64,000 bases of DNA. Source: Eledone cirrhosa (Eukaryota). Shown here piece by piece: positions 1-64,000 of the stretch. The translations under genes were made by a program, and so were the position numbers. The stretch's first letter is position 1; each line of letters opens with the position of its first letter. The notes under the pieces are model-generated. The model made no database searches. It was given only the letters and a program-made list of their open reading frames with translations, and had not been told where the DNA came from. The stretch spans positions 80,724,001 to 80,788,000 of the forward strand of contig OZ024747.1 in assembly GCA_964016885.1 (NCBI GenBank), in the 5' to 3' direction.

Positions 1-1374
1 TGCATTATTGTAGTATTCAGCATGTTCGCTAAAAATATCAGAGTTAGACGATAGGCGAGAGATTCTAAGAGAAATACTCCGGGGAACTGATTTGATCATG
101 GAGAGTGGGTGGTTAGAGTTAAAGTTAATATACGTAAGGTTCTCATTTACCCTGTGGAAGGGTCGTATCTGTCCGGTATTTAAATTAAGAGTTACGTCCA
201 GAAAGTTTACTACCTTAAGATTGTATTCGTATGTTATTTTTAGGCCCAGTTCACTAAAAGATTTTCTAATATTTTTCCGTAGCCTTTCAAGATTTTGGTT
301 ATTCAAGTTATTAACTAATAAGAGCCCGTCATCTCTATATATCCCCCCCTGTAGATTACTAAATCTACTATGTAATATGTGGGCTATGTAAATTCCCACG
401 AGATCCGTGACCTCCGCCGAGTCGTTGGAACCCATGGTAATATCGAAATTTGTGGGTCTGTCCTTACGTTCCCAGTAGCAGTTATCGAACTTAATAATGG
501 TTTTTCTAGCCTCGAGAATAATATTAATTTCTTCCTCCGTTAGGTCGGAATTGGCCTTAGCAAACGATAGGGCCTTACGTAAAGTGCTTGGTGAGATGGA
601 AGAGTAGTATTCGTCTATGTCAAATTGTATAAACTTAGATTTATTCTTATTCTTAACATTATTAAACCAGCGAATTGCTTCGCTAGTGTTGCCCCATAAT
701 TTAATTTCAATTTTCTTTTTCACTTGAGTTATTACTCTGTCAAGTATATGTTTACTAATTTTCCCTATGTCTGATTTAGAAGGGCATATAAGTCTAATCT
801 TAGGGTTAGAGTCAAAATTTACCTTATGGTCCTTCAGGTTGAAGGTGGGGGTAGCGGGTATAATCGGCTCGGTTCTATCGTCTATCTTGAGATTCTTTAC
901 CACTTTGTATGCCTCGTTGTTAATATTTGCTAGCGTAGTTTCATTTGTTTTTCTATATTTTTTGTGTAGTTCGTTGCGTATGAAGTTATTATACGTATCG
1001 ATATCCATGGTATACACGTTAGAAGTCTTGTCAGCTTTCACAACAATTCCATTGGTATTTTGCAATCTTCGGAGTAGTGCTTTCATGTTGTTCTGCAGCT
1101 CATTATTTCTATGTCTGTTGAACTTAATGTTCATGGTAGTTTTCAATAAGTCCTGTTCGAAAGCTTCGAGGTGAGGGTTTGTAGGTGGGTTTTTACATGA
1201 TTTAAAACCATATGATTCAGACGAGTGATTGGCGCGTCCTTTATCGAAGTGGAAAGCTTTCCATCGTACACGCCGAATGAAGTCGTTACTGCGTTGAATC
1301 ATACTGAGAATATATTCCCTTTTGTTAGGTATAGGTATGTTTTTAAGTGACATACCTATATGATGCCTTTCCAT
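1..1374 (-). CDS. PLE reverse transcriptase ORF, N-terminal part, open to the window edge
   Basis: Hand translation: MERHHIGMSLKNIPIP...FIRRVRWKAFHF...KADKTSNVY...LKDHK...RLICPSKSDIGKISKHILD...FDIDEYYSSI...MGSNDSAEV...GIYRDDGL...FLDVTL. No stop was found. It is absent from the ORF track because it has no stop inside the window. Confidence 0.92.
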   Translation of the reverse strand, partial: MERHHIGMSLKNIPIPNKREYILSMIQRSNDFIRRVRWKAFHFDKGRANHSSESYGFKSCKNPPTNPHLEAFEQDLLKTTMNIKFNRHRNNELQNNMKALLRRLQNTNGIVVKADKTSNVYTMDIDTYNNFIRNELHKKYRKTNETTLANINNEAYKVVKNLKIDDRTEPIIPATPTFNLKDHKVNFDSNPKIRLICPSKSDIGKISKHILDRVITQVKKKIEIKLWGNTSEAIRWFNNVKNKNKSKFIQFDIDEYYSSISPSTLRKALSFAKANSDLTEEEINIILEARKTIIKFDNCYWERKDRPTNFDITMGSNDSAEVTDLVGIYIAHILHSRFSNLQGGIYRDDGLLLVNNLNNQNLERLRKNIRKSFSELGLKITYEYNLKVVNFLDVTLNLNTGQIRPFHRVNENLTYINFNSNHPLSMIKSVPRSISLRISRLSSNSDIFSEHAEYYNNA

Positions 1375-1619
1375 ATTAATGCCGTGTGTCGATGTGGTTG
1401 CTCAACTATGTAGGAGACGATTATTAGGTATAGGATTATCCAAGATGCAGTGATGGTTAATTACTACACTGGATATGGTTGACGTACGGTAAGAGGTTAC
1501 TCTACGAGTTATGGAAGAATTGTTCAAGAAACTTAGTTCTTGATCCTTCAGTATTCCGGAGTGTATATAAAGAATGAATAATAACAGGTAGACATCATAA
1601 AAAGGTAGTTTATTCCGTG

Positions 1620-1731
1620 TGCTTACAAGTGTTTCCACGGTGGTACTGCAGCCTAGTTCCGCTACGTGCAAATTCACAAGTATTTGCAGAACTCGAATAT
1701 CCAATGCTGTGACCACTGTTTCCTCAGAGCA
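1620..1731 (-). ncRNA. Type I hammerhead ribozyme, second pLTR copy
   Basis: Reverse complement of 3966-4077. Confidence 0.85.
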
Positions 1732-1794
1732 GAATGGTAAATATACAATGTAAAAACCCTTAGTAAACATATACTTGACAGAGTAATAACTCAA

Positions 1795-3472
1795 GTGAAA
1801 AAGAAAATTGAAATTAAATTATGGGGCAACACTAGCGAAGCAATTCGCTGGTTTAATAATGTTAAGAATAAGAATAAATCTAAGTTTATACAATTTGACA
1901 TAGACGAATACTACTCTTCCATCTCACCAAGCACTTTACGTAAGGCCCTATCGTTTGCTAAGGCCAATTCCGACCTAACGGAGGAAGAAATTAATATTAT
2001 TCTCGAGGCTAGAAAAACCATTATTAAGTTCGATAACTGCTACTGGGAACGTAAGGACAGACCCACAAATTTCGATATTACCATGGGTTCCAACGACTCG
2101 GCGGAGGTCACGGATCTCGTGGGAATTTACATAGCCCACATATTACATAGTAGATTTAGTAATCTACAGGGGGGGGATATATAGAGATGACGGGCTCTTA
2201 TTAGTTAATAACTTGAATAACCAAAATCTTGAAAGGCTACGGAAAAATATTAGAAAATCTTTTAGTGAACTGGGCCTAAAAATAACATACGAATACAATC
2301 TTAAGGTAGTAAACTTTCTGGACGTAACTCTTAATTTAAATACCGGACAGATACGACCCTTCCACAAGGTAAATGAGAACCTTACGTATATTAACTTTAA
2401 CTCTAACCACCCACTCTCCATGATCAAATCAGTTCCCCGGAGTATTTCTCTTAGAATCTCTCGCCTATCGTCTAACTCTGATATTTTTAGCGAACATGCT
2501 GAATACTACAATAATGCATTAAGGAATGCTGACCACCGGGATACAATAGAATACATCGATAGTAATTTCCACAACACACATAGCTCTACACGTAATCAAG
2601 GTATACGTAACCGGGGGACTAAAACACAAGCACACACACACTATACTACCAGACATACTAATAATAGAAGTTCACCACCAAATAAATCACGTTGTAGAAA
2701 GTATATCTGGTATAATCCTATTTTTAATGCCTCGAATAGTACAAAACTATCTCTTTCATTCTTTAAATTAATCAATAAACACTTCCCTAGTTCCCATAAG
2801 TACAGCAAAATTCTGAACTCCAAAACTATTAGACTATCATACTCCACGGCACCAAACCTTGAAGCATACATAAAAAAACTTAACTTAAGGCAATTAAACA
2901 ACTCTACAAAACAAAACATTTTAGTAACAGGTGGGCAGAACGCAATATCTGCCTCCCAACCACTAAATGGGAGACGGATATTGCACAACCCACCTGTACC
3001 GCTATCACAACCTATCCATGGTATACCCGCTACCCACAACAAAGCATGTAACTGCCATCTACCTGAAAGATGTCCATTGCAGAATGAATGCCTAAAGTCC
3101 AACATTGTTTACCAATGCACGGTTGAATCGGACGACCAGAAATGGTATTATATCGGATCTACCACCACATCGTTTAAATCTCGCTGGTACCGTCATCGAT
3201 TCTCAATCAAACATCAGAATCACCGTTTTGTGACCACGCTCGCCAACAAGACCTGGCAACTCCGTGAACACAACCAACAGTTCACCTTAAAATGGGATAT
3301 ACTTTCCAGCGCAAATGCATATCGGAGTGGTTTGAAGTACTGCAGGTTATGTAACCTTGAGCTATTTTACATACTAAAATCCAAAAACAAACTACTTAAC
3401 GATAGAATTGAACGATCATTATACTGCAACCACAAACTAAAAGCTAAATTCTCTCACTATAAAATAACTTAA
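1795..3472 (+). pseudogene. 5'-truncated PLE RT + GIY-YIG endonuclease, split by a +1 frameshift just before YRDD
   Basis: ORFs 1795-2184 and 2213-3472. G8 at 2169-2176 contrasts with the in-frame G7 in the minus copy (343-349). The C-terminus has CNCHLPERCPLQNECL, IVY...YYIGST...FKSRW..H and CRLCNLE motifs. Confidence 0.92.
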
Positions 3473-3965
3473 CATTCGAACCCGTAACTACAACACCACT
3501 TTCTAGCTAACAACCTTCTCTTCTCCCCCACACTACAAGACAATACACTGCTTATCACTATACATGGTAACTCAGTACAATTCCTAGATTACTACTACAA
3601 AACCAAAAGTTCACTCACCACATATACTTTATCTGTCCCCTCTCTACCTATATATCTCTCTCTACATCCATTACACTCTCTCTCTCTCACCTTTGACCTA
3701 CCTCCCTCTCAACATCTATGAACTTGACCTCTGGGGCAATAAATAATTCCGACCTCAACTATCTACGCATCTCTCCAAAAGTAACTAATAAAACCCCTAC
3801 CATAACATTTTGATTAAGATATCTACAAGCCACTCTCTCCTACTTCTCCAACCCCTGCATATCTTTCCTTCTCTCTCCATCTTCCCTACTTTTCTCTCTT
3901 CCTGTTCCACTCTATCTTCCCCAACAACCCCACTTAAGGGTTTTTACATTGTATATTTACCATTC

Positions 3966-4077
3966 TGCTCTGAGGAAACAGTGGTCACAGCATTGGATAT
4001 TCGAGTTCTGCAAATACTTGTGAATTTGCACGTAGCGGAACTAGGCTGCAGTACCACCGTGGAAACACTTGTAAGCA
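3966..4077 (+). ncRNA. Type I hammerhead ribozyme in the PLE pLTR, with an 85-nt helix II domain
   Basis: TGCT-CTGAGGA-(A ACAGTGGT...ACCACCGT G)-GAAAC-ACTT-GTA-AGCA; predicted cleavage after 4073. Confidence 0.85.
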
Positions 4078-4124
4078 CACGGAATAAACTACCTTTTTAT
4101 GATGTCTACCTGTTATTATTCATT

Positions 4125-4162
<38 letters not shown>

Positions 4163-4254
4163 ATAATAATAAATGTTAAGATAAGGATAATATATATATA
4201 AAAATATAAAAAACTAGAGCAAATTAAAATAACATTTAATCTGTTATTTTAATA

Positions 4255-4317
<63 letters not shown>

Positions 4318-4380
4318 AATAAAATAAGTAAGTCAAATATGTAAAATTTGGCTTCGTTCATTATAAATTATAAATTTACA

Positions 4381-4429
4381 GCTATATATATTTCGGTGAC
4401 AGCCATTATTGGCTGTGACCTCTTCAGGC
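4381..4429 (-). ncRNA. Minimal type I hammerhead in a small fold-back element (4317-4680)
   Basis: GC-CTGAAGA-GGTCACAGCC-AATAAT-GGCTGTCACC-GAAA-TATATA-TA-GC. Helix I is short. A 39 bp inverted repeat (4317-4355 / 4543-4581) brackets it. Confidence 0.75.
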
Positions 4430-4816
4430 AATCCGAATTGGCGTGGAAAATACAGGTACACACGTTGTTGAAGTGTGTTTCACTCTGTCAATACATCGAC
4501 ATGTCCAGCTCCTGGGTGTGTTGTTAGTCCTCCGAGGAACTGGAAGCCAAATTTTACATATTTGACTTACTTATTTTATTTTACATTACTCCGGAGTAAA
4601 CAAACCAACCTGCCTACTTCGTTGAGTGCGCCAATCTGCACACTGAGGTGTCGGTAAACAACCAGCATATACTCAAATATTATATATATATATATATATA
4701 TAGGTTGAAATAAAATGAAAACGAAATTTCATTTCTCACTCTTAGTATGGCACTTACTTAAATGTAAGTATGTATGTATACGTACATACATATATGTATA
4801 CAGACGTACAGTAGCA

Positions 4817-4866
<50 letters not shown>

Positions 4867-5016
4867 CACGTACACATACATATATGCACGCATCAGTTTA
4901 GCGGACGCTTATTATAACGCCGCTTTGTTCGTTTGTAAACAAACTGAACAGCCTGAATTTATGCCATACGGTGTTAAGGCAACCACGTCACCTTTTTGTT
5001 CAACACTGACACAGGA

Positions 5017-5059
5017 ACGATGTACTAGTTTCAAGCTTGTTAGCTATCATCAGCACCGT
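5017..5059 (-). ncRNA. Type I hammerhead ribozyme
   Basis: ACGGTG-CTGATGA-TAGCT-AACA-AGCTT-GAAA-CTAG-TA-CATCGT; palindromic helix III (ACTAGT). Confidence 0.9.
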
Positions 5060-5097
5060 ATACCCATCTGCCAGATAGTTGAACGTTCGAAAGTATA

Positions 5098-5143
5098 TAC
5101 TTTCCTTATGAAAATTAACGGCTGAGCAGCCTAATTTGCATAT
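5098..5143 (-). promoter_or_regulatory. Octamer (ATGCAAAT) plus PSE-like element upstream of the hammerhead
   Basis: TATGCAAATTAG...TAATTTTCATAAGGAAAGTA; same order and near-identical spacing at 27948-27991. Confidence 0.55.
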
Positions 5144-5295
5144 TGAGTGAGTTGAATCGGTCAGGCATACCGAAAACGATAAGTTGAAATAAAATGAAAA
5201 CGAAATTTCATTTCTCACTCTTAGTATGGCACTTACTTAAATGTAAGTATGTATGTATACGTACATACATATATGTATACAGACGTACAGTAGCA

Positions 5296-5338
<43 letters not shown>

Positions 5339-6034
5339 GTTTAGCGGACGCTTATTATAACGCCGCTTTGTTCGTTTTATTGTTATACACACACTCGAAT
5401 GTGTATCTGGAAGAATAGTAAATTATATATAAACAAAATACCTTCCATCATAACGTGAGATGGTCATACAGTTTAACACTTACTTGAATACATGCAACCT
5501 GTTAGGCCTTTTAGCGATTTTGGCCATATCAACGAAAAATATCCTCGATCGTCACAGTTAATCGGTCTCTCAATTTTAGCAGACAGTTTCTGTTTACATA
5601 GCTGTATAATAAGGCTTGACTATAAAAATATACCAGCTCTCGAGTCAACGAATTAACCTCTTCTACATGACTTTTATACCTGCTAGAAATAGAAATTGAT
5701 CCTTCCATCATGAAAATAGAGGGACATGGTGAATTACGAAGTCGTAGATATGCAATATTCGGGGAAAAGAAAGACGTTATAGCTAAAGTACTTTTTCTCA
5801 TGGCCTTGCTCAGCTGATAAACAAAACCCAAATTCAACTATATTAACTCATATGTAAACGACGAAGACTTGATGTTGTTTCGCACTACTCTTACGTCTAT
5901 CTCTTCTCTCCTTATCAAAACTTTCATAAAGAAGGACTTCTGTTCGAAACGTTGAAACATCCTCTACATCCTCCAAGCATGAACTTAATATAACTGTGGA
6001 AAATTGCCTTCTGTGTATTCTTTGTTTCATTTAT

Positions 6035-6103
<69 letters not shown>

Positions 6104-6132
6104 CATCAAAAGGTGGTTAAAAGAGTTCCATG

Positions 6133-6203
6133 TATTTTATTATGCGCATTTCAAAAACAAATATCATCATGGGATGATATTTGCGTTCTCATCAGATAAA
6201 ATA
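6133..6203 (-). ncRNA. Type I hammerhead in a ~150 bp pLTR-like remnant between (TA)n tracts
   Basis: TATTTTAT-CTGATGA-GAAC-GCAAATATCATC-CCAT-GATGATATTTGT-TTTT-GAAA-TGCGCA-TA-ATAAAATA. Confidence 0.88.
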
Positions 6204-6314
6204 GGAGGACATGATATGAAGCTTAAACAATACTTAAAAAACACTATATAGGAAAATGTTTAACTCCGACGGCAGAACTCAAGCCGTTTCGACGGCTATA
6301 TATATATATATATA

Positions 6315-6375
<61 letters not shown>

Positions 6376-6380
<5 letters not shown>

Positions 6381-6900
6381 TATAAAGTAAGAAGAAATAG
6401 TAGACACATATATACCTATTGTTTCTCAATGTCCCGACTCTACAGTTTCGCTGGTCAGTATGCAAAAATCTTATATCATAGAGATGCAACATTGTTGTTT
6501 CAAACTCCCTCACGGCAGAGTAACTGCTTTCAAGCAAACACTATAAAGAGTTTCAGTCAACCTTACCACCCCTCTGTAGCCTCTGTATCATAATAATATC
6601 CCACTCCGCCTTCTGAGATATTTTTCACTGCTACAAGGGATTTAGTCCCCTTTCTTGAACGGTGTATCACGTGACAGTATCTCCCTCCGCCTTTTTGAGA
6701 TTCTCTCGCATGCTACGGACGTGTGTAGAAGCGCTGTTTCCCTGAGGTGTTCCCTTGAAAAGCTGGCTTACCTCACAACAATGTTACATCTCTATGAAGT
6801 AAGATTTTTGCATAGTGACCAGCGAAACTGTACAGTCGGGACATTGCAGAAAAAATAGGTATATATCTGTGTCTGGTATTTCTTCTTACTTTATAATATG
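6376..6900. repeat. Inverted repeat (~125 bp arms) containing a decayed hammerhead
   Basis: 6376-6497 vs 6776-6900. The 3' half GAAA-CTGTACAG-TC-GGGACATTG is intact; the CUGANGA box is corrupted. Confidence 0.7.
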
Positions 6901-7066
6901 TTACATAGCGCTGATAATGAGTCAATTTAATTATTTCGATTATCTTGTCCCTCATAATCATAGAGCAACACTGGTTAAGGTCGACAACACACAATCTCAC
7001 ATACTTGTGAAAAAATATATGTGTATATATACATGTGTATGTATGTACATATATGTGCGTACCTAT

Positions 7067-7125
<59 letters not shown>

Positions 7126-7166
7126 CGAAACATAAGTCAATTGCAAGAACTCATAATCCTTTATTT

Positions 7167-7222
7167 ACTGCTATATATATTTCGATGATAGCCATTGAAT
7201 GGCTATGACCTCATTAGGCAGT
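7167..7222 (-). ncRNA. Hammerhead with G5A core change (probably inactive), same family as 4381-4429
   Basis: ACTGC-CTAATGA-GGTCATAGCC-ATTCAAT-GGCTATCATC-GAAA-TATATA-TA-GCAGT. Confidence 0.75.
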
Positions 7223-7519
7223 TAGTCAGTTCTAAGATATGCCAGCTCTGTGTTTATAGTGTTGATGGTATCAGAGCCTTGGGACATATATATATATATA
7301 TATATACGCTCTGCTAACTCTCTAGCCCACTAAATATTAACACTTCGAATATTTAATACTGCCGGCACTAGTATCGAGCACATTTGGCATACGCTACTTG
7401 GCAAATAACTATATGTATCACCTATCCTCCCCTTCTTTTCTCTTTCTCGATACGTAAATAGGTACCTTATGAATTTGACTTTCCGTATTTATTACTGTTG
7501 TGAAATATTGTGGCATTTT

Positions 7520-7940
7520 TTGGTTGTAACTTCTCCGTTTTTTAGCCTAGGAAAATATATATATATGCCTACGTATATAATTACATGCATATATGTATTT
7601 ATTTTCTTTTATTAATTGAGTTCTTTACACGAGGAATTAATATTGGTTTTGAAATAACTAATTAACCCGCGTGTGTTTTATATTTTACTCTTAATAATTT
7701 GGCCGGAGAATGATATTCCCATTTGCCCTTTATAGCATAACTTTCTGCATTTACTGCGGTTATGAGAAGCGGTTCTTATTCGGGTACAACTTCTGATTTA
7801 GCCTAAGAAAATATCTATATGCGTGTGTAATTTATACAAGCATGTATTTATTTTTTTATTTTCAATTGAGTTCTTAAACACGTTGGATTGATAATGTTTT
7901 CAAAAAAACTAATTAACCCGCGTGTATATTATTTTTTTCC
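7520..7940. repeat. Degenerate ~250 bp direct duplication
   Basis: Blocks TTTTAGCCTARGAAAATAT, AATTGAGTTCTT and AACTAATTAACCCGCGTGT each occur twice about 250 bp apart. Confidence 0.6.
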
Positions 7941-8422
7941 TCATTTCGTGAGTTGTCTCCCCTTCCCGCTTCGTGTCGCTATGATACTTCCTAAGTCAAA
8001 AACTGCTGGAATTTCAAATTTGGCGGTCATTCGAGGCGAGAGAGAGCTACTTTACGGACATGATTTTTGACAGCGGTAAGAAATTGCTTTCTTATATCAA
8101 TGTTTAATGGGCTTCCACTGATGATTTATAAGTGCCCACCTAAATATATTCTTACATGAATATATATTAGGCTTCTACATAAACTGGAAACATTCTCCCA
8201 AACTTGTAGAAAACTTATAATGAAACAATTGTTTGGAAAGAGAGATATACTATAACTTTAATTATATCTCATAAAATAATACAACTGGTTTTTCCACATT
8301 ATACATATTGTTAGCACCCCAAACACTTAAATTGGGTTTATATTTTAATATAACCTAATGTTTGTTGAGTGAGATGGTTACCAGTCAGAGTTTAGCTTTA
8401 AACTATCTCTGTTATTGTATTA

Positions 8423-8500
<78 letters not shown>

Positions 8501-8595
8501 CGAAGGAAATGTGGTAAGGAACCAGGTGGACCATAACGCACCAAAGAATTAGCCGTCGAAACGGATTGAGCTCAGCCGTCGGGGTCTTACTTGTT

Positions 8596-8630
<35 letters not shown>

Positions 8631-9031
8631 TGATTGAGTGTGTACACGCGTGTGAACGTGTGTGGATGATTGTGTGCGTTTTGGTGGGTGTGTTTCTATA
8701 TACGGGTTTGTGAACACGTGCATACATCTATCATATATCAACGATTGTATTTCCTCAGCTACGAAACTTTTTTCTCTTACTTCAGCAAATGTCAGAATAT
8801 CTGCTAAAATAAGAGAAACTAAAAACAAGGATAGTTAGATCATTTTATGGTTATATTTGGAAGACCTACGTGTGTTGGCGGGGGTGGATTGATGTTCATC
8901 ACTGAGCTAGCGTATATGTATTTTTCTGTGTATATATATATGTATATATACACACACATAGACACACACACACGCACTCACACACACACACGCACACACA
9001 CATATGTAAACCCACACTCAAACATACACAA

Positions 9032-9094
<63 letters not shown>

Positions 9095-9179
9095 TACATA
9101 CATATATATATATATATATATATGCATACATACATACATAGATATACATACATATATATATATATTTACATAAATGCAT

Positions 9180-9214
<35 letters not shown>

Positions 9215-9270
9215 CGGATAGAGATAGACAGATATGTATACATTTACATACCTATAATAATTATAGACTC

Positions 9271-9376
<106 letters not shown>

Positions 9377-9849
9377 CATATTCTCCGGAGTTTCGAAAAG
9401 TGTTTCAATCCTGCATATTTAATCTATTCATATATTCTGACCAGCAGTTGTTAAATGTTCAGAACCATTGATGCATTAGACGGCTTCAGTAAGGTTTATT
9501 CCTATAAATATTCCCGCTTGGTGCTATGTGTTATGTTTACAGATTGAATCTTCTAACATCTCTGCTAAGAATAAAAATAATGAAGAAAAACAAAAGCAAT
9601 CAACAACACACACAAACAAAATAAAATCAAGTTACACCGTTTATTATTTTTTGGTTATATTTTCTCTTTTGCTTTCACCTGGGTAGAGCGCCAGCAGTTT
9701 TCATTGAATTTTATATTTCTGGTAATTATTTTATTAAAGTCGGGTGGGTAGGAATGTAAATTTGACATTTCTTCAATTTGAATTCATATTAGATATTTTA
9801 AGATGTTTTAAGTACTTTAATAAATTGATATTATTTTAGTTTTGTTTTA

Positions 9850-10095
9850 CGAGTATTTTATTTTATCCGACCCAAAAGAATGACATACAAAGTTGACCAC
9901 GGTATAGTTTGAATTCAGAATGTAAAGTGCTGTCAATAAAGAGTGTAAATCATTTTTTTTCGACAACGTATTTGACTGGTAATTGAATACATCGAGCTTG
10001 CACGAATGAAAAGCAAAATTGACCTCGATGGGATTTGAACTCAGAACGTTAAACTTCGTAACGAAATACTTCATGGCAATTTGTACATTGCTCTA
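9850..10095 (-). mobile_element. Degenerate tRNA-derived SINE pieces
   Basis: GGGATTTGAACTCAGAACG B-box region and TGAAAAGCAAAATTGACCTCG match the family at 17881. Confidence 0.6.
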
Positions 10096-11241
10096 AAGAA
10101 TGTTGTCAACTCAGTGTTTTAATAATCATTTCTAATCTATGCACAAAATCAGAAATTTGTGGAGTAGAAACAGGGGATCATAATAACTTCAGTGGTGGGT
10201 TAATACCCATTTTATCGATCCTATGCGATTGGGTCATGTCCACACGGGGGCATTCAGAAAATCTAGTCGGTACCTGTCAGAGAGTTGGAACTGCCTGATC
10301 AGGTTCTGGAGGTTTTCGCACACGGCGCTTCTATCTGCTATTCCCATACTATCTCTGTGTGCGTTCAGTTGCCGTTCCACGACCACGCCAATAGTAAAGG
10401 ACTGCTGTTGTTGCTGCCGCCGCTGTTGTAATAATAATAAAGTAAATTAAAAAGACCTTGGAAAATACTCTCAGTATTCTAAAACCACAACAGCATAATA
10501 TAATTGTCCTATACACAAATAGAAAATTATTATATTTTAACTTCTATGGTTGTCTCTCCTGTCTTTCTTGACCAGAATAAATATTTACACTAAAGAAATT
10601 TTCTCTCCACTACGAGTTTAATTATTATTAAAATATTTGTTTGGCTCACTAAAATTTGTTAGCACCGGCCAAACCATATTTCAACAAAGAAAGGAGACTG
10701 AGTAATTTAACTCCAGAAATACTTTTAACTTGTCATAAATATCAGTGTCTATTGACTTGTCACAGAGTCAGAAGGGTAGCCAAAGGAGAGAGCCGACTCA
10801 TTATCTCAAGCTAAAGTTATGAATGGCCGCAAAATTTCTTTTGGCCTGTCATGCCTCTGAATATAGGAGCCTAAAATGTTTTCTTGCTCTCCAACATTGA
10901 GAACATCTTGCTACATCACAAGTCTCAATCTGGCTAATATCTGCTATGTTCTGTTAATATTTTAATTCGCTAAAGATATCTAATAATTCCTTTCAAATAT
11001 CAAACTCACAACTCTGCATCTTCCCATTTCATATTTGATTAATATAAATTCTGGAGTTATAGTCACTGCCTTCTTCATTGTTGGGGTGATTTTAATTATT
11101 ATATTTTTTTACTCACTATAATAAGTTCTGGGGCTATCTAAAGACGGCCATGTTGAGGGAGAGGGGGTCTTTATTTAGAGTGGCGAAAGGCGGGCCCGGC
11201 AACGACAGCTCTTTTGCTAGTATACACACACACACACACAC

Positions 11242-11287
<46 letters not shown>

Positions 11288-11385
11288 AGGGAGTGTAACT
11301 TGGAGTTACTGTAGGTTCACCCGGGTGAGCACTCGATGTTTAAGTTTACACTTCTGTGTAGAGGTGTGTGTATATATATATATAT

Positions 11386-14300
11386 GAATATAGACATAGA
11401 ATATTCGAAAATATTCTGTATGTTTATAATAAACATTTTGAAGACCTAATCGCTATAGAATAGAATACGTCACGTATTACAATTAGATTCTCGACAAAAG
11501 CAAGGGAAGTAATCTACGCGTTTCATTCTTGTTAGAAATCATCAGGACTACATATCCAGTGCTTTTATCGAGAATGACACAGCTAGAGACTTATAGAATA
11601 CTTAGCTGTGTACAGGAACTGGTTTGAAAGAGCGGTTGCCGGTCCGGCAGAAATTAGAAATTGGAATAAATGCTCTGAAATAGCGATATATATGTGAATA
11701 TAGACATAGAATATTCGAAAATATTCTGTATGTTTATAATAAACATTTTGAAGACCTAATCGCTATAGAATAGAATACGTCACGTATTACAATTAGATTC
11801 TCGACAAAAGCAAGGGAAGTAATCTACGCGTTTCATTCTTGTTAGAAATCATCAGGACTACATATCCAGTGCTTTTATCGAGAATGACACAGCTAGAGAC
11901 TTATAGAATACTTAGCTGTGTACAGGAACTGGTTTGAAAGAGCGGTTGCCGGTCCGGCAGAAATTAGAAATTGGAATAAATGCTCTGAAATAGCGATATA
12001 TATGTGAATATAGACATAGAATATTCGAAAATATTCTGTATGTTTATAATAAACATTTTGAAGACCTAATCGCTATAGAATAGAATACGTCACGTATTAC
12101 AATTAGATTCTCGACAAAAGCAAGGGAAGTAATCTACGCGTTTCATTCTTGTTAGAAATCATCAGGACTACATATCCAGTGCTTTTATCGAGAATGACAC
12201 AGCTAGAGACTTATAGAATACTTAGCTGTGTACAGGAACTGGTTTGAAAGAGCGGTTGCCGGTCCGGCAGAAATTAGAAATTGGAATAAATGCTCTGAAA
12301 TAGCGATATATATGTGAATATAGACATAGAATATTCGAAAATATTCTGTATGTTTATAATAAACATTTTGAAGACCTAATCGCTATAGAATAGAATACGT
12401 CACGTATTACAATTAGATTCTCGACAAAAGCAAGGGAAGTAATCTACGCGTTTCATTCTTGTTAGAAATCATCAGGACTACATATCCAGTGCTTTTATCG
12501 AGAATGACACAGCTAGAGACTTATAGAATACTTAGCTGTGTACAGGAACTGGTTTGAAAGAGCGGTTGCCGGTCCGGCAGAAATTAGAAATTGGAATAAA
12601 TGCTCTGAAATAGCGATATATATGTGAATATAGACATAGAATATTCGAAAATATTCTGTATGTTTATAATAAACATTTTGAAGACCTAATCGCTATAGAA
12701 TAGAATACGTCACGTATTACAATTAGATTCTCGACAAAAGCAAGGGAAGTAATCTACGCGTTTCATTCTTGTTAGAAATCATCAGGACTACATATCCAGT
12801 GCTTTTATCGAGAATGACACAGCTAGAGACTTATAGAATACTTAGCTGTGTACAGGAACTGGTTTGAAAGAGCGGTTGCCGGTCCGGCAGAAATTAGAAA
12901 TTGGAATAAATGCTCTGAAATAGCGATATATATGTGAATATAGACATAGAATATTCGAAAATATTCTGTATGTTTATAATAAACATTTTGAAGACCTAAT
13001 CGCTATAGAATAGAATACGTCACGTATTACAATTAGATTCTCGACAAAAGCAAGGGAAGTAATCTACGCGTTTCATTCTTGTTAGAAATCATCAGGACTA
13101 CATATCCAGTGCTTTTATCGAGAATGACACAGCTAGAGACTTATAGAATACTTAGCTGTGTACAGGAACTGGTTTGAAAGAGCGGTTGCCGGTCCGGCAG
13201 AAATTAGAAATTGGAATAAATGCTCTGAAATAGCGATATATATGTGAATATAGACATAGAATATTCGAAAATATTCTGTATGTTTATAATAAACATTTTG
13301 AAGACCTAATCGCTATAGAATAGAATACGTCACGTATTACAATTAGATTCTCGACAAAAGCAAGGGAAGTAATCTACGCGTTTCATTCTTGTTAGAAATC
13401 ATCAGGACTACATATCCAGTGCTTTTATCGAGAATGACACAGCTAGAGACTTATAGAATACTTAGCTGTGTACAGGAACTGGTTTGAAAGAGCGGTTGCC
13501 GGTCCGGCAGAAATTAGAAATTGGAATAAATGCTCTGAAATAGCGATATATATGTGAATATAGACATAGAATATTCGAAAATATTCTGTATGTTTATAAT
13601 AAACATTTTGAAGACCTAATCGCTATAGAATAGAATACGTCACGTATTACAATTAGATTCTCGACAAAAGCAAGGGAAGTAATCTACGCGTTTCATTCTT
13701 GTTAGAAATCATCAGGACTACATATCCAGTGCTTTTATCGAGAATGACACAGCTAGAGACTTATAGAATACTTAGCTGTGTACAGGAACTGGTTTGAAAG
13801 AGCGGTTGCCGGTCCGGCAGAAATTAGAAATTGGAATAAATGCTCTGAAATAGCGATATATATGTGAATATAGACATAGAATATTCGAAAATATTCTGTA
13901 TGTTTATAATAAACATTTTGAAGACCTAATCGCTATAGAATAGAATACGTCGCGTATTACAATTAGATTCTCGACAAAAGCAAGGGAAGTAATCTACGCG
14001 TTTCATTCTTGTTAGAAATCATCAGGACTACATATCCAGTGCTTTTATCGAGAATGACACAGCTAGAGACTTATAGAATACTTAGCTGTGTACAGGAACT
14101 GGTTTGAAAGAGCGGTTGCCGGTCCGGCAGAAATTAGAAATTGGAATAAATGCTCTGAAATAGCGATATATATGTGAATATAGACATAGAATATTCGAAA
14201 ATATTCTGTATGTTTATAATAAACATTTTGAAGACCTAATCGCTATAGAATAGAATACGTCACGTATTACAATTAGATTCTCGACAAAAGCAAGGGAAGT

Positions 14301-14480
14301 AATCTACGCGTTTCATTCTTGTTAGAAATCATCAGGACTACATATCCAGTGCTTTTATCGAGAATGACACAGCTAGAGACTTATAGAATACTTAGCTGTG
14401 TACAGGAACTGGTTTGAAAGAGCGGTTGCCGGTCCGGCAGAAATTAGAAATTGGAATAAATGCTCTGAAATAGCGATATA
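11386..14480 (-). mobile_element. Tandem array of ten 310 bp monomers, each with a type I hammerhead (retrozyme-like)
   Basis: Units start at 11386+310n (n=0-9). Only one substitution was seen (A>G at 13952). Both ends are flanked by (TA)n. Confidence 0.95.
11509..11551 (-). ncRNA. Type I hammerhead of the 310 bp monomer (repeated every 310 bp up to 14299-14341)
   Basis: GTAGTC-CTGATGA-TTTCT-AACA-AGAAT-GAAA-CGCG-TA-GATTAC. Helix I is extended by ATTCTCGATAAAAGCA/TGCTTTTGTCGAGAAT. Predicted cut between 11515 and 11514. Confidence 0.93.
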
Positions 14481-15138
14481 TATATATATATATATATATA
14501 TAGATATATATAGATAGATAGATAGATATATAACAAAGAAGGTGTGGTAAGATACCAGATGGACCATAACCCACCAGAGTACACGATACTTAGGATAGTA
14601 GAGTGGGTAATAGGAAAAGAGTCACGACCCCCACGGCTGAGCCCTGGCCGTTTCGACAGCTAGATCCGAAATATGAATATATATATATATAAATAAAACT
14701 TACATTCAAACATATTCTCACTATATAAGCCCACTCGAATGAATATATAAAACGTATAATTCATTTTCACTACAAACTTATATACATACACAATGACACG
14801 AAAATATTCTTTCTTGGCTTCAACAATACACATAGTCGTATATAGGTTTATAAACTGACACTTATATAAACACCTGGTCATGTGAAGATGTCAATAAGCA
14901 CACACGCCTATGAACAAAACCAAAACAAATACACAGAACATGCAATAAGCACATATACATCATCTGAAAAACCTGCATATATATCTTAGTACCAACGTAG
15001 AAACACGTAATGCATATTCAAATATTTCATCGCAAATACATACAAACATGCACAAATATCGGATTACGTTCAAACGCTCATAACCTCACGCACATTTTCC
15101 AAAATTAGTAAAATACACGCGCAGCTATAATATACGAT

Positions 15139-15139
<1 letters not shown>

Positions 15140-15229
<90 letters not shown>

Positions 15230-15333
15230 AAACATAGTGAGACGGAGTAGATATTTTAGCGCAAAAGTATAAATACAAAATCCATATATATATATATATA
15301 TAATATATATATATATATACATATATAGAGAAA

Positions 15334-15391
<58 letters not shown>

Positions 15392-15505
15392 ATATATATA
15401 TAGATATAAAATATAGATATATATACATACATATATACATACATATATACATATATACATACATACATATATACATACATATATATTTATATATATATAT
15501 ATATT

Positions 15506-15548
<43 letters not shown>

Positions 15549-15593
15549 ATATAGATATATAAACATACATACAGATATACATATATATAAATG

Positions 15594-15679
<86 letters not shown>

Positions 15680-15728
15680 TATATATATATATACACACAT
15701 ATATATGCATATATAGACATACACAAAT

Positions 15729-15797
<69 letters not shown>

Positions 15798-16331
15798 TAT
15801 ATGCAAATATGAAAGAAAATATATGCGTATTTTGAAGCACGCATTAATACACGCATGTGCACAAAGGACATCGATTAGGTTCAAGCAACATTCGATGAAG
15901 CATTTCCAATAACCGAATATAACATTCATTGGGTTTTACTGTGATAGGAATAGATGTAGATTGAAATATATGGTAAACATTTACATTTGGATTTCACTGA
16001 TTTCTATATCTGACTATATTTTATCACGTTACTATCGTTCGGGTACTTATTGTTGCTTCTTCTTTCTGGACTTTTTTTTCTTTTATTATATAGGAATTTT
16101 GAAATATTTGTGTGAAAATCATCCAATCAGATGGAACTATTGGGCAATGTATATTCCTATCGGTTTATCAATCATCTACGTGTGTGGCGTGTGTCTATGT
16201 ATGTTTATGACAAAGAATATATGTACTTGTGTGCGTCAATATATATGAATATGTGTGCGTATATATATATATATATATATATGTATATGTGTTTGTGTAT
16301 ATATATATATAAATATATATATATATATGTG

Positions 16332-16381
<50 letters not shown>

Positions 16382-16604
16382 GCAGTGCCATCGCTTATGC
16401 ATGATACTGATCTTGTAGAAATGTGTAATCGATCAAATAATGTGCAGTATATAACTGGTGATTATTTTATTTACTCAGGTCTGAGTGTAAATCTTCTTTC
16501 AGGGGTTTACCTAGAAAGATATGAAATGGTAATTTTCATTGAGTAAATTGCCTGTGATTATCTCCTCTTTTCTCTTCCACTCTATCGTTTGTATCAATTA
16601 ATAT

Positions 16605-16679
<75 letters not shown>

Positions 16680-16692
16680 ACACACACACGCA

Positions 16693-16762
<70 letters not shown>

Positions 16763-16790
16763 CACATATATATATATATATATATACTAT
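15140..16790. repeat. Compound (TA)n/(CA)n/(TATACA)n microsatellite cluster; similar tracts at 8430-9375, 20310-20460, 34650-34860, 39320-40740
   Basis: Directly visible simple repeats. Confidence 0.95.
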
Positions 16791-16850
16791 GGAATTTTAC
16801 ATGCGAAAACCGCTTGTTAATCTATAGATGATAAACGATGATAATTATTT

Positions 16851-17040
16851 TGGCAGTATTAGTAGAGAGTCGGACAACATGCTCTAAGGCATTGTTATGT
16901 CCCTTTACGTTCTGAGTTCAAATCCCGCCGAGGTTAGCTTTGCGGGGTCGATAAAATACAGTGCCAGTAATGGACCGGGTTTGATTTAATCGTCTTTCCC
17001 TTCCCTTAAAATTGTTGACCTTGAGTCTAAATCAGAAACC
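16851..17040 (+). mobile_element. tRNA-derived SINE (Deu/Nin-domain-like family)
   Basis: A-box TGGCAGTATTAG, B-box GAGTTCAAATCCC, GGGGTCGATAAAATA. Confidence 0.8.
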
Positions 17041-17151
17041 ATTTTAACAAACTGTATTATATTACATATATTCCTTGCGTTAATTTTCTTCATTAGTTCC
17101 CCCACCCCTCTCTCTGTCTCTCTCTCTGTCTCTCTCTCTCTCTCTCTTTCC

Positions 17152-17198
<47 letters not shown>

Positions 17199-17880
17199 TG
17201 TGTGTGTGTGTTCAAAATTCTGAAGGTGAGTGAGTCACTTTTTTGTCAATCTTGCCTTCAGAAATGCAGCGAGACTAGTGGAGTATTATAAGTACAAACA
17301 CTATAGTTTACATGTTGACATATGAAATATTAAGGAAAGCAAATAGAGAGAATTGTATTGAGATTATTAGCATTCAGAGGAATCAAACAGAAATTTAATC
17401 AACTAAATTAACAGTACTCAACATTGATACTGTAAAGGAACACTCCCTTAATACACCCCATCTTCGTGGTTAATCGCCGAAGACCGAAACAAAATTAGTG
17501 ACTTTTCAATCAAGCTAACAGGCTCCTAATCTGCTTTTGGCTATTTATTCCTTATCATAATTAGCGTAACAGCAGGGCATAACGTCTTTCTGTGTGTCGA
17601 ACCCCCGATAGGCAAGGTCATTAACACAGGTTAATACGTTCAAACAAACCTTATTAAATCTCTATTTTGTAAACAAAAAAATAAAACCAAATTAGTTATT
17701 TGTGATTTTTTTTTTGTAAAAGATAAACATGTTTTATGAAATATTTAATATTATTTTTATTTCTGTATAAAGAAAGTCAATCCATGTTTTAATTAATTAA
17801 TTACCTAAGTAATTAATTGAGTAATTAAGCGATATTTTATTCCCCCCGAGATTTTGTTCATTTCTTCATTATTTCATACA

Positions 17881-18066
17881 GTGGATTGGCAGTATCAGTA
17901 GAGAGTCGGACGCCATGCTTTCCAGCATAGTTACGTCCCTTTACGGTCTGAGTTCAAATGCCGTCGAGGTCAACTTTGCCTTTCATCCTTACGGGGTCGA
18001 TAAAATAAAGTACCAGTAATATACTGGCTTAATTGCTGGCCTTGTGCCAAAAGTAGAAACAATTAT
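17881..18066 (+). mobile_element. tRNA-derived SINE (Deu/Nin-domain-like family)
   Basis: A/B boxes followed by GCCTTTCATCCTTACGGGGTCGATAAAATAAAGTACCAG; ATT tail. Confidence 0.88.
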
Positions 18067-19024
18067 TTCATTTTCCTTAAATTTATTTATATTTTGAAGT
18101 GTTTTTAACTCCCTCACTTTTGTAATACTGGTAATACTGGAATAGTGTTGTATTGTGTCCTCTTCTTTATGCCGTTGTTATTCTAGTAGTAGTAGTAGTA
18201 GTGATTCCGGTTGTTTTCGTATGAACATGGGTGTAGTAGCTTAGCGCTAAAGTTTATCCTCGATAGAGCAGATCTGCGATCAAAGTCTTTCCAACCGTGT
18301 CCATTAGGTTAATAATTTACATGCAAGACCACATTTTCTAATACGTTTTCCTTTTAAGGCGTCCTGGTGTAATATGAAGAATATTTGATTATTTTAAGTT
18401 TACCCATGCAACTAAGTAGAGGTTTACTAATAAACTGATCAGATTTGGATTCTGCTCACCAGGGCTGGTTTTGAGATTGCTGCTGTTATTAGTATTGTCA
18501 ATGCTATTTCAAGTCAACTACCTTTCACATGCTGTTGGCATTAAGGGAAGCATAAATATCACATACCTAAAATCGAATGATATTCTTTCTCCTCCTTAAA
18601 ATAAGACGATATTGATGAAGATGTGTATAATCTTATCGATGCTTAATCTATATGTACATTTGTGCGACTTCAGTCCATCACACAGTGTGTGTGTGTATAT
18701 GTGTGTAAAAGGAAGGAAGGGCTGGTGAAAAAACTATAGCAAAACAGTGACTGGCGTTACATTTGCTACGCACTGAGTCAATGTATGTGTGTGTTTGTGT
18801 GAATGCATGTCAGTGAGTGTGTATTTGTGTAAGTGTTTCTGTGTTTGCGCGTTTATTATCTATATACTCATACATATACATGTATACATATGCACATACA
18901 CACACGCACACACTTATACACATACACGTCGGCTTATTGAAAAAATCCTAGTATAATAAATTGCTTATATAAGATAAAAATACAGATGTTTCATTATTTC
19001 TCCACAGATTAAATAATGTTTTCT

Positions 19025-19210
19025 TATATAGGCACAAGGCCAGCAATTTGGGGTGAGATTAAATCGACCCCAGTGCGTGACTGGTACTTTATTTTATCGA
19101 CCCCGTAAGGATGAAAGGCAAAGATAACCTCGGCGGGATTTGAACTCAGAATGGAAAGGGCCGTAACTCTTTGCGTCAAAGCATGGCGTCCGACCCTCTG
19201 CCGATACTGC
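19025..19210 (-). mobile_element. tRNA-derived SINE, same family
   Basis: Reverse complement of the 17881 family consensus. Confidence 0.88.
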
Positions 19211-19364
19211 GAAATAATGCTAAAGAATTTGAGTAATACTTGAAAAATAAGGGTTTCTAATTTGGGCACCCAAGCCAGCAATATCGAATAATTTCTAATT
19301 CAATTTCTACTGAAAGTAATTTTAAACTTCCACCCAACTGGAGAATACAAAATAAATATCAATA

Positions 19365-19877
19365 CTAGCAGAAAAATCAGCATGTGTAGTGTGCATGTGT
19401 AGTGTGCATATTAATATTATACACAAATATACATGCATTTAGATATGATACGTCAAATAAAATCATAATTGAGAATATGCACAGAAATTGAAGAGAGACT
19501 GTGTTACACTCTCTTCTGTAATAAGCAAAGTAATCCATGATACATTTGAAAAAGGCGATATATATATTAAAAAAAACTACATTAGGATAAAATTAGCGAC
19601 GGAAATATATGAACATTTATATAAAGCGATGTAATAAGTGTTATATATAATATAACGGGCGCTAACCGGAAGTGTTGACATTTTAACATTTTAAAGAAGT
19701 GAATTTTGAAATAAGCAATAAAATTATTTATATTTAATGAAGAGTTACGAAATTTAGTAGATAAATTATGTAATATTCATTCATTATTTATTCAAAGTAA
19801 TCCAACTTATTTTACAAACGGTATAAATAAATATATTCTGAACACAGTCCCGCAATCCTCCCTTTATTATATTATGA
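19365..19877 (-). mobile_element. Non-autonomous Helitron
   Basis: 5' TCATAATATAATAAAG, 3' TTTTTCTGCTAG|T; colinear with 47188-47657; the 3' hairpin is deleted in this copy. Confidence 0.7.
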
Positions 19878-19985
19878 ATCCCGCCGAAGTTAACTTTGCC
19901 TTTCATCCTTACGGGGTCGATAAAATAAAGTACATGTAATGTACTGGGTAATTGCTGGCCTTGTGCCAAAAATAGAAACAATTAT
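19878..19985 (+). mobile_element. 5'-truncated SINE, same family
   Basis: GCCTTTCATCCTTACGGGGTCGATAAAATAAAGTAC. Confidence 0.85.
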
Positions 19986-20414
19986 ATTAGGAATCTTTAA
20001 TTAATTTAATCGACTATCTTACCCAGTTGTGGAATTGGTTAACAAATTTACTTTCTATTTTTATGATCTTAGTCAACGTCGTCGTCATCATCATCACCAT
20101 CAACTTCGTCTTCATCATCATCGTCATCAGTGGTACTAGCGGCAGCAACAACATAGTCGTATTCAACATAACATTTATTATTTACCAGCATCATAACATA
20201 TGTACACTTGTTGAATTTCATAACAGACCAATATAACTTCGACAGCAAAATCATGTATTTGCATACGCAAGACATACATACATTTATATACACATGCACA
20301 CCCATATCGATATATATATATATATATATATATACATATGAGTGTGTGTGTGTGTATTTGTGTGTGTATATACACACACACATATATATATAAATGCATA
20401 TATGTATATATACA

Positions 20415-20463
<49 letters not shown>

Positions 20464-21014
20464 TAGCACACACAAAAGACATGTTTGTTAACTTGGTATA
20501 GATTCAAAATAACTCCATCGGTTTCATTCTATAGAGGTCACGAGCAGTTTGGTTGAGCGAAGCTTTTACTTTGTGCTATAGGAGATCCCCAAGCTAAATG
20601 AGAAATAAAACAACACTAATTGAAAATAAAATGAAAGCTTAATACAATCCTTTGTTAAGGAATATCACGAATTATAGCATGGAAAATTAACAACAGCAAA
20701 GAAATTGAACTATAAACTGCTACAGTTTTTCACAAGGCGCTTTAACAAACCTAACACAGCCAAGCAAATCGAGACGACTGCGAAACTTCGTTTATTTCAT
20801 AAATATAATGGAAAGTCGTTGGTACGATAAAACTGCCGCTAGGCCTGTATTACTATATAGTTCATGTGCTATACCTCACATAAACATCCATTGCTTCTTC
20901 TCCACATCTTATATTTTTTCTTTTCCTTCTTATTCTTTTTCGTCTTTTTTTTTTCTTTTTCTTCTTAATGATGACGAAAGCGATTGGTGTTCGTTATTCG
21001 CATAAATTAAGAAA

Positions 21015-21203
21015 TATAATTGTTTTTACAAGGCCAGCAATTATCCCAGTGTAGTATTACTGGTACTTTATTTTATCGACCTCGTAAGGATGAAAGGCAA
21101 AGTTAACCTCTGCGGGATTTGAACTCAGACCGCAAAGGGCCGTAACTCTATGTTGCAAAGCATGGTGTCTGATTCTCTACTGATACTGCCAATCCATCGC
21201 CCT
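21015..21203 (-). mobile_element. tRNA-derived SINE, same family
   Basis: Matches the family consensus over its full length. Confidence 0.88.
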
Positions 21204-22569
21204 TAAAGTAAGAAATATAATGAGGAGAGATTGATATAACAAACCAAAGTTTGAGGATAAATATTAATTGCAAAAGTGAAAAGAAATTCTCCATTATCTT
21301 AATATCAGCAATTGAAAAAAAACTATAGATATTTCTACTACCGGTAAAATATGACTTTCATCTCATGTTTTTACAAAACAGCTGATAGAGTTTTCATTAT
21401 GCTCCTAGTGATCAGAATTGAGAATATATTATACTGTAGGATAGCGAAGTAGATACATTACAAGATCCACCCGAAACTATCGGGCTTATTCTTGCGAAGT
21501 ATCACCTTTGCCACTTTAGTTGTTTCTCTTTATGTATATTGGCAGGCATTTAATAACTGTTAAAATCGTACACATTGTGTTCAGTTCTAAGAATTTACTT
21601 TTTTATCATAACGTTTAAATTTCACCGATGAAATGGCCACAATAACGAGGTTAAACTTTTAGTGTCGGAATACAAATGATGAAATGTTGATGACTGTAAA
21701 GTCTTTGTTTAAAGGTCTGTTCGATCATGGCCAAGAGGCCAAACAAAACAATACATGATAACCACCATAAGTACACCGCAATGAGTGATGTTTTTTAGAA
21801 TACAATGGCATTGGTTCAAATGAAACTTATTATTTCACCAATCAATTTACGTAACAAATTTTGGGAAGAAGTTTCTATGAATATTTCCCAATATTTCCTG
21901 GCAGGTAAATTACCTTTCACATTAGTGCATATTAGGTGAGAAGATTTACAAGCCAAATTATTGCGCATTTTTTAATATAATACTGTTTCTGAACTCTACT
22001 GATAATAAATACCTAGATATAAATTCCACTATTTGTTATCTCTGCTTAAACTACTGGAATTTCTAAATTATATTCCGATTATCGTGACTGTTAACATGCT
22101 AACATGTTATCTTACTCTTAGACGAATGAGAAATTTTCCTAACTGAAATACACAAATATATGTCTCTTATACGACACATTGCTACAAATATTGATGTTGT
22201 TCCCGAATCAGCCCACTTCAAGGAGACCTATGATCAAAGACGTTCCAACTGTGAACATCTCGTCATTTTTATTACCTACCAAAAAATGATTATAGGGTGC
22301 CATTTCAGACACATTTAGCTGCTATTTATAAACGATCGAGCAGCCATGTAGAGTATCTTTAGTTGCCTTTATCACCAATATTAGAGGAAATAAATAACCG
22401 ATTAAATCAAACAATTTATAACTACTATTCATTTTCTATTCGTCACATTAAAAGGTAAACTCGGTTTGGTACATATGAACTTGAAACTATCGACATCATT
22501 TCATATAAAACCTCATATTTAATGTACACCATCACAACGGTGCAATATTCTCTAATAGTTATAAAATGT

Positions 22570-22803
22570 GTCTCGAACTCGAAGGCTCGTCAGGCCGGTG
22601 CCTATCCCAGTTTGCGTGGTGTGAAGTGATTGAGAGTACAAGCCACCTCCCTGGACAGGACGCCAGTCAATCGGAGGGTTAAAGCTATTGCTGGTACTCA
22701 TTTTCATCTGATTATACATTTGTTTGCTCAAAAACGCAGTCCAGGAATCGAACACTCGACATTATGATCGGAAGTCCAAAACCCCTAGAAGTTCAACACG
22801 CCT
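22570..22803 (-). mobile_element. Second tRNA-derived SINE family (Meta/V-domain-like)
   Basis: B-box GTGTTCGATTCC, TTGAGCAA, AAATGAGTACCAGC; related to 51214. Confidence 0.6.
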
Positions 22804-22867
22804 CCACCGTCAATAATTGGTGATCCAAAATATATTTTTAGCAACAAACAGGTGAAAGAGAGAGAGG

Positions 22868-22961
<94 letters not shown>

Positions 22962-25149
22962 ATTATATGCTTTTGTGGTTGTTGTTTAGAACCAGATAAG
23001 CTCTAATTGAGCTGGCCTATGATGAGGGATAATCAAGCTGCGAGAGTATGTAAGACTATATTATCCATTGTCTTCGTCCTTCATGTAAAGCAACATGTGA
23101 CTATGTAGACATTCTCTTGGCTGGTTATATGTTTCTGTACGTTCGGTGAAGGTACTTTCATATGGGTGACACTTGTTAAGAATTGATTATAGTATAATCC
23201 TCGCCCGTACGATAAACTTATTGGTGTGGTGAGATTGTACGTGAGAGTTAGACTTGTGCCTCTTAGTGTACTTTGATTGTTTCTACATTTACTGTTGATT
23301 TTTATGTATTAAAAATGTTTACATTTACATTGTAGATCTACCGAGCTATTACAATTATTCATTAGATATCACCTAATGACATACTAAATTGATAATACTG
23401 CTAGAGGCTCTGAAACGAAAATATTTGAAATATTTGAAACAAATCTATATTTTACTTATAGGGTTGTTTGCGATGTTGAAATACTAAACTATCAGAGGGA
23501 CGAACGATACAATATGAAATCCCTAGTACTAAACTTTACATTAAAAGCTGGTACAAAATTTACTACTGTATATAGTGATGTGTCGAAGATGGATATATAT
23601 AATTTCCGCAGGTAAGTATTTGGCACTCCCAGAAATTGGAATCCATTTTTTCGAAACTTTTAATCGTTTTTTAAATATTAGATTTTTGTGCGATTCTCAG
23701 CTTTTGATTTGAATGTCTTTTGGGAAAAACGGGAATAAATCCATCAAATATATACATATAGAGATAGGTTAGAAATATCACTGAAGCTGACCTTTCCTGA
23801 ATATTCATATCGTGTAGATGTAGAATGGATGAGTGGATTATAAATGTTGAATATGTATGTAAACAGTAGTTATAAATATGGACTGTATAAATAGGAACAG
23901 CAACTAATTAGACATGTTCAGTAGAAACCGACGACTTATATGTAATGAAACGTATACGTGGTAAACATAAAAATGGACTGCAAATATTTTAACTAAAATT
24001 GTAGCAACTTCAACTTTATACTGGTTGTCGATTAAGACCAGTTATGTGGATGTGAACCAAATATAAAGATTTTTTTATTTAGTATTGTTACTCTTTGATT
24101 CGACTTGTTTACCGATTAGTCGTACTTTAAATAAGTAGAGAAACAAAATCTTCATTCTCACATATCCGTCTGGATGTGATACACAAAGGCTTTTCATGAA
24201 CAACGTTACATTCTTCGTTAATAGGGAAATACATTGTGAATATATTGAATCGTGTATGTTGTTACGTTGTTGTATTCTATTTTAATTCTGTTTTAACACT
24301 CTCGTGGCTTCTAACTTCTAAACTATATTCTGTCTAGTACTTTCACATTGGCAATAACAAAGGGTATGCTCGTGGAGTTCTTACACATCAATGCAGTTTT
24401 GAATTGTAGTTGAAGAGATCTCACTTCATTGTCACTACAAATGTGATCGAAAATGTAATAGCGTGGACGCCGAATTCTACTATTTCTACACTTCCAAACA
24501 AAGATGTTAGGCTTAATTTAAAAGAAAATAATAACGTGCTGATTTGAACTAAATTCAAAACGTCAATTACTTGCATTACTGAACATCTTTTACCAAATTT
24601 GCGCAATTAATAAGTCCAAAAACCAACGGTATAGAATTTTTATTTGAAACTACTGATTTCTAGTTGAAATGTTTGAATTGTTTGTACTAATATTTGTTCT
24701 AGTGGACTATTTACTTTTAATATATGTTCATAATATTTACAAAGTTAGAGAAGTAAAATCTTCATTCTCACATTTCTTTCTGTGACATACAAACCTCTTT
24801 CTCGGGCAACATTATATGAAACTCTATTTAGATATGTAGACAAGGAATAAGTCGTATATATGTCTTTATCCTCCGAAATAGATTTTCAGTGAAAATTACA
24901 AATATAAGCGAGCATTATTATAATTTCTTTTATTTGTCACATGAGAAGATGGAAAGGTTTTGGTTGGTGGAAGAGGATATCTAAGATTGCAGACGATCAA
25001 ACGCTCAAAGCTGAATGATATACGCAATTGAATCGATCTCACTTAGGGCATGATTGATACTGAATTTATCGACAGCGAAAAGATGAAAGGTTAAAATTGA
25101 TCTCTCTATGATTAGAATTGAAAGCATATATGATTTCAATACATTCAAT

Positions 25150-25521
25150 AATAATTGTTTCTACTTTTGGCACAAGACCATCAATTATCCCAGTGTATTA
25201 CTGGTACTTTAGTTTATCGACCCTGTAAGGATGAAAGGCAAAGTTAACCACGGCGGGATTTGAACTCATACCATAAAGGGCCGTAACTATATGCCGCAAA
25301 GCATGTCGTCCGACAGTCTACCGATATTGCCAATCCATTGCCTTGGGTTTCTCATTCATGAACAAGGCCAGCAATTTTTGGGGACGGAAATTCGATTAAA
25401 TCAACCCAAGTGCGTTACTGGTACTTTAATTCATCGATCAGGTGAGGATGAAAGGCAAAGCTAACATCAGCGGGATTTAAACTCAGAACGTAAAGGGACG
25501 CAACTATACGCCGCAAAGCAT
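25150..25521 (-). mobile_element. Two adjacent SINE copies (25150-25343, 25346-25521)
   Basis: Each matches the 17881 family. Confidence 0.85.
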
Positions 25522-25585
25522 AATAATGATTTCTTTATTGGCCACAAGGGCTGACATCAAGAAAAACATTACAGACGGCACAGGA

Positions 25586-26572
25586 CGGTACGATGTGGTT
25601 TATGTGACCTTGAGCTGTTCCACATTTTAAGTTCAAAGTATAAGTTACTCAACAATAAAATCGAAAAATCAATTATTGTAACCATAGAAAAGTTTTCGCA
25701 CTACAAGTACAAATCGAACCCTTAACCTCTTACTACCACCTGACAAACTGCATATACTTAGACTTTCTACCCTTTTATTGAATCTAACCCCTTTAATTAC
25801 CCACAATAACCAATACCTATGTCCCTCCCTCCTCCTTCATTCCTTTTCTCTTTTTTCGTTTTCTTCTTTTCTTTTATCCCTTTTTTGCTATCTTTTCTTT
25901 TCTTTTCTTTACTTTTTTCTCCCCCCCTCCTTCTTTATTTTTATCTATATATATATTTATCTCTCTATCTCCCCCTCTCTCTCTCTCTATCCCTCCCACT
26001 ATAAACAATTTAATTCTCTTTAACTCCCTACACTGTAAATTGACGACATCAAGTCTACGAATCAAAACTGATCGAGGAATCGTTCCACCTTTACCCCTCC
26101 CTCCATCTCCGTTTGTCACTCTACTTCCTAATTCTCCGCCCCTTCTCCTCTCTCTCTATACTACTCCGTTTGTCCCTCTACTTCCTAATTCTTCTCCCCC
26201 TTCCTCTCTCTCTATACTAGTAAATACAATTTCAAAAAAATGTTTTTTTATATATTAAGAAGCTTTTACGAGTAACTTATTTATTATTTTGAAAATTTGG
26301 AGGTGAACAACAATTATTATTGAGTGGCTGCTATTTGCAGTATAGCAATATAAGGTTGCACTTAACAATGAAACGGTCGTAAATACCTGGACAAAACCCT
26401 TTTTTTAATGCTTACCTCTGTTTTCTCTTGTATTCATTATACTCCAAGATTGAACGGGATTCTTACAAACTTGTTGAGTTACCCCTAACCGTACGTTGAG
26501 ACCGTCCATGAAACTGGCTATCTTAACCACGAACTGGATTACAATAAGCAATTTTCTGCTTCCCTAACTATG
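25586..26572 (+). pseudogene. Old relative of the 1-4133 PLE: endonuclease C-terminus, pyrimidine-rich 3' UTR, decayed pLTR and 5' leader
   Basis: Translates RCGLCDLELFHILSSKYKLLNNKIEKS versus YCRLCNLELFYILKSKNKLLNDRIERS. GAAACGGTC remnant near 26371. GAGTTACCCCTAACCGTACGT matches the leader GAGTAACCTCTTACCGTACGT. Ends at (TA)n. Confidence 0.8.
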
Positions 26573-26574
26573 CA

Positions 26575-26627
<53 letters not shown>

Positions 26628-26828
26628 TTAGTTATACTATTTATGGTTATGTAAACACAAAACCTTAAGCAGTTGTAAGTATTTTACACACACCCTAAAT
26701 AGTGGTAGGCAGTAATGTATTACTACCTTATTACCAGTAAGTTAAGTAGCTCAATGTAAAAACATCAGATGATTTACAGAGCAGTTATATGAAATATAAG
26801 AATCAAAGAACTGTTCAAAACATTATTG

Positions 26829-26875
26829 TGCTTACAGCTGTTTCCTCCAAACCGAGGTTTGGATTCTTCGGAGCA
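26829..26875 (-). ncRNA. Type I hammerhead, U4C variant, inside a PLE-like remnant (26787-27497)
   Basis: TGCT-CCGAAGA-A-TCCAAACC-TC-GGTTTGGA-G-GAAA-CAGCTG-TA-AGCA. A 23 bp inverted repeat lies at 26787-26810 / 27475-27497. Confidence 0.78.
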
Positions 26876-27486
26876 ATTTATTAATGCATAGACAGTTATA
26901 TGACCTCCTTTTCAGCCGAGAGACATACCAATACATATTCAAACATTGATACATATTCAAACATTGTGGGTCAACATTCATTACAAAATTTAGAGTGGCA
27001 GTACACACTTCGAGATTACATTTATATTAATAGGTACAATCAAAAATCAAAGATATAGGTTAAAGTACAACATGAAGATAAGTGGTTATATGGTGCAAAT
27101 GTTATATGTGTGGCACGCATGTGCGTCTTGTTTATATAGTGTGGCAGAGAGATATGTGTGGTAGAGGCACTTAGGTAGGTAAATAAGAGTGTTAGGTTGG
27201 TAGATCTGGTGGCAAAGTCTTTATATGATTGATGTAGTCTGTGTGTGGAGAAATATTATAAGTATTAAAGATAGTGCAAGCATTAAAAGTGTTATAAGTA
27301 TTGGAGATGCACAACGCAGGGATGTCAAGTAATTCATGTACTTCGGCATTTTCATGGTCAAGGGAGTGTATATTTCGATTATATGCCTTTCACATAATCC
27401 ACGACAATCCAGTTAGAGATCGTAGTCTGGTGTTCTTTAGTTCGATACAGGAGGTTGTTACGTTTCGAGAGACGTCTTTGATTCTT

Positions 27487-27557
<71 letters not shown>

Positions 27558-27852
27558 ATATAAACAAATAACGAAACGAAATTAAATTTCGTTTCGTTTG
27601 TAACTCACTTTTGTATGACTGACGCTTAAACAATTAAGTTAAAAATGTACATCCACATGTGTATACTGAAATACTAGTATGCATATGAATACACACACGT
27701 ATAAATATGTAGATGTACCGAGTTTTTCACTGGTCACTTTACTGTGAGTGTCCAGCTATTCTGTATGTAAACACACAGACAAACCGGTTTTTAGAGTCAT
27801 ACTAGTTTTTGAGGAAACACCTTTCCTCTATTCTCCAGAAAGCCAGACAAGG

Positions 27853-27897
27853 AATATTGAACTAGTTTCGTTGTTGTTACAACTCATCAGCAATATT
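27853..27897 (-). ncRNA. Type I hammerhead ribozyme
   Basis: AATATTG-CTGATGA-GTTGT-AACA-ACAAC-GAAA-CTAG-TT-CAATATT. Confidence 0.92.
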
Positions 27898-27947
27898 TAC
27901 CTATCTTCCGGCCTTTCTAGAGAATCGTAAAAGCACATATCGTTATA

Positions 27948-27991
27948 TGCTTTTTCTATGAAAATTAGTAGTGGGCAGACTAATTTGCATA
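27948..27991 (-). promoter_or_regulatory. Octamer plus PSE-like element upstream of the hammerhead
   Basis: TATGCAAATTAG TCTGCCCACTA CTAATTTTCATAGAAAAAGCA. Confidence 0.55.
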
Positions 27992-28273
27992 GAGCGTGAG
28001 TACGTACCGGTTCAGCGGAGACGATAAAAACAAATAACGAAACGAAATTAAATTTCGTTGTCTGGCTTTCTGGAGAATAGAGGAAAGGTGTTTCCTCAAA
28101 AACCAGTATGACTCTAAAAACCGGTTTGTCTGTGTGTTTACATACAGAATAGCTGGACACTCACAGTAAAGTGACCAGTGAAAAACTCGGTACATCTACA
28201 TATGTATACGTGTGTGTATTCATATGCATACTAGTATTTCAGTATACATATGTGGATGTACATTTTTAACTTA

Positions 28274-28358
<85 letters not shown>

Positions 28359-29144
28359 GCATATATATATATATGTATATATATATATATTTATATAGAT
28401 AGATAGATAGATGCTTAACTATATGTGTATGGCACGCATATGTAAGGTTGTGCGTGCGTGTGTATGTAATGTGTGTGCCGGTGTCAACGTCAGTATGTAT
28501 GACTGTACAAATTGGAAGTAACTTCTTGAAGCATGTCGTGTTGAAAATATAACTAATAATTGTTAAAACTTTTCCGTTAACCTTTGCTCTATTTTATGTC
28601 TTTGGTTTATGTAAAGCCTCAGCTTTTCATGTTTTACACGCTACATTTTATTTTTTTTATTGAAGAAACGATTTGTCGTTCCATATAATATAGCTTCGAG
28701 AAACGTCTCGAACATATCTTTAATTTTATGTATATTTTGAGATTTGTTTCTAAGATTCAGCTATTAATAGCAGCGGATAATCTCACCTATAGAGAGTCAA
28801 CGGGCCGAACACTACAGCTGAGTCCTTGCAACGGTATTAAACTAGATAATGACCTCTGATACATGATAGTCGAGTAGAGTAGAACTTTTACATCAGAACA
28901 TTTAGTCAATGTACATTTAAATGAGGAAAGCAAACGCAAACATACTAATTTAAACAACTGAAGAATAAACACCACCCCTGTCCCCTTTGGTGCCTATAAT
29001 GGATAGACATATTGTCTTTAATGCGTTGAAATGTCAGAGAACCCCAGCAGACAACTGAAGAAGGGACATATCCCTTGTTTGTCGTTTCTTTTTATTTTTA
29101 AGTACCCTTTATCAAGTAACCAGACAGTCCCTTGTTCCTTCTAA

Positions 29145-29179
<35 letters not shown>

Positions 29180-29217
29180 ATTAAATAAATGGAAAACTAT
29201 ATTTATAAAACCATATC

Positions 29218-29283
29218 TATTTCATTATATATATTTCGGGGATATCATATTAACAATATGCTATGCCTTCATCAGACAAAATA
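29218..29283 (-). ncRNA. Type I hammerhead, left arm
   Basis: Reverse complement of 32460-32525. Confidence 0.85.
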
Positions 29284-29643
29284 CAATATAAACAGTTTTA
29301 TAGATAAATATATTCGACATACCGTAATAAACATCAACTTCATTTGAAGAGGTTTACGCTAGCAGTGAAAATACAGAGAGAAAGAAAGAGAGAAAGAAAA
29401 GAGGGAAAAAAGAAAGAAAGAAAGACAAAACGAAGAGAAGGAAGAAAAAGAAGAAAAAGAAAAAGAAGAAATGCATGGAACAAAATAGAGAGATGGAAAA
29501 ATAGATAAAGCGAAGAGCTTCATGTAAAGAGACAGAAAGAGATATATATATATAGAGAGAGAGGAAATAGAGATAGATACATATATATATATAGAAAATT
29601 AGGTAGTGGGAGGTCATTTTGAGTAAGTGTATCAATGATACAT

Positions 29644-29682
<39 letters not shown>

Positions 29683-32040
29683 GCTCAAGTATTAATGTAA
29701 GGAAGATATATAGAGAGATATAGAGAGATATAGAGAGAGAAAAAAAAAAAAAAATTTAAAATAGCCAGACATATTCGAGGCGTAGAAAACCCTATGTTTT
29801 AATGTATTAGTATTTATAAAACTTACACTATATTGTAAATATCAGTATTCCTGAATGAAACAAGTATTCACAATGTGTGAAAATTCATTATCTTATGTTT
29901 AGTTTTAAAAAATTCATATGTTTATGTGACAGCTACAAACATCAATGTGAATCCAACTGATTCACTCCGCAAACTCTAAGTTACCGGAAAACATTCTCAA
30001 TGTGGTATAAAAATTTGAGCATATTATTATTCTTGCGATTACTCTACAAGATTATCTATCAAGCAGAAATAGAGAGCAGATTTCAATATACTAATCGAAA
30101 ATATATATTATATTATAAACAAAGATAACAATAATAATAATAAGTAAAAATATATAAAAATATAGAATAGAAAACTAAAAAAAAAAATATTACGAAAGAA
30201 TATTACATAATAAAAATATTGCATATTAAAAATACTACGTATTAAAAAATATTACGTATTAAAAATTTACATATAAAAATATTAAAAATAAAATAAAAAA
30301 TAAAAATATTATAGAATACTACAATACTAAAAGAATAAAAATAAAAATAAAAATAAAAATAAAAATGAAAATAAAATAAAAATAAACCACAAAGAACAAC
30401 CCTTCAAAGTTAATTGACAATATATTGCCAAGTTCATTGCAAGACAAAGCCAAAAATTATCTATCAAATCACATCTAGCAAAGAATATCGCAAAAAAGAT
30501 TATGATGTCCAATAATGTCTACATATGTTCCTATATTTAATATAGAAGTTTATCTAGTGTAAGGTTAATTCAAAAAATTTGGAGCATCGGCTTTTAGGGT
30601 AGCTTAATTTTTCATGAGGAATGTTTAGATAAAAATAAAAATAAATTAAATAAATTAAACAATAAAAAGAGTAAAAAGAGGGAATCAAAGATTTAGGAAT
30701 CTTCAACGGCACTATCAGGGGTACTCTGGCAACTTAAGCTAGATAACGTTAGATATTCGACGGCTTGGAATATAGTCTCAAGAGGGATTCCTTTTAATTC
30801 ATCCTCTGAGACATGTGACCTCTGCGCAGAGGAGATATTCTTTATACTAAAATCTAAAAATTCCCTTAACCTACGGACAAATTTATTCAGTTGTTGCAAA
30901 CATAGATTAAACTCAACGTTTAAATATAAATTTAAATTTAAAATGTAGTATATTTAGTTTGATTTATATTTATATGAGAACTAGCCGATAAATCTTTTGA
31001 TTCCTAAATCTTTGATTCCCTCTTTTTACTCTTTTTATTGTTTAATTTATTTTATTTATTTTTATTTTTATTTTTTATCTAAACATTCCTCATGAAAAAT
31101 TAAGCTACCCTAAAAGCCGATGCTCCAAATTTTTTGAATTAACCTTACACTAGATAAACTTCTATATTAAATATAGGAACATATGTAGACATTATTGGAC
31201 ATCATAATCTTTTTTGCGATATTCTTTGCTAGATGTGATTTGATAGATAATTTTTGGCTTTGTCTTGTAATGAACTTGGCAATATATTGTCAATTAATTT
31301 TGAAGGGTTGTTCTTTGTGGTTTATTTTTATTTTATTTTCATTTTTATTTTTATTTTTATTTTTATTTTTATTTTTATTCTTTTAGTATTGTAGTATTCT
31401 ATAATATTTTTATTTTTTATTTTATTTTTAATATTTTTATATGTAAATTTTTAATACGTAATATTTTTTAATACGTAGTATTTTTAATATGCAATATTTT
31501 TATTATGTAATATTCTTTCGTAATATTTTTTTTTTTTTAGTTTTCTATTCTATATTTTTATATATTTTTACTTATTATTATTATTATTGTTATCTTTGTT
31601 TATAATATAATATATATTTTCGATTAGTATATTGAAATCTGCTCTCTATTTCTGCTTGATAGATAATCTTGTAGAGTAATCGCAAGAATAATAATATGCT
31701 CAAATTTTTATACCACATTGAGAATGTTTTCCGGTAACCTAGAGTTTGCGGAGTGAATCAGTTGGATTCACATTGATGTTTGTAGCTGTCACATAAACAT
31801 ATGAATTTTTTAAAACTAAACATAAGATAATGAATTTTTACACATTGTGAATACTTGTTTCATTCAGGAATACTGATATTTACAATATAGTGTAAGTTTT
31901 ATAAATACTAATACATTAAAACATAGGGTTTTCTACGCCTCGAATATGTCTGGCTATTTTAAATTTTTTTTTTTTTTTTTTTTCTCTCTCTATATCTCTC
32001 TATATCTCTCTATATATCTCCCTTACATTAATACTTGAGC

Positions 32041-32099
<59 letters not shown>

Positions 32100-32459
32100 A
32101 TGTATCATTGATACACTTACTCAAAATGACCTCCCACTACCTAATTTTCTATATATATATATGTATCTATCTCTATTTCCTCTCTCTCTATATAAATATA
32201 TCTCTTTCTGTCTCTTTACATGAAGCTCTTCGCTTTATCTATTTTTCCATCTCTCTATTTTGTTCCATGCATTTCTTCTTTTTCTTTTTCTTCTTTTTCT
32301 TCCTTCTCTTCGTTTTGTCTTTCTTTCTTTCTTTTTTCCCTCTTTTCTTTCTCTCTTTCTTTCTCTCTGTATTTTCACTGCTAGCGTAAACCTCTTCAAA
32401 TGAAGTTGATGTTTATTACGGTATGTCGAATATATTTATCTATAAAACTGTTTATATTG

Positions 32460-32525
32460 TATTTTGTCTGATGAAGGCATAGCATATTGTTAATATGATA
32501 TCCCCGAAATATATATAATGAAATA
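32460..32525 (+). ncRNA. Type I hammerhead, right arm
   Basis: TATTTTGT-CTGATGA-AGGCATAGCATATTGTTAATATGATATCCCC-GAAA-TATATA-TA-ATGAAATA. Confidence 0.85.
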
Positions 32526-32660
32526 GATATGGTTTTATAAATATAGTTTTCCATTTATTTAATATTTAATATTGTAAATATACTCCAAATATTTGTCGAG
32601 TGCTTTTATATCAGTTATAAATATTTACTAGTTGTAACCCAACAATTTTAAATATAACTT

Positions 32661-32709
<49 letters not shown>

Positions 32710-32714
<5 letters not shown>

Positions 32715-33063
32715 CGTAAAACATACCAAAAATTGTGCATCTAATAACTGCATGTATAACCGCATGTACAGATACAAAGAATATGCACATGCACACATAT
32801 AACTCAAAACCTCCACATCCACACACACAATAACATCCATACGTCCACACATAGATATGCATGCAGACATGGATATATATTTACATAGTTGATGATGTGC
32901 CAATTTCAATGAGGGAGTTTTGTATCTATGTTAGAAACCGATTTTCTCTCTCTTGGTAAACATTTATAAAATTATAAAACTAGAAGAACATACATACATA
33001 CATTCATATACTCTTTTACCAGTCCCAGCCATCCGGCTGAGGCCATGCTGGGGCACTGCCCTT

Positions 33064-33150
<87 letters not shown>

Positions 33151-33847
33151 ACTAGAAATTGATTAACATATATAAACATGAATAATCACAGGAGATAATT
33201 TTTACATACCAAGTTAGGTAACACATAAATAGATACCTTTTAATATATGATTAACCTTCCCTGTATATATTCTATTAAAGAAATATATTTCACCAATTAA
33301 TCAGATGGTAAGTCACGGAAAGTGGATATTATTGGATTATCAACAAGGAAGAATAATAATGTCCAGCTATCCATGCTTACACCGCGAGTTTAAATCTTCA
33401 ACTGGCCTGTACCACGTGTTGCTCTTACACATGACAGCAGTCTCGTCGCAGTGGCGTGATAGGTATTCGACAACTAGAAACAGCAGTCAAATTCCTTTCA
33501 ACAGAATTAGCTCTACAATTAAGGAGCCGTATTTATATATCTATATCCAAAATTAAGATAAATTAAATGAATTTAATCCAAATCGAAATTGTGGGTGTCA
33601 TGCCATAACGGCGTGCGCCATATCGCCTGGAAATAAGCTCAAAGATAGGTCCGAGCATTTTATAATAGCTAGAAATTGATTAACATATATAAACATGAAT
33701 AATCACAGGAGATAATTTTTACAAGCGTGTAACCACGCATAGCAAGTTAGGTAACAAATAAATAGATACCTTTTAATATATGATTAACCTTATATATATA
33801 TGTATGTATATATATAAATCTACATTGTTGAGGCTTCCAAAACGACC

Positions 33848-33895
<48 letters not shown>

Positions 33896-34248
33896 CAAGG
33901 GCAGTGCCCCAGCATGGCCTCAGCCGGATGGCTGGAACAGGTAAAAGAGTATATGAATGTATGTATGTATGTTCTTCTGGTTTTATAATTTTATAAATGT
34001 TTACCAAGAGAGAGAGAATCGGTTTCTAACATAGATACAAAACTCCCTCATTGAAATTGGCACATCATCAACTATGTAAATATATATCCATGTCTGCATG
34101 CATATCTATGTGTGGAGGTATGGATGGTATTGTGTTTGTGGATGTGTATGTCTTGAGTTATATGTGTGCATGTGCATCTCCTTTGTATCTGTACATGTGT
34201 ACATGCAGTTATTAGATGCACATGTTTTGGTATGTTTTATGTATGTAT
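32710..34248. repeat. Inverted repeat, ~355 bp arms (32710-33066 / 33894-34248)
   Basis: Colinear reverse complements with scattered mismatches; a short related piece is near 57655-57693. Confidence 0.88.
33152..33791. mobile_element. 518 bp monomer x1.2 inserted in (TA)n within the inverted-repeat spacer
   Basis: Direct repeat starting at 33152 and 33670; internal long hairpins. Confidence 0.65.
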
Positions 34249-34647
34249 GTCACGTTTTTACTTCATAAATAAAATGCTCATTTAGTTCTTAGACTCTATA
34301 ATATATATCTGAAAATATGCAAGGGTTACTTCCAGTTGTCCACTTTATAATAGCAAGAATGCAAATAAGGTTTAAAAAGCAGTAGTAAATATTTGATAAG
34401 TTAGGCTGTATTAATGACAATATATATATACGGTAAAACATAGCTATATATCTTCATTCCGTGTCGAATGACAGTTTTTCTGGCGTATGAATGTATGATG
34501 AGGAATATCTTCGTGTACATATTTACACCATAGTACAATCAAATATTAATTACCACTGCATGATGTTAAGAAGTATCAAGATCTTCCGCAATCTTCGCCT
34601 GTTTATATTTATCTTACGAAAATGACGTCATTGCGTAGATATATGTG

Positions 34648-34728
<81 letters not shown>

Positions 34729-34739
34729 ATACACGCACG

Positions 34740-34809
<70 letters not shown>

Positions 34810-34813
34810 TATA

Positions 34814-34861
<48 letters not shown>

Positions 34862-35608
34862 TATTTAAATATATATGTCTGTGTGTGCACAATACAGAAG
34901 TTGCGTTTCGCCAATTTCTACCCGCCGAAATGCGACTCTCGCTAAATTTATATTTTTATTAATCTCCCAAGTCAAGCGATTAACCAGTTAATTTTCTTTG
35001 GCTTTTTAGTTAACTCTATTGACTGATTAATCGCTTAAGTTTATTTTAAAAACAACTCGGTCGAGAGCTAAATTCATTTTGTGCTGGTTTGCAAATTTTT
35101 GCAATAGCTACACATGCTGAATTCACTGGCCAAAATAGGGGTTTCCTCCCCTTAGAACCTCACATGTCCTTTCATAACCTGTGAGATATATATATATATA
35201 TATATATATATTAGTGAAAAAGGGGATAGACAGCGAGCTCAAGCGGTTTCGGCTAGTAACTTCTTTCTAGAAAGAGCTCAGGTTACCACTCGGATCTGTA
35301 GTCTTGCCGGTGTTCGTACGGCAAACGGGCACAGAGAGAGAAAGAGAGAGATGGAGGGAGGGAGGGTGGGAGAGTGTGAGGTGCTGAGACCCACAAGACC
35401 ACTAATCATGCGAGTACTCATAGGGCATGGGGAGATGCAAAGTGGGTTTAGAAATATGTAAAATCTAGACGGTGGTCCCAAGCGGTTTCGGTTTGTGACA
35501 CACATGCCGCAACCGCTGGGCGCCGCAGTCGGGATCCTCTCTTTCTCTCTCACTATTTGTCTTTCTCTCTTAACAAGACAATATCGGCATTGGCACTTTT
35601 AATGTTTC

Positions 35609-35677
<69 letters not shown>

Positions 35678-35713
35678 CATTTCATTTCATTTCATTTGAG
35701 TTTGAGTCCATGC

Positions 35714-37771
35714 TCAGGCCAAGTCGAAGACTCCACCCTCAGAGTCTGGTGTGGTTGCCAGGTTGGATTCTCTGTTTAATTTTGACATGTGTAGGAGCGA
35801 GTTTGAGTCAGTTTGTGCTCGTTGTGTATATCCTGGGAGATGGGGTTCATCTCTAATGGTGCTTAAGTATCTATCCAGCTGCAATTTGAATGATTCCACA
35901 CTGCATCCTGATAGATTTCTGACATGTACCGGAATGGAGTTGAATAGTTGTGTCCCTCTAACCAACAGACTTGACTCTCGCAGGGTTTTTGCTGCCTGGC
36001 CAGCCCTTTTGTTGATTGGTGGTAGCTGGCAGCGTCTTCCGTGGCGCAGTGAGTGGTAGGTTTTGATACCGAAGTTTGGCACCTTTTGCTCTATCATTTT
36101 CCAAATGTATATAATTCGGTATCGCTCAAATCTTCTTTCTATTGAGTACATCTTCAAGGTTCTGAGTCTTTGCCAATAGTCCAGGTCCCTCGTTTCTGAG
36201 AAGTATGAAGTAAAATTTCTTTGGAGCGATTCCATCTTAGATAGTTGGCCCTTTGTTGTTGGTGACCACAACTGAGAACAGTAGTCAATCCTCGGAAGTA
36301 TCATACTGTTCCAGAGGGTTTTCATTGTTGAGGTATCTCTTGATTTGAAGGTGCGCAAGATCCACCCGCTGTACTTTCTTGCAGTAAGACAGACTGAGTC
36401 AAGGTGTTCTCTGAATTTTAGGCTGGTTCCCATGTGGATGCCTAAATCTTTCACACACTGTTTTTCCATTATTTGTTGTCCTGATGGGTTTCTGTAGTTT
36501 GTTGTATTTTTCAGATCTTGATCTGTTCCGTAGCGAATTAGTTCAAACTTCTTATCATTGAACAACATGTTGTTTGTTTCCTGCCATTTGTATATGGTGG
36601 TTAGGTCCTTTTGTAAGGCCTCTGTATCCACCTCGTCTTTGATTTGTCTCATGACCCTGGTGTCATCAGCAAAGGATGAGACGTTGCTGGTTGTATCTTC
36701 ATCTATGTCAGAGATGAGGATGAGAAACAGGATCGGGACGAGTACTGTACCCTGAGGAACACTGCTGGTCACAGGTGATGGTGTTGAATGGGTTCCATTC
36801 ACAGTGACTGTTTGAGTTCTATTTGTAAGGAACTCATGTATCCATGTACCAACTTTTCCTCCTACTCCTAGCTTTCGAAGTTTGTGTCCCAGGATGCCAT
36901 GATCTACCTTGTCAAATGCCTTGGCAAAGTCGAGGTAAATAACATCTGTGTTGTATCCATTCTCTAGATTTTCTAGGATTTGGTCATGGTGTGCCAGTAG
37001 TTGGGAAAGACATGATCTACCTAACCTGAATCCATGCTGATTGCAATTCATCAGATTGTTGGATTCCAGGAACTCAACTAGTTTTCCACGAACTATTCTT
37101 TCGAAGACCTTGATAATGTGTGATGTCAGTGAGATTGGTCGGTAGTTCTTTGGTTTTGATTTGCTGTCCCCTTTATGTATTGGAGTTATGTGTGCTTCTT
37201 TATATGTATTTGGTATTTTGCCATTCTCCATAGATTCCTTCCATATCATGTAAAGGGGTTTCAACAATTGTACCTTGCAGTTTTTAAGTATCATGGCATT
37301 GAAACCATCAGGCCCCGCAGCCGAGTGCATGGAGAGCTTGTCTATGGCTCTTTCTATGTCTTCTGGGTTGAAATCAATGTCGGATAGGGTAGGTTTAGTA
37401 TGGTCGATATCCTTGAAGAATTCTCCTGGGTCATGGATCTTCATGGTTTTAGATGGCTCACTGAAGACACTTTCATACTGTTGACCCAACATTTCTGCCA
37501 TTTCAATAGGGTTATTCACTACATCCCCATTTTGTCTCTGGAGAGGTCCTATTGTTGACTTGGTATTCGAGTATTTCTTTGCAAAACTGTAGAAACATTT
37601 TGGATTTTTCTTGATGTTTTCTATGGCTCTCTTTTCTGCATTGTTACGTTCTTCATCATAGTATTGTTTTAGATTGTCTTCTAATCTGTATATTTGGTCA
37701 AGGACTTTCTGTAGTTCATGTTTTGATGTCAGCTTAGATGTTTTGTTTCTTAGTCTTGACCTTTTGCGCAT
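35714..37771 (-). CDS. LINE ORF2 reverse transcriptase region
   Basis: AAGPDG, NYRPISLTS, QHGFRLGRSC, YLDFAKAFDKVDH, VPQGTVL, FADD, KDLGI motifs. Confidence 0.95.
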   Translation of the reverse strand: MRKRSRLRNKTSKLTSKHELQKVLDQIYRLEDNLKQYYDEERNNAEKRAIENIKKNPKCFYSFAKKYSNTKSTIGPLQRQNGDVVNNPIEMAEMLGQQYESVFSEPSKTMKIHDPGEFFKDIDHTKPTLSDIDFNPEDIERAIDKLSMHSAAGPDGFNAMILKNCKVQLLKPLYMIWKESMENGKIPNTYKEAHITPIHKGDSKSKPKNYRPISLTSHIIKVFERIVRGKLVEFLESNNLMNCNQHGFRLGRSCLSQLLAHHDQILENLENGYNTDVIYLDFAKAFDKVDHGILGHKLRKLGVGGKVGTWIHEFLTNRTQTVTVNGTHSTPSPVTSSVPQGTVLVPILFLILISDIDEDTTSNVSSFADDTRVMRQIKDEVDTEALQKDLTTIYKWQETNNMLFNDKKFELIRYGTDQDLKNTTNYRNPSGQQIMEKQCVKDLGIHMGTSLKFREHLDSVCLTARKYSGWILRTFKSRDTSTMKTLWNSMILPRIDYCSQLWSPTTKGQLSKMESLQRNFTSYFSETRDLDYWQRLRTLKMYSIERRFERYRIIYIWKMIEQKVPNFGIKTYHSLRHGRRCQLPPINKRAGQAAKTLRESSLLVRGTQLFNSIPVHVRNLSGCSVESFKLQLDRYLSTIRDEPHLPGYTQRAQTDSNSLLHMSKLNRESNLATTPDSEGGVFDLA

Positions 37772-38925
37772 CAGGATCTTTCGCTCCCGTGGTACAGGTT
37801 TTTTGTGGATTTGGTTTTCTTAAGAGGAATATTTTTTGCACATATTTCTTCGATCTTGTTTAAGAATTTCTTGTGTTTATCTGGCCCAGTAAGGTAGAGA
37901 TCCCAGTCAATGATTTGTAATTGGTTGTTAATAGTTTCCCAATTTGCCTGGTGATAATCATACCTGCATAGCTTTGGCATGTCCTTTTGTTTAAGAGTTG
38001 TGGCATTGGGCTCATTACCAATGTGTAAATGCATTTCAATAATATTGTGGTCTGAAAGGATTGTTGGGGTTGAGTGAAGGTCAAATAGCGTGTCCTCGTT
38101 GTTGGTGAAAACCAAGTCGATCGTATTATTATTTCTAGTTGCTTCTGTCATCATTTGTTTGAGGTATAATTTCTCTGTGACTTCCAACAGTTTGGCTGCC
38201 TGTATTTGTTCAGCTTTTGTCCCCAGTTTTAGTATGTGTCCATGTGGCCAGATGATGTTAGGGAAGTTGAAGTCACCAAGGAGGATAATGTTTGGCATTG
38301 GACTCGCCATGTTTCCCAGAATTTGTTGGAGCTTTGTCAGTGGTTCAGTGAAGGATAATGTTGGGCTGTTTGGCGGTCTGTACATTATTGTTACAACTGT
38401 ATTAAGTTGGATGATTTTTATGCACAGCAGGTTGCAGTAGGCATTTGATTCATTGACAAGTTCTATGCATGCATAGGTATCATGGATATACATGATAACG
38501 CCCCCATGGGATCTGACTTGTCTATCACATCTGAAGATGTTGAATCCATTGATTGAGATTTCGCTGTTGCGGATGTTTTCGTTGAGATGACTTTCAGTAA
38601 TTCCAATTATTTTGGAGTTGTTTTCTGTTGCTAATTCTTCCAAGAAAGGGACTTTACACTGTTTTGTTTTCGGATAAAGACCCTGGATATTTGCTGTTAT
38701 TATGCTTGTTGTACCGGATACATCTGCCCTATTGTTGGCAAGACTGTTGTAGTTGCTGGGACTGTGCTGACTGGATATTTGGTCTGCTGGGCTGTCTGTA
38801 TTTGTTGTATGTGCCCTGTAAGTCCAGGTGTCAGCCTTTGTATCAATGTTGCCTGGTTTTGCTGAGTCATCTGTATGGAGTACAGCTGTTGTTGTAGTTG
38901 GTAGATTATGCCTAAAAAACTGCTT
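37771..38925 (-). CDS. LINE ORF2 APE endonuclease region, separated from RT by a 1-nt frameshift near 37799-37804
   Basis: ANIQGL, ITESHL, GGV, YRPP, GDFNFP, IDLVF, SDHN motifs. The frame is open from 38925. One extra base would join it to KPVPRERKILMRKRSR. Confidence 0.9.
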   Translation of the reverse strand, partial: KQFFRHNLPTTTTAVLHTDDSAKPGNIDTKADTWTYRAHTTNTDSPADQISSQHSPSNYNSLANNRADVSGTTSIITANIQGLYPKTKQCKVPFLEELATENNSKIIGITESHLNENIRNSEISINGFNIFRCDRQVRSHGGVIMYIHDTYACIELVNESNAYCNLLCIKIIQLNTVVTIMYRPPNSPTLSFTEPLTKLQQILGNMASPMPNIILLGDFNFPNIIWPHGHILKLGTKAEQIQAAKLLEVTEKLYLKQMMTEATRNNNTIDLVFTNNEDTLFDLHSTPTILSDHNIIEMHLHIGNEPNATTLKQKDMPKLCRYDYHQANWETINNQLQIIDWDLYLTGPDKHKKFLNKIEEICAKNIPLKKTKSTKNLYHGSERS

Positions 38926-39158
38926 TCATTCATTACTGTATCGAATTTCTGCGAGTTTGGGTTTGTTACAGCTGATGTGTGCAATTGAGTAGCATGATTT
39001 TCATTCACTGTTGAGCCATGTCCTGGTTTCTGCATTTTTGGGAAATGGTTTTCATACCCTGCTGAGCTTGGTCCTGGTGGTGTGGGTTCAGTAGTTTTTA
39101 TGCGAATTGTACCCTTCCGGTGCATAAATTTGCAATTCTCGTCAAAACATTCTTTTAT
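38700..39158 (-). CDS. LINE ORF1 C-terminal part
   Basis: Begins with the zinc-finger remnant CFDENCKFMH, followed by a Q/T/P-rich tail; overlaps ORF2. Confidence 0.75.
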   Translation of the reverse strand: MKECFDENCKFMHRKGTIRIKTTEPTPPGPSSAGYENHFPKMQKPGHGSTVNENHATQLHTSAVTNPNSQKFDTVMNESSFLGIIYQLQQQLYSIQMTQQNQATLIQRLTPGLTGHIQQIQTAQQTKYPVSTVPATTTVLPTIGQMYPVQQA

Positions 39159-39315
39159 TCTCTCTATATATATATATAATCACCAAATTTCACTTCAGAA
39201 AGGTTTAACAATAGAAATTTAGCGTGTGTATTGAAACGTTTATTTTTTATACAACTTCAATATTTTTGATAATGGAAACTTGGAAGACCACAGCCTATAT
39301 GAATACACACACTGG

Positions 39316-39366
<51 letters not shown>

Positions 39367-39492
39367 ATGCATGCACATGTATAAATGTACCTATACACGC
39401 TGTAAACCACTAAACAAAGTAGGTTATCTTCTACTATTAATCTACACAACAATGTTCTCTCTCTGTGTCTGTCTGTCTGTCTCTCTCTCTCT

Positions 39493-39561
<69 letters not shown>

Positions 39562-40406
39562 TCATATGCAATTACATCGTGGACGACACATTTTAGTCAC
39601 TCACACAACACACAAACTTGTTAATATCAGTTTGCATTGAATTCTAATTTCTTTTCTAAAAGTCAATATTCGTCGCAATTTTTGTTATGTGATTGCCAAC
39701 CAGTTCCCTGACAACTCATTTGAAACTTTACTGGCTTCATTCATTGGACAGTGCCTATGCTGCGGGCAATGCCATGATTTCAATAACATATAAATATTAG
39801 GAATGAGATAACGAAATACCACTCTCGAATATAGTTATTTATTTATTATCGAACGCGACACATTATTGAATGCTTCATTTGGTAATTAATAAACATTACA
39901 CACACACACATACACACACAGACACACACAGACGCACACAAACACACACACAGACACACAGACACACACACCCACAGACACACCCACACACACACAGACA
40001 CAGACACACAGACACACACACACACACACATACACAGACGCAGAGACACACACACGCAGATATATAAATATCTATATATGCCTCTGTGTGCGCGTGAATG
40101 AAATCACGGTGTTGTCCCAGCAAGGTTTCATTCTAATGATTGCAAACAATATATTTCAATATATTTCTTGACGATATTTTCAAGTGTCTCTTCATATTTG
40201 CTGTACTAATATATCATGTTGTATGTATGTAATATATATACATCGTTAACGGTGTAAAAGTACATATTATTACCTTGTGTAATTATACAAAATGATTGCT
40301 CTTTAAATGGATCGTCTTTGTGAACAATAATATCGCGAAGAAATCAACAACTCAGACAGTCTTGAATGTGTCGTTAAATTGTCAGGACAAATGAAATGCA
40401 ATGTCA

Positions 40407-40456
<50 letters not shown>

Positions 40457-40641
40457 TGTATGTATATATATCCAACATTAATTTAAGGGGGTCATGTCTG
40501 AAAGACATGCGCCATATCCACTGCAGAATATGCTCAAAGATTCCAATGAATAGATCAAGTTGATATATATATATTCTGTATATATATATATTTACATATA
40601 TGTGTGTGTATGTGTATCTATATCCCTATCTATCCATCCAA

Positions 40642-40744
<103 letters not shown>

Positions 40745-41770
40745 ATATTAATACTCTACAACGAAGTAGCTAACACATATAATGTTACAGACGTCTAATT
40801 AATTTATCAGTTTATTGATATAGTCTCATATTCACTCACATATACACGAACACACATATGTGTTTGCGTGCGTATGTCTGTTTTGCGTGTGTGTATTTTT
40901 AATATTGTAATGTTCATACAAAAGGATTTATCATTTTAACTTCCAAAATAGAAGAAAAAACAGGCAATAACAATAATTACATCGGCAACATCAACAATAT
41001 AATAGAAATCAAGTTTAAGAAATAATAAAAGAAACAAATACATGTTAATGAGATATTAATTAGTGCGACATACTGAGATAATTATGTCCAGAAGTTGATG
41101 GCGAGAAACATGACTTGGTTTCGATCGAAATAAGCAAGTAAAACAAGTCTTTAGTTGCACCTCTTCTGTTATGATCGTGTGTTGATGAAGAGAAAAACAA
41201 TGGCTAACGAACCGACTAATATGTGGAACGTTAGGTGTTTCCTACTCTCGTTTAATTAGGCACAGAGATAGTAATTAAATTCTCATCTTAATATATTAAT
41301 GCTGTAATTATACGTCGGCGGCGCATAAATAAAAATTCCAAAAGGAATGGAAAATTGAACAAACAACGAAATATTGTCAACATTAATATCTAGGCCTCAT
41401 AATTGTGTTTTAGCTGGGGAAGTACGTCCCATTTAAGGGGACTTGTTTAACAATAAAATATATATCAATATCTTATTTAGCCTTTCCTTCTGTCAACTAC
41501 GTATTTCCTCCAGTCACCACCAATCTCTAACATCATAACCCTCTAATAAACACTTATTTATTTTCTAATGCTATTGACATTAACAACAGATTCCTGAAAC
41601 CTACATTGCCCTACGCAGGAGATTAATTATAGTTAAGTTCACTATTTCTGAAATATTTTATAAAAATCGATTCCAGTCGCGTCTTACTGCAAGAAAGTAA
41701 AGATATTGAAAACACTCTTTTAAAGAGTTTTGTTTAATGTGTGATTTGATTAATATTTACCATATCACAT

Positions 41771-42108
41771 AATAATGATTTCTAGTATAGGCACAAGGCC
41801 AGTAATTTGGGGAGAGGGGGAAAGTCGATTAAATCGACCCAGTACGTTACTGGTGTGTTATTTTATCGACCTCGTAATGATGAAAGGCGAAGTTAACTTT
41901 GGCGCGATTTGAATCCATATCACATAATAATTGTTTCTAATTTTGGCACAAGGCCAGCCATTACCCAGTACATTACTGGTACTTTATTTTATCGACCCCG
42001 TAAGGATGAAAGGCAAAGTTAACTTCGGCGGGATTTGAACTCAGAATGGCAAGGGCCGTAACTCTATGCGTCAAAGTATGGCGTCCGACCCTCTACCGAT
42101 ACTGCCAA
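41771..42108 (-). mobile_element. Two adjacent SINE copies (41771-41915, 41925-42108)
   Basis: Match the 17881 family. Confidence 0.85.
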
Positions 42109-42539
42109 TATAAAAACAAAACAACAACCGTACAAGAACATCCATTGCACCACGACTCCGTTAATTGCGATTTTCGTCTGGTATCATTAATATAATTTAC
42201 ATTTAACTGTAAACAAGGGTCCTTGCTTCTTCGTTGTTTTAGATGAGACAGGTGGGAATATATGGAGGATCTGTTTCTGTGCGTATCAAGCCCGTTTTCT
42301 ATTGATACTATAAGTGTTAGTAAGGAGATATTATCATTTACTCCATAGGTATTCCTGTACTGTATTTCCGCATTAAAATTATTTATGTTTTCCTAGAACT
42401 TGTTGTGCCTGAGTAGTTTGAGCAAGTATGAGTGTTTATTTTAATCTGTTAAACATGTTTGTTATGTGATCTATTTTTCTTTTATTAATTGTTTCTGTTA
42501 AGCCCTCTTCAATGTTAATTCTAGTTGTTTTCTACTGAT

Positions 42540-42770
42540 GTATGCTTTTACTCTGCCAAGAAATCCCAGTGGAAGGAAGACGCAGTAGAGGAAGACCACG
42601 AAAAACATAGGCGGAGGTGGTGAGAGCTGACCTCAGACCGCTGAGGCTCACAGAGGAGTTGACAAAGGACCGTGACGAATGGAGAGATGCTGTGCTGAAT
42701 AGGACCCGTCCACCCTTGCAAGCAGGGAAAAGCGGACGTAAAATGATGATGATCATGATGATGATGATGT
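42540..42770 (+). mobile_element. RTE-type LINE 3' fragment
   Basis: VEGRRSRGRPRKT*...DL...DRDEWR followed by a (TGA)n tail. Confidence 0.8.
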
Positions 42771-43721
42771 AAAGTGTAGAAGTGAGGGTACGCTTTTATT
42801 GTGGCTGTGTATTTGGTTGAGCGTTTCTATGGAGCCTTCTGTCGTTTTCTGCGCATTTAAAATTTTCGTCCTTTCTTTGATTTTAAGTCGACACAGACGT
42901 AATCACCATGAACAGAAATATTAGGATCATAAGGCAAACTAACATAATATATGCAACAGTCACTTTTGTTACTATCGAAAGAGGATATCTTCTTAGATCT
43001 AAACAAAAAGTCTAGTAAAACCTACGCAGACAAGGAAATCAATGATAGATAAAAAGATAGAAAATAAAAGAAAAGGCCTCTCAATCTTAAATGAAATTGG
43101 AAAGAGAACAACTAGGAAAAAGAAAGAAAATGAAAGTGTTCAAGAAATTTAGTATGACAGAAACGAAAATCAGAGAAACTAAGGAATGCATAAAATAACA
43201 ATTAGTTCCTAATTTCCTAATTGTAGCTTTGTTGCTACGTTACCGCTCAGCCACTCAGGTCCATCGAACAGCTTTCTTTCACTCGTTTCTTAGAGAACGC
43301 GCCTTAGCTCTGCAATGAAAGCCTTCGTATTTCGCGTTGAAAAATTGATCTAGTGTTCTTCTCGTAGCTAGCACATCTAGTTTAGTTAGATACTAATCTC
43401 TTCCATTCTAATATTTCCTTTCGCATCTTCTTTACTAAAAGCTACCGACTCTGCTCTTATCGCTGTCTTGAGAGCGCCTCACTACCTGCTGTTGATAAAT
43501 GTCCCAGACAACCAGTGCTTAAATAATCTGCTAATCTGTAGGTTTTACACGCCGAGAACGACGCGTTAAACTTCCAATAACCGGGTTTGGTCCCTATCTA
43601 CGTGTTCTATCGAATTTGTCGTCTAATTAGACAACCGTTTGAAATTGTGGATAGCATATGTTAAATTTATCTGCTATCCTAACCAAAAATAATTGTTGCT
43701 TAGGTTGTTGTTTTAAAAGAC

Positions 43722-43838
43722 GGTGGATTATCAGAATTGTTATTTCATCGGGCAAATTACTTTGCGCTATATAGTTACTGCGTTCTGAGTTCGAATCCCG
43801 CCGGGGTCACTTTCATCTTTCCTCCTTCTGGAGTCGAC
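43722..43838 (+). mobile_element. Degenerate SINE, same family
   Basis: TCTGAGTTCGAATCCCGCCG. Confidence 0.65.
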
Positions 43839-45348
43839 GGTGATGATGATGGTGATGTTGTTGTTGTGCTTGTATTGCTTTTGTTGTTATTTTATGTATA
43901 ATTTCCACTATTAGATTAATTTTGTAAAAACTCTTTCATTATAGATGATCATTATGGTTTGTCTAATATAGTATTTATATATTAATTCTGCCCAGTTATA
44001 TACAATGTTACTTTTATAAATACTGTAAATTGTTTGATTCTTCATGAGAACCAATTTTCTGTACTTACTTACACGAGCTTGATTTGTATTTCAAACTAAT
44101 TTTGTAAAGCGTGATAATTCTTCAGATGTTGATTAACATAAATCTTACTTTAGAGGCAAATAAGTTAAGGATTCCTCTAAGATTATTATTATTGTTATTG
44201 TTGTTAATATTATCATTGTTATTGTTGTTATTGTAGCTGTTTAAGGTACTTTGTTTCAGTGTGTGTCAAAAGATCCGCTTTCACGCCGTAAATAATGTAA
44301 TATACCACACATTATTGAAAGACAAAACGAATTATGCATTCATTTCAAAGACACTTCCAAAATCAAATTCACATTCACACGTACGCACGCATCCTCTTTC
44401 TATCAACTCTACGTGTGTGTGTGTGCAAGTTTATTTATTTATTTATTCATTTATTTTTGTTAATTATTTCAAATACACCCTTACACACATATATTGTATC
44501 TCATTGTTCGTCACGTGGAATAAGGAGAACGGAAACCGGCATTTCTAAGATTTAATGTCATGTCGTTAGAAAGGTTATTTACATTATCAGAAAAAATGAA
44601 ACGAAAAGCGTGCAAAAATACGTTGCTGCTGTCTGCAGAGGATAGGCTACAGCGGATTGTTTATTGAACAGCACAAACCTGCTCTTACTCATTAAGTTAA
44701 TTACCTGCCGCAGGTCATAGAGCATTCCCTTTTCCACCTTTTCGTTCGGTCCGCGAATGTCAGTAGCAGTCAAGGTAAACTGTAAATCATACAAGGTGTA
44801 TTATTCTTCTGATTTATTATTATTTGTATCGTGCCTTGTTGCGAGTGTAAATCCTAGGCTAGTTAACTTTCTTAGCGTAGATTTTTGTTTTGTTATTCCA
44901 TGTAGGATAACTGTCCCACTTACATTTCTAAATCTTGAATCAATCGTGAGGGTCATAATTCACCATTGCTCTCTCTCTCTGCCTTATTCTGAAGCTTCAG
45001 TTTTACGCATATCATTATCAGTTTTACGCATAACATTATGTTTTACGCATATCATTATCAGGTAAAATACCTTGTGGTATTACGTTATGCCAATTAGATT
45101 CTATGATCCTATTCCGCAGAATTTTAGTATGATTTTTCTGTCGTTCTTTCCAATGTAAATTAAATAAATATCAATTAATTACTTCTATTGTTATATACTC
45201 GCCACAATAATTGTATGTCCTATACTTAAGTTATAACCCAGCATCATCATCATTGTAGTCATCGTTATGATCACTATCATTATCAATATCATCATCCTCA
45301 ACACCACCACCACCTCCACCACCATCATCATCATTATTATTATCTTTA

Positions 45349-45808
45349 GGGCGGTGTATTGGCAGTATCGGTAGAGGGTCAGACGCCATGCTTTGTAGCA
45401 CAGTTAAGTCCCTTTACGGACTGAGTTCAAATCCCGCTGAGGTTAACTTTGCCTTTCATCCTTACGGGGTCGATAAAATAAAGTACCAGTAATGTACTGA
45501 AATTGCTGGCCTTGTGCCCAAAATAGAAACAATTATTATTATGTTCTTCATCAGAATTGATGTTAATTCCTGGTTTAGTCAAGATAGCAGACCACATCCA
45601 GATATTATTATTATTATTATTAATGAGATGGATTGACAGTATGGGTAGAGCGTCGGGCTCATGTTACATAGCATAGAGTTGCGGCCCTTGAGTTCAAATC
45701 CCGCCGAGGTTAGCTTTGCTTTTCATCCTTATGGGGTCGATAAAATAAAGTACCAGTAATGTACTGGGTTATTGCTGGCCTTGTGCTAAATGTAGAAATA
45801 ATTATTAT
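45349..45808 (+). mobile_element. Two SINE copies (45349-45540, 45626-45808)
   Basis: Full-length matches to the family. Confidence 0.88.
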
Positions 45809-47187
45809 TATCTTTAATATTACTTTCTACTTATATAATATTATGAGATGTTTATGTAAACAGTCTGTTATTGTTATTCTTCAGAATATGTGTAGTGAGA
45901 CATTGCTTAGTGTTTGTTTTTGTACCTCATTGCCAATGTAGTAATCATTATTGGTGCCATTTGTATATTTTATTTCCATGTTGACCTCTATATATTTTAT
46001 ATGCTTTAAGTTATATACACCTTGAGAGCTTAAAGTCATCACTAACATCACATCCACCACCATCACCACCACAACCATTCTTCCTTCCTTTGTGATCGCT
46101 TAACCTCTTGTCTTTTTCTCTGTTATGTTTTATATGGTGGACAAGAATGGAAGAGAAGAGAACAGTTATTTTTTTTTCTACAGCCAAGTACTCATCAATT
46201 TTCACTTGGTGAGGAAGATATGTGCAGATGTGTCTCAAATTATTATCACACACTGCATACCTTGTCTACTATTACTATCTATTTTCGATTTTTATGTGTA
46301 TATATTTTATATTGCCGAATGGTACAACTACCTACCCAATCAAGTGTGTGTATACATTCAGTCTTTGCAAGGACGGCATAGTCAGAAATGAGAGATTGAT
46401 TTTCGTTTGCATAGGTTGCATTTTTTATTATTTCATTTTGGTATATTTTATGACTAGGCATTAATCTTACACAGCTAAAATCAATCTTTACGTTTCTGCT
46501 TTTACACCAGAGCATTTGATTCATTGCTGGATACATTTTGACTCACTTTACATTTCTCTCTCCAATCTTACAAGAATCAGACTATCTAAACCTTTCTTCT
46601 TCAGAGGAGATTTGTACATTATTATTTCCGTATATAGAAGGAAATTATATTTTGCATTTTCTTATATTTTCATGTTTCTTGTTATCAGTCTATAACATTG
46701 CTCCCTCACTTGTTCCATTATAATAATTGTCTAAATTTATCAAGAAGATTCATCCTTGTGTGCAGTTGCTATATTCTATCTAATCACCTTTAGGGTTGTG
46801 TGTTTAGTATGTAGTGTGCAGTTTTCTGATATATTTATCAGGCTCTACCTTTCATATGGTTTCCCTTTTATTCTATTGACGTTTTGGTTTAAGATATTGG
46901 TTTACGGTATTCAGGTTGTCTTTTTTTTAAATATCATTATCAATTTTCTAAAAATTTTCCTTCAATTCTTTAGACTATATATTATCAGTGCTATCTACTA
47001 CCAAGTACTTGATATAGTGATTCTCGTCCATTCTGTTTACTTTCCTGCCTAAACATATTTTATTAATTTTAGTATTATTCAATTTTCCACTTGATGCTGT
47101 AGCCTTGGAACATTTTCGTTTCTACATTAGTTTCAATTATTGAACTAGCTCGATAATAGAGCACCGCCTTCGAGGCTATTACTATTA

Positions 47188-47657
47188 CTAGCAGAAAAAC
47201 TACCCTTCGGGTGGTTTTTCTGCTAGCATGTGTAGTGTGCATATTGATATTATACGCAAGTATATATGCATGTAGATATGATACATCAAATAAAATCGTA
47301 ATTGACAATATACACAGAAATTGAACGACGACTGCGTTACACTGTCTTATGTAATCAGTAACGTAATCCATGATACATTACAAAAAGACGATATTATATA
47401 TAAACTGCATTAGGAGAAAATTAGTGACGGAAATATATGAATGTTTATTTAAGTGATCGCTAATTTGAAAATATTAAAGAAGTGAATCTTAAAATAACAA
47501 AATGATTTATATTTAATCAAGAATAACGAAATTTAGTTGATAAACTATGTAATTTTCATTCATTATTTATTCAAAGTAATCCAACTTATTTTACACACAG
47601 GATAACAAGATATATTCTGGACGCAGTCCCGCACTCCTTACTTTATTATAGTTTAGA
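47188..47657 (-). mobile_element. Non-autonomous Helitron
   Basis: A|TCTAAACTATAATAAAG ... CTAG|T termini, terminal hairpin at 47188-47226, no TSD; homologous to 19365-19877. Confidence 0.78.
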
Positions 47658-50157
47658 TATTAATACCAGTTATTGACTAATAATTATTTTATCTAGCTCG
47701 AATATATTTAGGTATTGTCTCATAGCTATCCTTTAATATTATTTCCATAAAAAAGGATGCTGTATAGTTTTTCCTTATATCATTGACAAATAGACTGCTG
47801 GTCTATAGAATTAGGAGTCCTTAGTGATTTGTTGTGAGAAATGTTATTTTACCTACCGGTGATTGTTTCTAGTAATTCACTGAATATTGTTGCGATAGCT
47901 TCAAGTCTTGAATAGCTTAATATAAAGGCGGGGTTTTATCAACTCTGGGACCTTTATTTCTTAGAATCACCAATAACGTGAATCGTGTTTATATCATTTT
48001 CTCACACATTTTACAATAGATTACTTTTATACGAGTTATTTTCACACATATATACACATACATATATATTTATGCGCGTGAGTATATTGTTTGTATGTGG
48101 GAATGAGAACAATTTGACATGTCATATCGATTTCTAACATAGGTACTAGACCTCAAATTTGATGAACAATTATTGTTGATTATTTTGGTTCCAATAGTTG
48201 AGAGATTCTTTACTTTATGATCCCCAGTGTAGTGGAAGATAAAGTTGACCTTAAAAGGAAATTGCCATTTGATACTGAAACCACAAATATTATAATAGTT
48301 TTACATATAATTGATTTGTATTTCCTATAGAAAGTTTCAAGACCTATTGTTCTGTCTATATTTGGAAACACTTTCCGTACTGTTTCGTTGAAGATATTTG
48401 AAACTTATGTAAGTTTCGCAGATAGGAAGGAAAGCTTTATTTTGTTACTGTTTCTCATTAGTCACTTCTATATATAAAAAAAAATGTATCTAGATAAAGG
48501 TTAGAAAAGTAATATAGTTCAGTCATGGGATCTGTTTCTAAGTTGTGTTACTTGTGTGTAACATTTGGGGATATGTTTTGTGTTTTTCAGTTGTTTTCTT
48601 TTGCGATGCGTATTCCAGTGACTGTCTAATGCCGATGCCTGATCCATTGACAATAAACTGGTTCACACAAAATAGGTCAATTCGATAAGCTTACAGTCAT
48701 TATATTGTATATTCCAATAAACCTTAGTATATTTGGCCTTTCTTTGATTATGGTGAAAATGTTGCTCTCTTGATAGCGAACTCCTAGCTTTCAAGAAGAA
48801 TTTGTTTAGATACCTTACATCAAATTTGGTCGGATTCTGTGTCGGTGTATTCCCTTTTGTCAGATAAAATTAAGTCTTGTAAAACATGGATATTTGGAGC
48901 GATAGATATTTGAAAATTATATTTTTAAACTTGAGAAATGATATTTTGTATTCATATACCAAAGAAGATGAGTTAATATTATATGTTGGTTCCCATGTAA
49001 CTATAAACCCATCCGTTTCTGTGATAATATTATTATACGTTTCTGTTTCGCCACATACTTAAATAATTACACGATTTCGTTAAGAGATATATTGCTGTCT
49101 ACCGGAATTAACATATTTAGTAGGATACATTTCCTTTGTCTCGCGTGTTATGCTCTTAAATCGTGTTTACTTCTACATTCTGAATTGTCGCATCTTCTTA
49201 GGTTTGTTCACACATACCTCTAGACTTGTAGCTTTTTTGTTGTTCTTACTAGTGAAATTCAGTTTTCGAAAGTAAACACTTACAGAAAAATATTACTGCT
49301 TCAGAATTATTTATACACCCAAAAGAAAAAGAAAGAAAGAGAATTACTTTAAATGGAATAGTTTGTTTGTGAAGAGTTGACGGTCCTATCTCCGCATCTT
49401 GAGTCTTTGATATAATCACTTGCAGTAACTATTCTTTTGTTAGACGATTTATAAATCTGATGTCGCCGTTGTAATTATCTGTAATTTTATTCAAACATCT
49501 CCATATTATCGCTTTAAATTTCACTACAGCACTAATAATTCTTTCTTTTCTATTAAGTTTCTTTAGTATATTTTCATAAGTATTTGGTGTGCGTTTGAAA
49601 GTCTCCTCAAAATATTTCAGAAATTTGTAGCTGCATTTTTCCTTGTCGAAAACATATTGGCTCCATGAATTTGTTGATTGCATATTGGCGATAATATTTC
49701 ATAACTGTTGGTTTTAGTGTAGTTTTTTTTATTGAAAATTCGGTGGTTGTTAATTTTGTTGGAACATCTTGATTCATTCATATCACACACACACACACAC
49801 ACATAAATATATATATATAAACACATACACACACATAATAATTGGTCAACACGCTATAGTGGAAAAAACCCACTATGCCATGCACCGGGAATGAACCTAA
49901 AGGTACGTGATTGTGAAGTGAACTACATACCAGCATGACCATTCCTGCAAACACACACACATATAAATACATACATCCCCCTCACTGTGATTTCGGAGGT
50001 TATTCTCTCCGAAATCATTAGACGTGTCCGTCGAACCTGTGGGTCCAGAATCAGACAGATCCACACAATGATCACGTCCCGAGCTGTCCGCCGGCGAAAC
50101 AATTGTAACACATAATAAATTGAGTTCAGATGCATCACTGATTTTTCGTTTTCTATT

Positions 50158-50198
<41 letters not shown>

Positions 50199-50202
<4 letters not shown>

Positions 50203-50285
50203 GTGTCCCAAAAAATTGAGTACCTGTACAAGCAATATTTATTAGAATCCTGTTGAAATGTGTATACATTTTTGGAGGACACTCA
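50199..50285. mobile_element. Tiny Tc1/mariner-type MITE
   Basis: TA|CAGAGTGTCCCAAAAAA ... TTTTTGGAGGACACTC imperfect TIRs. Confidence 0.55.
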
Positions 50286-50827
50286 CACATATAGATAGAT
50301 ATAATTTCCACTCAACGATGTAAATATTTTTACAGTTTAATAACGGAAACCTTTCGTGCGTAAAGATAACTCCTATTTTCATTTATTTATTTATTCAACT
50401 TATATTTTCGAGTTTGTTTGTTATTAGATCTGTTGTGAGTCTAACTTTGTACGGCTATCTACGTATTTCGCTTTCTCTTCTTTCCCAATCACACGTCATC
50501 TTTTCGCCATCTTTTCGCCCCCTTTCTTTGCTGAAATAATTGATTTTGAATGAATGCTAAGAATTTTAAAGGGGTCATTTGTCCGAAGGCATTAATTCTA
50601 AGAGTCACATGAAGTGTCCTAATATTGACATTGGATTCTAGATAACATTGTAATCTTTTTGCATTATAATTCAACTGACTGCTTTTTAAACACTACATGG
50701 ACATAAACAACCTTAAAAGACTATAATAAGAGTTGTTTATCCTATATTTATTTAAGTTTATTTACTTTTTGAAGACTTGTCTGTTTGATTACATTAAGGA
50801 ACTGTCTTGTAGTAGCAGTAGTAGTAC

Positions 50828-50863
<36 letters not shown>

Positions 50864-50934
50864 GGGTTGTGGTGATGGTAATAGCAGTATCATCAGCAGT
50901 AGTAGTAGCATCATCATTATACTTTATATTTGAA

Positions 50935-51205
50935 CGTGGTGGATAGCCAAGTCAGTAGTGAGTTGAACGAAATGCATTATGATATTTAGTATCAGTCTCT
51001 TCATACGTTTTGCTTTCAAATCCCGCCGAAATCAATGTTACCTTTTATGCCTTTCTTCCTTCCAAAGTTGATAAAATTAAGTACCAGTCAAGTATATTGT
51101 TTTCCTCGTGCCTAATTTAGAAAACCTTATTAAGGTTGATGCGTTTAATGAAACGTTAGAGCATCGGACGAAATGCTTTGTGGCATTTAGTTATGACAAT
51201 TACAT
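50935..51205 (+). mobile_element. Degenerate SINE copies
   Basis: TTCAAATCCCGCCG, GATAAAATTAAGTACCAG. Confidence 0.65.
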
Positions 51206-51213
51206 TCTATGTG

Positions 51214-51358
51214 AAGGCGCATGGCTTAGTGGTTAAAACATTGGGCTTGCAATCGAAAGGTTGTGAGTTCAATTCTCGGACCGGGTGATGTGTTGTTTCC
51301 TTGAGCAAGACACTTTATTTCACGTTGCTCCAGTTTACTCAGCTGTAGAAATGAGATG
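51214..51358 (+). mobile_element. tRNA-derived SINE (Meta/V-domain-like)
   Basis: A-box TGGCTTAGTGG, B-box GAGTTCAATTC, then CCTTGAGCAAGACACTT...TTGCTCCAGTTTACTCAGCTG. Confidence 0.8.
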
Positions 51359-51479
51359 AGAGGACCGGGATCCCTATCATTAAATCACCCAAGACACCTC
51401 CAACGAGATATGCCTAACAACAACATTACATTCTGAGTTCCAATCCTGCCAAGGACCACTGCTTCAGCCAATACCAGCT

Positions 51480-52760
51480 ATTTTTATCCATGAGCATAAT
51501 TTATCCACACATAGGTATTCATTTATCTTCTTCCACTTTCGTTTCTTTTAACCAAACATATGGTTGATTTCAGAATATTTCTCCTTCAACTCTCCAAATT
51601 GAAGTCTTAACTCGAAGACATTACTTACTCATTTATTTATAGTGTGCGGTTCAGTGTAATACAGAGATTTGTACCTTCCGGTAATTTTCGGGTAAAATCA
51701 GCGTTACGTATATCCTTTTCAATTGGAGATACAGTCCATGCGATTGTCTTTAAACAGCTATGGTCTATTTAGTTTCTCTCAAAAGTCATAAGTCGACAGG
51801 AGGCTATAATAGAAGTTATAATAGAAGTTATATTAGCAATTATATCTTGTCCATCAACTGCTGTATCGCACTATTCCTTATGTGCCATGCTACATAGTAC
51901 TTTTTCACTCTGTATATATCTACAACTAGTTAAGCCTTATATTTTATCGTTAAGCCGCACATGCCTCTTACTTATATCACATTATTTGGCGATTGCCTTT
52001 CGTGATTTTCTATTTTAAATAACCTTATCTTCAATTATTCCATTTATCTATTTCCCCCATGCGCCACAAGATATATAGCTTATGTGTTAATGTATAAACA
52101 CACGATTATATGATTTAGCTGATATCCAAATACTAATTATAACATCATAATGTATTCTTCCTATTGGCTTTCTTTATTTTAGCTATGTATTTTCTTCTCA
52201 AGTAATTATATCCAATCTTTATCTATTTTACGAATTCTTTATGCATTTATTGTATCTATTTTCAAATATATCTTCTCGTTTCATTATTACATCCGCACCC
52301 TTTCCAATCCTAAATCCCTTCTAAAATGCTTACTAAGCCAATGATGTGTTTGTATTTTTATGTTTGTTTTTATGTTTACGTTTTGTTGAGGTTTTTTTTT
52401 CCTGAAAAGTGTCAGGTCATCCATAAAGAGTTGATTTTCTTGTTAGTGTCTACCCTGAATAATATACGCGTTTTTAATGATTACTAATGGCAATGTTAAA
52501 TGTTACATGCATAACCCAACGAACAAATGGGAGAAGCTTTCACCTTGAACGGAACATCTATATATTTTAATACTGCCTACCTCTTCAGCTTTAGTGGTTG
52601 ATTTTATTTCCCATTTAGTCTTAACAATCAGTTTTCTTTTATAACCACACTGATCCCCCAAACCTATTATCCATTTTATAATGGATCTATACGTTGTTTC
52701 CTGCAATTCTGGAGCATTAAATTACTGATCTAAATTGATTTACTCTTTCTACATCTTATG
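51480..52760 (-). pseudogene. Fossil non-LTR RT, R4/Dong-like
   Basis: IKIYRCSVQGESFSHL (cf. GIFQGDSLSPL) followed by FMDDLTL near 52410-52428; heavily decayed. Confidence 0.55.
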
Positions 52761-53365
52761 TGCTTTACTGATAATCTGAGTAATCACACACACATAAACA
52801 TGCTCACAAACACACATGTATATATATATATGATGAGGATGTTGACCCGTGGGAGAAGATCTTTCGTCAGATTCGACGATGATTCAGTTATTTGTTTAAT
52901 AGAACTACTTACTCTGTATATTAGAGTGTTATTCTGAGGCTAAATCAGCGTGGACCACTGAATTATGGATACAATCTATTCAATGGACCTCCAAACAGTT
53001 TTTCTGTTACCCAATCTCACTTATATCGTATAAGTTTACATGTGATTATGTTACAGGATATTTATAAAAGGTTTCACGTTTTGATATTTAGCCATCATTG
53101 TTTATATCTAGAAATAGAAGCGTTTATCATTTCTTATGATAGTAAAGGGGGCTTTAGGAAATATGGGTGTTATTTCCGACACGTCTGGCGCTCAAAAAAT
53201 GTCTTCTTACTTATTTTGTACTTAATGAATATAAGAGGAAGTCAATTTTTTAACCAATATATTTTCAGTAAGCTCTCCTACGTGGGTAATTGACACCAGT
53301 TCATCTTTATGTTTAGCTTACACTAAGTTTAGACTAAATGTTTTCACCGGATTTTCCACTATTAT

Positions 53366-53555
53366 TGGTGAATTGGCAGTATCGGTGGAGGGTCGGACGC
53401 CATGCTTTCCAGCATAGTTACGTCCATTTACGGTCTGAGTTTAAATCCCGTCGAGGTTAACATTGCTTTTCATCCTTACGGGGTCGATAAAATAAAGTAC
53501 CAGTAATGTACTGGGATAATTGCTGGCCTTGTGCCAAAAGTAGAAACAATTATTA
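53366..53555 (+). mobile_element. tRNA-derived SINE, main family
   Basis: Full-length match. Confidence 0.88.
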
Positions 53556-55197
53556 ATCGTAGATTATAACCGTTTCTCATATTTCCCCTTAATTTCGGCA
53601 ACCATTTTCATTAAACGCGTTTTTTCTGCACCTCAACTCTTTAAAAGATCTTTAGTTCTGGGTGAAGTAAAGTCTGAAGATGGGGGGTCTGGTATCTATA
53701 ATGCTGCTAGACATTCTTCGATCTGGGCAAAGCTGTAAGAAACTCGAAAACACCGCTGACTTTTTATAGAGCTCAGGTAAGTTGAATAAGCGATGATGGT
53801 CTAAGAACCTTCGATGATGACAATGTGTGTAGGTTCATCTGTATATATGTTGTTAAATTACGTACAATAGTTTGAACCGCAAAAAAAAAAAGAAAGAAAA
53901 GAAGACATACTTCGGTCTCCGCCCTGATTCACGTATCTCAGTTAGTATTGAATGTTTTATTTTCGCCGATATATGTACGCCATATCGCGTATTTTCTTGC
54001 CTTAGTTTTGAAATATTGTGTAGCCTAATTCGTGGCGTAGATTTTGTATTGTTTTATTTTTTATTCATTTTCTCATTGTTCCTTCTACTTCTACATAACC
54101 GTCAGATATTTCACTGTCACTACTGTATATCATTCATATATATATGTGTGTTTGTGTGTGTGTGATGCTGATAGAAAGCAGTTTTTATGGTATTTTCGTG
54201 TCTTCTAGTTATCTTTTAAATAACTTTTCCATCATTTTTTAATATTGATAGACATTATATCAGATATTTTATATCAATCTGTCTGTATCCTTGATAAATA
54301 TAATCTTTCTGTATCGTATTTTGTGTAGTGAAGTTTGATACAGTCATTGTATTTCTTATTTTCCTGCATATTCATGATAATTTACTTAGTACCCAGTTGA
54401 GAATATTGTTACGAAGCTAGAGCATTGAAGCTTATTACTTTTCTTTTGTGTTTAGCTATGTGTTAAGTATTATTCTAATGTGTCTATAATATTCCTTTCT
54501 AATATTTTCTTTCGTTTGTGAGTGCTGTACTCTGTCTAGTTCATTAAATCTAAAGTATTTCTAAGCTTACATTGGATCAAACCTATTTATCTCTGTGTCT
54601 TTATCTAACAGAACTATCGTGTTTTCATTAATTTTTCTCTGTTCAGGTTTGCTTTGGCGAATTTTTTTGGAAATTGAATTTCATATCAATTCCTCTAGTG
54701 AATTTATGTACTGTATATTGTAGCATTTACAATTGTTTATCACCTATAGCCTACACCTTGAGGTCGCCTACACGAATAGATGATTGCACCAACTAATATT
54801 TGTTTCCGAGTTCAAAATTCCTCAACGTGCAGGTTAAATGTGTTAACACCAAGCACAAAAGGAATGGGAGAGTGACCACTTGGAATATTTCCTTTGTAAT
54901 AGAATTGGAAATTAGTTTAAATTTCTTCTTTTTTCTTTTCTTTGTAAAATTATTTGCCATTTATCCATAACCTACGTGATGTATTTAATTGATATTGTTG
55001 CTACCGGACTCATAGCTAATGTTTCTAAAATTCATGTTGGAAGAAGTCAAATGACCTCTCGTAGTCAATGTATTACATGCTCAGATGTTTCTTTCTCTTT
55101 CTATAATCCTCGGTTATGACTTTGTAGATCAGTAGCTGATTTTCGCAACCGTTCATATACGGTAATCTTGACGATAAAATATTGCTTACTTTACAAC

Positions 55198-55421
55198 TAA
55201 TCGTTTCTAATTTAGACACAAGGCCAAAAGATTGAAGGAGAATTGTGTCGATTAAATCAATCAAATCGATCTTGATACTTAAATGCTACTTTATTTTGCC
55301 GACCTCAGAAGGGTAAAAAACAATGTTAACTTCAGTAAGATGTTACCGCAGAGCAGAAAGACCCAGAATAAATACCGCAAAGTAATTGGCCGATGTGGTA
55401 ACGATTCTACTAATCTACGCC
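55198..55421 (-). mobile_element. Degenerate SINE
   Basis: TTTCTAATTTAGACACAAGGCCA tail and TACTTTATTTTGCCGACC core. Confidence 0.6.
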
Positions 55422-56360
55422 CCTTCACATTAAAGTATCCTTCGTAGAACCCACTTTTTGCCTAGTTTGTTCGACACGGTATACATAACATCAACATCAC
55501 TAACTTCTACAATGCAATGACAGAGTGCAAGTCCTTTGGGTGTTTCTGCAACCCTCTTTAGATTAAAATGCTGCGAGTTTTGATATCAGAAAAGCAGTTG
55601 ATTTCGCTCCATGTGGATGGTCACTGTTTTCCATATATGACAAAATGGAGCTATCTCACTCAAAGATTAAAACCTTCTCTAAAACAACGAAGATCTAATC
55701 TATTAATTGTACATCCAACAACTACCATTACTAAGGGTTTGTCAATGATAGATTACCGGAATCGTTCCACCTTATGCGGTCAACCAATGTCCTCTGATCT
55801 AATTTGTAAAAGTAAAGTAATTTCCCTTGAGATTAACACATTCAAAATACAAGAATATTTTGTCAATGCCATTCTATAAAAAACATTAGAAACTTTCTGA
55901 TTATATTTTCTGTGTAAAGGTGTCAGTAGAGAGTGCTATTTTTCAGAATCCTTCGATTCAGGTGCACACATCTATCCTAAAATTTCATTGATGTTTCAAC
56001 ATATTCGTTGTAATATTAAAAGCAAAACATCTTCTCTAGTGATACAACTCCCTGTCTATAATTTGGAAATCTTCCAAATGTAGACATTTTTATTAAAGCA
56101 TAAATATATTCTCCATTAGTTAAGTAAATAATACCTCCCTCGGTTTCGAGGGTAAGTGTTCCAATAGTTCGATCATTATATAATGTGAACTTGACAATAT
56201 CATGTCATATTTCTATCCAAACTACAGGACATCTCAATTGTTTCAAAAACACTTCCAAACGAATCAATCTATAAACAGTCACTCGGTCAGCTTGAAACAT
56301 GAATCAATTTTCTTTCAAACTCCATACTACAGTTTTAGAAAAGGGAGGGACTTTTATGTA

Positions 56361-56975
56361 ATGTAGTTCAACATAGATTAAATATGAAAACAGACTGGAT
56401 GGTCGCACCTAGAAAAGGGCCTCTTATCTAATGTAATTCAACATAGATTAAATATGAAAATAGACTGGATGGTCGCACCTCGAAAAGGGCCTCTTATCTA
56501 ATGTAATTCAACATAGATTAAATATGAAAATAGACTGGATGGTCGCACCTCGAAAAGGGCCTCTTATCTAATGTAATTCAACATAGATTAAATATGAAAA
56601 TAGACTGGATGGTCGCACCTCGAAAAGGGCCTCTTATCTAATGTAATTCAACATAGATTAAATATGAAAATAGACTGGATGGTCGCACCTCGAACAGGGC
56701 CTCTTATCTAATGTAATTCAACATAGATTAAATATGAAAATAGACTGGATGGTCGCAACTCGAAAAGGGCCTCTTATCTAATGTAATTCAACATAGATTA
56801 AATATGAAAACAGACTGGATGGTCGCACCTAGAAAAGGGCCTCTTATCTAATGTAGTTCAACATAGATTAAATATGAAAATAGACTGGATGGTCGCACCT
56901 AGAAAAGGGCCTCTTATCTAATGTAGTTCAACATAGATTAAATATGAAAATAGACTGGATGGTCGAACCTAGAAA
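56361..56975. repeat. 70 bp minisatellite, ~8.8 copies
   Basis: Unit ATGTAATTCAACATAGATTAAATATGAAAATAGACTGGATGGTCGCACCTCGAAAAGGGCCTCTTATCTA, starting at 56361+70n. Confidence 0.95.
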
Positions 56976-59900
56976 ATCTTATATATTTAGTCGATGACGA
57001 CAGACCTGGAATGAAACAAGAAGCATAAGCATGGCATCGATATTACTTCAATAAAAAATACACATATCAACAAAGTAGTCCCCACCAAAATAGTCCCCAA
57101 AATGTGACAGAACACGACGTTTCAAATCTCACCGGCAATGTACTTGAAATGATATGAGAGAAAGCTATGCAGGTAAAGATTCAAAAGAACGAATCTTATA
57201 GAAAGATCGTGATTTTCTTAAATTATTGCATCCACCATTCGCTCTCTTTTTTAGTCAACACCAGCCCATGACCGCCAGCGATGGAGGCATTTGGTGAAGT
57301 GTTCACACTGAAGTATCCCAACGACCCCGACAAAGGATTGGGGACCATTGGCGCCATGACATACATACATACATATATACACGATGGCTGCCCTCTCGTT
57401 ATCGAGTATGGCCATTGCACGATATACCATTATTAATAATTATTAATTAATTCTATCGTGCAATGCCTGTGCGTGAAGATATTTTTTAAAGTGAGGAAAG
57501 ACTGTGCACTGAGCCAATCCCACTCTCTGAGCGACAGTAGCTATAACCAGAAAAGAAGAAAACATATACATACATATACATACATACAAACATACAAACA
57601 CTACTAGTTAGGAAATTACAAGTACAATCCATTAATGGAACAGTAAAAATATGTAAAACATTCCAAAAATTCTGCATCTAATAACTGCATATACACGCAC
57701 TCTTTCCCTGCTTATTTCACTAGGTTTTCGTTTTTATCTCCATAGTCTACCATATTACTTTCAGTTTCTTTTTAACATTTACTCGATATATTTCACCTCC
57801 AGTGTGTTTTCTAGTCTTTCACTTTCTATTTGCTTATGTCTCAAGCTACTATTGGCTTCTCTGTTTGTCTTTGTTGTTTCCTGTCTATCTCGGCAGGAAA
57901 AGGAAACATAAGAAATGAAATATAACTAATGTCCACAATCACAGCAAGCCATTGTTTCTTAATATCAGTGAGTCACCATTATCTTATAAACCCATCCACA
58001 TAGAGGCGCATAGTGAAACACAGAACGACATATACATTAAGACATACACACAAATAGATATATATCTACATAATCTACACATGAGAATTTTCATCTTTCT
58101 GAACGCCTACTAACGTGTAATTCAGGAATTCTTTTTAATAATCAGTTCCCCAGTTAAAATTAAAGTTACAGCTATATTCGCCTGTTTGTTTCTGTACGTG
58201 TGTGGTTTCTGTGTCAGTATATTTGTTTGTATTTATATATGCTTATTTATATATTTCTGTGCTTCACACTGTTCGCTAATGATCTTACAAAAGTCAAAAT
58301 CCTCAAAATTGTCTACGGTTTTGTCCTTCTATTTGCTTCTCTACTTTCCTGTGACCGTTAGTTGATACGATCATGTGAAAGCGATATTTGCCAGCAGCAA
58401 ATATCCGCAATGTATTTCCCAGGCGTCAATGATCAAATAGATGGAACATTGAAAACTAGTAGAGAGGTCGGTGGTTCGTAACCTGTCATTTACACAGTGC
58501 TGCGTTTGTGGTCGTGACACATAAGTCACAAGTTGCCCAATCCACTTATGCTTAAATAGGTAACCTAGGTTACAAACAACTTGTTCTCAGTAGCAAAAAC
58601 ACAGTAAAGTTGACAAGATGGTTGTAAATTCGAGTGCGGGTTCATGATATGTTTCGCGAGACAGATCCCTGTGTTTCTTAGTTCAAAACCTATAGTTCTG
58701 CCCAAAAATGTCATCATTATGATGTCGACAAAATAACTTATAGCAAAGTTCATTCCGTTTTCAAAGGCTCTGTCAACAGGAAGGCCAGGATTCAGTTGAA
58801 ACAGTGAGGTGTCGTGATAATTTATTAACAGTTCTATAACCCATTTTGTAACTCTTGTAGTTGTAACTTTTGAGCAGAATCTATAGTTAATGAGAGCTCT
58901 TTGTCATTAACGATTTCGACTACTCTTAGAATCTTCTCATGTTCAGTATTTTTTCATCCCATGCTCACTGTTATGATCAGTGGATGGTGGTGTTTTGACA
59001 AAGGTCGACTGAGCATATATATAAATATCACTACACTGCGTATGACACAATCTATTTTATGTGTTGCAAAATAATTAAGCTCTAATTAACATTTGCATAA
59101 ACCCAAAACGATGTTTACGTCAAGGTTAGGTCGGACTATGCTATATACTCTGTAGTGTAATACATAATTAAAACCAATACTAAATTTCATTCGATTTAAC
59201 TTCGAAAGAACTTTATATTATTACATAATATGCAGACCTTAATAATGAAGGGTAGGTTATCGTAGATAAGAAATGATATGCAGTGAAAGCGGAGCCAATT
59301 TTATAATTCTCATTTGGTTCCTGTATTTAGCCATTTTCCTTCCTTTGCATCAATAATCACCTTCATAAATACATAAACGTAATCACGTAATCTTATTTCC
59401 CTTCTATATAAATCTGAGACATTTTGTGATTGTAAGAGTTCATTATTATTCACCACCAGTTGTGGAGATGGTGCAAGGAATAGGAAGACTAAGCAGAAAT
59501 TTCCTTGCGTTTAATGATCAAGTCAACCTCACCAAACTTTGCCCTTCCTCCAACTCAGCTCGGTAGATGGAAAATATATTTGTAATATAAGAAAATTGGT
59601 TCAATTGATAATCTACTAGCCACGCCTATCGCGAAAAAGACGCTTTCATCATCAAAATAAATTATTGTTGGGTACCTAATAATTTACTTCTTTAAACCTT
59701 ATAATTTGTTCGCAATGTATAAAGTTTTCATCGGGTATATTACTCATAATATATATAATAATGGAGATGATGGTGACGGGAATACATTTTGCATGGTATT
59801 GATGATGTTAGTGATATTACTTTGATGTGATGTTTTGTATCATTTACGCTGTTATCAATAAACATCATTCGTCACAATCATTTATGGCCTGGCAAAATCT

Positions 59901-62424
59901 ATGGTATTGGTATAATGTTCATATTTTATACCCTACCGTACTCCCTATTTAGCTGATTTTATCTGATGTTTCATTTTCCTTCGTTTATTCAGTTGTTCTT
60001 ATGGCCTACTCATAAAATATTAATTCGCCTATTGAGGGATGGCTTTCATATTGCGAAACCCTTGTAAATAGGTTCTCAAAACTTAATGTACGCTTAAGCT
60101 CTCAAAATAGTAAAGTAAACTTACGAAACATATAGCTAGTATTGAGACATACTTTCAAATATTGACTCTACTCCACCAATTACATATCTCAAAGTTCCTA
60201 ATAATATTTAAAAGCAATAAAAGGTTTTAATAGAATTTAGTTTTACCTATTTGTCTATGAAAACGAACGAAATTATGTAGAATGTATAAGTGAGTAAGCT
60301 CCCTTAGATTATTAGTAATTTTATCGTAAAAAAAGTAAAAAATATCGAAACAAAATCGATTTTCAGCGAAATTCAGCGAGAAATAGAAAGGCACAGTGAG
60401 ATAGAGCGAGAAAGAGCGGTTTCAGACAATACTTTAATTATTACCAATATATTGAGGATTTTGTGTAATTGTTGGTCAACAAACAAACAAGCTTCCTTTT
60501 TATATAGTATTATATATGTGTGTGTGTGTACAAAGAGAGAGAGAGAGTGAGAAATATGGGGTGGGGGCTGTTTGCGTCGTGCGTAGAACGGCTGGAGACC
60601 CCTCACAGCGTTATTTTCTCCAGAAATGAAGAAGCATTGAATGCAGCGGCCAGCAACAACCCAAATTAAAAAAAAAGACATGAAAAACGTGCTGATGCAG
60701 GGTATAACATGAAACAGGAAGGAGCTATAAAAGTTTCCCTGATCACTTTCTTTATTTTACACAGAAAGTGGAATTAAATAAGGGTAAACATTTCGCACGC
60801 TCATTGGGTAAACTTAGCTCTTGTTGAGTTGACCTATAATCAAAAAGGTTTCAACCATTATCTACCCATCATTTTTATATCTTCAACTATATTTGTCAAT
60901 CTATGCTTACGATATATACATATCCAAAAGGAGAAATCCGGTCAGCTACTACCAGGCCAAACATTACTTAACTTCGATTATCGGGCGAGAATTATTTTAT
61001 AATTATGAAATGTGGTTGTAATAAAGAATAGTTAATAGATGATACAAGAGAAAAGGTAAAAATGAATAGATACCAATTTAATACAAGATATTATCTTACA
61101 GATTAACTGGAATTGAATCTCAATATTCTCTACCATTTTGGTTAAGTTTCGTCTTTAGGTTTTCCTGTAATATTTGCTGCCTCTTTTCCTTGACATCAAC
61201 TGTAGTTTATGTTTGATTCCTGATTATAACAATTCAATAAATATGTTATCCACAAAATCGATTATTTTGTCGTCACGTCATGTAAGGAGAAAAAAAGTAT
61301 TTTACTGGTCAAACTAAATTTATATCCTTCAGCATTTTAGAACATCTGACCATGTTTCAATATAAATAAATAAAAACGAAAACAAAAGCTTGCTTTGGGT
61401 CTTGTCTTAAATGAATAATATAAAACTTCTTGTATAAATTATATTGCGACATTCCATATATAAAGATTATTTTCTTATAGTTTTCTATGAATACCGTCTG
61501 TATAGCCGGTGAGTGTCAAATTTAGTTTGATATATTCTCCTCGTTGCCATTAATTTTCAAGTCTTGACATCTATTTGGTCAGCAGTCTGTCATTAAGTAG
61601 TTTGTTATCCCCGAACTATATTGAGCTTATCGTGCGACTAAAATTGTTTATATTGAGCATTTTGATGACTATGTTTAACTTAGATGCTATCAAATCTGAT
61701 ATCTGATCGCTCCATATTTTAAACGTTTCTATTCTTAGTTCATTCACCGAGGAACAGTAACATTACGTTGGCATGATAATACTGGAGATTTATCAACCTC
61801 ATAGAAAATATTCATCATTCATTCATGATGTAACATATAAACTACGTACGAAAGATTTACTTGATTATCGTCTGTATTGTACGAAAGAAAAAAAGAACCA
61901 AGTACATTCCTCCACAAATCGCCTGCTAAAGATCTACACACGCACATTGAAGATATTTAGCTGACTGTGCGCAATATATATATATCTATGTAAACAGCAT
62001 ACATCCGATATGATTAGCTAATTCAGCTGCACTTAACATCAAATGCTTACATATATCTAAACGACAGTTATAGGATGAATGCTTCCGATCAAACTCTACC
62101 AACTCTATTTCTTCAAAATACTAATCTAGACGACCTGGCAAATGAAAGCCTATATCATCTAAATATCAATCAGAATTCTATTTTGATTAATATTTACGTG
62201 AGTGTCTAAGACAACATCTAAAGTTGGTGTGTTTCTGTTTGTAAAATATAATCAGCTCGTTAATACGTAATATCAATTTTAGTTGACTTCTACAGACAGT
62301 ATTTTTTATATTTAACATATACAATAAGTATGGCTTTCCAGACAGTATCTACAGCCGATTTCTATTCATAACAACCTACAGATTACACCAATATATTACG
62401 GCTGTATAATCGATATATACTCAC

Positions 62425-64000
62425 CGTATGTGGCAATAGCGTCTATAGTCAATATATACTGACTGTCTGTAGTAATAGCCTCTATAGTCAATATATACTG
62501 ACTGTCTGTAGTAATAGCCTCTATAGTCAATATATACTGACTGTATGTAGTAATAGACTCTATAGTCAATATATACTGACTGTATGTAGTAATAGCCTCT
62601 ATAGTCAATATATACTGACGGTATGTAGTAATAGCCTCTATAGTCAATATATACTGACTGTATGTAGTAATAGCCTCTATAGTCAATATATAATGACTGT
62701 CTGTAGTAATAGCCTCTATAGTCAATATATACTGACTGTATGTAGTAATAGCCTCTATAGTCAACATATACTGACTGTATGTAGTAATAGCCTCTATAGT
62801 CAACATATACTGACTGTATGTAGTAATAGACTCTATAGTCAATATATACTGACTGTATGTAGTAATAGCCTCTATAGTCAACATATACTGACTGTATGTA
62901 GTAATAGCCTCTATAGTCAACATATACTGACTGTATGTAGTAATAGACTCTATAGTCAATATATACTGACGGTATGTAGTAATAGCCTCTATAGTCAATA
63001 TATACTGACTGTATGTAGTAATAGCCTCTTTAGTCAATATATACTGACTGTATGTAGTAATAGCCTCTATAGTCAATATATACTGACGGTATGTAGTAAT
63101 AGCCTCTATAGTCAATATATACTGACTGTATGTAGTAATAGACTCTATAGTCAATATATACTGACTGTATGTAGTAATAGCCTACATAGTCAATATATAC
63201 TGACTGTATGTAGTAATAGCTTCTATAGTCAATATATACTGACTGTATGTGGTAATAGCCTCTATAGTGAATATATACTGACGGTGTGTAGTAATAGCCT
63301 CTATAGTCAACATATACTGACTGTATGTAGTAATAGCTTCTATAGTCAATATATACTGACGGTATGTAGTAATAGCCTCTATAGTCAATATATACTGACT
63401 GTATGTAGTAATAGCCTCTATAGCCAACATATACTGACTGTATGTAGTAATAGCCTCTATAGTCAATATATACTGACTGTAAGTAATAATAGCTTCTATA
63501 GTCAATATATACTGACGGTATATAGTAATATCCTCTATAGTCAATATATACTGACGGTATATAGTAGTAGCCTCTATAGTCAACATATACTGACGGTATA
63601 TAGTAATAGCCTCAATAGTCAATATATACTGACGGTATATAGTAATAGCCTCTATAGTCAATATATACTGACTGTATGTAGTAATAGCCTCTATAGTCAA
63701 CATATACTGACTGTATGTAGTAATAGCCTCTATAGTCAATATATACTGACTGTATGTAGTAATAGCCTCTTTAGTCAATATATACTGACTGTATGTAGTA
63801 ATAGCCTCTATAGTCAATATATACTGACGGTATATAGTAATAGCCTCTATAGTCAATATATACTGACTGTATGTAGTAATAGCTTCTATAGTCAACATAT
63901 ACTGACTGTATGTAGTAATAGCCTCTATAGTCAACATATACTGACTGTATGTAGTAATAGCCTCTATAGTCAATATATACTGACTGTATGTAGTAATAGC
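62425..64000. repeat. 39 bp minisatellite, ~40 copies, runs off the window edge
   Basis: Unit TGTAGTAATAGCCTCTATAGTCAATATATACTGACTGTA. Confidence 0.97.

What the first reader, a model, noticed from the sequence alone, without database searches (positions are those of the whole stretch)
5017..5143. Hammerhead unit with its own snRNA-type promoter (octamer + PSE-like), 479 bp monomer
Seen: on the minus strand, TATGCAAATTAG then TAATTTTCATAAGGAAAGTA lie 40-85 nt upstream of a perfect hammerhead. The same motifs in the same order recur in the otherwise highly diverged element at 27.9 kb. Known: octamer + PSE drive snRNA genes, and newt satellite 2 uses such a promoter. Inference: a self-transcribing ribozyme SINE. 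It carries an external promoter forward by transcribing through the tandem unit, with the ribozyme defining the monomer ends.
Basis: partly seen in the sequence, partly recalled or inferred. Interest (0 to 1): 0.85.

Follow-up and report, generated by a model that had tools for sequence, protein, structure and literature searches.

The report
Ribozyme repeat with hybrid snRNA promoter
This is one copy of a small repeat, present thousands of times in this animal genome, that contains a hammerhead (self-cutting RNA) motif and DNA signals matching those in front of the host's own small nuclear RNA genes, so it likely switches itself on and is likely spread by Penelope-type jumping genes, much as reported for a newt repeat.

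Summary
The motifs, the hammerhead and the 27.9 kb recurrence are real. The element is a non-LTR retrozyme (28,009 related hammerhead cores genome-wide). Its octamer 12-mer matches 11-12/12 at -77 to -79 in five host Pol III loci (three U6, U6atac, RNase MRP) and in none of 26 U1/U2/U4/U5 or 5 SRP upstreams. The likely PSE is a YCAG core 5 nt after the 12-mer, placed relative to the TATA box as in host Pol II snRNA genes, in most related lineages. It scores weakly in this family. T-runs argue against Pol III read-through. So the promoter is likely a hybrid read by Pol II. The hammerhead is imperfect (U-U mismatch, 2-bp stem III). DNA ends lie at two fixed internal sites, a Penelope signature, not at the ribozyme. 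This copy has 1.4 units and one ribozyme, so it cannot yield a monomer alone. It is not a SINE. Transcription and cleavage are untested. Precedent: newt satellite 2. The scan noted this family and its promoter before, on other DNA of this genome.

The parts
4700..5377 (-). Family A retrozyme insertion, 1.4 units, 5'-truncated, 3' end running into (TA)n
5131..5142 (-). Octamer-containing 12-mer, same as the motif at -77 to -79 of host U6, U6atac and RNase MRP loci
5122..5125 (-). Likely PSE core (YCAG), 17 nt from the 12-mer start; host Pol II snRNA genes have it at -55 to -58. Weak score in this family
5107..5118 (-).
5093..5100 (-). TATA-like box, 42 nt from the 12-mer start (host Pol III type-3: 46-48)
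5069..5069 (-). Predicted transcription start (inferred from host spacing), 47 nt before the cut
   Evidence: inference
5017..5059 (-). Type I hammerhead: 6-bp stem I, U-U at the base of stem II, 2-bp stem III with palindromic loop, GUA triplet; predicted cut between 5023 and 5022
4700..4758 (-). 59-nt 'tail' between the family's two fixed 3' ends (unit positions 264 and 323)
27558..28281 (-). Family B retrozyme (467-bp unit) with 12-mer 27991-27980, TATA-like 27950-27943, hammerhead core from 27890, and an inverted 5' arm (about 28038-28281)
11376..14498 (-). Family C retrozyme array, 10 x 310 bp. No octamer; U1/U2-type PSE site 77 nt before the core and the host distal snRNA motif about 258 nt before the predicted start
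1..4133 (+). Rearranged Penelope-like element (RT then GIY-YIG motifs read by eye, inverted 5' part, hammerhead in the terminal repeat at 3970); type of candidate helper, no sequence shared with A, B or C

Best explanation
The stretch is the promoter-plus-ribozyme part of a tandem, non-coding hammerhead repeat (a non-LTR retrozyme) whose units carry the host's U6-class octamer motif followed by a likely PSE core and a TATA-like box at the spacing of host Pol II snRNA genes, so RNA polymerase II likely starts about 47 nt before the ribozyme, would read through into the next unit, and the ribozymes are predicted to cut out unit-length RNAs that likely circularise and are likely copied back into DNA by a Penelope-like reverse transcriptase. 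Because the promoter lies inside the cut-to-cut monomer (about positions 360-430 of 479), it is copied with every unit. SHOWN: motif identity with host genes, spacing, conservation across lineages, tandem arrays, and two fixed internal 3' ends with inverted 5' arms in (TA)n. INFERRED: promoter activity, polymerase, start site, cleavage (probably as a dimer, given the 2-bp stem III), circles, and the helper. The copy in this window has one ribozyme and ends before a second promoter, so it is likely a dead end; arrays of two or more ribozymes would be the source copies.
For: Family size: 28,009 hammerhead-core matches, control 0; the 40 best copies are 99-100% identical; arrays of 466-502 bp. 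12-mer in 5 of 5 promoter-bearing type-3 Pol III loci, 0 of 9 U1/U2, 0 of 5 SRP and 0 of 17 U4/U5 upstreams; shuffles reach 11/12 in 0.6%. 107 further 12-mer + hammerhead-core hits, control 0, fall into lineages D-H. A matrix trained only on 16 host U1/U2/U4/U5 upstreams ranks offset 17 first of 41 in consensuses A, E, G and H, and second in F; E scores 12-18 bits and C 10.4 bits. 12-mer + YCAGTR: 60 hits vs 4 control, spacer exactly 5 nt in 55 of 60 with varied spacer sequence. The hairpin partner of the 12-mer lies downstream in A, B and G and upstream in E while the 12-mer stays fixed. Variable columns in A: 2 of 26 in promoter blocks vs 53 of 183 elsewhere, p=0.013. T runs of 4-7 in every A and B unit examined. 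No host-type 3' box on the sense strand. 3' ends within 6 nt of two sites: A 54 of 63, B 17 of 18, C 8 of 8; one short and one long end in 15 of 19, 3 of 4 and 3 of 3 head-to-head pairs, as described for PLE tails (PMC11167929, PMC8557442). Units within arrays differ by 1.5 nt vs 3.3 between arrays.
Against: No RNA, start-site or cleavage data seen. Family A's own Pol II-matrix score is only -2.3 bits, which 45% of random 90-nt windows reach somewhere; the support is positional and offset 17 was noticed before the test. Family B ranks 6th and scores at the 97th percentile on the small Pol III-register matrix. No host gene examined has the octamer + YCAG combination (Rfam 0 hits in 20 of 30 composite-motif loci), so the hybrid has no host template. 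A and B lack the host distal motif (7-8/13). Lineages share ancestry, so they are not independent, and the 12-mer was used to find D-H. The 12-mer also pairs in the predicted RNA fold. T4 runs are leaky Pol III stops (recalled). Absence of a 3' box is what chance gives (random median 4.5 bits). No sequence is shared with the neighbouring PLE. No A-to-G excess was found (6 vs 10).
Confidence: 0.6

Rival explanations
1. The promoter is real but is a U6-type (type 3) Pol III promoter with shortened spacing; read-through of T runs is leaky but sufficient, or full monomers come from other transcription.
For: The 12-mer is found only in host Pol III type-3 genes. A TATA-like box is present. Family D keeps the host spacing of 47-48 in 9 of 11 copies. 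B scores at the 97th percentile in Pol III register. Family A mostly has only T4 runs.
Against: 12-mer to TATA is 41-44 in A, B, E-I vs 46-48 in host genes. The YCAG core at offset 17 is a Pol II-gene feature absent from the five Pol III loci. B has T5-T6 runs. Host Pol II snRNA genes here also have TATA-like boxes.
Confidence: 0.2
2. The motifs are an inherited relic or are kept for RNA structure or protein binding on the RNA; the repeats are transcribed passively from outside promoters.
For: The 12-mer pairs with its inverted copy in the predicted circle. A's PSE score is weak. Lineages are related. Extended stem I includes sequence upstream of the predicted start.
Against: Exact identity with a position-fixed host promoter motif. 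The partner moves between lineages while the 12-mer does not. The spacer varies at fixed length. Family C, which lacks the 12-mer, has three host U1/U2-type elements in register.
Confidence: 0.15
3. A conventional SINE or a DNA-level satellite spread by LINEs or by unequal exchange, with the ribozyme setting the ends of the inserted copy.
For: Tandem arrays exist, 5' ends are variable, and a LINE-type RT fragment lies in the window.
Against: No tRNA/7SL/5S head by Rfam. 3' ends are at two fixed sites 264 and 323 nt past the cut, not at it. Inverted 5' arms with a tail on one end only. Dispersed near-identical copies lie on many contigs.
Confidence: 0.05

Closest known systems
Newt satellite 2 (Coats, Zhang and Epstein 1994; not held, known here only from citing passages in PMC2220036 and PMC6765202)
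   Same: Tandem hammerhead repeat with an internal snRNA-type promoter used by Pol II; weak stem III.
   Different: Invertebrate host. The octamer block is shared with host Pol III type-3 genes and sits 5 nt from the PSE core. Several lineages with three promoter layouts. Activity untested here. Octamer + PSE detail and a 47-nt leader in newt are recalled, not read.
Metazoan non-LTR retrozymes of coral, mussel and axolotl (PMC7229834, parts 2-4 of 6 and passages read)
   Same: Type I hammerhead in low-GC tandem units, self-paired predicted circle; axolotl HHR_Amex2 also has U-U at the base of stem II and cleaves better as a dimer; PLE helper proposed.
   Different: Unit of 466-502 bp is slightly above the stated 150-450 bp. 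The paper's two uses of 'promoter' both concern T7 constructs. Here there are host-matched promoter motifs and a PLE tail signature.
Vertebrate retrozymes as non-autonomous PLE derivatives (10.64898/2026.07.22.740005; abstract, passages and Discussion read; supplements closed)
   Same: Non-autonomous partner of PLEs.
   Different: Vertebrates only, based on co-distribution and pLTR phylogeny, with no occurrence of 'promoter' in the main text. Here the evidence is insertion-end anatomy, and no pLTR similarity was found with the one PLE tested.
Schistosoma Sm-alpha hammerhead repeats (passages in PMC6765202, PMC2220036)
   Same: The upstream unit's promoter drives the next unit; the ribozyme frees monomers.
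   Different: Described as Pol III-transcribed (A/B boxes recalled); here an upstream-type snRNA promoter.
PLE tail / internal RT initiation (PMC11167929 parts 1-2 of 4; PMC8557442 passages)
   Same: Two fixed internal 3' ends, tail on one end, inverted 5'-truncated copy, AT-rich targets.
   Different: Non-coding passenger; tails of 59, 69 and 26 nt rather than 30-40.

Membership tests
Metazoan non-LTR retrozyme | Type I hammerhead with conserved core and three stems | tested here: met
   Core and stems parsed in A, B, C, E and some F copies; stems I and II differ in sequence between families while pairing. Imperfect: U-U, 2-bp stem III; below Rfam cut-off.
Metazoan non-LTR retrozyme | Short tandem units, many loci, GC below 50% | tested here: met
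   Arrays of 466-502 bp; 41% GC over 240 nt around the ribozyme. Unit slightly longer than the published range.
Metazoan non-LTR retrozyme | No coding capacity | tested here: met
   No ORF of 130 aa or more on the element's strand; one 138-aa stop-to-stop frame through TA repeats on the other strand.
Metazoan non-LTR retrozyme | Highly self-paired circular monomer (predicted) | tested here: met
   Circular MFE z of -10.2, -9.7 and -3.6 for A, B, C against 30 shuffles; TA repeats inflate this.
Metazoan non-LTR retrozyme | Self-cleavage and linear/circular RNA in vivo | not testable with these tools
   No RNA or biochemical data seen.
Non-autonomous PLE passenger | Two fixed 3' ends (tail), inverted 5'-truncated arm, microsatellite targets | tested here: met
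   A 54 of 63 ends, 15 of 19 pairs, 56 of 63 TA flanks; B 17 of 18 ends; C 8 of 8.
Non-autonomous PLE passenger | Sequence shared with an autonomous PLE's terminal repeat | tested here: inconclusive
   No BLAST hit to the one PLE in the window; other PLE families not searched.
Host type-3 Pol III promoter (U6, U6atac, MRP) | Octamer 12-mer upstream motif | tested here: met
   12/12 in A and B; 11-12/12 in 5 host loci.
Host type-3 Pol III promoter (U6, U6atac, MRP) | 12-mer to TATA distance 46-48 | tested here: not met
   42 in A, 41 in B; met only by family D (9 of 11).
Host type-3 Pol III promoter (U6, U6atac, MRP) | Transcribed region free of T runs | tested here: not met
   4 runs in each A unit tested (T4, one T7), 3-5 in B including T5 and T6.
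Host Pol II snRNA promoter (U1, U2, U4, U5) | YCAG(T) core about 25-27 nt before the TATA-like box | tested here: inconclusive
   Position met and ranked first in A, E, G, H, but the score is weak in A and poor in B.
Host Pol II snRNA promoter (U1, U2, U4, U5) | Distal motif near -260 (seen in most U1/U2 and U6 loci) | tested here: not met
   A 7/13, B 8/13; met in C, 12/13 at about -258.
Host Pol II snRNA promoter (U1, U2, U4, U5) | SNAPc/Pol II-dependent initiation | not testable with these tools
   Needs RACE, ChIP or reporter.
SINE (tRNA/7SL/5S head, internal Pol III promoter, LINE-type 3' end) | Small-RNA-derived head and a single 3' end at the RNA's end | tested here: not met
   No Rfam hit; two internal 3' ends and inverted arms.

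The most novel reading that the evidence does not exclude
Animal retrozymes are parasites of the snRNA (SNAPc) transcription system, and this superfamily has built a promoter that no examined host gene uses: the Pol III-class octamer block fused to a Pol II-class PSE core with 5 bp shorter spacing. Sister lineages hold the other states (D with U6 spacing and a T run just after the ribozyme; C with a pure U1/U2 layout whose distal element doubles as ribozyme stem I). The family would be a natural experiment in switching polymerase to escape T-run termination, copied by Penelope enzymes from two internal start sites.
Probability: 0.3. Interest if true: 0.75.

Novelty: new variant of a known kind. 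Interest (0 to 1): 0.55.

Why it matters
Retrozyme RNAs are reported to be very abundant, yet the two retrozyme papers read here do not say what transcribes them. A self-contained snRNA-type promoter is known only second-hand from the newt. Here the motifs can be matched to the host's own genes, which yields exact predictions: start at 5069, Pol II, three mutable boxes, two RT start sites. It also defines this animal's U6-type and U1-type promoter and 3'-box motifs as a by-product, useful for expressing guide RNAs. The principle has precedent, so this widens and sharpens a known idea rather than opening a new one.

Tried and rejected
The 20-mer as PSE: no host match above shuffles. SRP genes as promoter source: no 12-mer. 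A host gene with octamer + YCAG: none among U1, U2, U4, U5, nor by Rfam in 20 of 30 composite-motif loci; U3, U7, U11, U12, U4atac, 7SK, RNase P and tRNA-Sec were not examined. A Pol III-register matrix from five genes was uninformative (leave-one-out -7.3 to 3.7; D only 88th percentile), so D's U6-likeness rests on TATA spacing alone. A-to-G editing scars: not seen in 40 A and 14 B sequences. Promoter or sequence inherited from the neighbouring PLE: no 12-mer, no Pol II site, no BLAST hit. Pfam named nothing in that PLE's ORF; its identity rests on motifs read by eye and on 7 relatives of 29-33% identity, one with a sub-threshold GIY-YIG hit. Rfam miRNA hits are TA-repeat artefacts. Rows dropped before the host count: 14 lower-scoring dispersed U6 hits and 7 of 8 U6atac hits lack the 12-mer at -78 and look like promoterless retrocopies; 5 of 10 U6 array copies have it displaced by an insertion. 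Coats 1994 and Cremisi 1992 were not held.

Full report
OBSERVATION. On the minus strand the 12-mer lies at 5142-5131, the 20-mer at 5117-5098 and a type I hammerhead at 5059-5017. The ribozyme is not perfect: U-U closes stem II, stem III is two pairs with a 2-nt palindromic loop, and the triplet is GUA. Rfam finds nothing at gathering score and HH9 at 18.6 bits, cut-off 52. An axolotl retrozyme ribozyme with the same U-U cleaved 22% in an hour as a monomer and better as a dimer (PMC7229834), so activity is plausible but untested. The insertion spans 4700-5377: 1.4 units, one ribozyme, cut-to-cut monomer 479 nt. The window holds two more such elements: B at 27.9 kb with the same two motifs, and C, a 10 x 310 bp array without them.

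FAMILY. The genome (3.0 Gb; earlier scan notes call it an octopus, which I did not test) has 28,009 matches to the shared ribozyme core, reversed control 0. The 40 best A copies are 99-100% identical and lie on many contigs. Arrays have periods of 466-502 (A), 466-467 (B) and 310-311 (C). Predicted circular monomers are strongly self-paired (z -10.2, -9.7, -3.6; 30 shuffles; TA repeats contribute). This is the non-LTR retrozyme anatomy of PMC7229834.

HOST PROMOTERS. I fetched U1, U2, U4, U5, U6, U6atac, RNase MRP and SRP loci. Five otherwise unrelated Pol III type-3 upstreams (two single U6 genes, one U6 array, the best U6atac hit, MRP) match the 12-mer at 11-12/12 at -77 to -79, with a TATA box 46-48 nt further on. 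0 of 9 U1/U2 and 0 of 5 SRP upstreams do (best 7-9/12; shuffles reach 11 in 0.6%), nor 17 U4/U5 upstreams (best 7-10). Left out of the five: 14 dispersed U6 and 7 U6atac hits without the motif at -78, apparently retrocopies, and 5 array copies with an insertion. Sixteen Pol II snRNA upstreams share instead a YCAG(T) core at -55 to -58 and mostly a TATA-like box. Most U1/U2 and U6 loci share a distal 13-mer near -260, and a 3' box follows the Pol II genes.

It matches no host gene above shuffle level. Its first half is the reverse complement of the 12-mer with one mismatch and pairs with it in the predicted circle of A and B. In lineage G the pair changes on both sides; in E the partner lies upstream. 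Its last letters begin the TATA box. So it is a structural partner, not a PSE. Host upstreams reach 8-10 of 12 such pairs by chance, so this rests on the fold and on the cross-family change.

WHERE THE PSE LIKELY IS. In A and B the TATA-like box is 42 and 41 nt from the 12-mer, 5-6 closer than in U6-type genes. A search for the 12-mer followed by a ribozyme core, built to exclude A and B, gave 107 hits, control 0. I read the first 30 and 20 that I picked; they form lineages D-H and an older A. A matrix trained only on host Pol II upstreams ranks offset 17 first of 41 in A, 2 of 3 old A (the third shifted by a 1-nt deletion), 5 of 5 E, 3 of 6 F, 3 of 4 G and 3 of 3 H; sixth in B; and in 0 of 11 D. 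On consensuses: first in A, E, G, H, second in F, sixth in B, 33rd in D (lineage I was found through the core and is not counted). Core-to-TATA distance is 25-27 in these lineages and mostly 24-29 in the 11 of 16 host genes with a regex hit. A genome search for 12-mer + 4-6 nt + YCAGTR gave 60 hits vs 4 control, with a 5-nt spacer in 55 and varied spacer sequence. Of 30 loci read, 4 have an exact ribozyme core (null 0.6%), many others a decayed one by eye, and 20 scanned hold no Rfam gene. Limits: I saw offset 17 before testing it; lineages are related; A's score of -2.3 bits is reached somewhere in 45% of random 90-nt windows, whereas E (12-18 bits) and C (10.4 bits; 0.4%) are strong. In Drosophila the Pol II layout is likewise 4 bp tighter than the U6 layout, though there the PSE sequence itself selects the polymerase (PMC4227766 passages).

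CONSERVATION. Between A and B the 12-mer is the longest identical run; 12-mer-to-TATA is 38/49 identical, against 192/367 for the rest and at most 0.71 for any equal window there. Within A, 2 of 26 promoter-block columns vary against 53 of 183 others (p=0.013; 40 distinct sequences, not independent).

POLYMERASE. Every A and B unit examined has 3-5 runs of four or more T, up to T7. A transcript must cross them all to reach the next ribozyme, which favours Pol II. No host-type 3' box lies on the sense strand (best 2.1-4.9 bits vs 7.3-19.8 for 15 host genes), but random DNA scores the same. D keeps U6 spacing (47-48 in 9 of 11) and has a T run just after its ribozyme. C has the Pol II site, a TATA-like box and the distal 13-mer (12/13, about -258), the last overlapping stem I. 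A and B lack the distal motif.

HOW IT SPREADS. In loci chosen by ribozyme or identity, not by ends, 54 of 63 A 3' ends fall at unit positions 264 or 323, 17 of 18 B ends at 234 or 303, and 8 of 8 C ends at 139 or 165; 5' ends are scattered; 56 of 63 A ends run into TA repeats. Head-to-head pairs carry one short and one long end in 15 of 19, 3 of 4 and 3 of 3 cases. This is the PLE tail and inverted-arm pattern (PMC8557442), which for one PLE was traced to two internal RT start sites (PMC11167929). Copying from inside the monomer back across the cut needs a circle or a multimer, and carries the promoter along. Units within arrays are more alike than between arrays (1.5 vs 3.3 differences, 23 and 277 pairs). 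A PLE-like element lies at 1-4133 but shares no sequence or promoter motif with A, B or C; the helper is unidentified.

WHAT IS KNOWN. Newt satellite 2 is cited as Pol II-transcribed from an snRNA promoter, and schistosome repeats as Pol III-driven from the upstream unit (passages in PMC2220036 and PMC6765202; the primary papers were not held). A 2026 preprint links vertebrate retrozymes to PLEs and never uses the word promoter (supplements closed, and those of the other papers unread). Eight searches listed no paper describing an snRNA-type promoter in an invertebrate retrozyme, judged from listings and the passages named; the library lacks most subscription journals. Six earlier scan notes describe these families and a U6-like promoter on other DNA of this genome; I read them after forming and testing my reading, and they are not independent support. 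What their short texts do not state is the reassignment of the 20-mer and the Pol II-spaced core.

VERDICT. A real retrozyme with real host snRNA-promoter motifs; promoter function about 0.8, Pol II hybrid reading about 0.6; new variant of a known kind; interest 0.55.

Noticed in passing
window 11376-14498 (-): Family C array has a U1/U2-type promoter layout without the octamer; the host distal snRNA motif overlaps the 3' strand of ribozyme stem I, a possible dual-use sequence.
   Followed up: partly
window 1-4133: Rearranged Penelope-like element with RT, linker cysteines and C-terminal GIY-YIG motifs (by eye), inverted arms and a hammerhead with a long stem II in its terminal repeat (3970); Pfam names nothing in it.
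   Followed up: partly
window 4387-4427 (-), 29230-29275 (-), 32468-32513 (+): Further hammerhead-like cores with long stem II; the latter two lie in the arms of a large inverted repeat (29171-32572).
   Followed up: no
L156, L157, L164 and related (family D): Old dispersed hammerhead family with the 12-mer at exact U6 spacing and a T run directly after the ribozyme; how it copied its promoter is unexplained.
   Followed up: partly
L162, L173 (family E); L223, L230, L232 (family H): The octamer module is tandemly duplicated upstream (period about 37 and 41 nt).
   Followed up: no
L001-L039, L114-L138, L186-L213: Host snRNA promoter code: octamer 12-mer at -78 only in Pol III type-3 genes, YCAG core at -56 in Pol II genes, TATA-like boxes in both, a shared distal 13-mer near -260, a 3' box 9-24 nt downstream; SRP genes have a different upstream motif near -34.
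   Followed up: partly
L034, L035, L037-L039: Half of the U6 array copies read have a repeat of about 176 nt inserted between the TATA box and the gene.
   Followed up: no
window 35714-38925 (-): LINE-type element with endonuclease and RT domains (Pfam PF14529, PF00078) in two frames.
   Followed up: partly
window 56346-56976 and 62405-64000: Tandem arrays of 70 bp (9 copies) and 39 bp (41 copies or more).
   Followed up: no

What the first reader, a model, noticed from the sequence alone, without database searches (positions are those of the whole stretch)
11371..14500. The array begins and ends at the monomer's own (AT) tract, not at the ribozyme cut site
Seen: the array has a whole number of units. 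Both junctions fall in the internal GATATATATG segment, which merges with the flanking (TA)n, about 130 nt from the cleavage site. Inference: this circular permutation fits rolling-circle reverse transcription of a circular template primed by microhomology to a nicked (TA)n target. Unequal crossing-over at the AT tract is the alternative.
Basis: partly seen in the sequence, partly recalled or inferred. Interest (0 to 1): 0.7.

Follow-up and report, generated by a model that had tools for sequence, protein, structure and literature searches.

The report
Two-start ribozyme retroelement in TA repeats
This is a rare one-armed copy of a 310-base repeat with a self-cutting RNA motif that sits in roughly 1,500 TA microsatellites of this genome; its copies start at two fixed sites, one per arm, which likely marks a Penelope-type transposon enzyme copying one small RNA unit, probably a circle, while this copy's whole number of units is likely chance.

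Summary
In detail: 10.03 units of 310 bp, both junctions at the monomer's AT tract, about 130 nt from a minus-strand type I hammerhead cut site. It is not the family rule. Of 81 insertions mapped, 69 are back-to-back two-armed arrays, and all 69 have one outer end at the AT tract (site A) and the other about 35 nt further on (site B): the Penelope 'tail' footprint of two internal reverse-transcription start sites. Inner ends are uniform along the monomer. Only 6 of about 1,500 loci are whole-number arrays like the window's; a control zone has 14 ends against 9 at the tract. So the left junction is a true start site and the right one likely chance. Rolling-circle copying is supported by other evidence: 36 haplotypes, each fixed through all units of both arms; fixed variants are enriched for A-to-G on the ribozyme strand (13/33 vs 8/95) and avoid the catalytic core. 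Most starts lie just past the AT tract, so homology alone does not set them. No autonomous partner or RNA run was found. The scan reported this family before at other loci of this genome.

The parts
11376..14483 (-). Single-armed tandem array, 10.03 x 310-bp retrozyme monomer; the ribozyme (RNA) strand is minus
11371..11385 (.). Left (TA)n target run; junction at monomer phase 10 = site A, the RNA-3' end and inferred start of cDNA; flank A replaces the tract's G at 11384
14476..14502 (.). Right junction: monomer's own 8-nt AT tract (14476-14483) merging into a 27-nt TA run, followed by (GATA)n; the RNA-5' end, a rare end class
11509..11551 (-). Type I hammerhead motif of unit 1 (6-bp stem I, 4-bp stem II on a U-U base, short palindromic stem III); predicted cut between 11515 and 11514; repeated every 310 bp to 14299-14341
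   Evidence: core consensus recalled and matched to Rfam RF02275 below its gathering score
11797..11885 (-). 16-bp stem that extends stem I and would hold the cut ends together (shown for unit 2); z = -5.6; kept by compensatory changes in two related subfamilies
11653..11662 (-). Site B zone (phases 278-287, shown for unit 1): the family's second fixed outer end, not used as an end in this copy
11495..11495 (-). Phase 120: the one position where the window's haplotype differs from the family majority (A-to-G on the ribozyme strand), fixed in all 10 units and in 21 of 88 loci
13952..13952 (+). Only internal singleton change of the array (unit 9, phase 97)

Best explanation
The array is one insertion of a young, non-coding, hammerhead-bearing repeat that is likely pasted into TA microsatellites by the enzyme of a Penelope-like element (PLE) copying a single, probably circular, 310-nt RNA. 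Shown: about 1,500 dispersed loci; outer ends in (TA)n at two fixed sites about 35 nt apart, one of each in every two-armed insertion; random inner ends; one haplotype through all units of both arms; strand-biased A-to-G founder changes; intact ribozyme core in founders. Inferred steps: (1) an array is transcribed on the minus strand, A-to-I edited, cut by the hammerheads into monomers and closed into circles; (2) a PLE protein, probably a dimer, binds one RNA and nicks both strands of a (TA)n; (3) one 3' end primes at site A and the other at site B, the protein fixing the zone and 0-3 nt of A/T microhomology picking the base; (4) both go round the template for 0.2 to 45 turns; (5) the two cDNAs are joined at their far ends, giving the head-to-head array. 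The window is a minority product: only the A arm is present, and its far end happened to be joined to the target at the AT tract.
For: Ends: 66 of 66 two-armed insertions with both outer ends in view are A+B, plus 3 of 3 resolved later; none is A+A or B+B. 141 of 146 outer ends abut TA-rich flanks; 146 inner ends are uniform (KS P 0.12) with no pile-up at the cut site. A-B distance about 35 nt matches the 30-40-nt PLE tail, shown in vitro to lie between two internal start sites (PMC11167929) and found at only one end of inverted insertions (PMC8557442, PMC3846280). An autonomous PLE at the start of this window has the same layout with its own two ends (11 of 12 two-armed loci). Monomer bottleneck: 36 haplotypes in 81 insertions; 32 variants fixed in all units of both arms, 17 private to one sampled locus; of 107 singletons 47 lie where the other arm covers the same register and lacks them, and 1 variant is shared in register against about 28 expected if arms copied a heterogeneous multimer. 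RNA passage: 13 of 33 distinct fixed substitutions are A-to-G on the ribozyme strand against 8 of 95 singletons (Fisher P 1.3e-4); 0 of 10 fixed changes in the hammerhead hit core positions against 7 of 17 singletons (P 0.026). Short-read contigs of run X1 show loose TA ends at phases 1 and 280.
Against: No autonomous partner with matching end sequence was found among 30 GIY-YIG loci and 21 longer PLE loci. Rfam match is far below gathering score and cleavage is untested; 8 of 9 predicted Xenopus retrozyme dimers did not cleave in vitro (bioRxiv 10.64898/2026.07.22.740005). The sequence cannot tell a circular RNA from a homogeneous linear multimer made off a circle. One locus (L136) is a mosaic of two haplotypes and one (L150) shares an unfixed variant in register. 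The expected 28 assumes donors were as heterogeneous as today's arrays. In vitro the anole PLE used unprocessed RNA and did not need its ribozyme. Target-site duplications could not be measured. Most loci were chosen by junction pattern, so the one-armed share is rough.
Confidence: 0.75

Rival explanations
1. One reading: a circular template is primed by base-pairing of the nicked (TA)n to the monomer's AT tract, and whole-number arrays with both ends in the tract are the typical product.
For: Half of all outer ends lie at or beside the tract (72 of 146); 14 of 72 keep the tract's G; 6 whole-number arrays exist.
Against: 6 of about 1,500 loci; control zone 14 ends vs 9; 7 of 146 inner ends in phases 1-10 against 4.7 expected; site B has 0-2 nt homology yet is used once in every two-armed insertion; 15 of 19 unselected A-ends start past the tract.
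Confidence: 0.07
2. Same PLE machinery and same two start sites, but the template is a linear multimer: either read-through from a donor array or a rolling-circle transcript of a circular monomer (RNA or DNA).
For: The anole PLE used unprocessed RNA in vitro; autonomous PLEs make partial tandems from read-through RNA; no RNA data here.
Against: Read-through from donor arrays predicts in-register shared variants (1 seen, about 28 expected) and cannot fix a private variant in up to 19 units of both arms. A multimer copied off a circle still needs the monomer circle in the cycle.
Confidence: 0.15
3. For this locus only: it began as an ordinary two-armed insertion and lost the B arm later by a deletion between an internal AT tract and the right-hand (TA)n, which leaves a whole number of units.
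For: Long inverted repeats are unstable (established knowledge); the tract is its own reverse complement and matches the flank; two-armed insertions are the norm (69 of 79 resolved).
Against: Nine other complete single-armed loci end at scattered phases (39 to 300), and tract ends are not enriched over the control zone, so no special deletion route is needed.
Confidence: 0.3
4. The array grew locally by unequal crossing-over from a solo unit, as proposed for vertebrate retrozymes.
For: Proposed in bioRxiv 10.64898/2026.07.22.740005; a few unfixed variants recur in several units of one arm (L074, L156).
Against: It does not explain identical haplotypes across inverted arms, the strict A+B pairing, fractional arm lengths, or the strand-biased A-to-G founder changes; singletons persist unhomogenised.
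Confidence: 0.05

Closest known systems
Metazoan non-LTR retrozymes (Cervera and de la Pena 2020, PMC7229834: passages and Discussion read; Li, Clavereau and Pollet 2026, bioRxiv 10.64898/2026.07.22.740005: parts 1-3 of 5 read, supplements closed)
   Same: Tandem 310-bp units of low GC (34.5%) with one type I hammerhead each, no coding frame, dispersed copies; PLE mobilisation and rolling-circle cDNA are proposed there.
   Different: In the parts read neither paper maps array ends, reports inverted arms or a microsatellite target (0 hits for 'inverted' and 'microsatellite' in PMC7229834); Li et al. lean to local growth by unequal crossover. Expression and circles were shown there, not here.
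Penelope-like elements, EN+ (Poseidon PAc of Anolis: Frangieh et al. 2024, PMC11167929, parts 1-2 of 4 read; Neptune, Naiad, Hydra: Craig et al. 2021, PMC8557442, passages; Arkhipova et al. 2013, PMC3846280, passages)
   Same: Two internal start sites downstream of the hammerhead giving a 30-40-nt tail at one end only; inverted 5'-truncated partner; AT-rich or (TA)n target; random 5' truncation.
   Different: No ORF; both arms are multimers of up to 27 and 45 units; start sites 130 and about 165 nt past the cut (about 85-92 nt for the first site in PAc); no sequence match to any PLE end sampled here.
Non-autonomous Chlamys elements such as MRC1 (PMC8557442, passage)
   Same: Non-autonomous PLE derivatives with multicopy head-to-tail insertions.
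   Different: They mostly lack hammerheads and match autonomous partners at their 3' ends; no partner was found here.
L1 twin priming (recalled, no call)
   Same: Both nicked target strands prime on one RNA and give an inversion.
   Different: In L1 the second priming site is variable; here it is fixed, and both products are multimers.

Membership tests
Metazoan non-LTR retrozyme | Tandem repeats of 150-450 bp, each with a type I hammerhead | tested here: met
   310 bp x 10.03, motif in every unit; Rfam HH9 hit only at E 0.061, below gathering; core spared by fixed variants
Metazoan non-LTR retrozyme | No protein coding, GC below 50% | tested here: met
   longest ORF 32 aa; G+C 107 of 310
Metazoan non-LTR retrozyme | Dispersed multicopy mobile family | tested here: met
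   about 1,500 loci on many contigs
Metazoan non-LTR retrozyme | No LTR, primer-binding site or polypurine tract | not tested
   no LTR-like terminal structure in the mapped ends; PBS and PPT were not searched for
Metazoan non-LTR retrozyme | Target-site duplication longer than 4 bp when present | tested here: inconclusive
   9 of 85 loci repeat an interrupted TA motif on both sides (0-1 in shuffled pairs), but the motifs recur inside the microsatellites themselves
Metazoan non-LTR retrozyme | Self-cleavage and expression as monomeric circular RNA | not testable with these tools
   no RNA holder listed; only indirect sequence evidence
PLE-mobilised element | [quoted passage not shown] | tested here: met
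   A at phases 1-18, B at 278-287; 69 of 69 two-armed insertions A+B
PLE-mobilised element | Inverted 5'-truncated partner and variable 5' truncation | tested here: met
   69 of 79 resolved insertions two-armed; inner ends uniform
PLE-mobilised element | (TA)n or AT-rich target | tested here: met
   141 of 146 outer ends; in the unselected set nearly all
PLE-mobilised element | End sequence shared with an autonomous PLE of the same genome | tested here: inconclusive
   no match among 51 sampled PLE/GIY-YIG loci out of 10,597 candidates or the window's PLE; sampling is far from complete
Autonomous PLE | ORF with reverse transcriptase and GIY-YIG endonuclease | tested here: not met
   the array is non-coding

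The most novel reading that the evidence does not exclude
Each insertion is a frozen record of one PLE dimer in which both subunits start at their own fixed site on one edited, ribozyme-made RNA circle and roll round it up to 45 times, one from each strand of a cut (TA)n. That would make the PLE tail the footprint of an obligate two-subunit, two-primer reaction, give direct genomic evidence that animal retrozyme circles are the transposition template, and provide about 1,500 natural read-outs of processivity and error rate of a telomerase-like reverse transcriptase.
Probability: 0.5. Interest if true: 0.75.

Novelty: new variant of a known kind. Interest (0 to 1): 0.57.

Why it matters
How animal retrozymes move, and what the hammerhead and the tail of Penelope-like elements are for, are open questions: PLE-driven rolling-circle copying is proposed in the papers read but not shown there. 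This family gives base-precise start sites, a strict one-of-each rule, a monomer bottleneck, editing scars and selection on the ribozyme core, all of which can be tested with a 310-nt RNA and a purified PLE protein.

Tried and rejected
(1) First count of the window's right-junction type (537 hits): 20 of 20 sampled hits (every fifth listed row) belonged to an older sister family at 75-89% identity whose monomer has a longer AT tract; replaced by a family-specific pattern. (2) Partner search: the window's own PLE has no similarity to the monomer and a 142-nt tail; 30 GIY-YIG loci and 21 longer loci gave several Neptune-type families with their own paired ends but no matching end sequence; weak profile hits were separate short hammerhead elements. 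(3) A 272-bp filler between the arms of L074 traces to a repeat clustered on contig C25, not to a PLE. (4) Target-site duplication length: not measurable in TA runs. (5) Sequencing runs: no RNA holder listed. Twenty runs under 17 organism codes hold 70-100% of the words; three laid (X3, X4, X5) show only a 340-nt closed contig at depth 10-48 without the unique flank, while X1 has the flank at depth 8.7 and the monomer at about 2e5. Carry-over of a very high-copy repeat, diet or environmental DNA explain this as well as horizontal transfer does, so it is not used. (6) The empty site in other individuals was not seen: X1's flank contig stops at 11215, at a microsatellite; the question stays open. 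(7) Insertions of one base fixed at phases 136-138 in two loci lie near but not at the cut site; not taken as ligation scars. (8) Excess of A-to-G singletons on the cDNA strand (20 vs 8) as a sign of rU:dG errors: P 0.06, a hint only. (9) Arm lengths are uncorrelated (Spearman 0.16, P 0.21) and not well fitted by an exponential (P 0.01), in a sample biased to long arrays. (10) Pfam gave no family for the window's PLE frames.

Full report
Observation. The window holds 10.03 copies of a 310-bp unit at 11376-14483, identical but for one junction base and one change in unit 9. I number the monomer from the first A of its 8-nt AT tract (phase 1). The minus strand carries a type I hammerhead motif at phases 134-176, predicted cut between 139 and 140. 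Rfam finds nothing at gathering score and Hammerhead_HH9 at E 0.061 with the core in register. A 16-bp stem extends stem I (z -5.6), and two related subfamilies keep this stem, one with the C3-G8 core pair changed to U3-A8. The longest ORF is 32 aa. The left junction is at phase 10, after 15 nt of TA; the right one is in the tract, before more TA.

The family. A search of the own genome gave 326 matches from 38 of 155 candidates scored. Junction patterns gave 1,257 matches for the left-junction type (includes some internal units) and 744 reverse-strand matches for a second junction type (forward matches are multiply counted), so about 1,500 loci. In run X1 the monomer's depth is about 2e5 against 8.7 for the unique flank (rough). 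I mapped 81 insertions: the window and 22 from the best BLAST hits, 21 from loci chosen by the left-junction pattern, 31 from loci chosen by the second pattern, 6 left-junction loci without a listed partner end. One truncated duplicate (L043a = L092) and one small internal piece of L071 were dropped before counting.

Ends. Outer ends (3' on the ribozyme strand) fall in two zones: A, phases 1-18 (72 ends), and B, phases 278-287 (74 ends); one lies elsewhere (phase 44, L050). 141 of 146 abut TA-rich flanks. 68 of the 81 insertions showed two arms back to back; in 66 both outer ends were in view and all 66 are one A and one B. Extending three cut-off loci gave three more A+B: 69 of 69. Ten are complete single arms (6 A, 4 B) and two stay unresolved at assembly gaps. 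The 146 inner ends are uniform along the monomer (KS P 0.12); 2 lie at 134-145 (5.65 expected) and 7 at 1-10 (4.7 expected). Arms average 4.1 (A) and 5.4 (B) units; the longest are 27 and about 45 units.

Is the whole number special? A family-specific pattern for the window's right junction has 9 matches in the genome. Six are whole-number A arms (10, 7, 6, 6, 5 and 1 units, the window included), two are B arms and one is the 34-bp tail alone. A control pattern for inner ends at phases about 83-92 followed by TA has 14 distinct loci (anchor and TA lengths differ somewhat, and this zone has short A/T homology of its own). Of the ten single arms in the mapped set only the window ends in the tract. 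So the window's left end is the rule and its right end is an ordinary truncation that landed on the tract, or the end point of a later deletion of a B arm; I put these at about 0.65 and 0.3.

What sets the start? In the unselected set 15 of 19 A-ends begin at phase 10-13, with flank TA overwriting the tract's G, and 4 keep it; B-ends begin at 278, 280, 282, 283, 285 or 287, nearly all where the monomer offers one or two A/T bases. The zone is therefore fixed by position and the base by short microhomology (inference). This fits the anole PLE, which in vitro nicks both strands of AT-rich DNA, starts at two internal sites without homology to the target, and is predicted to be a dimer; the stretch between the sites is the 30-40-nt tail (PMC11167929, parts 1-2 read). 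The tail is usually at one end only of inverted PLE insertions, and (TA)n targets are known for Neptune and Naiad (PMC8557442 and PMC3846280, passages). Here A and B are about 35 nt apart. An autonomous PLE with a 775-aa frame spans the start of this window and its left neighbour and shows the same layout with ends 142 nt apart, one of each in 11 of 12 two-armed loci; three Neptune-type families also show two ends.

Template. The 81 insertions carry 36 haplotypes. 32 variants are fixed in every unit of both arms of at least one locus and 17 of them occur in one sampled locus only; 55 loci have such a variant. There are 107 singletons in 228 kb; 47 lie where the other arm covers the same register and lacks them. 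One unfixed variant is shared in register (L150) and one locus is a mosaic (L136). About 28 shared variants would be expected over the 61 kb of overlap if both arms had copied a read-through of an equally heterogeneous donor array (this assumes donors like today's arrays). Each insertion thus goes back to one monomer that was copied repeatedly, without a scar or a stop at the cut site. A circle is the simplest template; a uniform multimer made off a circle cannot be excluded.

RNA passage. In 88 insertions (the 81 and 7), 13 of 33 distinct fixed substitutions are A-to-G on the ribozyme strand, against 8 of 95 singletons (Fisher P 1.3e-4) and against 4 of the opposite kind (P 0.008). This is the expected trace of A-to-I editing (established knowledge; inference here). 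The window's own haplotype is one such change, at phase 120. None of 10 fixed changes in the hammerhead touches a core position, whereas 7 of 17 singletons do (P 0.026): fixed changes sit at the free position 7, in loop II, or keep stem pairs. An earlier scan note on a different family mentioned editing scars before I ran this test.

What failed. No autonomous partner was found (51 loci out of 10,597 candidates). No RNA run is listed. Target-site duplications and the empty allele could not be established.

Comparison and novelty. The element meets the sequence-level definition of a metazoan non-LTR retrozyme and the end signatures of PLE mobilisation. Cervera and de la Pena propose PLE-driven copying of circles (PMC7229834, passages and Discussion); Li et al. 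show kinship with PLE ends and suggest local growth by unequal crossover (bioRxiv 10.64898/2026.07.22.740005, parts 1-3 of 5; its supplements were not seen and may list such families). Five paper searches showed no listing that maps retrozyme array ends or two-armed arrays; subscription journals are not covered. The scan itself reported this family and its two-armed layout at four other loci of this genome; I had reached that reading before the look-up, and those notes are not independent support. Verdict: observation confirmed, interpretation partly supported; a new variant of a known kind; interest 0.57, resting on the family-wide mechanism and not on the whole number.

Noticed in passing
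window 1-4133 and G000:C7:80722244-80724000: Young two-armed insertion of an autonomous PLE in (TA)n: left arm has an intact 775-aa RT + GIY-YIG frame, unit 3,178 bp, two fixed ends 142 nt apart (much longer than the usual 30-40-nt tail); at least 150 copies at 97-100% protein identity. No canonical hammerhead core recognised in its end region; clade not tested (Hydra-like by recalled motifs).
   Followed up: partly
L051-L070 (contig C1), e.g. L067:3900-4830: Older sister retrozyme family (about 320-bp unit, 75-89% identity, 500+ loci) with a U3-A8 hammerhead core variant, longer stem III, same B zone and two-armed layout; a third subfamily at L175:2424-2890.
   Followed up: partly
window 27495-28397: Inverted pair of 388-bp arms (87% identity) between TA runs with a hammerhead-like core at 27890 (minus): probably another, older two-armed element.
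   Followed up: no
window 29158-32582 and 32708-34248: Two more inverted pairs (arms 1,587 bp at 96.6% and 405 bp at 94%), the second bounded by TA runs.
   Followed up: no
window about 4900-5053 (minus): Hammerhead-bearing end of another PLE family next to a TA run; same motif as at L235.
   Followed up: no
window 35714-39179 (minus): LINE with endonuclease (PF14529, PF03372) and RVT_1 frames.
   Followed up: no
window 56346-56976 and 62405-64000: Tandem arrays of 70 bp (9 copies) and 39 bp (41+ copies); no hammerhead core found by my pattern.
   Followed up: no
L230, L233, L237 (e.g. L237:2660-2830): Very short palindromic hammerhead elements in (TA)n whose core and stem II nearly match this family's, with two ends about 67 nt apart.
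   Followed up: partly
L074:3099-3370 and L082:3030-3083: Foreign fillers between the two arms; the 272-bp one matches a repeat clustered at C25:19-24 Mb at 96-98%, suggesting a template switch before the arms were joined.
   Followed up: partly
runs X3, X4, X5: The monomer appears at 99-100% identity as a closed 340-nt contig in runs filed under other organism codes, without flank; contamination, diet or transfer cannot be told apart.
   Followed up: partly

What the first reader, a model, noticed from the sequence alone, without database searches (positions are those of the whole stretch)
11386..14480. Ten-copy 310 bp hammerhead array: a candidate retrozyme producing a circular RNA
Seen: ten near-identical non-coding monomers, each with a complete minus-strand type I hammerhead. 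It has a palindromic helix III (ACGCGU) and a 16-bp helix I extension whose one mismatch is a U-G wobble only on the minus strand. The rest of the monomer has several perfect hairpins. Known: tandem type I hammerhead repeats in animals (newt satellite 2, schistosome Sm-alpha, metazoan retrozymes) self-process to monomers or circles, and palindromic helix III allows dimeric cleavage. Inference: a young, viroid-like 310-nt RNA parasite copied into the genome by a PLE RT. I cannot tell whether this family is already described.
Basis: partly seen in the sequence, partly recalled or inferred. Interest (0 to 1): 0.92.

Follow-up and report, generated by a model that had tools for sequence, protein, structure and literature searches.

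The report
Hammerhead retrozyme bearing Penelope insertion signature
This is one copy of a young, very abundant family of small self-cutting RNA parasites of a known type, and the way its many copies are inserted suggests how such RNAs are copied back into animal genomes by another jumping gene's enzyme.

Summary
Confirmed: ten 310-bp units (one substitution in all), each with a minus-strand type I hammerhead cutting after 11515. It is a new member of the animal non-LTR retrozymes: 14,355 motif matches and at least 1,182 insertion ends in this 3.0-Gb genome. Eleven older relatives (64-70% identical) keep the ribozyme by compensatory changes, including the C3-G8/U3-A8 core swap.

Most loci are two arrays head-to-head in (TA)n. 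In 28 of 28 loci with both ends classed, one arm ends near monomer position 130-139 and the other near 163-172. Inverted copy, ~35-nt tail and (TA)n target are the insertion signature of Penelope-like elements (PLEs). Both arms repeat one haplotype and read through the cleavage site, as rolling-circle reverse transcription of a monomer circle predicts.

Not shown: cleavage, RNA, circles, ten units in raw reads, the partner PLE. A linear multimer template remains a rival, and one locus shows a duplicated six-unit block. I did not find this architecture described for retrozymes in eight literature searches.

The parts
11376..14485 (-). Ten head-to-tail 310-bp retrozyme units; a one-armed insertion, RNA sense on the minus strand
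11487..11575 (-). Hammerhead domain of the first unit with the 16-bp extension of helix I (strands 11560-11575 and 11487-11502); repeats every 310 bp up to 14277-14365
   Evidence: covariation
11509..11551 (-). Type I hammerhead proper: helix I (11546-11551 with 11509-11514), CUGAUGA (11545-11539), helix II with U-U at its base, GAAA (to 11521)
11516..11521 (-). Palindromic helix III ACGCGU: two pairs and a 2-nt loop in a monomer, a 6-bp duplex between two ribozymes
   Evidence: duplex -9.5 kcal/mol; dimer cleavage inferred from PMC4209133 and PMC7229834
11514..11515 (-). Predicted cleavage/ligation site after GUA; monomer position 1 in this report is the base after it
   Evidence: cleavage not shown
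11371..11385 (.). (TA)n target tract joined to the family's fixed short 3' end (monomer position 130; ambiguous up to 139)
   Evidence: same junction 1,182 times in the genome
11398..11436 (-). Two conserved hairpins just upstream of the short 3' end (positions 79-95 and 98-117); candidate reverse-transcriptase recognition element (inferred)
   Evidence: 98-99% of cells paired, 3 pairs with changes on both sides
11660..11694 (-). The 35-nt tail (positions 131-165) between the two fixed 3' ends of the family; present inside every unit, used as an end only in long arms elsewhere
13952..13952 (.). The only substitution inside the array (unit 9; position 43)
14476..14532 (.). Right boundary: the unit's own ATATATAT runs into a (TA)n/(GATA)n tract; no inverted second arm

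Best explanation
The array is one insertion of a young non-autonomous non-LTR retrozyme family that is spread by a Penelope-like element. Proposed cycle: (1) arrays are transcribed on the hammerhead strand (inferred; promoter not found); (2) pairs of hammerheads joined through the palindromic helix III cut multimers into 310-nt monomers, which are ligated to circles (inferred from structure, conservation and published relatives); (3) a PLE protein cuts both strands of a (TA)n tract and primes reverse transcription from both DNA ends at two fixed internal sites of the RNA about 35 nt apart (end positions, orientation and target shown; enzyme inferred); (4) each reverse transcriptase runs round the circle 1 to about 17 times, giving two tandem arms of one haplotype whose randomly truncated 5' ends are joined head-to-head (pattern shown; circle inferred). 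The window holds the minority one-armed product: short end at left, and at right a join at the unit's own AT tract, either because no second arm was made or because it was lost by recombination between AT tracts. PLE mobilisation of a retrozyme about 0.88; monomer circle as the usual template about 0.7.
For: Layout: of 39 loci examined (window, 23 from the best hits, 15 taken in position order), 28 had both outer ends classed automatically and all 28 pair one short with one long end on opposite strands; 2 more do so by eye, 1 runs into a gap, 8 are one-armed. On the first 101 Mb of C1, 31 of 39 short ends have an outward-facing long end within 15 kb; long-long 0 of 49. Craig 2021 (PMC8557442) gives inverted 5'-truncated copy, 30-40-bp tail and (TA)n target as PLE traits; Frangieh 2024 (PMC11167929) shows that a PLE protein cuts and extends both strands and that the tail lies between two internal RT start sites. 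Internal control: a Hydra-type PLE in this window has the same head-to-head layout with two fixed ends in (TA)n, and a second PLE family also has two fixed ends. One template per insertion: 208 of 232 full units equal their locus majority, 15 distinct majority haplotypes among 32 loci, 16 of 17 two-arm loci share the majority in both arms and the 17th differs by a singleton on the same background. The window's own variant occurs 23 times in the genome: in all 16 units of both arms of one locus, otherwise in 1 or 2 units per locus on six backgrounds. Read-through: 280 of 302 cores are followed by the exact helix I strand and the other 22 are a one-base variant fixed in two loci; 0 of 67 listed 5' ends lie within 5 nt of the cut site. 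Ribozyme under selection: on 14 monomers, 91.3% of cells paired against 81.3% shuffled (0 of 500) and 34-44% slid; 23 of 43 pairs change on both sides; C3-G8 is C-G in 5 and U-A in 9 of 14.
Against: No partner found: three PLE families looked at share no sequence with the monomer, and the tails of the two whose ends were read are about 142 and 66 nt, not 35. U-U at the base of helix II and a 2-nt loop III predict weak monomer cleavage; only 1 of 9 Xenopus retrozyme dimers cleaved in vitro; in the PLE assay uncut RNA was the main substrate. Not every array is uniform: L200 repeats a block of six units and shares two variants between arms; two loci carry a variant in two separated units and one has a unit of another haplotype. 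A uniform source array would also give uniform daughters from a linear transcript. The lack of 5' ends at the cut site is weak by itself (about 2 expected of 67 if uniform). Loci were selected by exact motif or best identity, which favours young uniform arrays. The structure counted was derived from the window sequence and the sequences are related, which inflates both controls. No host U6-type upstream element in the monomer.
Confidence: 0.7

Rival explanations
1. Same PLE-driven two-ended insertion, but the template is an uncut or partly cut linear (or multimeric circular) transcript of a source array; monomer circles are a by-product or absent.
For: Uncut RNA was the dominant substrate for the anole PLE in vitro and cleavage was dispensable. 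L200 has a six-unit repeated block and variants shared between arms. Weak helix II base. Uniform sources give uniform daughters.
Against: New variants become fixed across all units of both arms (15 haplotypes in 32 loci; 16 of 16 units in L199), which needs a one-monomer bottleneck each time; most singletons are not copied in order to other loci in this sample; compensatory conservation of the core across 64-70% relatives says cleavage matters.
Confidence: 0.2
2. A single PLE-end-derived monomer is inserted and then amplified locally by unequal crossover or slippage, like a minisatellite (the model favoured in the discussion of bioRxiv 10.64898/2026.07.22.740005).
For: L200's duplicated block shows that DNA-level duplication can occur; the window array is exactly ten units bounded by AT tracts, and 8 of 39 loci have one arm.
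Against: It does not explain over a thousand separate young loci each with tandem arms on both sides of an inversion, sharing one haplotype, with partial units at random 5' positions at the inversion point.
Confidence: 0.06
3. The ten-unit length is an assembly expansion of a shorter repeat.
For: Eight units are identical; no contig of the four runs laid spans the array.
Against: Arrays of 1 to about 25 units with locus-specific haplotypes and singletons occur all over the assembly; in run X1 depth on the unit is about 2.2-2.5 x 10^5 against about 8 on two unique flank contigs (a rough figure, not a copy number), so the family is at least as abundant in reads as in the assembly.
Confidence: 0.03

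Closest known systems
Metazoan non-LTR retrozymes (Cervera and de la Pena 2020, PMC7229834; coral, mussel, axolotl)
   Same: Tandem 170-400-nt non-coding units, GC under 45%, one type I hammerhead per unit, thousands of copies, self-paired fold, PLEs in the same genome. Axolotl HHR_Amex2 also has a U-U mismatch at the base of helix II and cleaves much better as a dimer.
   Different: Their circles and cleavage were shown; here they are inferred. The paper proposes circle-templated tandem cDNA and names PLEs as candidates, but 'inverted', 'target site' and 'microsatellite' do not occur in its main text. Sequence is family-specific.
Xenopus and other vertebrate retrozymes as non-autonomous PLE derivatives (bioRxiv 10.64898/2026.07.22.740005)
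   Same: Same conclusion that PLEs stand behind retrozymes.
   Different: Their evidence is co-occurrence and homology to PLE ends; tail and orientation are not mentioned and arrays are ascribed to local amplification. Here no homologous PLE end was found, and the evidence is the insertion anatomy.
Endonuclease-bearing Penelope-like elements (Hydra, Naiad, Neptune, Poseidon clades; PMC8557442, PMC11167929)
   Same: Inverted 5'-truncated copy, tail at one end, (TA)n target, tandem copies, hammerhead upstream of the ends.
   Different: No ORF; units are 310 nt and iterated up to about 17 times per arm; the hammerhead has a canonical extended helix I, not the minimal PLE form. Non-autonomous multicopy PLE derivatives are noted in Chlamydomonas, with similarity to their autonomous partner.
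Rfam Hammerhead_HH9 / clan CL00010
   Same: Core and type I topology align over the whole model.
   Different: 18.3 bits, far below the gathering score of 52; Hammerhead_1 not listed at E up to 10.

Membership tests
Non-LTR retrozyme | Tandem units of about 170-400 nt, low GC | tested here: met
   310 nt, about 34% GC
Non-LTR retrozyme | Complete type I hammerhead in each unit | tested here: met
   10 of 10 units; covariation in relatives
Non-LTR retrozyme | No protein coded | tested here: met
   longest ATG ORF 30 aa
Non-LTR retrozyme | Dispersed, high copy, beside autonomous PLEs | tested here: met
   14,355 motifs; PLE family with intact 784-aa ORFs
Non-LTR retrozyme | Highly self-paired monomer | tested here: met
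   z -4.11 linear, -5.15 circular; the other strand also folds well
Non-LTR retrozyme | Self-cleavage of the RNA | not testable with these tools
   bench test needed
Non-LTR retrozyme | Expression as linear and circular RNA | not testable with these tools
   no RNA holder listed; contigs cannot show circles
PLE-mobilised element | Inverted 5'-truncated copy at the 5' end | tested here: met
   31 of 39 loci two-armed; absent in the window copy itself
PLE-mobilised element | 30-40-bp tail at one end only | tested here: met
   28 of 28 loci pair an end at 126-139 with an end at 163-172
PLE-mobilised element | (TA)n target preference | tested here: met
PLE-mobilised element | Sequence shared with the end repeat of an autonomous partner | tested here: inconclusive
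   none in three families and 30 tail-motif loci examined; the genome has tens of thousands of unscored PLE-like candidates
Autonomous PLE | ORF with RT and GIY-YIG domains | tested here: not met
   no ORF
Rfam hammerhead families | Score at or above gathering threshold | tested here: not met
snRNA-promoter-driven hammerhead repeat (newt satellite 2 type; recalled, no call) | Host U6-type upstream element and TATA before the ribozyme | tested here: not met
   host element read from U6 genes; best 8-9 of 12 positions in 14 monomers on either strand, while two other hammerhead repeats in the window match 12 of 12

The most novel reading that the evidence does not exclude
The 310-nt RNA is a viroid-like circle that hijacks a PLE protein without sharing sequence with it, is copied from both ends of one DNA break by rolling-circle target-primed reverse transcription, and also passes between animal species as a circle: three runs labelled as other organisms each hold it as a single 340-nt contig (310 + 30, the form of a closed loop in such assemblies) with 0-2 differences. 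The first part alone (two-ended rolling-circle copying of a monomer circle) I put at about 0.65; trace host DNA explains the three runs more simply.
Probability: 0.07. Interest if true: 0.9.

Novelty: new member of a known kind. Interest (0 to 1): 0.62.

Why it matters
How animal retrozymes get back into the genome has been a hypothesis (circle plus an unnamed RT, PLEs as candidates), and the PLE cycle that makes inverted copies and tails is itself described as undefined (PMC8557442). This family supplies more than a thousand near-identical insertions that record both priming sites to within a few bases, the target, the run length of each arm and the template haplotype. That turns two open questions into direct tests with a 310-nt substrate: does a PLE protein prime twice on a circle, and are tandem arrays born at insertion or grown afterwards? 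It also suggests a quick check for other genomes: look for head-to-head arms with two fixed ends around known retrozymes. The arrays are multi-kilobase near-perfect palindromes, about 0.15% of this genome by motif count (inference).

Tried and rejected
RNA evidence: no RNA holder listed; this says nothing on expression. Four runs laid as contigs: none spans the array, no joint across an empty site; the 340-nt loop-shaped contigs in X3-X5 arise equally from tandem DNA and are not evidence of circles. Rfam: no hit at gathering score; the fluoride riboswitch hit (11.6 bits, E 2.5) is chance. Partner search: window Hydra-type PLE, second family, a third, broken family, and 30 of 349 loci with a variant tail motif (28 were retrozyme copies, and the RT near L181 is separated by microsatellite and another repeat): no shared sequence. 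A short likeness between the Hydra long end and some older relatives was seen by eye and not tested. Promoter: no U6-type element. Parentage: the locus fixed for the window's variant has two further changes, so unit 9 is not its parent. No exact match of the hammerhead pattern in metagenome or viral contigs. Pfam found nothing in the PLE protein. No earlier scan findings. L062 was dropped from the position-ordered set as a non-family motif match; L032 and L033 are one locus; L050 runs into a gap. Two 5' ends (L042, L043 left arms, about 298 and 295) were not in the list of 67. The host was not identified; 'octopus' and 'cephalopod' were guesses used to look for an earlier description. PMC5785218 was not held; supplements of the papers were not seen and may show inverted retrozyme loci.

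Full report
1. Observation. The array is as described: ten 310-bp units at 11376-14485, with one internal substitution at 13952. Each unit has a type I hammerhead on the minus strand: helix I of 6 bp, CUGAUGA, helix II of 4 bp, GAAA, the palindrome ACGCGU and a GUA cut site between 11515 and 11514. The 16-bp extension with one U-G pair and the hairpins appear in the fold (z -4.11). Forcing helices I and II in the circle costs 1.5 kcal/mol, and the palindrome forms a -9.5 kcal/mol duplex with itself. Rfam gives only a sub-threshold HH9 match. Positions below count along the RNA from the base after the cut.

2. The family. The window lies in a 3.0-Gb assembly (G000, C7). The unit has at least 324 matches, many 100% identical, on many chromosomes. 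The hammerhead pattern matches 14,355 times against 0 for the reversed control (1 of the first 100 listed is not a family member). An older family shares the tail motif (5,482 matches). In an alignment of 14 monomers (window, two at 94-95%, eleven at 64-70%; 14 of the 17 diverged monomers listed plus the window, near-duplicates and one deleted copy left out), the named structure of 43 pairs is 91.3% paired against 81.3% in shuffles (0 of 500) and 34-44% when slid; 23 pairs change on both sides; the core pair 3-8 is C-G in 5 and U-A in 9 of 14; 15.1-16.1 and 15.2-16.2 never vary. Relatedness and the origin of the structure inflate these controls, but the core swap is hard to explain without selection on a working ribozyme in the lineage.

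3. Insertion anatomy, the main new result. I examined 39 loci: the window, 23 taken from the 150 listed best hits, and 15 of the first 16 motif loci along C1 (L062 dropped as non-family). Most are two arrays head-to-head, RNA sense pointing outwards, inside (TA)n. Outer ends fall in two classes: short (126-139, mode 130/139, ambiguous because 132-139 are themselves AT) and long (163-172, mode 165). All 28 loci with both ends classed have one of each; L042 and L059 do by eye; L050 meets a gap; 8 are one-armed, among them the window. Genome-wide the short junction occurs 1,182 times and the long junction 746 times on the forward strand (the reverse count is inflated by overlapping matches). On the first 101 Mb of C1, 31 of 39 short ends have an outward long end within 15 kb and 31 of 49 long ends a short one; no long-long pair; one short-short pair made by two neighbouring insertions. 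Inner 5' ends are scattered from 11 to 270.

4. Comparison with PLEs. Craig 2021 lists an inverted 5'-truncated copy, a 30-40-bp tail at one end and (TA)n targets as PLE traits and calls the cycle undefined. Frangieh 2024 shows that a PLE protein cuts and extends both strands and starts at two internal RNA sites that delimit the tail. The window itself holds a young Hydra-type PLE with this layout and two fixed ends; a second family has two ends 66 nt apart. So the retrozyme carries the PLE signature. The partner was not found: these families differ in tail length and share no sequence.

5. Template. Within a locus 208 of 232 full units equal the majority; 32 loci have 15 majority haplotypes; both arms agree in 16 of 17 cases, and the exception is a singleton on the same background. 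The window's one variant is fixed in all 16 units of both arms at one locus and is otherwise present in one or two units on six backgrounds. Copies read through the cut site without error. This is what repeated copying of one monomer circle predicts. Against: L200 has a duplicated six-unit block and variants shared between arms, three other loci are slightly mosaic, the sample favours young arrays, and uncut linear RNA was the main PLE substrate in vitro.

6. The window copy. Its left end is the standard short end; its right end joins (TA)n at the unit's own AT tract, so it is exactly ten units. Either the second arm failed or it was deleted between AT tracts; I cannot tell which.

7. Not shown. 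Cleavage, transcription and circles: no RNA holder was listed. Unit number in reads: not testable. Promoter: the host U6 upstream element is absent from this family though present in two other hammerhead repeats of the window. Activity is not assured: axolotl ribozymes with the same U-U cleave weakly as monomers and well as dimers, and 8 of 9 Xenopus dimers did not cleave.

8. Literature seen. PMC7229834: passages and sections 14, 15, 17. bioRxiv 10.64898/2026.07.22.740005: parts 1-3 of 5 and a term search. PMC8557442: passages and section 11. PMC11167929: parts 1-2 of 4. PMC4209133 and PMC11722881: passages. No supplements were seen. Eight searches gave no description of this family or of inverted, tailed retrozyme arrays; the library lacks most subscription papers, and repeat databases could not be searched. 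The newt satellite 2 promoter type is recalled, not from a call.

9. Verdict. A real, young non-LTR retrozyme: a new member of a known kind. Its value is the family's insertion record, which gives structural evidence for PLE mobilisation (about 0.88) and for rolling-circle copying of a monomer circle (about 0.7), and defines exact priming sites for a bench test. Interest 0.62.

Noticed in passing
window 1-4133 (continues upstream in L055): Young Hydra-type PLE insertion (RWK, DKT and CxCX5C motifs as in PMC8557442 section 11): full 784-aa ORF on the left arm, 5'-truncated right arm, head-to-head, two fixed ends about 142 nt apart in (TA)n, a much longer tail than the usual 30-40.
   Followed up: yes
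window 27562-28281: A different hammerhead repeat (core at 27890, minus strand, palindromic helix III) inserted head-to-head with a tail of about 66 nt, the same length as the tail of the second PLE family; it carries the host U6-type upstream element at 27991, 101 nt before the core.
   Followed up: partly
window 4700-5336: A 479-bp repeat with a type I hammerhead (core 5053, minus strand) preceded by an exact host U6-type upstream element (5142) and a TATA-like box at about the host spacing: a candidate polymerase III-driven retrozyme.
   Followed up: partly
L102-L141 (for example L136:499-807, L125:1198-1519): Older related retrozyme family, 304-324-nt units, 5,482 matches of its tail motif, with longer helix III and often the U3-A8 core variant; ends at the same long site.
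   Followed up: yes
L057 and L065: 311-nt haplotype with one extra base two positions after the cut site, fixed in all units of two loci; helix I is kept with a bulge.
   Followed up: partly
L200 (G000:C2:44346500-44353500): Array with a six-unit block repeated twice and two variants shared between arms.
   Followed up: partly
window 29171-32572 and 32763-34197: Large palindromes with microsatellite ends; the first has a hammerhead-like core in both arms (29275, 32468).
   Followed up: no
window 35714-38925 (minus): LINE-like element with endonuclease-like and RT-like ORFs of 384 and 701 aa (family judged by eye).
   Followed up: no
window 56346-56976 and 62405-64000: Tandem arrays of 70 bp (9 copies) and 39 bp (41 or more copies).
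   Followed up: no
G000:C19:31780605-31840331: Tandem cluster of about 30 U6 genes with two alternative upstream sequences, one lacking the element shared by the other U6 genes.
   Followed up: no
runs X3, X4, X5: Runs labelled as three other organisms each hold the monomer as one 340-nt contig at depth 48, 12 and 10 with 0, 2 and 1 differences; the X5 difference is the host's common 20G>A variant.
   Followed up: partly

Follow-up and report, generated by a model that had tools for sequence, protein, structure and literature searches.

Metazoan non-LTR retrozymes are described as tandem arrays of non-coding monomers of low GC content, each with a type I hammerhead ribozyme, and Penelope-like elements (PLEs) are proposed to mobilise them (PMC7229834; Li et al. 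2026, 10.64898/2026.07.22.740005). Their monomers are given as 170-400 nt long in the available text of PMC7229834 and as 51-972 nt in that of 10.64898/2026.07.22.740005, where Li et al. tie the retrozymes to PLEs via pLTR homology. The EN+ PLEs are found with head-to-head arms, a tail at one end and two copying starts downstream of a hammerhead (PMC8557442, PMC3846280, PMC11167929). An inverted 5'-truncated copy is typical of PLEs (PMC8557442, PMC3846280) and the Hydra clade is known for a (TA)n target (PMC8557442). In an active PLE, the RT was observed to start at two adjacent internal sites which bound the tail, and the element cleaves AT-rich DNA and extends its two strands, with a dimer being predicted (PMC11167929). 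Promoter-bearing hammerhead repeats are already known from newt and schistosome, where the tandem arrangement of satellite 2 and Sm-alpha lets one unit transcribe the next (PMC2220036, PMC6765202). In the available parts of the respective reports, the route to inverted and tailed PLE insertions, the role of the hammerhead and the enzyme of the animal retrozymes are called open (PMC8557442, PMC11167929, PMC7229834, 10.64898/2026.07.22.740005).

The insertion analysed here is located in a window of 64,000 nt, the whole stretch of DNA under study, from the 3.0-Gb genome of Eledone cirrhosa. It resembles the metazoan retrozymes in its tandem non-coding monomers with a type I hammerhead in each, its low GC content and its candidate PLE mobilisation, and has a monomer of 466 nt against the lengths given above. 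It resembles the EN+ PLEs in its head-to-head arms, its one-end tail and its two copying starts downstream of the hammerhead, and the Hydra clade in its (TA)n target. It differs from the EN+ PLEs in having no ORF, in its tail of about 70 nt as against 30-40 nt in the PLEs described, and in its arms, which are arrays of a short monomer where diagnostic variants trace both arms to one source. The pLTR homology of Li et al. is almost absent here. The available text of PMC7229834 and 10.64898/2026.07.22.740005 describes neither insertions with two arms nor a pair of fixed ends with a tail, and neither a U6-type promoter inside the element nor an end motif in common with a driver. A full-text search, covering few subscription papers, found no two-armed tailed retrozyme insertions, no U6-type promoter in such insertions and no haplotype tracing of PLE arms, and the supplements of PMC7229834, PMC8557442 and 10.64898/2026.07.22.740005 may show similar elements.

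The insertion is flanked by the two parts of a (TA)n microsatellite (27494-27561 and 28279-28351, no strand). Monomer positions are numbered from the predicted cleavage site (+1). The long arm (27562-28059, minus strand, 498 nt) was found to run from monomer position 267 to 466 and then from 1 to 298, and its 3' end at 27562 is outer end B of the family. The inverted short arm (28058-28278, plus strand) covers +10 to +230 and terminates 3' at 28278, the outer end A. The tail, which separates outer end A (+230) from outer end B (+298), is present in the long arm only (27562-27629, minus strand) and contains a 13-bp hairpin (27570-27598, minus strand), which is a family hot spot for inner arm ends and was also flagged in a bacterial promoter scan. 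Both the 466-bp monomer and the inverted segment of the original prediction were borne out, as 27562-27593 and 28028-28059 are identical at 32/32 nt and 28058-28278 is the reverse complement of 27630-27850. The arms meet head-to-head at a 2-nt TT microhomology (28058-28059), which places the break at +10 to +12, i.e. 10-12 nt past the predicted cut. Both arms carry the same haplotype at 3/3 diagnostic sites. This copy amounts to 1.07 units with a single ribozyme and a single promoter, and such a minimal copy could probably not release a full monomer. Since its long arm passes the cut site by 200 nt, its template must have been at least partly uncut or religated.

A type I hammerhead ribozyme is predicted from sequence and folding at 27853-27897 on the minus strand, where its self-cleavage is putative. 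It is canonical, as originally claimed, with the CUGAUGA and GAAA core, a NUH triplet and three helices. Helix I is formed by 7 bp between AAUAUUG (27897-27891) and CAAUAUU (27859-27853). The CUGAUGA core (27890-27884) is followed by the 5-bp helix II with its AACA loop (GUUGU-AACA-ACAAC) and then by GAAA-CUAG-UU, where helix III has 1 bp and a palindromic CUAG. The cut is predicted between 27860 and 27859, after GUU (H17 is U in the window copy). Across the family, GUC was observed in 27/44 loci and GUU in 17/44, and a GUU cleavage triplet is associated with weaker activity. Folding of the 76-nt ribozyme region gave z = -3.4 relative to 200 shuffles and extends the helix I stem to about +20 (about 27840/27914). 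A helix III of 1 bp with a palindromic loop is known for metazoan type I motifs which work as dimers (PMC4209133), and 1/9 Xenopus dimers was reported to be cleaved (Li et al. 2026, 10.64898/2026.07.22.740005).

The window also contains a sister retrozyme family, the 5017 element (4704-5377, minus strand), which is homologous over tail, promoter and ribozyme. The claimed covariation with its ribozyme was confirmed, since helices I (AACGGUG/CAUCGUU) and II (UAGCU/AGCUU, with one U-U mismatch) differ in sequence and yet pair, while AACA and CUAG are kept. Inside the 466-bp family, a both-sided helix II change was found with A-U in 34/44 loci and U-A in 10/44, these both-sided changes within and between families resting on few independent events. 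The Rfam models at gathering score, hammerhead models included, gave 0 matches over the whole 64-kb window. Other copies of the sister family have two arms as well, which end near +251 and +301-310.

A search at the DNA level returned 118 matches, from 40/435 candidates scored, most of the full-length ones being 96-98% identical. The 466-bp family is, as far as these sequences indicate, young and abundant. Its arrays range from 0.1 to >15 units and very often have two arms pointing apart. Outer end A was located at +228 (327 exact matches with a TA flank) or +230 (125), and outer end B at +298/300 (1,150 forward-strand and 1,293 reverse-strand matches). The reverse-strand count includes visible double counts and the total is therefore about 2,000 insertions, of which about 160 were sampled. 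Reversed-pattern controls for the end searches gave 0 matches. The two ends are about 70 nt apart and enclose the 13-bp hairpin. The insertion target is a (TA)n microsatellite, where a target-site duplication is not discernible, and this target is circular for the pattern-found sets as TA flanks belonged to their search patterns. Copies found by similarity alone have the same outer ends as the pattern-found copies. Among 91 head-to-head junctions, 60 were A+B, 2 A+A and 2 B+B (from a diverged subfamily with poor mapping), and in 27 an end was unclassified or unreached. As side observations, L038 and L039 belong to a diverged subfamily with a repeat of about 468 bp and the loop AAUA instead of AACA, and in four runs compared to the family array (kind unrecorded; contigs only, with no joints and no start or end positions) one contig of run X4 spans about one monomer.

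The insertions have the PLE-type signature of fixed 3' ends, variable 5' truncation, an inverted 5'-truncated copy and a tail on one side. Coding capacity is absent, the longest ATG ORF in a real array having 50 aa and the GC content being 36% (under 45%), and no RT plus GIY-YIG ORF was found in the retrozyme element. On the testable features the family is, as judged from its sequence, a member of the metazoan non-LTR retrozymes. It is scarcely credible that these are DNA-level elements (a satellite, or a MITE with terminal inverted repeats) inverted by recombination. Inverted flanking sequence and long arrays would suit such an element, and a 4-unit pattern in L110 may reflect a later duplication, but the ends differ by a fixed tail, the inner ends are variably truncated, many copies are one-armed and the ribozyme has both-sided changes.

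The original prediction held that the 5' end of a cleaved RNA limited the synthesis of the second, opposite-strand cDNA, as in PLE inverted insertions, and proposed a plot of the breakpoints against the cut. We made this plot for loci chosen via outer end A and therefore blind to the inner junction. The first set consisted of 90 of 100 listed places (out of 125 with end +230) with the window copy left out, and gave 90 mapped arms and 3 censored ones, as some fetched stretches contain two ends. The second, independent set, taken after the +1 to +25 interval had been fixed, consisted of the first 40 new places with end +228 and gave 34 mapped and 6 censored arms. Arms which ran off the fetched stretch (3 + 6) were treated as censored, and L068 and L074 duplicate L062 and L059, each being counted once.

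The short-end arms were found to cross at least one cut site in 97/133 cases, with 153 crossings altogether, and because of this cleavage is not a general limit. A modest excess of stops was observed just past the cut, however. At +1 to +25, 8/90 arms of the first set stop against 4.7 expected (p=0.10, not significant alone), 8/34 of the second set against 1.8 (p=0.0006), and 16/124 of both sets against 6.5 (p=0.001). None of the 124 mapped short-end arms stops exactly at +1. The 50 nt upstream of the cut contain 7 stops against 12 expected (p=0.09). Both arms end near the cut in 4/107 pairs against 1.2 expected (p=0.04), and L079 is a perfect fold at +2. The long-end arms have no such excess near the cut (4/86 against 4.2 expected) and cluster at the tail hairpin, with 17 stops against 4.9 expected. 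Stops of L115 and L090 near the cut were discarded as small internal deletions in read-through arms, which reduced the first-set count from 10 to 8/90. Exact hot spots at +11 and +21/22 in the first set were not clearly repeated in the second, where the stops are at 4, 8, 10, 10, 12, 15, 18 and 19.

The cut site or its stem thus limits about one encounter in ten. The excess at +1 to +25 could come from run-off at a cleaved end plus trimming, or from stalling at the extended stem (+1 to +20). As a general rule in which the inverted cDNA runs off the cleaved 5' end and the cut sets the breakpoints, the proposal is highly improbable. The stops past the cut, the slight depletion upstream of it and the double stops speak for it, but most arms read through, none ends at +1, the long-end arms are without excess and stops cluster at other stems too; in addition, ribozyme-dead PLE RNA was found to insert equally well in vitro (PMC11167929). 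The suggested link to PLE inverted insertions stands, and a cleaved 5' end would limit the second cDNA in a minority of arms at most. For the window copy alone, that a cleaved end set the break is possible, although we lean somewhat against it. What is fixed in this family are its two outer ends, on which the earlier prediction was silent. These two fixed outer ends, together with a single arm source, a U6-type element and a candidate driver, are stronger findings than the cleavage effect.

The two arms of one insertion were observed to agree at eight diagnostic sites in 62/70 pairs against 20 expected (maximum of 33 in 2000 random draws), and in 18/18 of the second set. The common haplotype in 80/88 insertions of both sets indicates that the two arms derive from a single source. 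Some of this agreement could also come from gene conversion between them. Among the 8 discordant pairs, six differ at one site, and L105 and L125 at three. Arm lengths are correlated (rho 0.44, n=60 A+B junctions), and where unit-specific variants could be traced, in 9 pairs with noisy data, the two arms tend to span identical units. The A+B junctions have a 1-7 nt overlap in 43/60 cases. Only 4/60 are symmetric, and the offsets are distributed over the full monomer. In 26/60 of these junctions the A arm exceeds the B arm in length, and the partner arm is absent for 19/88 A arms.

A single self-primed cDNA which folds back into a hairpin, the arms becoming unequal by a later asymmetric central deletion, would account for the common haplotypes, the same-unit coverage, the correlated lengths and the symmetric junctions. 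Self-priming has been suggested for PLE copies (PMC3846280). We consider this origin distinctly unlikely here, as the remaining 56/60 junctions are asymmetric with offsets all round the monomer and the A arm is often the longer one. Furthermore, the solo A arms, the A+A pairs and two mixed-haplotype pairs, L125 (A+A) and L105, require that site A can be primed alone. In the PLE studied in vitro, both such sites are RT starts (PMC11167929). In our reading, which depends on the sequence of the copies, priming took place twice, on a single RNA or on sibling transcripts from the same locus. L1 twin priming has the inversion and the joining microhomology in common with these insertions: there, both target strands prime, the second primer is placed variably within the RNA and there is no overlap of the two parts. 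In the present family, in contrast, both starts are fixed and the arm sequences overlap. An L1-like arrangement of adjacent, non-overlapping arms found no support, the best register being 0 or +1 in 8/9 pairs with one tie.

Between a circle and a linear multimer as template, the data pull both ways. On the one hand, 96/101 multi-unit arms are uniform at the diagnostic sites; on the other, some insertions share unit-specific variants between their arms. Periodic unit-specific variants were noticed in L110 (4 units), L043 (2 units in one arm) and L051, and these could come from oligomeric circles or from later block duplication.

Schistosome Sm-alpha hammerhead repeats carry a Pol III promoter of the tRNA type. 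In the window copy, an upstream element TATGCAAATTAG is found at 27980-27991 on the minus strand, with a TATA-like box (27943-27947, minus strand) 44 nt on from its start. The element is identical at 12/12 nt to that of the host U6 gene L154 and also matches MRP and U6atac. Its consensus, TATG(C/G)(A/T)AAT(T/G)AG, was located at -77 to -79 in 4/4 U6 loci scored (12 fetched), in MRP and in the top U6atac match. The other 5/6 U6atac matches fetched are without it and look like pseudogenes. It was not found in the host Pol II snRNA genes scored (0/6 U2 and 0/3 U1 loci). Host U1/U2 genes (L153-L180) have a TATA-like box at -30 and a different upstream motif, TCAGT, near -57, and the U6 array copies L160 and L164 have a repeat inserted in the promoter. 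Within the window, the element occurs only in the two retrozymes. The element plus CTGATGA gave 18,380 genome matches (control 0), and among the 100 listed most belong to the 466-bp and sister families. L219 and L220 (minus strand) are additional, older hammerhead-like elements that carry this upstream motif as well.

The spacing from element to TATA is 44 in the 466-bp family and 43 in the sister family, whereas the host Pol III genes have the TATA 47-49 nt on from the element; this shortening by 4-5 bp holds against all 6 host Pol III promoters scored. The sense strand of the unit has two T5 runs (+215 and +296), and host MRP ends at a T5 run. Both features are awkward for Pol III read-through. 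End B as a general Pol III terminator was discarded, the sister family and the Hydra-type PLE having no T5 there. It may therefore be asked whether Pol II uses the U6-like element, or whether the element is a mere relic, with the RNA arising by read-through; mobilisation would be unchanged in either case. The shorter spacing would let transcripts pass the T runs, of which each unit has two, and arms exceed 15 units. Moreover, in newt satellite 2 Pol II works from an snRNA-type promoter (PMC2220036, PMC6765202). We regard this as somewhat unlikely, since the element and TATA resemble those of the host U6, MRP and U6atac genes and not those of U1/U2, and since the element is invariant between two otherwise well-diverged families. 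In addition, two older hammerhead-like elements, L218 (2276-2420) and L219 (2354-2500), have a spacing of 48, which is the exact U6 spacing. With a U6-type promoter, the predicted start would be just upstream of helix I, about 25 nt 5' of the hammerhead core. The promoter ends the preceding monomer; each unit would thus be transcribed from the promoter in front of it, and multi-unit RNAs would carry promoters along.

A candidate driver is located in the same window. This two-armed Hydra-type PLE (1-4133, left arm on the minus strand and running out of the window) has its left arm in a 784-aa open frame, and among 150 relatives listed, 20 fall within frames 780-786 aa long, of which one is flagged for a stop. 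The element looks intact, and its arms are 99.7-99.9% identical (window 1-4133 and L221 6250-8601). By eye, its translations contain the RWK, DKT, CxCX5C, CxxC and CxH motifs, which are listed for the Hydra clade (PMC8557442), and it has the (TA)n target. Pfam gave no match for two partial PLE frames. The PLE sits in (TA)n, and its two ends, 146 nt apart, are downstream of a hammerhead-like motif whose helix II is very long; this motif was read by eye and missed by the folding program. On the forward strand, 254 PLE copies end at its site B.

The sequence after site B was found to be TAATCGTCTCC in the PLE and TTATCGTCTCC in the retrozyme, the end-motif match being AUCGUCUCC. In the monomer, outer end B is followed by the motif ATCGTCTCC (28017-28025, minus strand). 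The shared 9-mer occurs in only two places of the window, 28017-28025 and 1413-1421, both after outer ends. The end sequences elsewhere are TTATCGT in the sister family and ATCG in a 310-bp array. A comparison with the PLE pLTR (630 nt of the pLTR-ORF junction) gave only the 9-nt motif and two unrelated 8-mers, and the tails are unlike in length (about 70 nt in the retrozyme against 146 nt in the PLE). As the 9-nt match was found after looking and is the sole shared sequence, we take it as a lead. Judged by their sequences, the Hydra-type PLE is the likely driver of the retrozyme, which is itself neither an autonomous PLE nor a recognisable pLTR derivative of it.

The window is rich in hammerhead-like and PLE-like relics. 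The 310-bp array (11376-14483) consists of ten units between TA runs, and in each of them a minus-strand hammerhead has an AACA loop and a CGCG palindrome; the array is without the U6-type element and ends just before ATCG. An inverted repeat at 29176-32670 has arms of about 1.6 kb which are 93-100% complementary, TA flanks, no frame >97 aa, a hammerhead-like motif near each outer end and about 100 nt extra at its right end, and probably represents one more two-armed family of PLE type without coding capacity. Between TA runs, hammerhead-like motifs or PLE-like 3' fragments were also observed at 4316-4680, 6195, 7163-7220, 44125 and 52588. An inverted pair at 32711-34245 (32854-33065 with 33895-34106, 98%) is flanked by TA runs. 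Other repeats include a minus-strand LINE with endonuclease and RT frames (35714-38925; RVT_1, E 5e-30), many copies of a dispersed SINE-like repeat of about 190 bp (16850-53555) and tandem arrays of 70 and 39 bp (56346-56976 and 62405-64000).

Taken as a whole, we think it probable that a non-autonomous retrozyme is moved here by a PLE RT-endonuclease, most likely that of the Hydra-type family in the window, through priming at two sites. Within a tandem array, transcription would start about 25 nt before the hammerhead core, driven by the U6-type element and TATA which end one monomer. The ribozyme would cut part of the sites only, and circles may form too. The PLE protein, probably as a dimer, would then prime cDNA from both DNA ends of a break, one at site A and the other at site B, with a single RNA molecule or sibling transcripts of one locus as template for both. 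The genomic copies bear the signature expected of such a process, with insertion into (TA)n, copying that begins internally at two constant places, A (+228/230) and B (+298/300), variable stops which are more frequent where the RNA forms stems and on reaching the cut site or shortly before it, and head-to-head joining of the two cDNAs through 1-7 nt of microhomology.

More tentatively, but still as a fair prospect, the retrozymes may have captured a host U6-type promoter and kept only a short AUCGU-type end signal of Hydra-clade PLEs, a dimer loading a single RNA source, priming both (TA)n ends simultaneously from the sites which bound the tail and joining the cDNAs head-to-head, with cleavage limiting about one encounter in ten. 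Thousands of young and traceable insertions, a short template with mapped starts and an intact candidate enzyme make these questions directly testable. If true, this proposal would account for the combination of inversion and tail that PLEs have in common, and would name a specific retrozyme-driver pair from a cis signal. A U6-type promoter which travels inside the repeat may indicate how an upstream promoter can survive retrotransposition, and the structure of the outer ends bears on how Penelope-type retrotransposons copy RNA into DNA.
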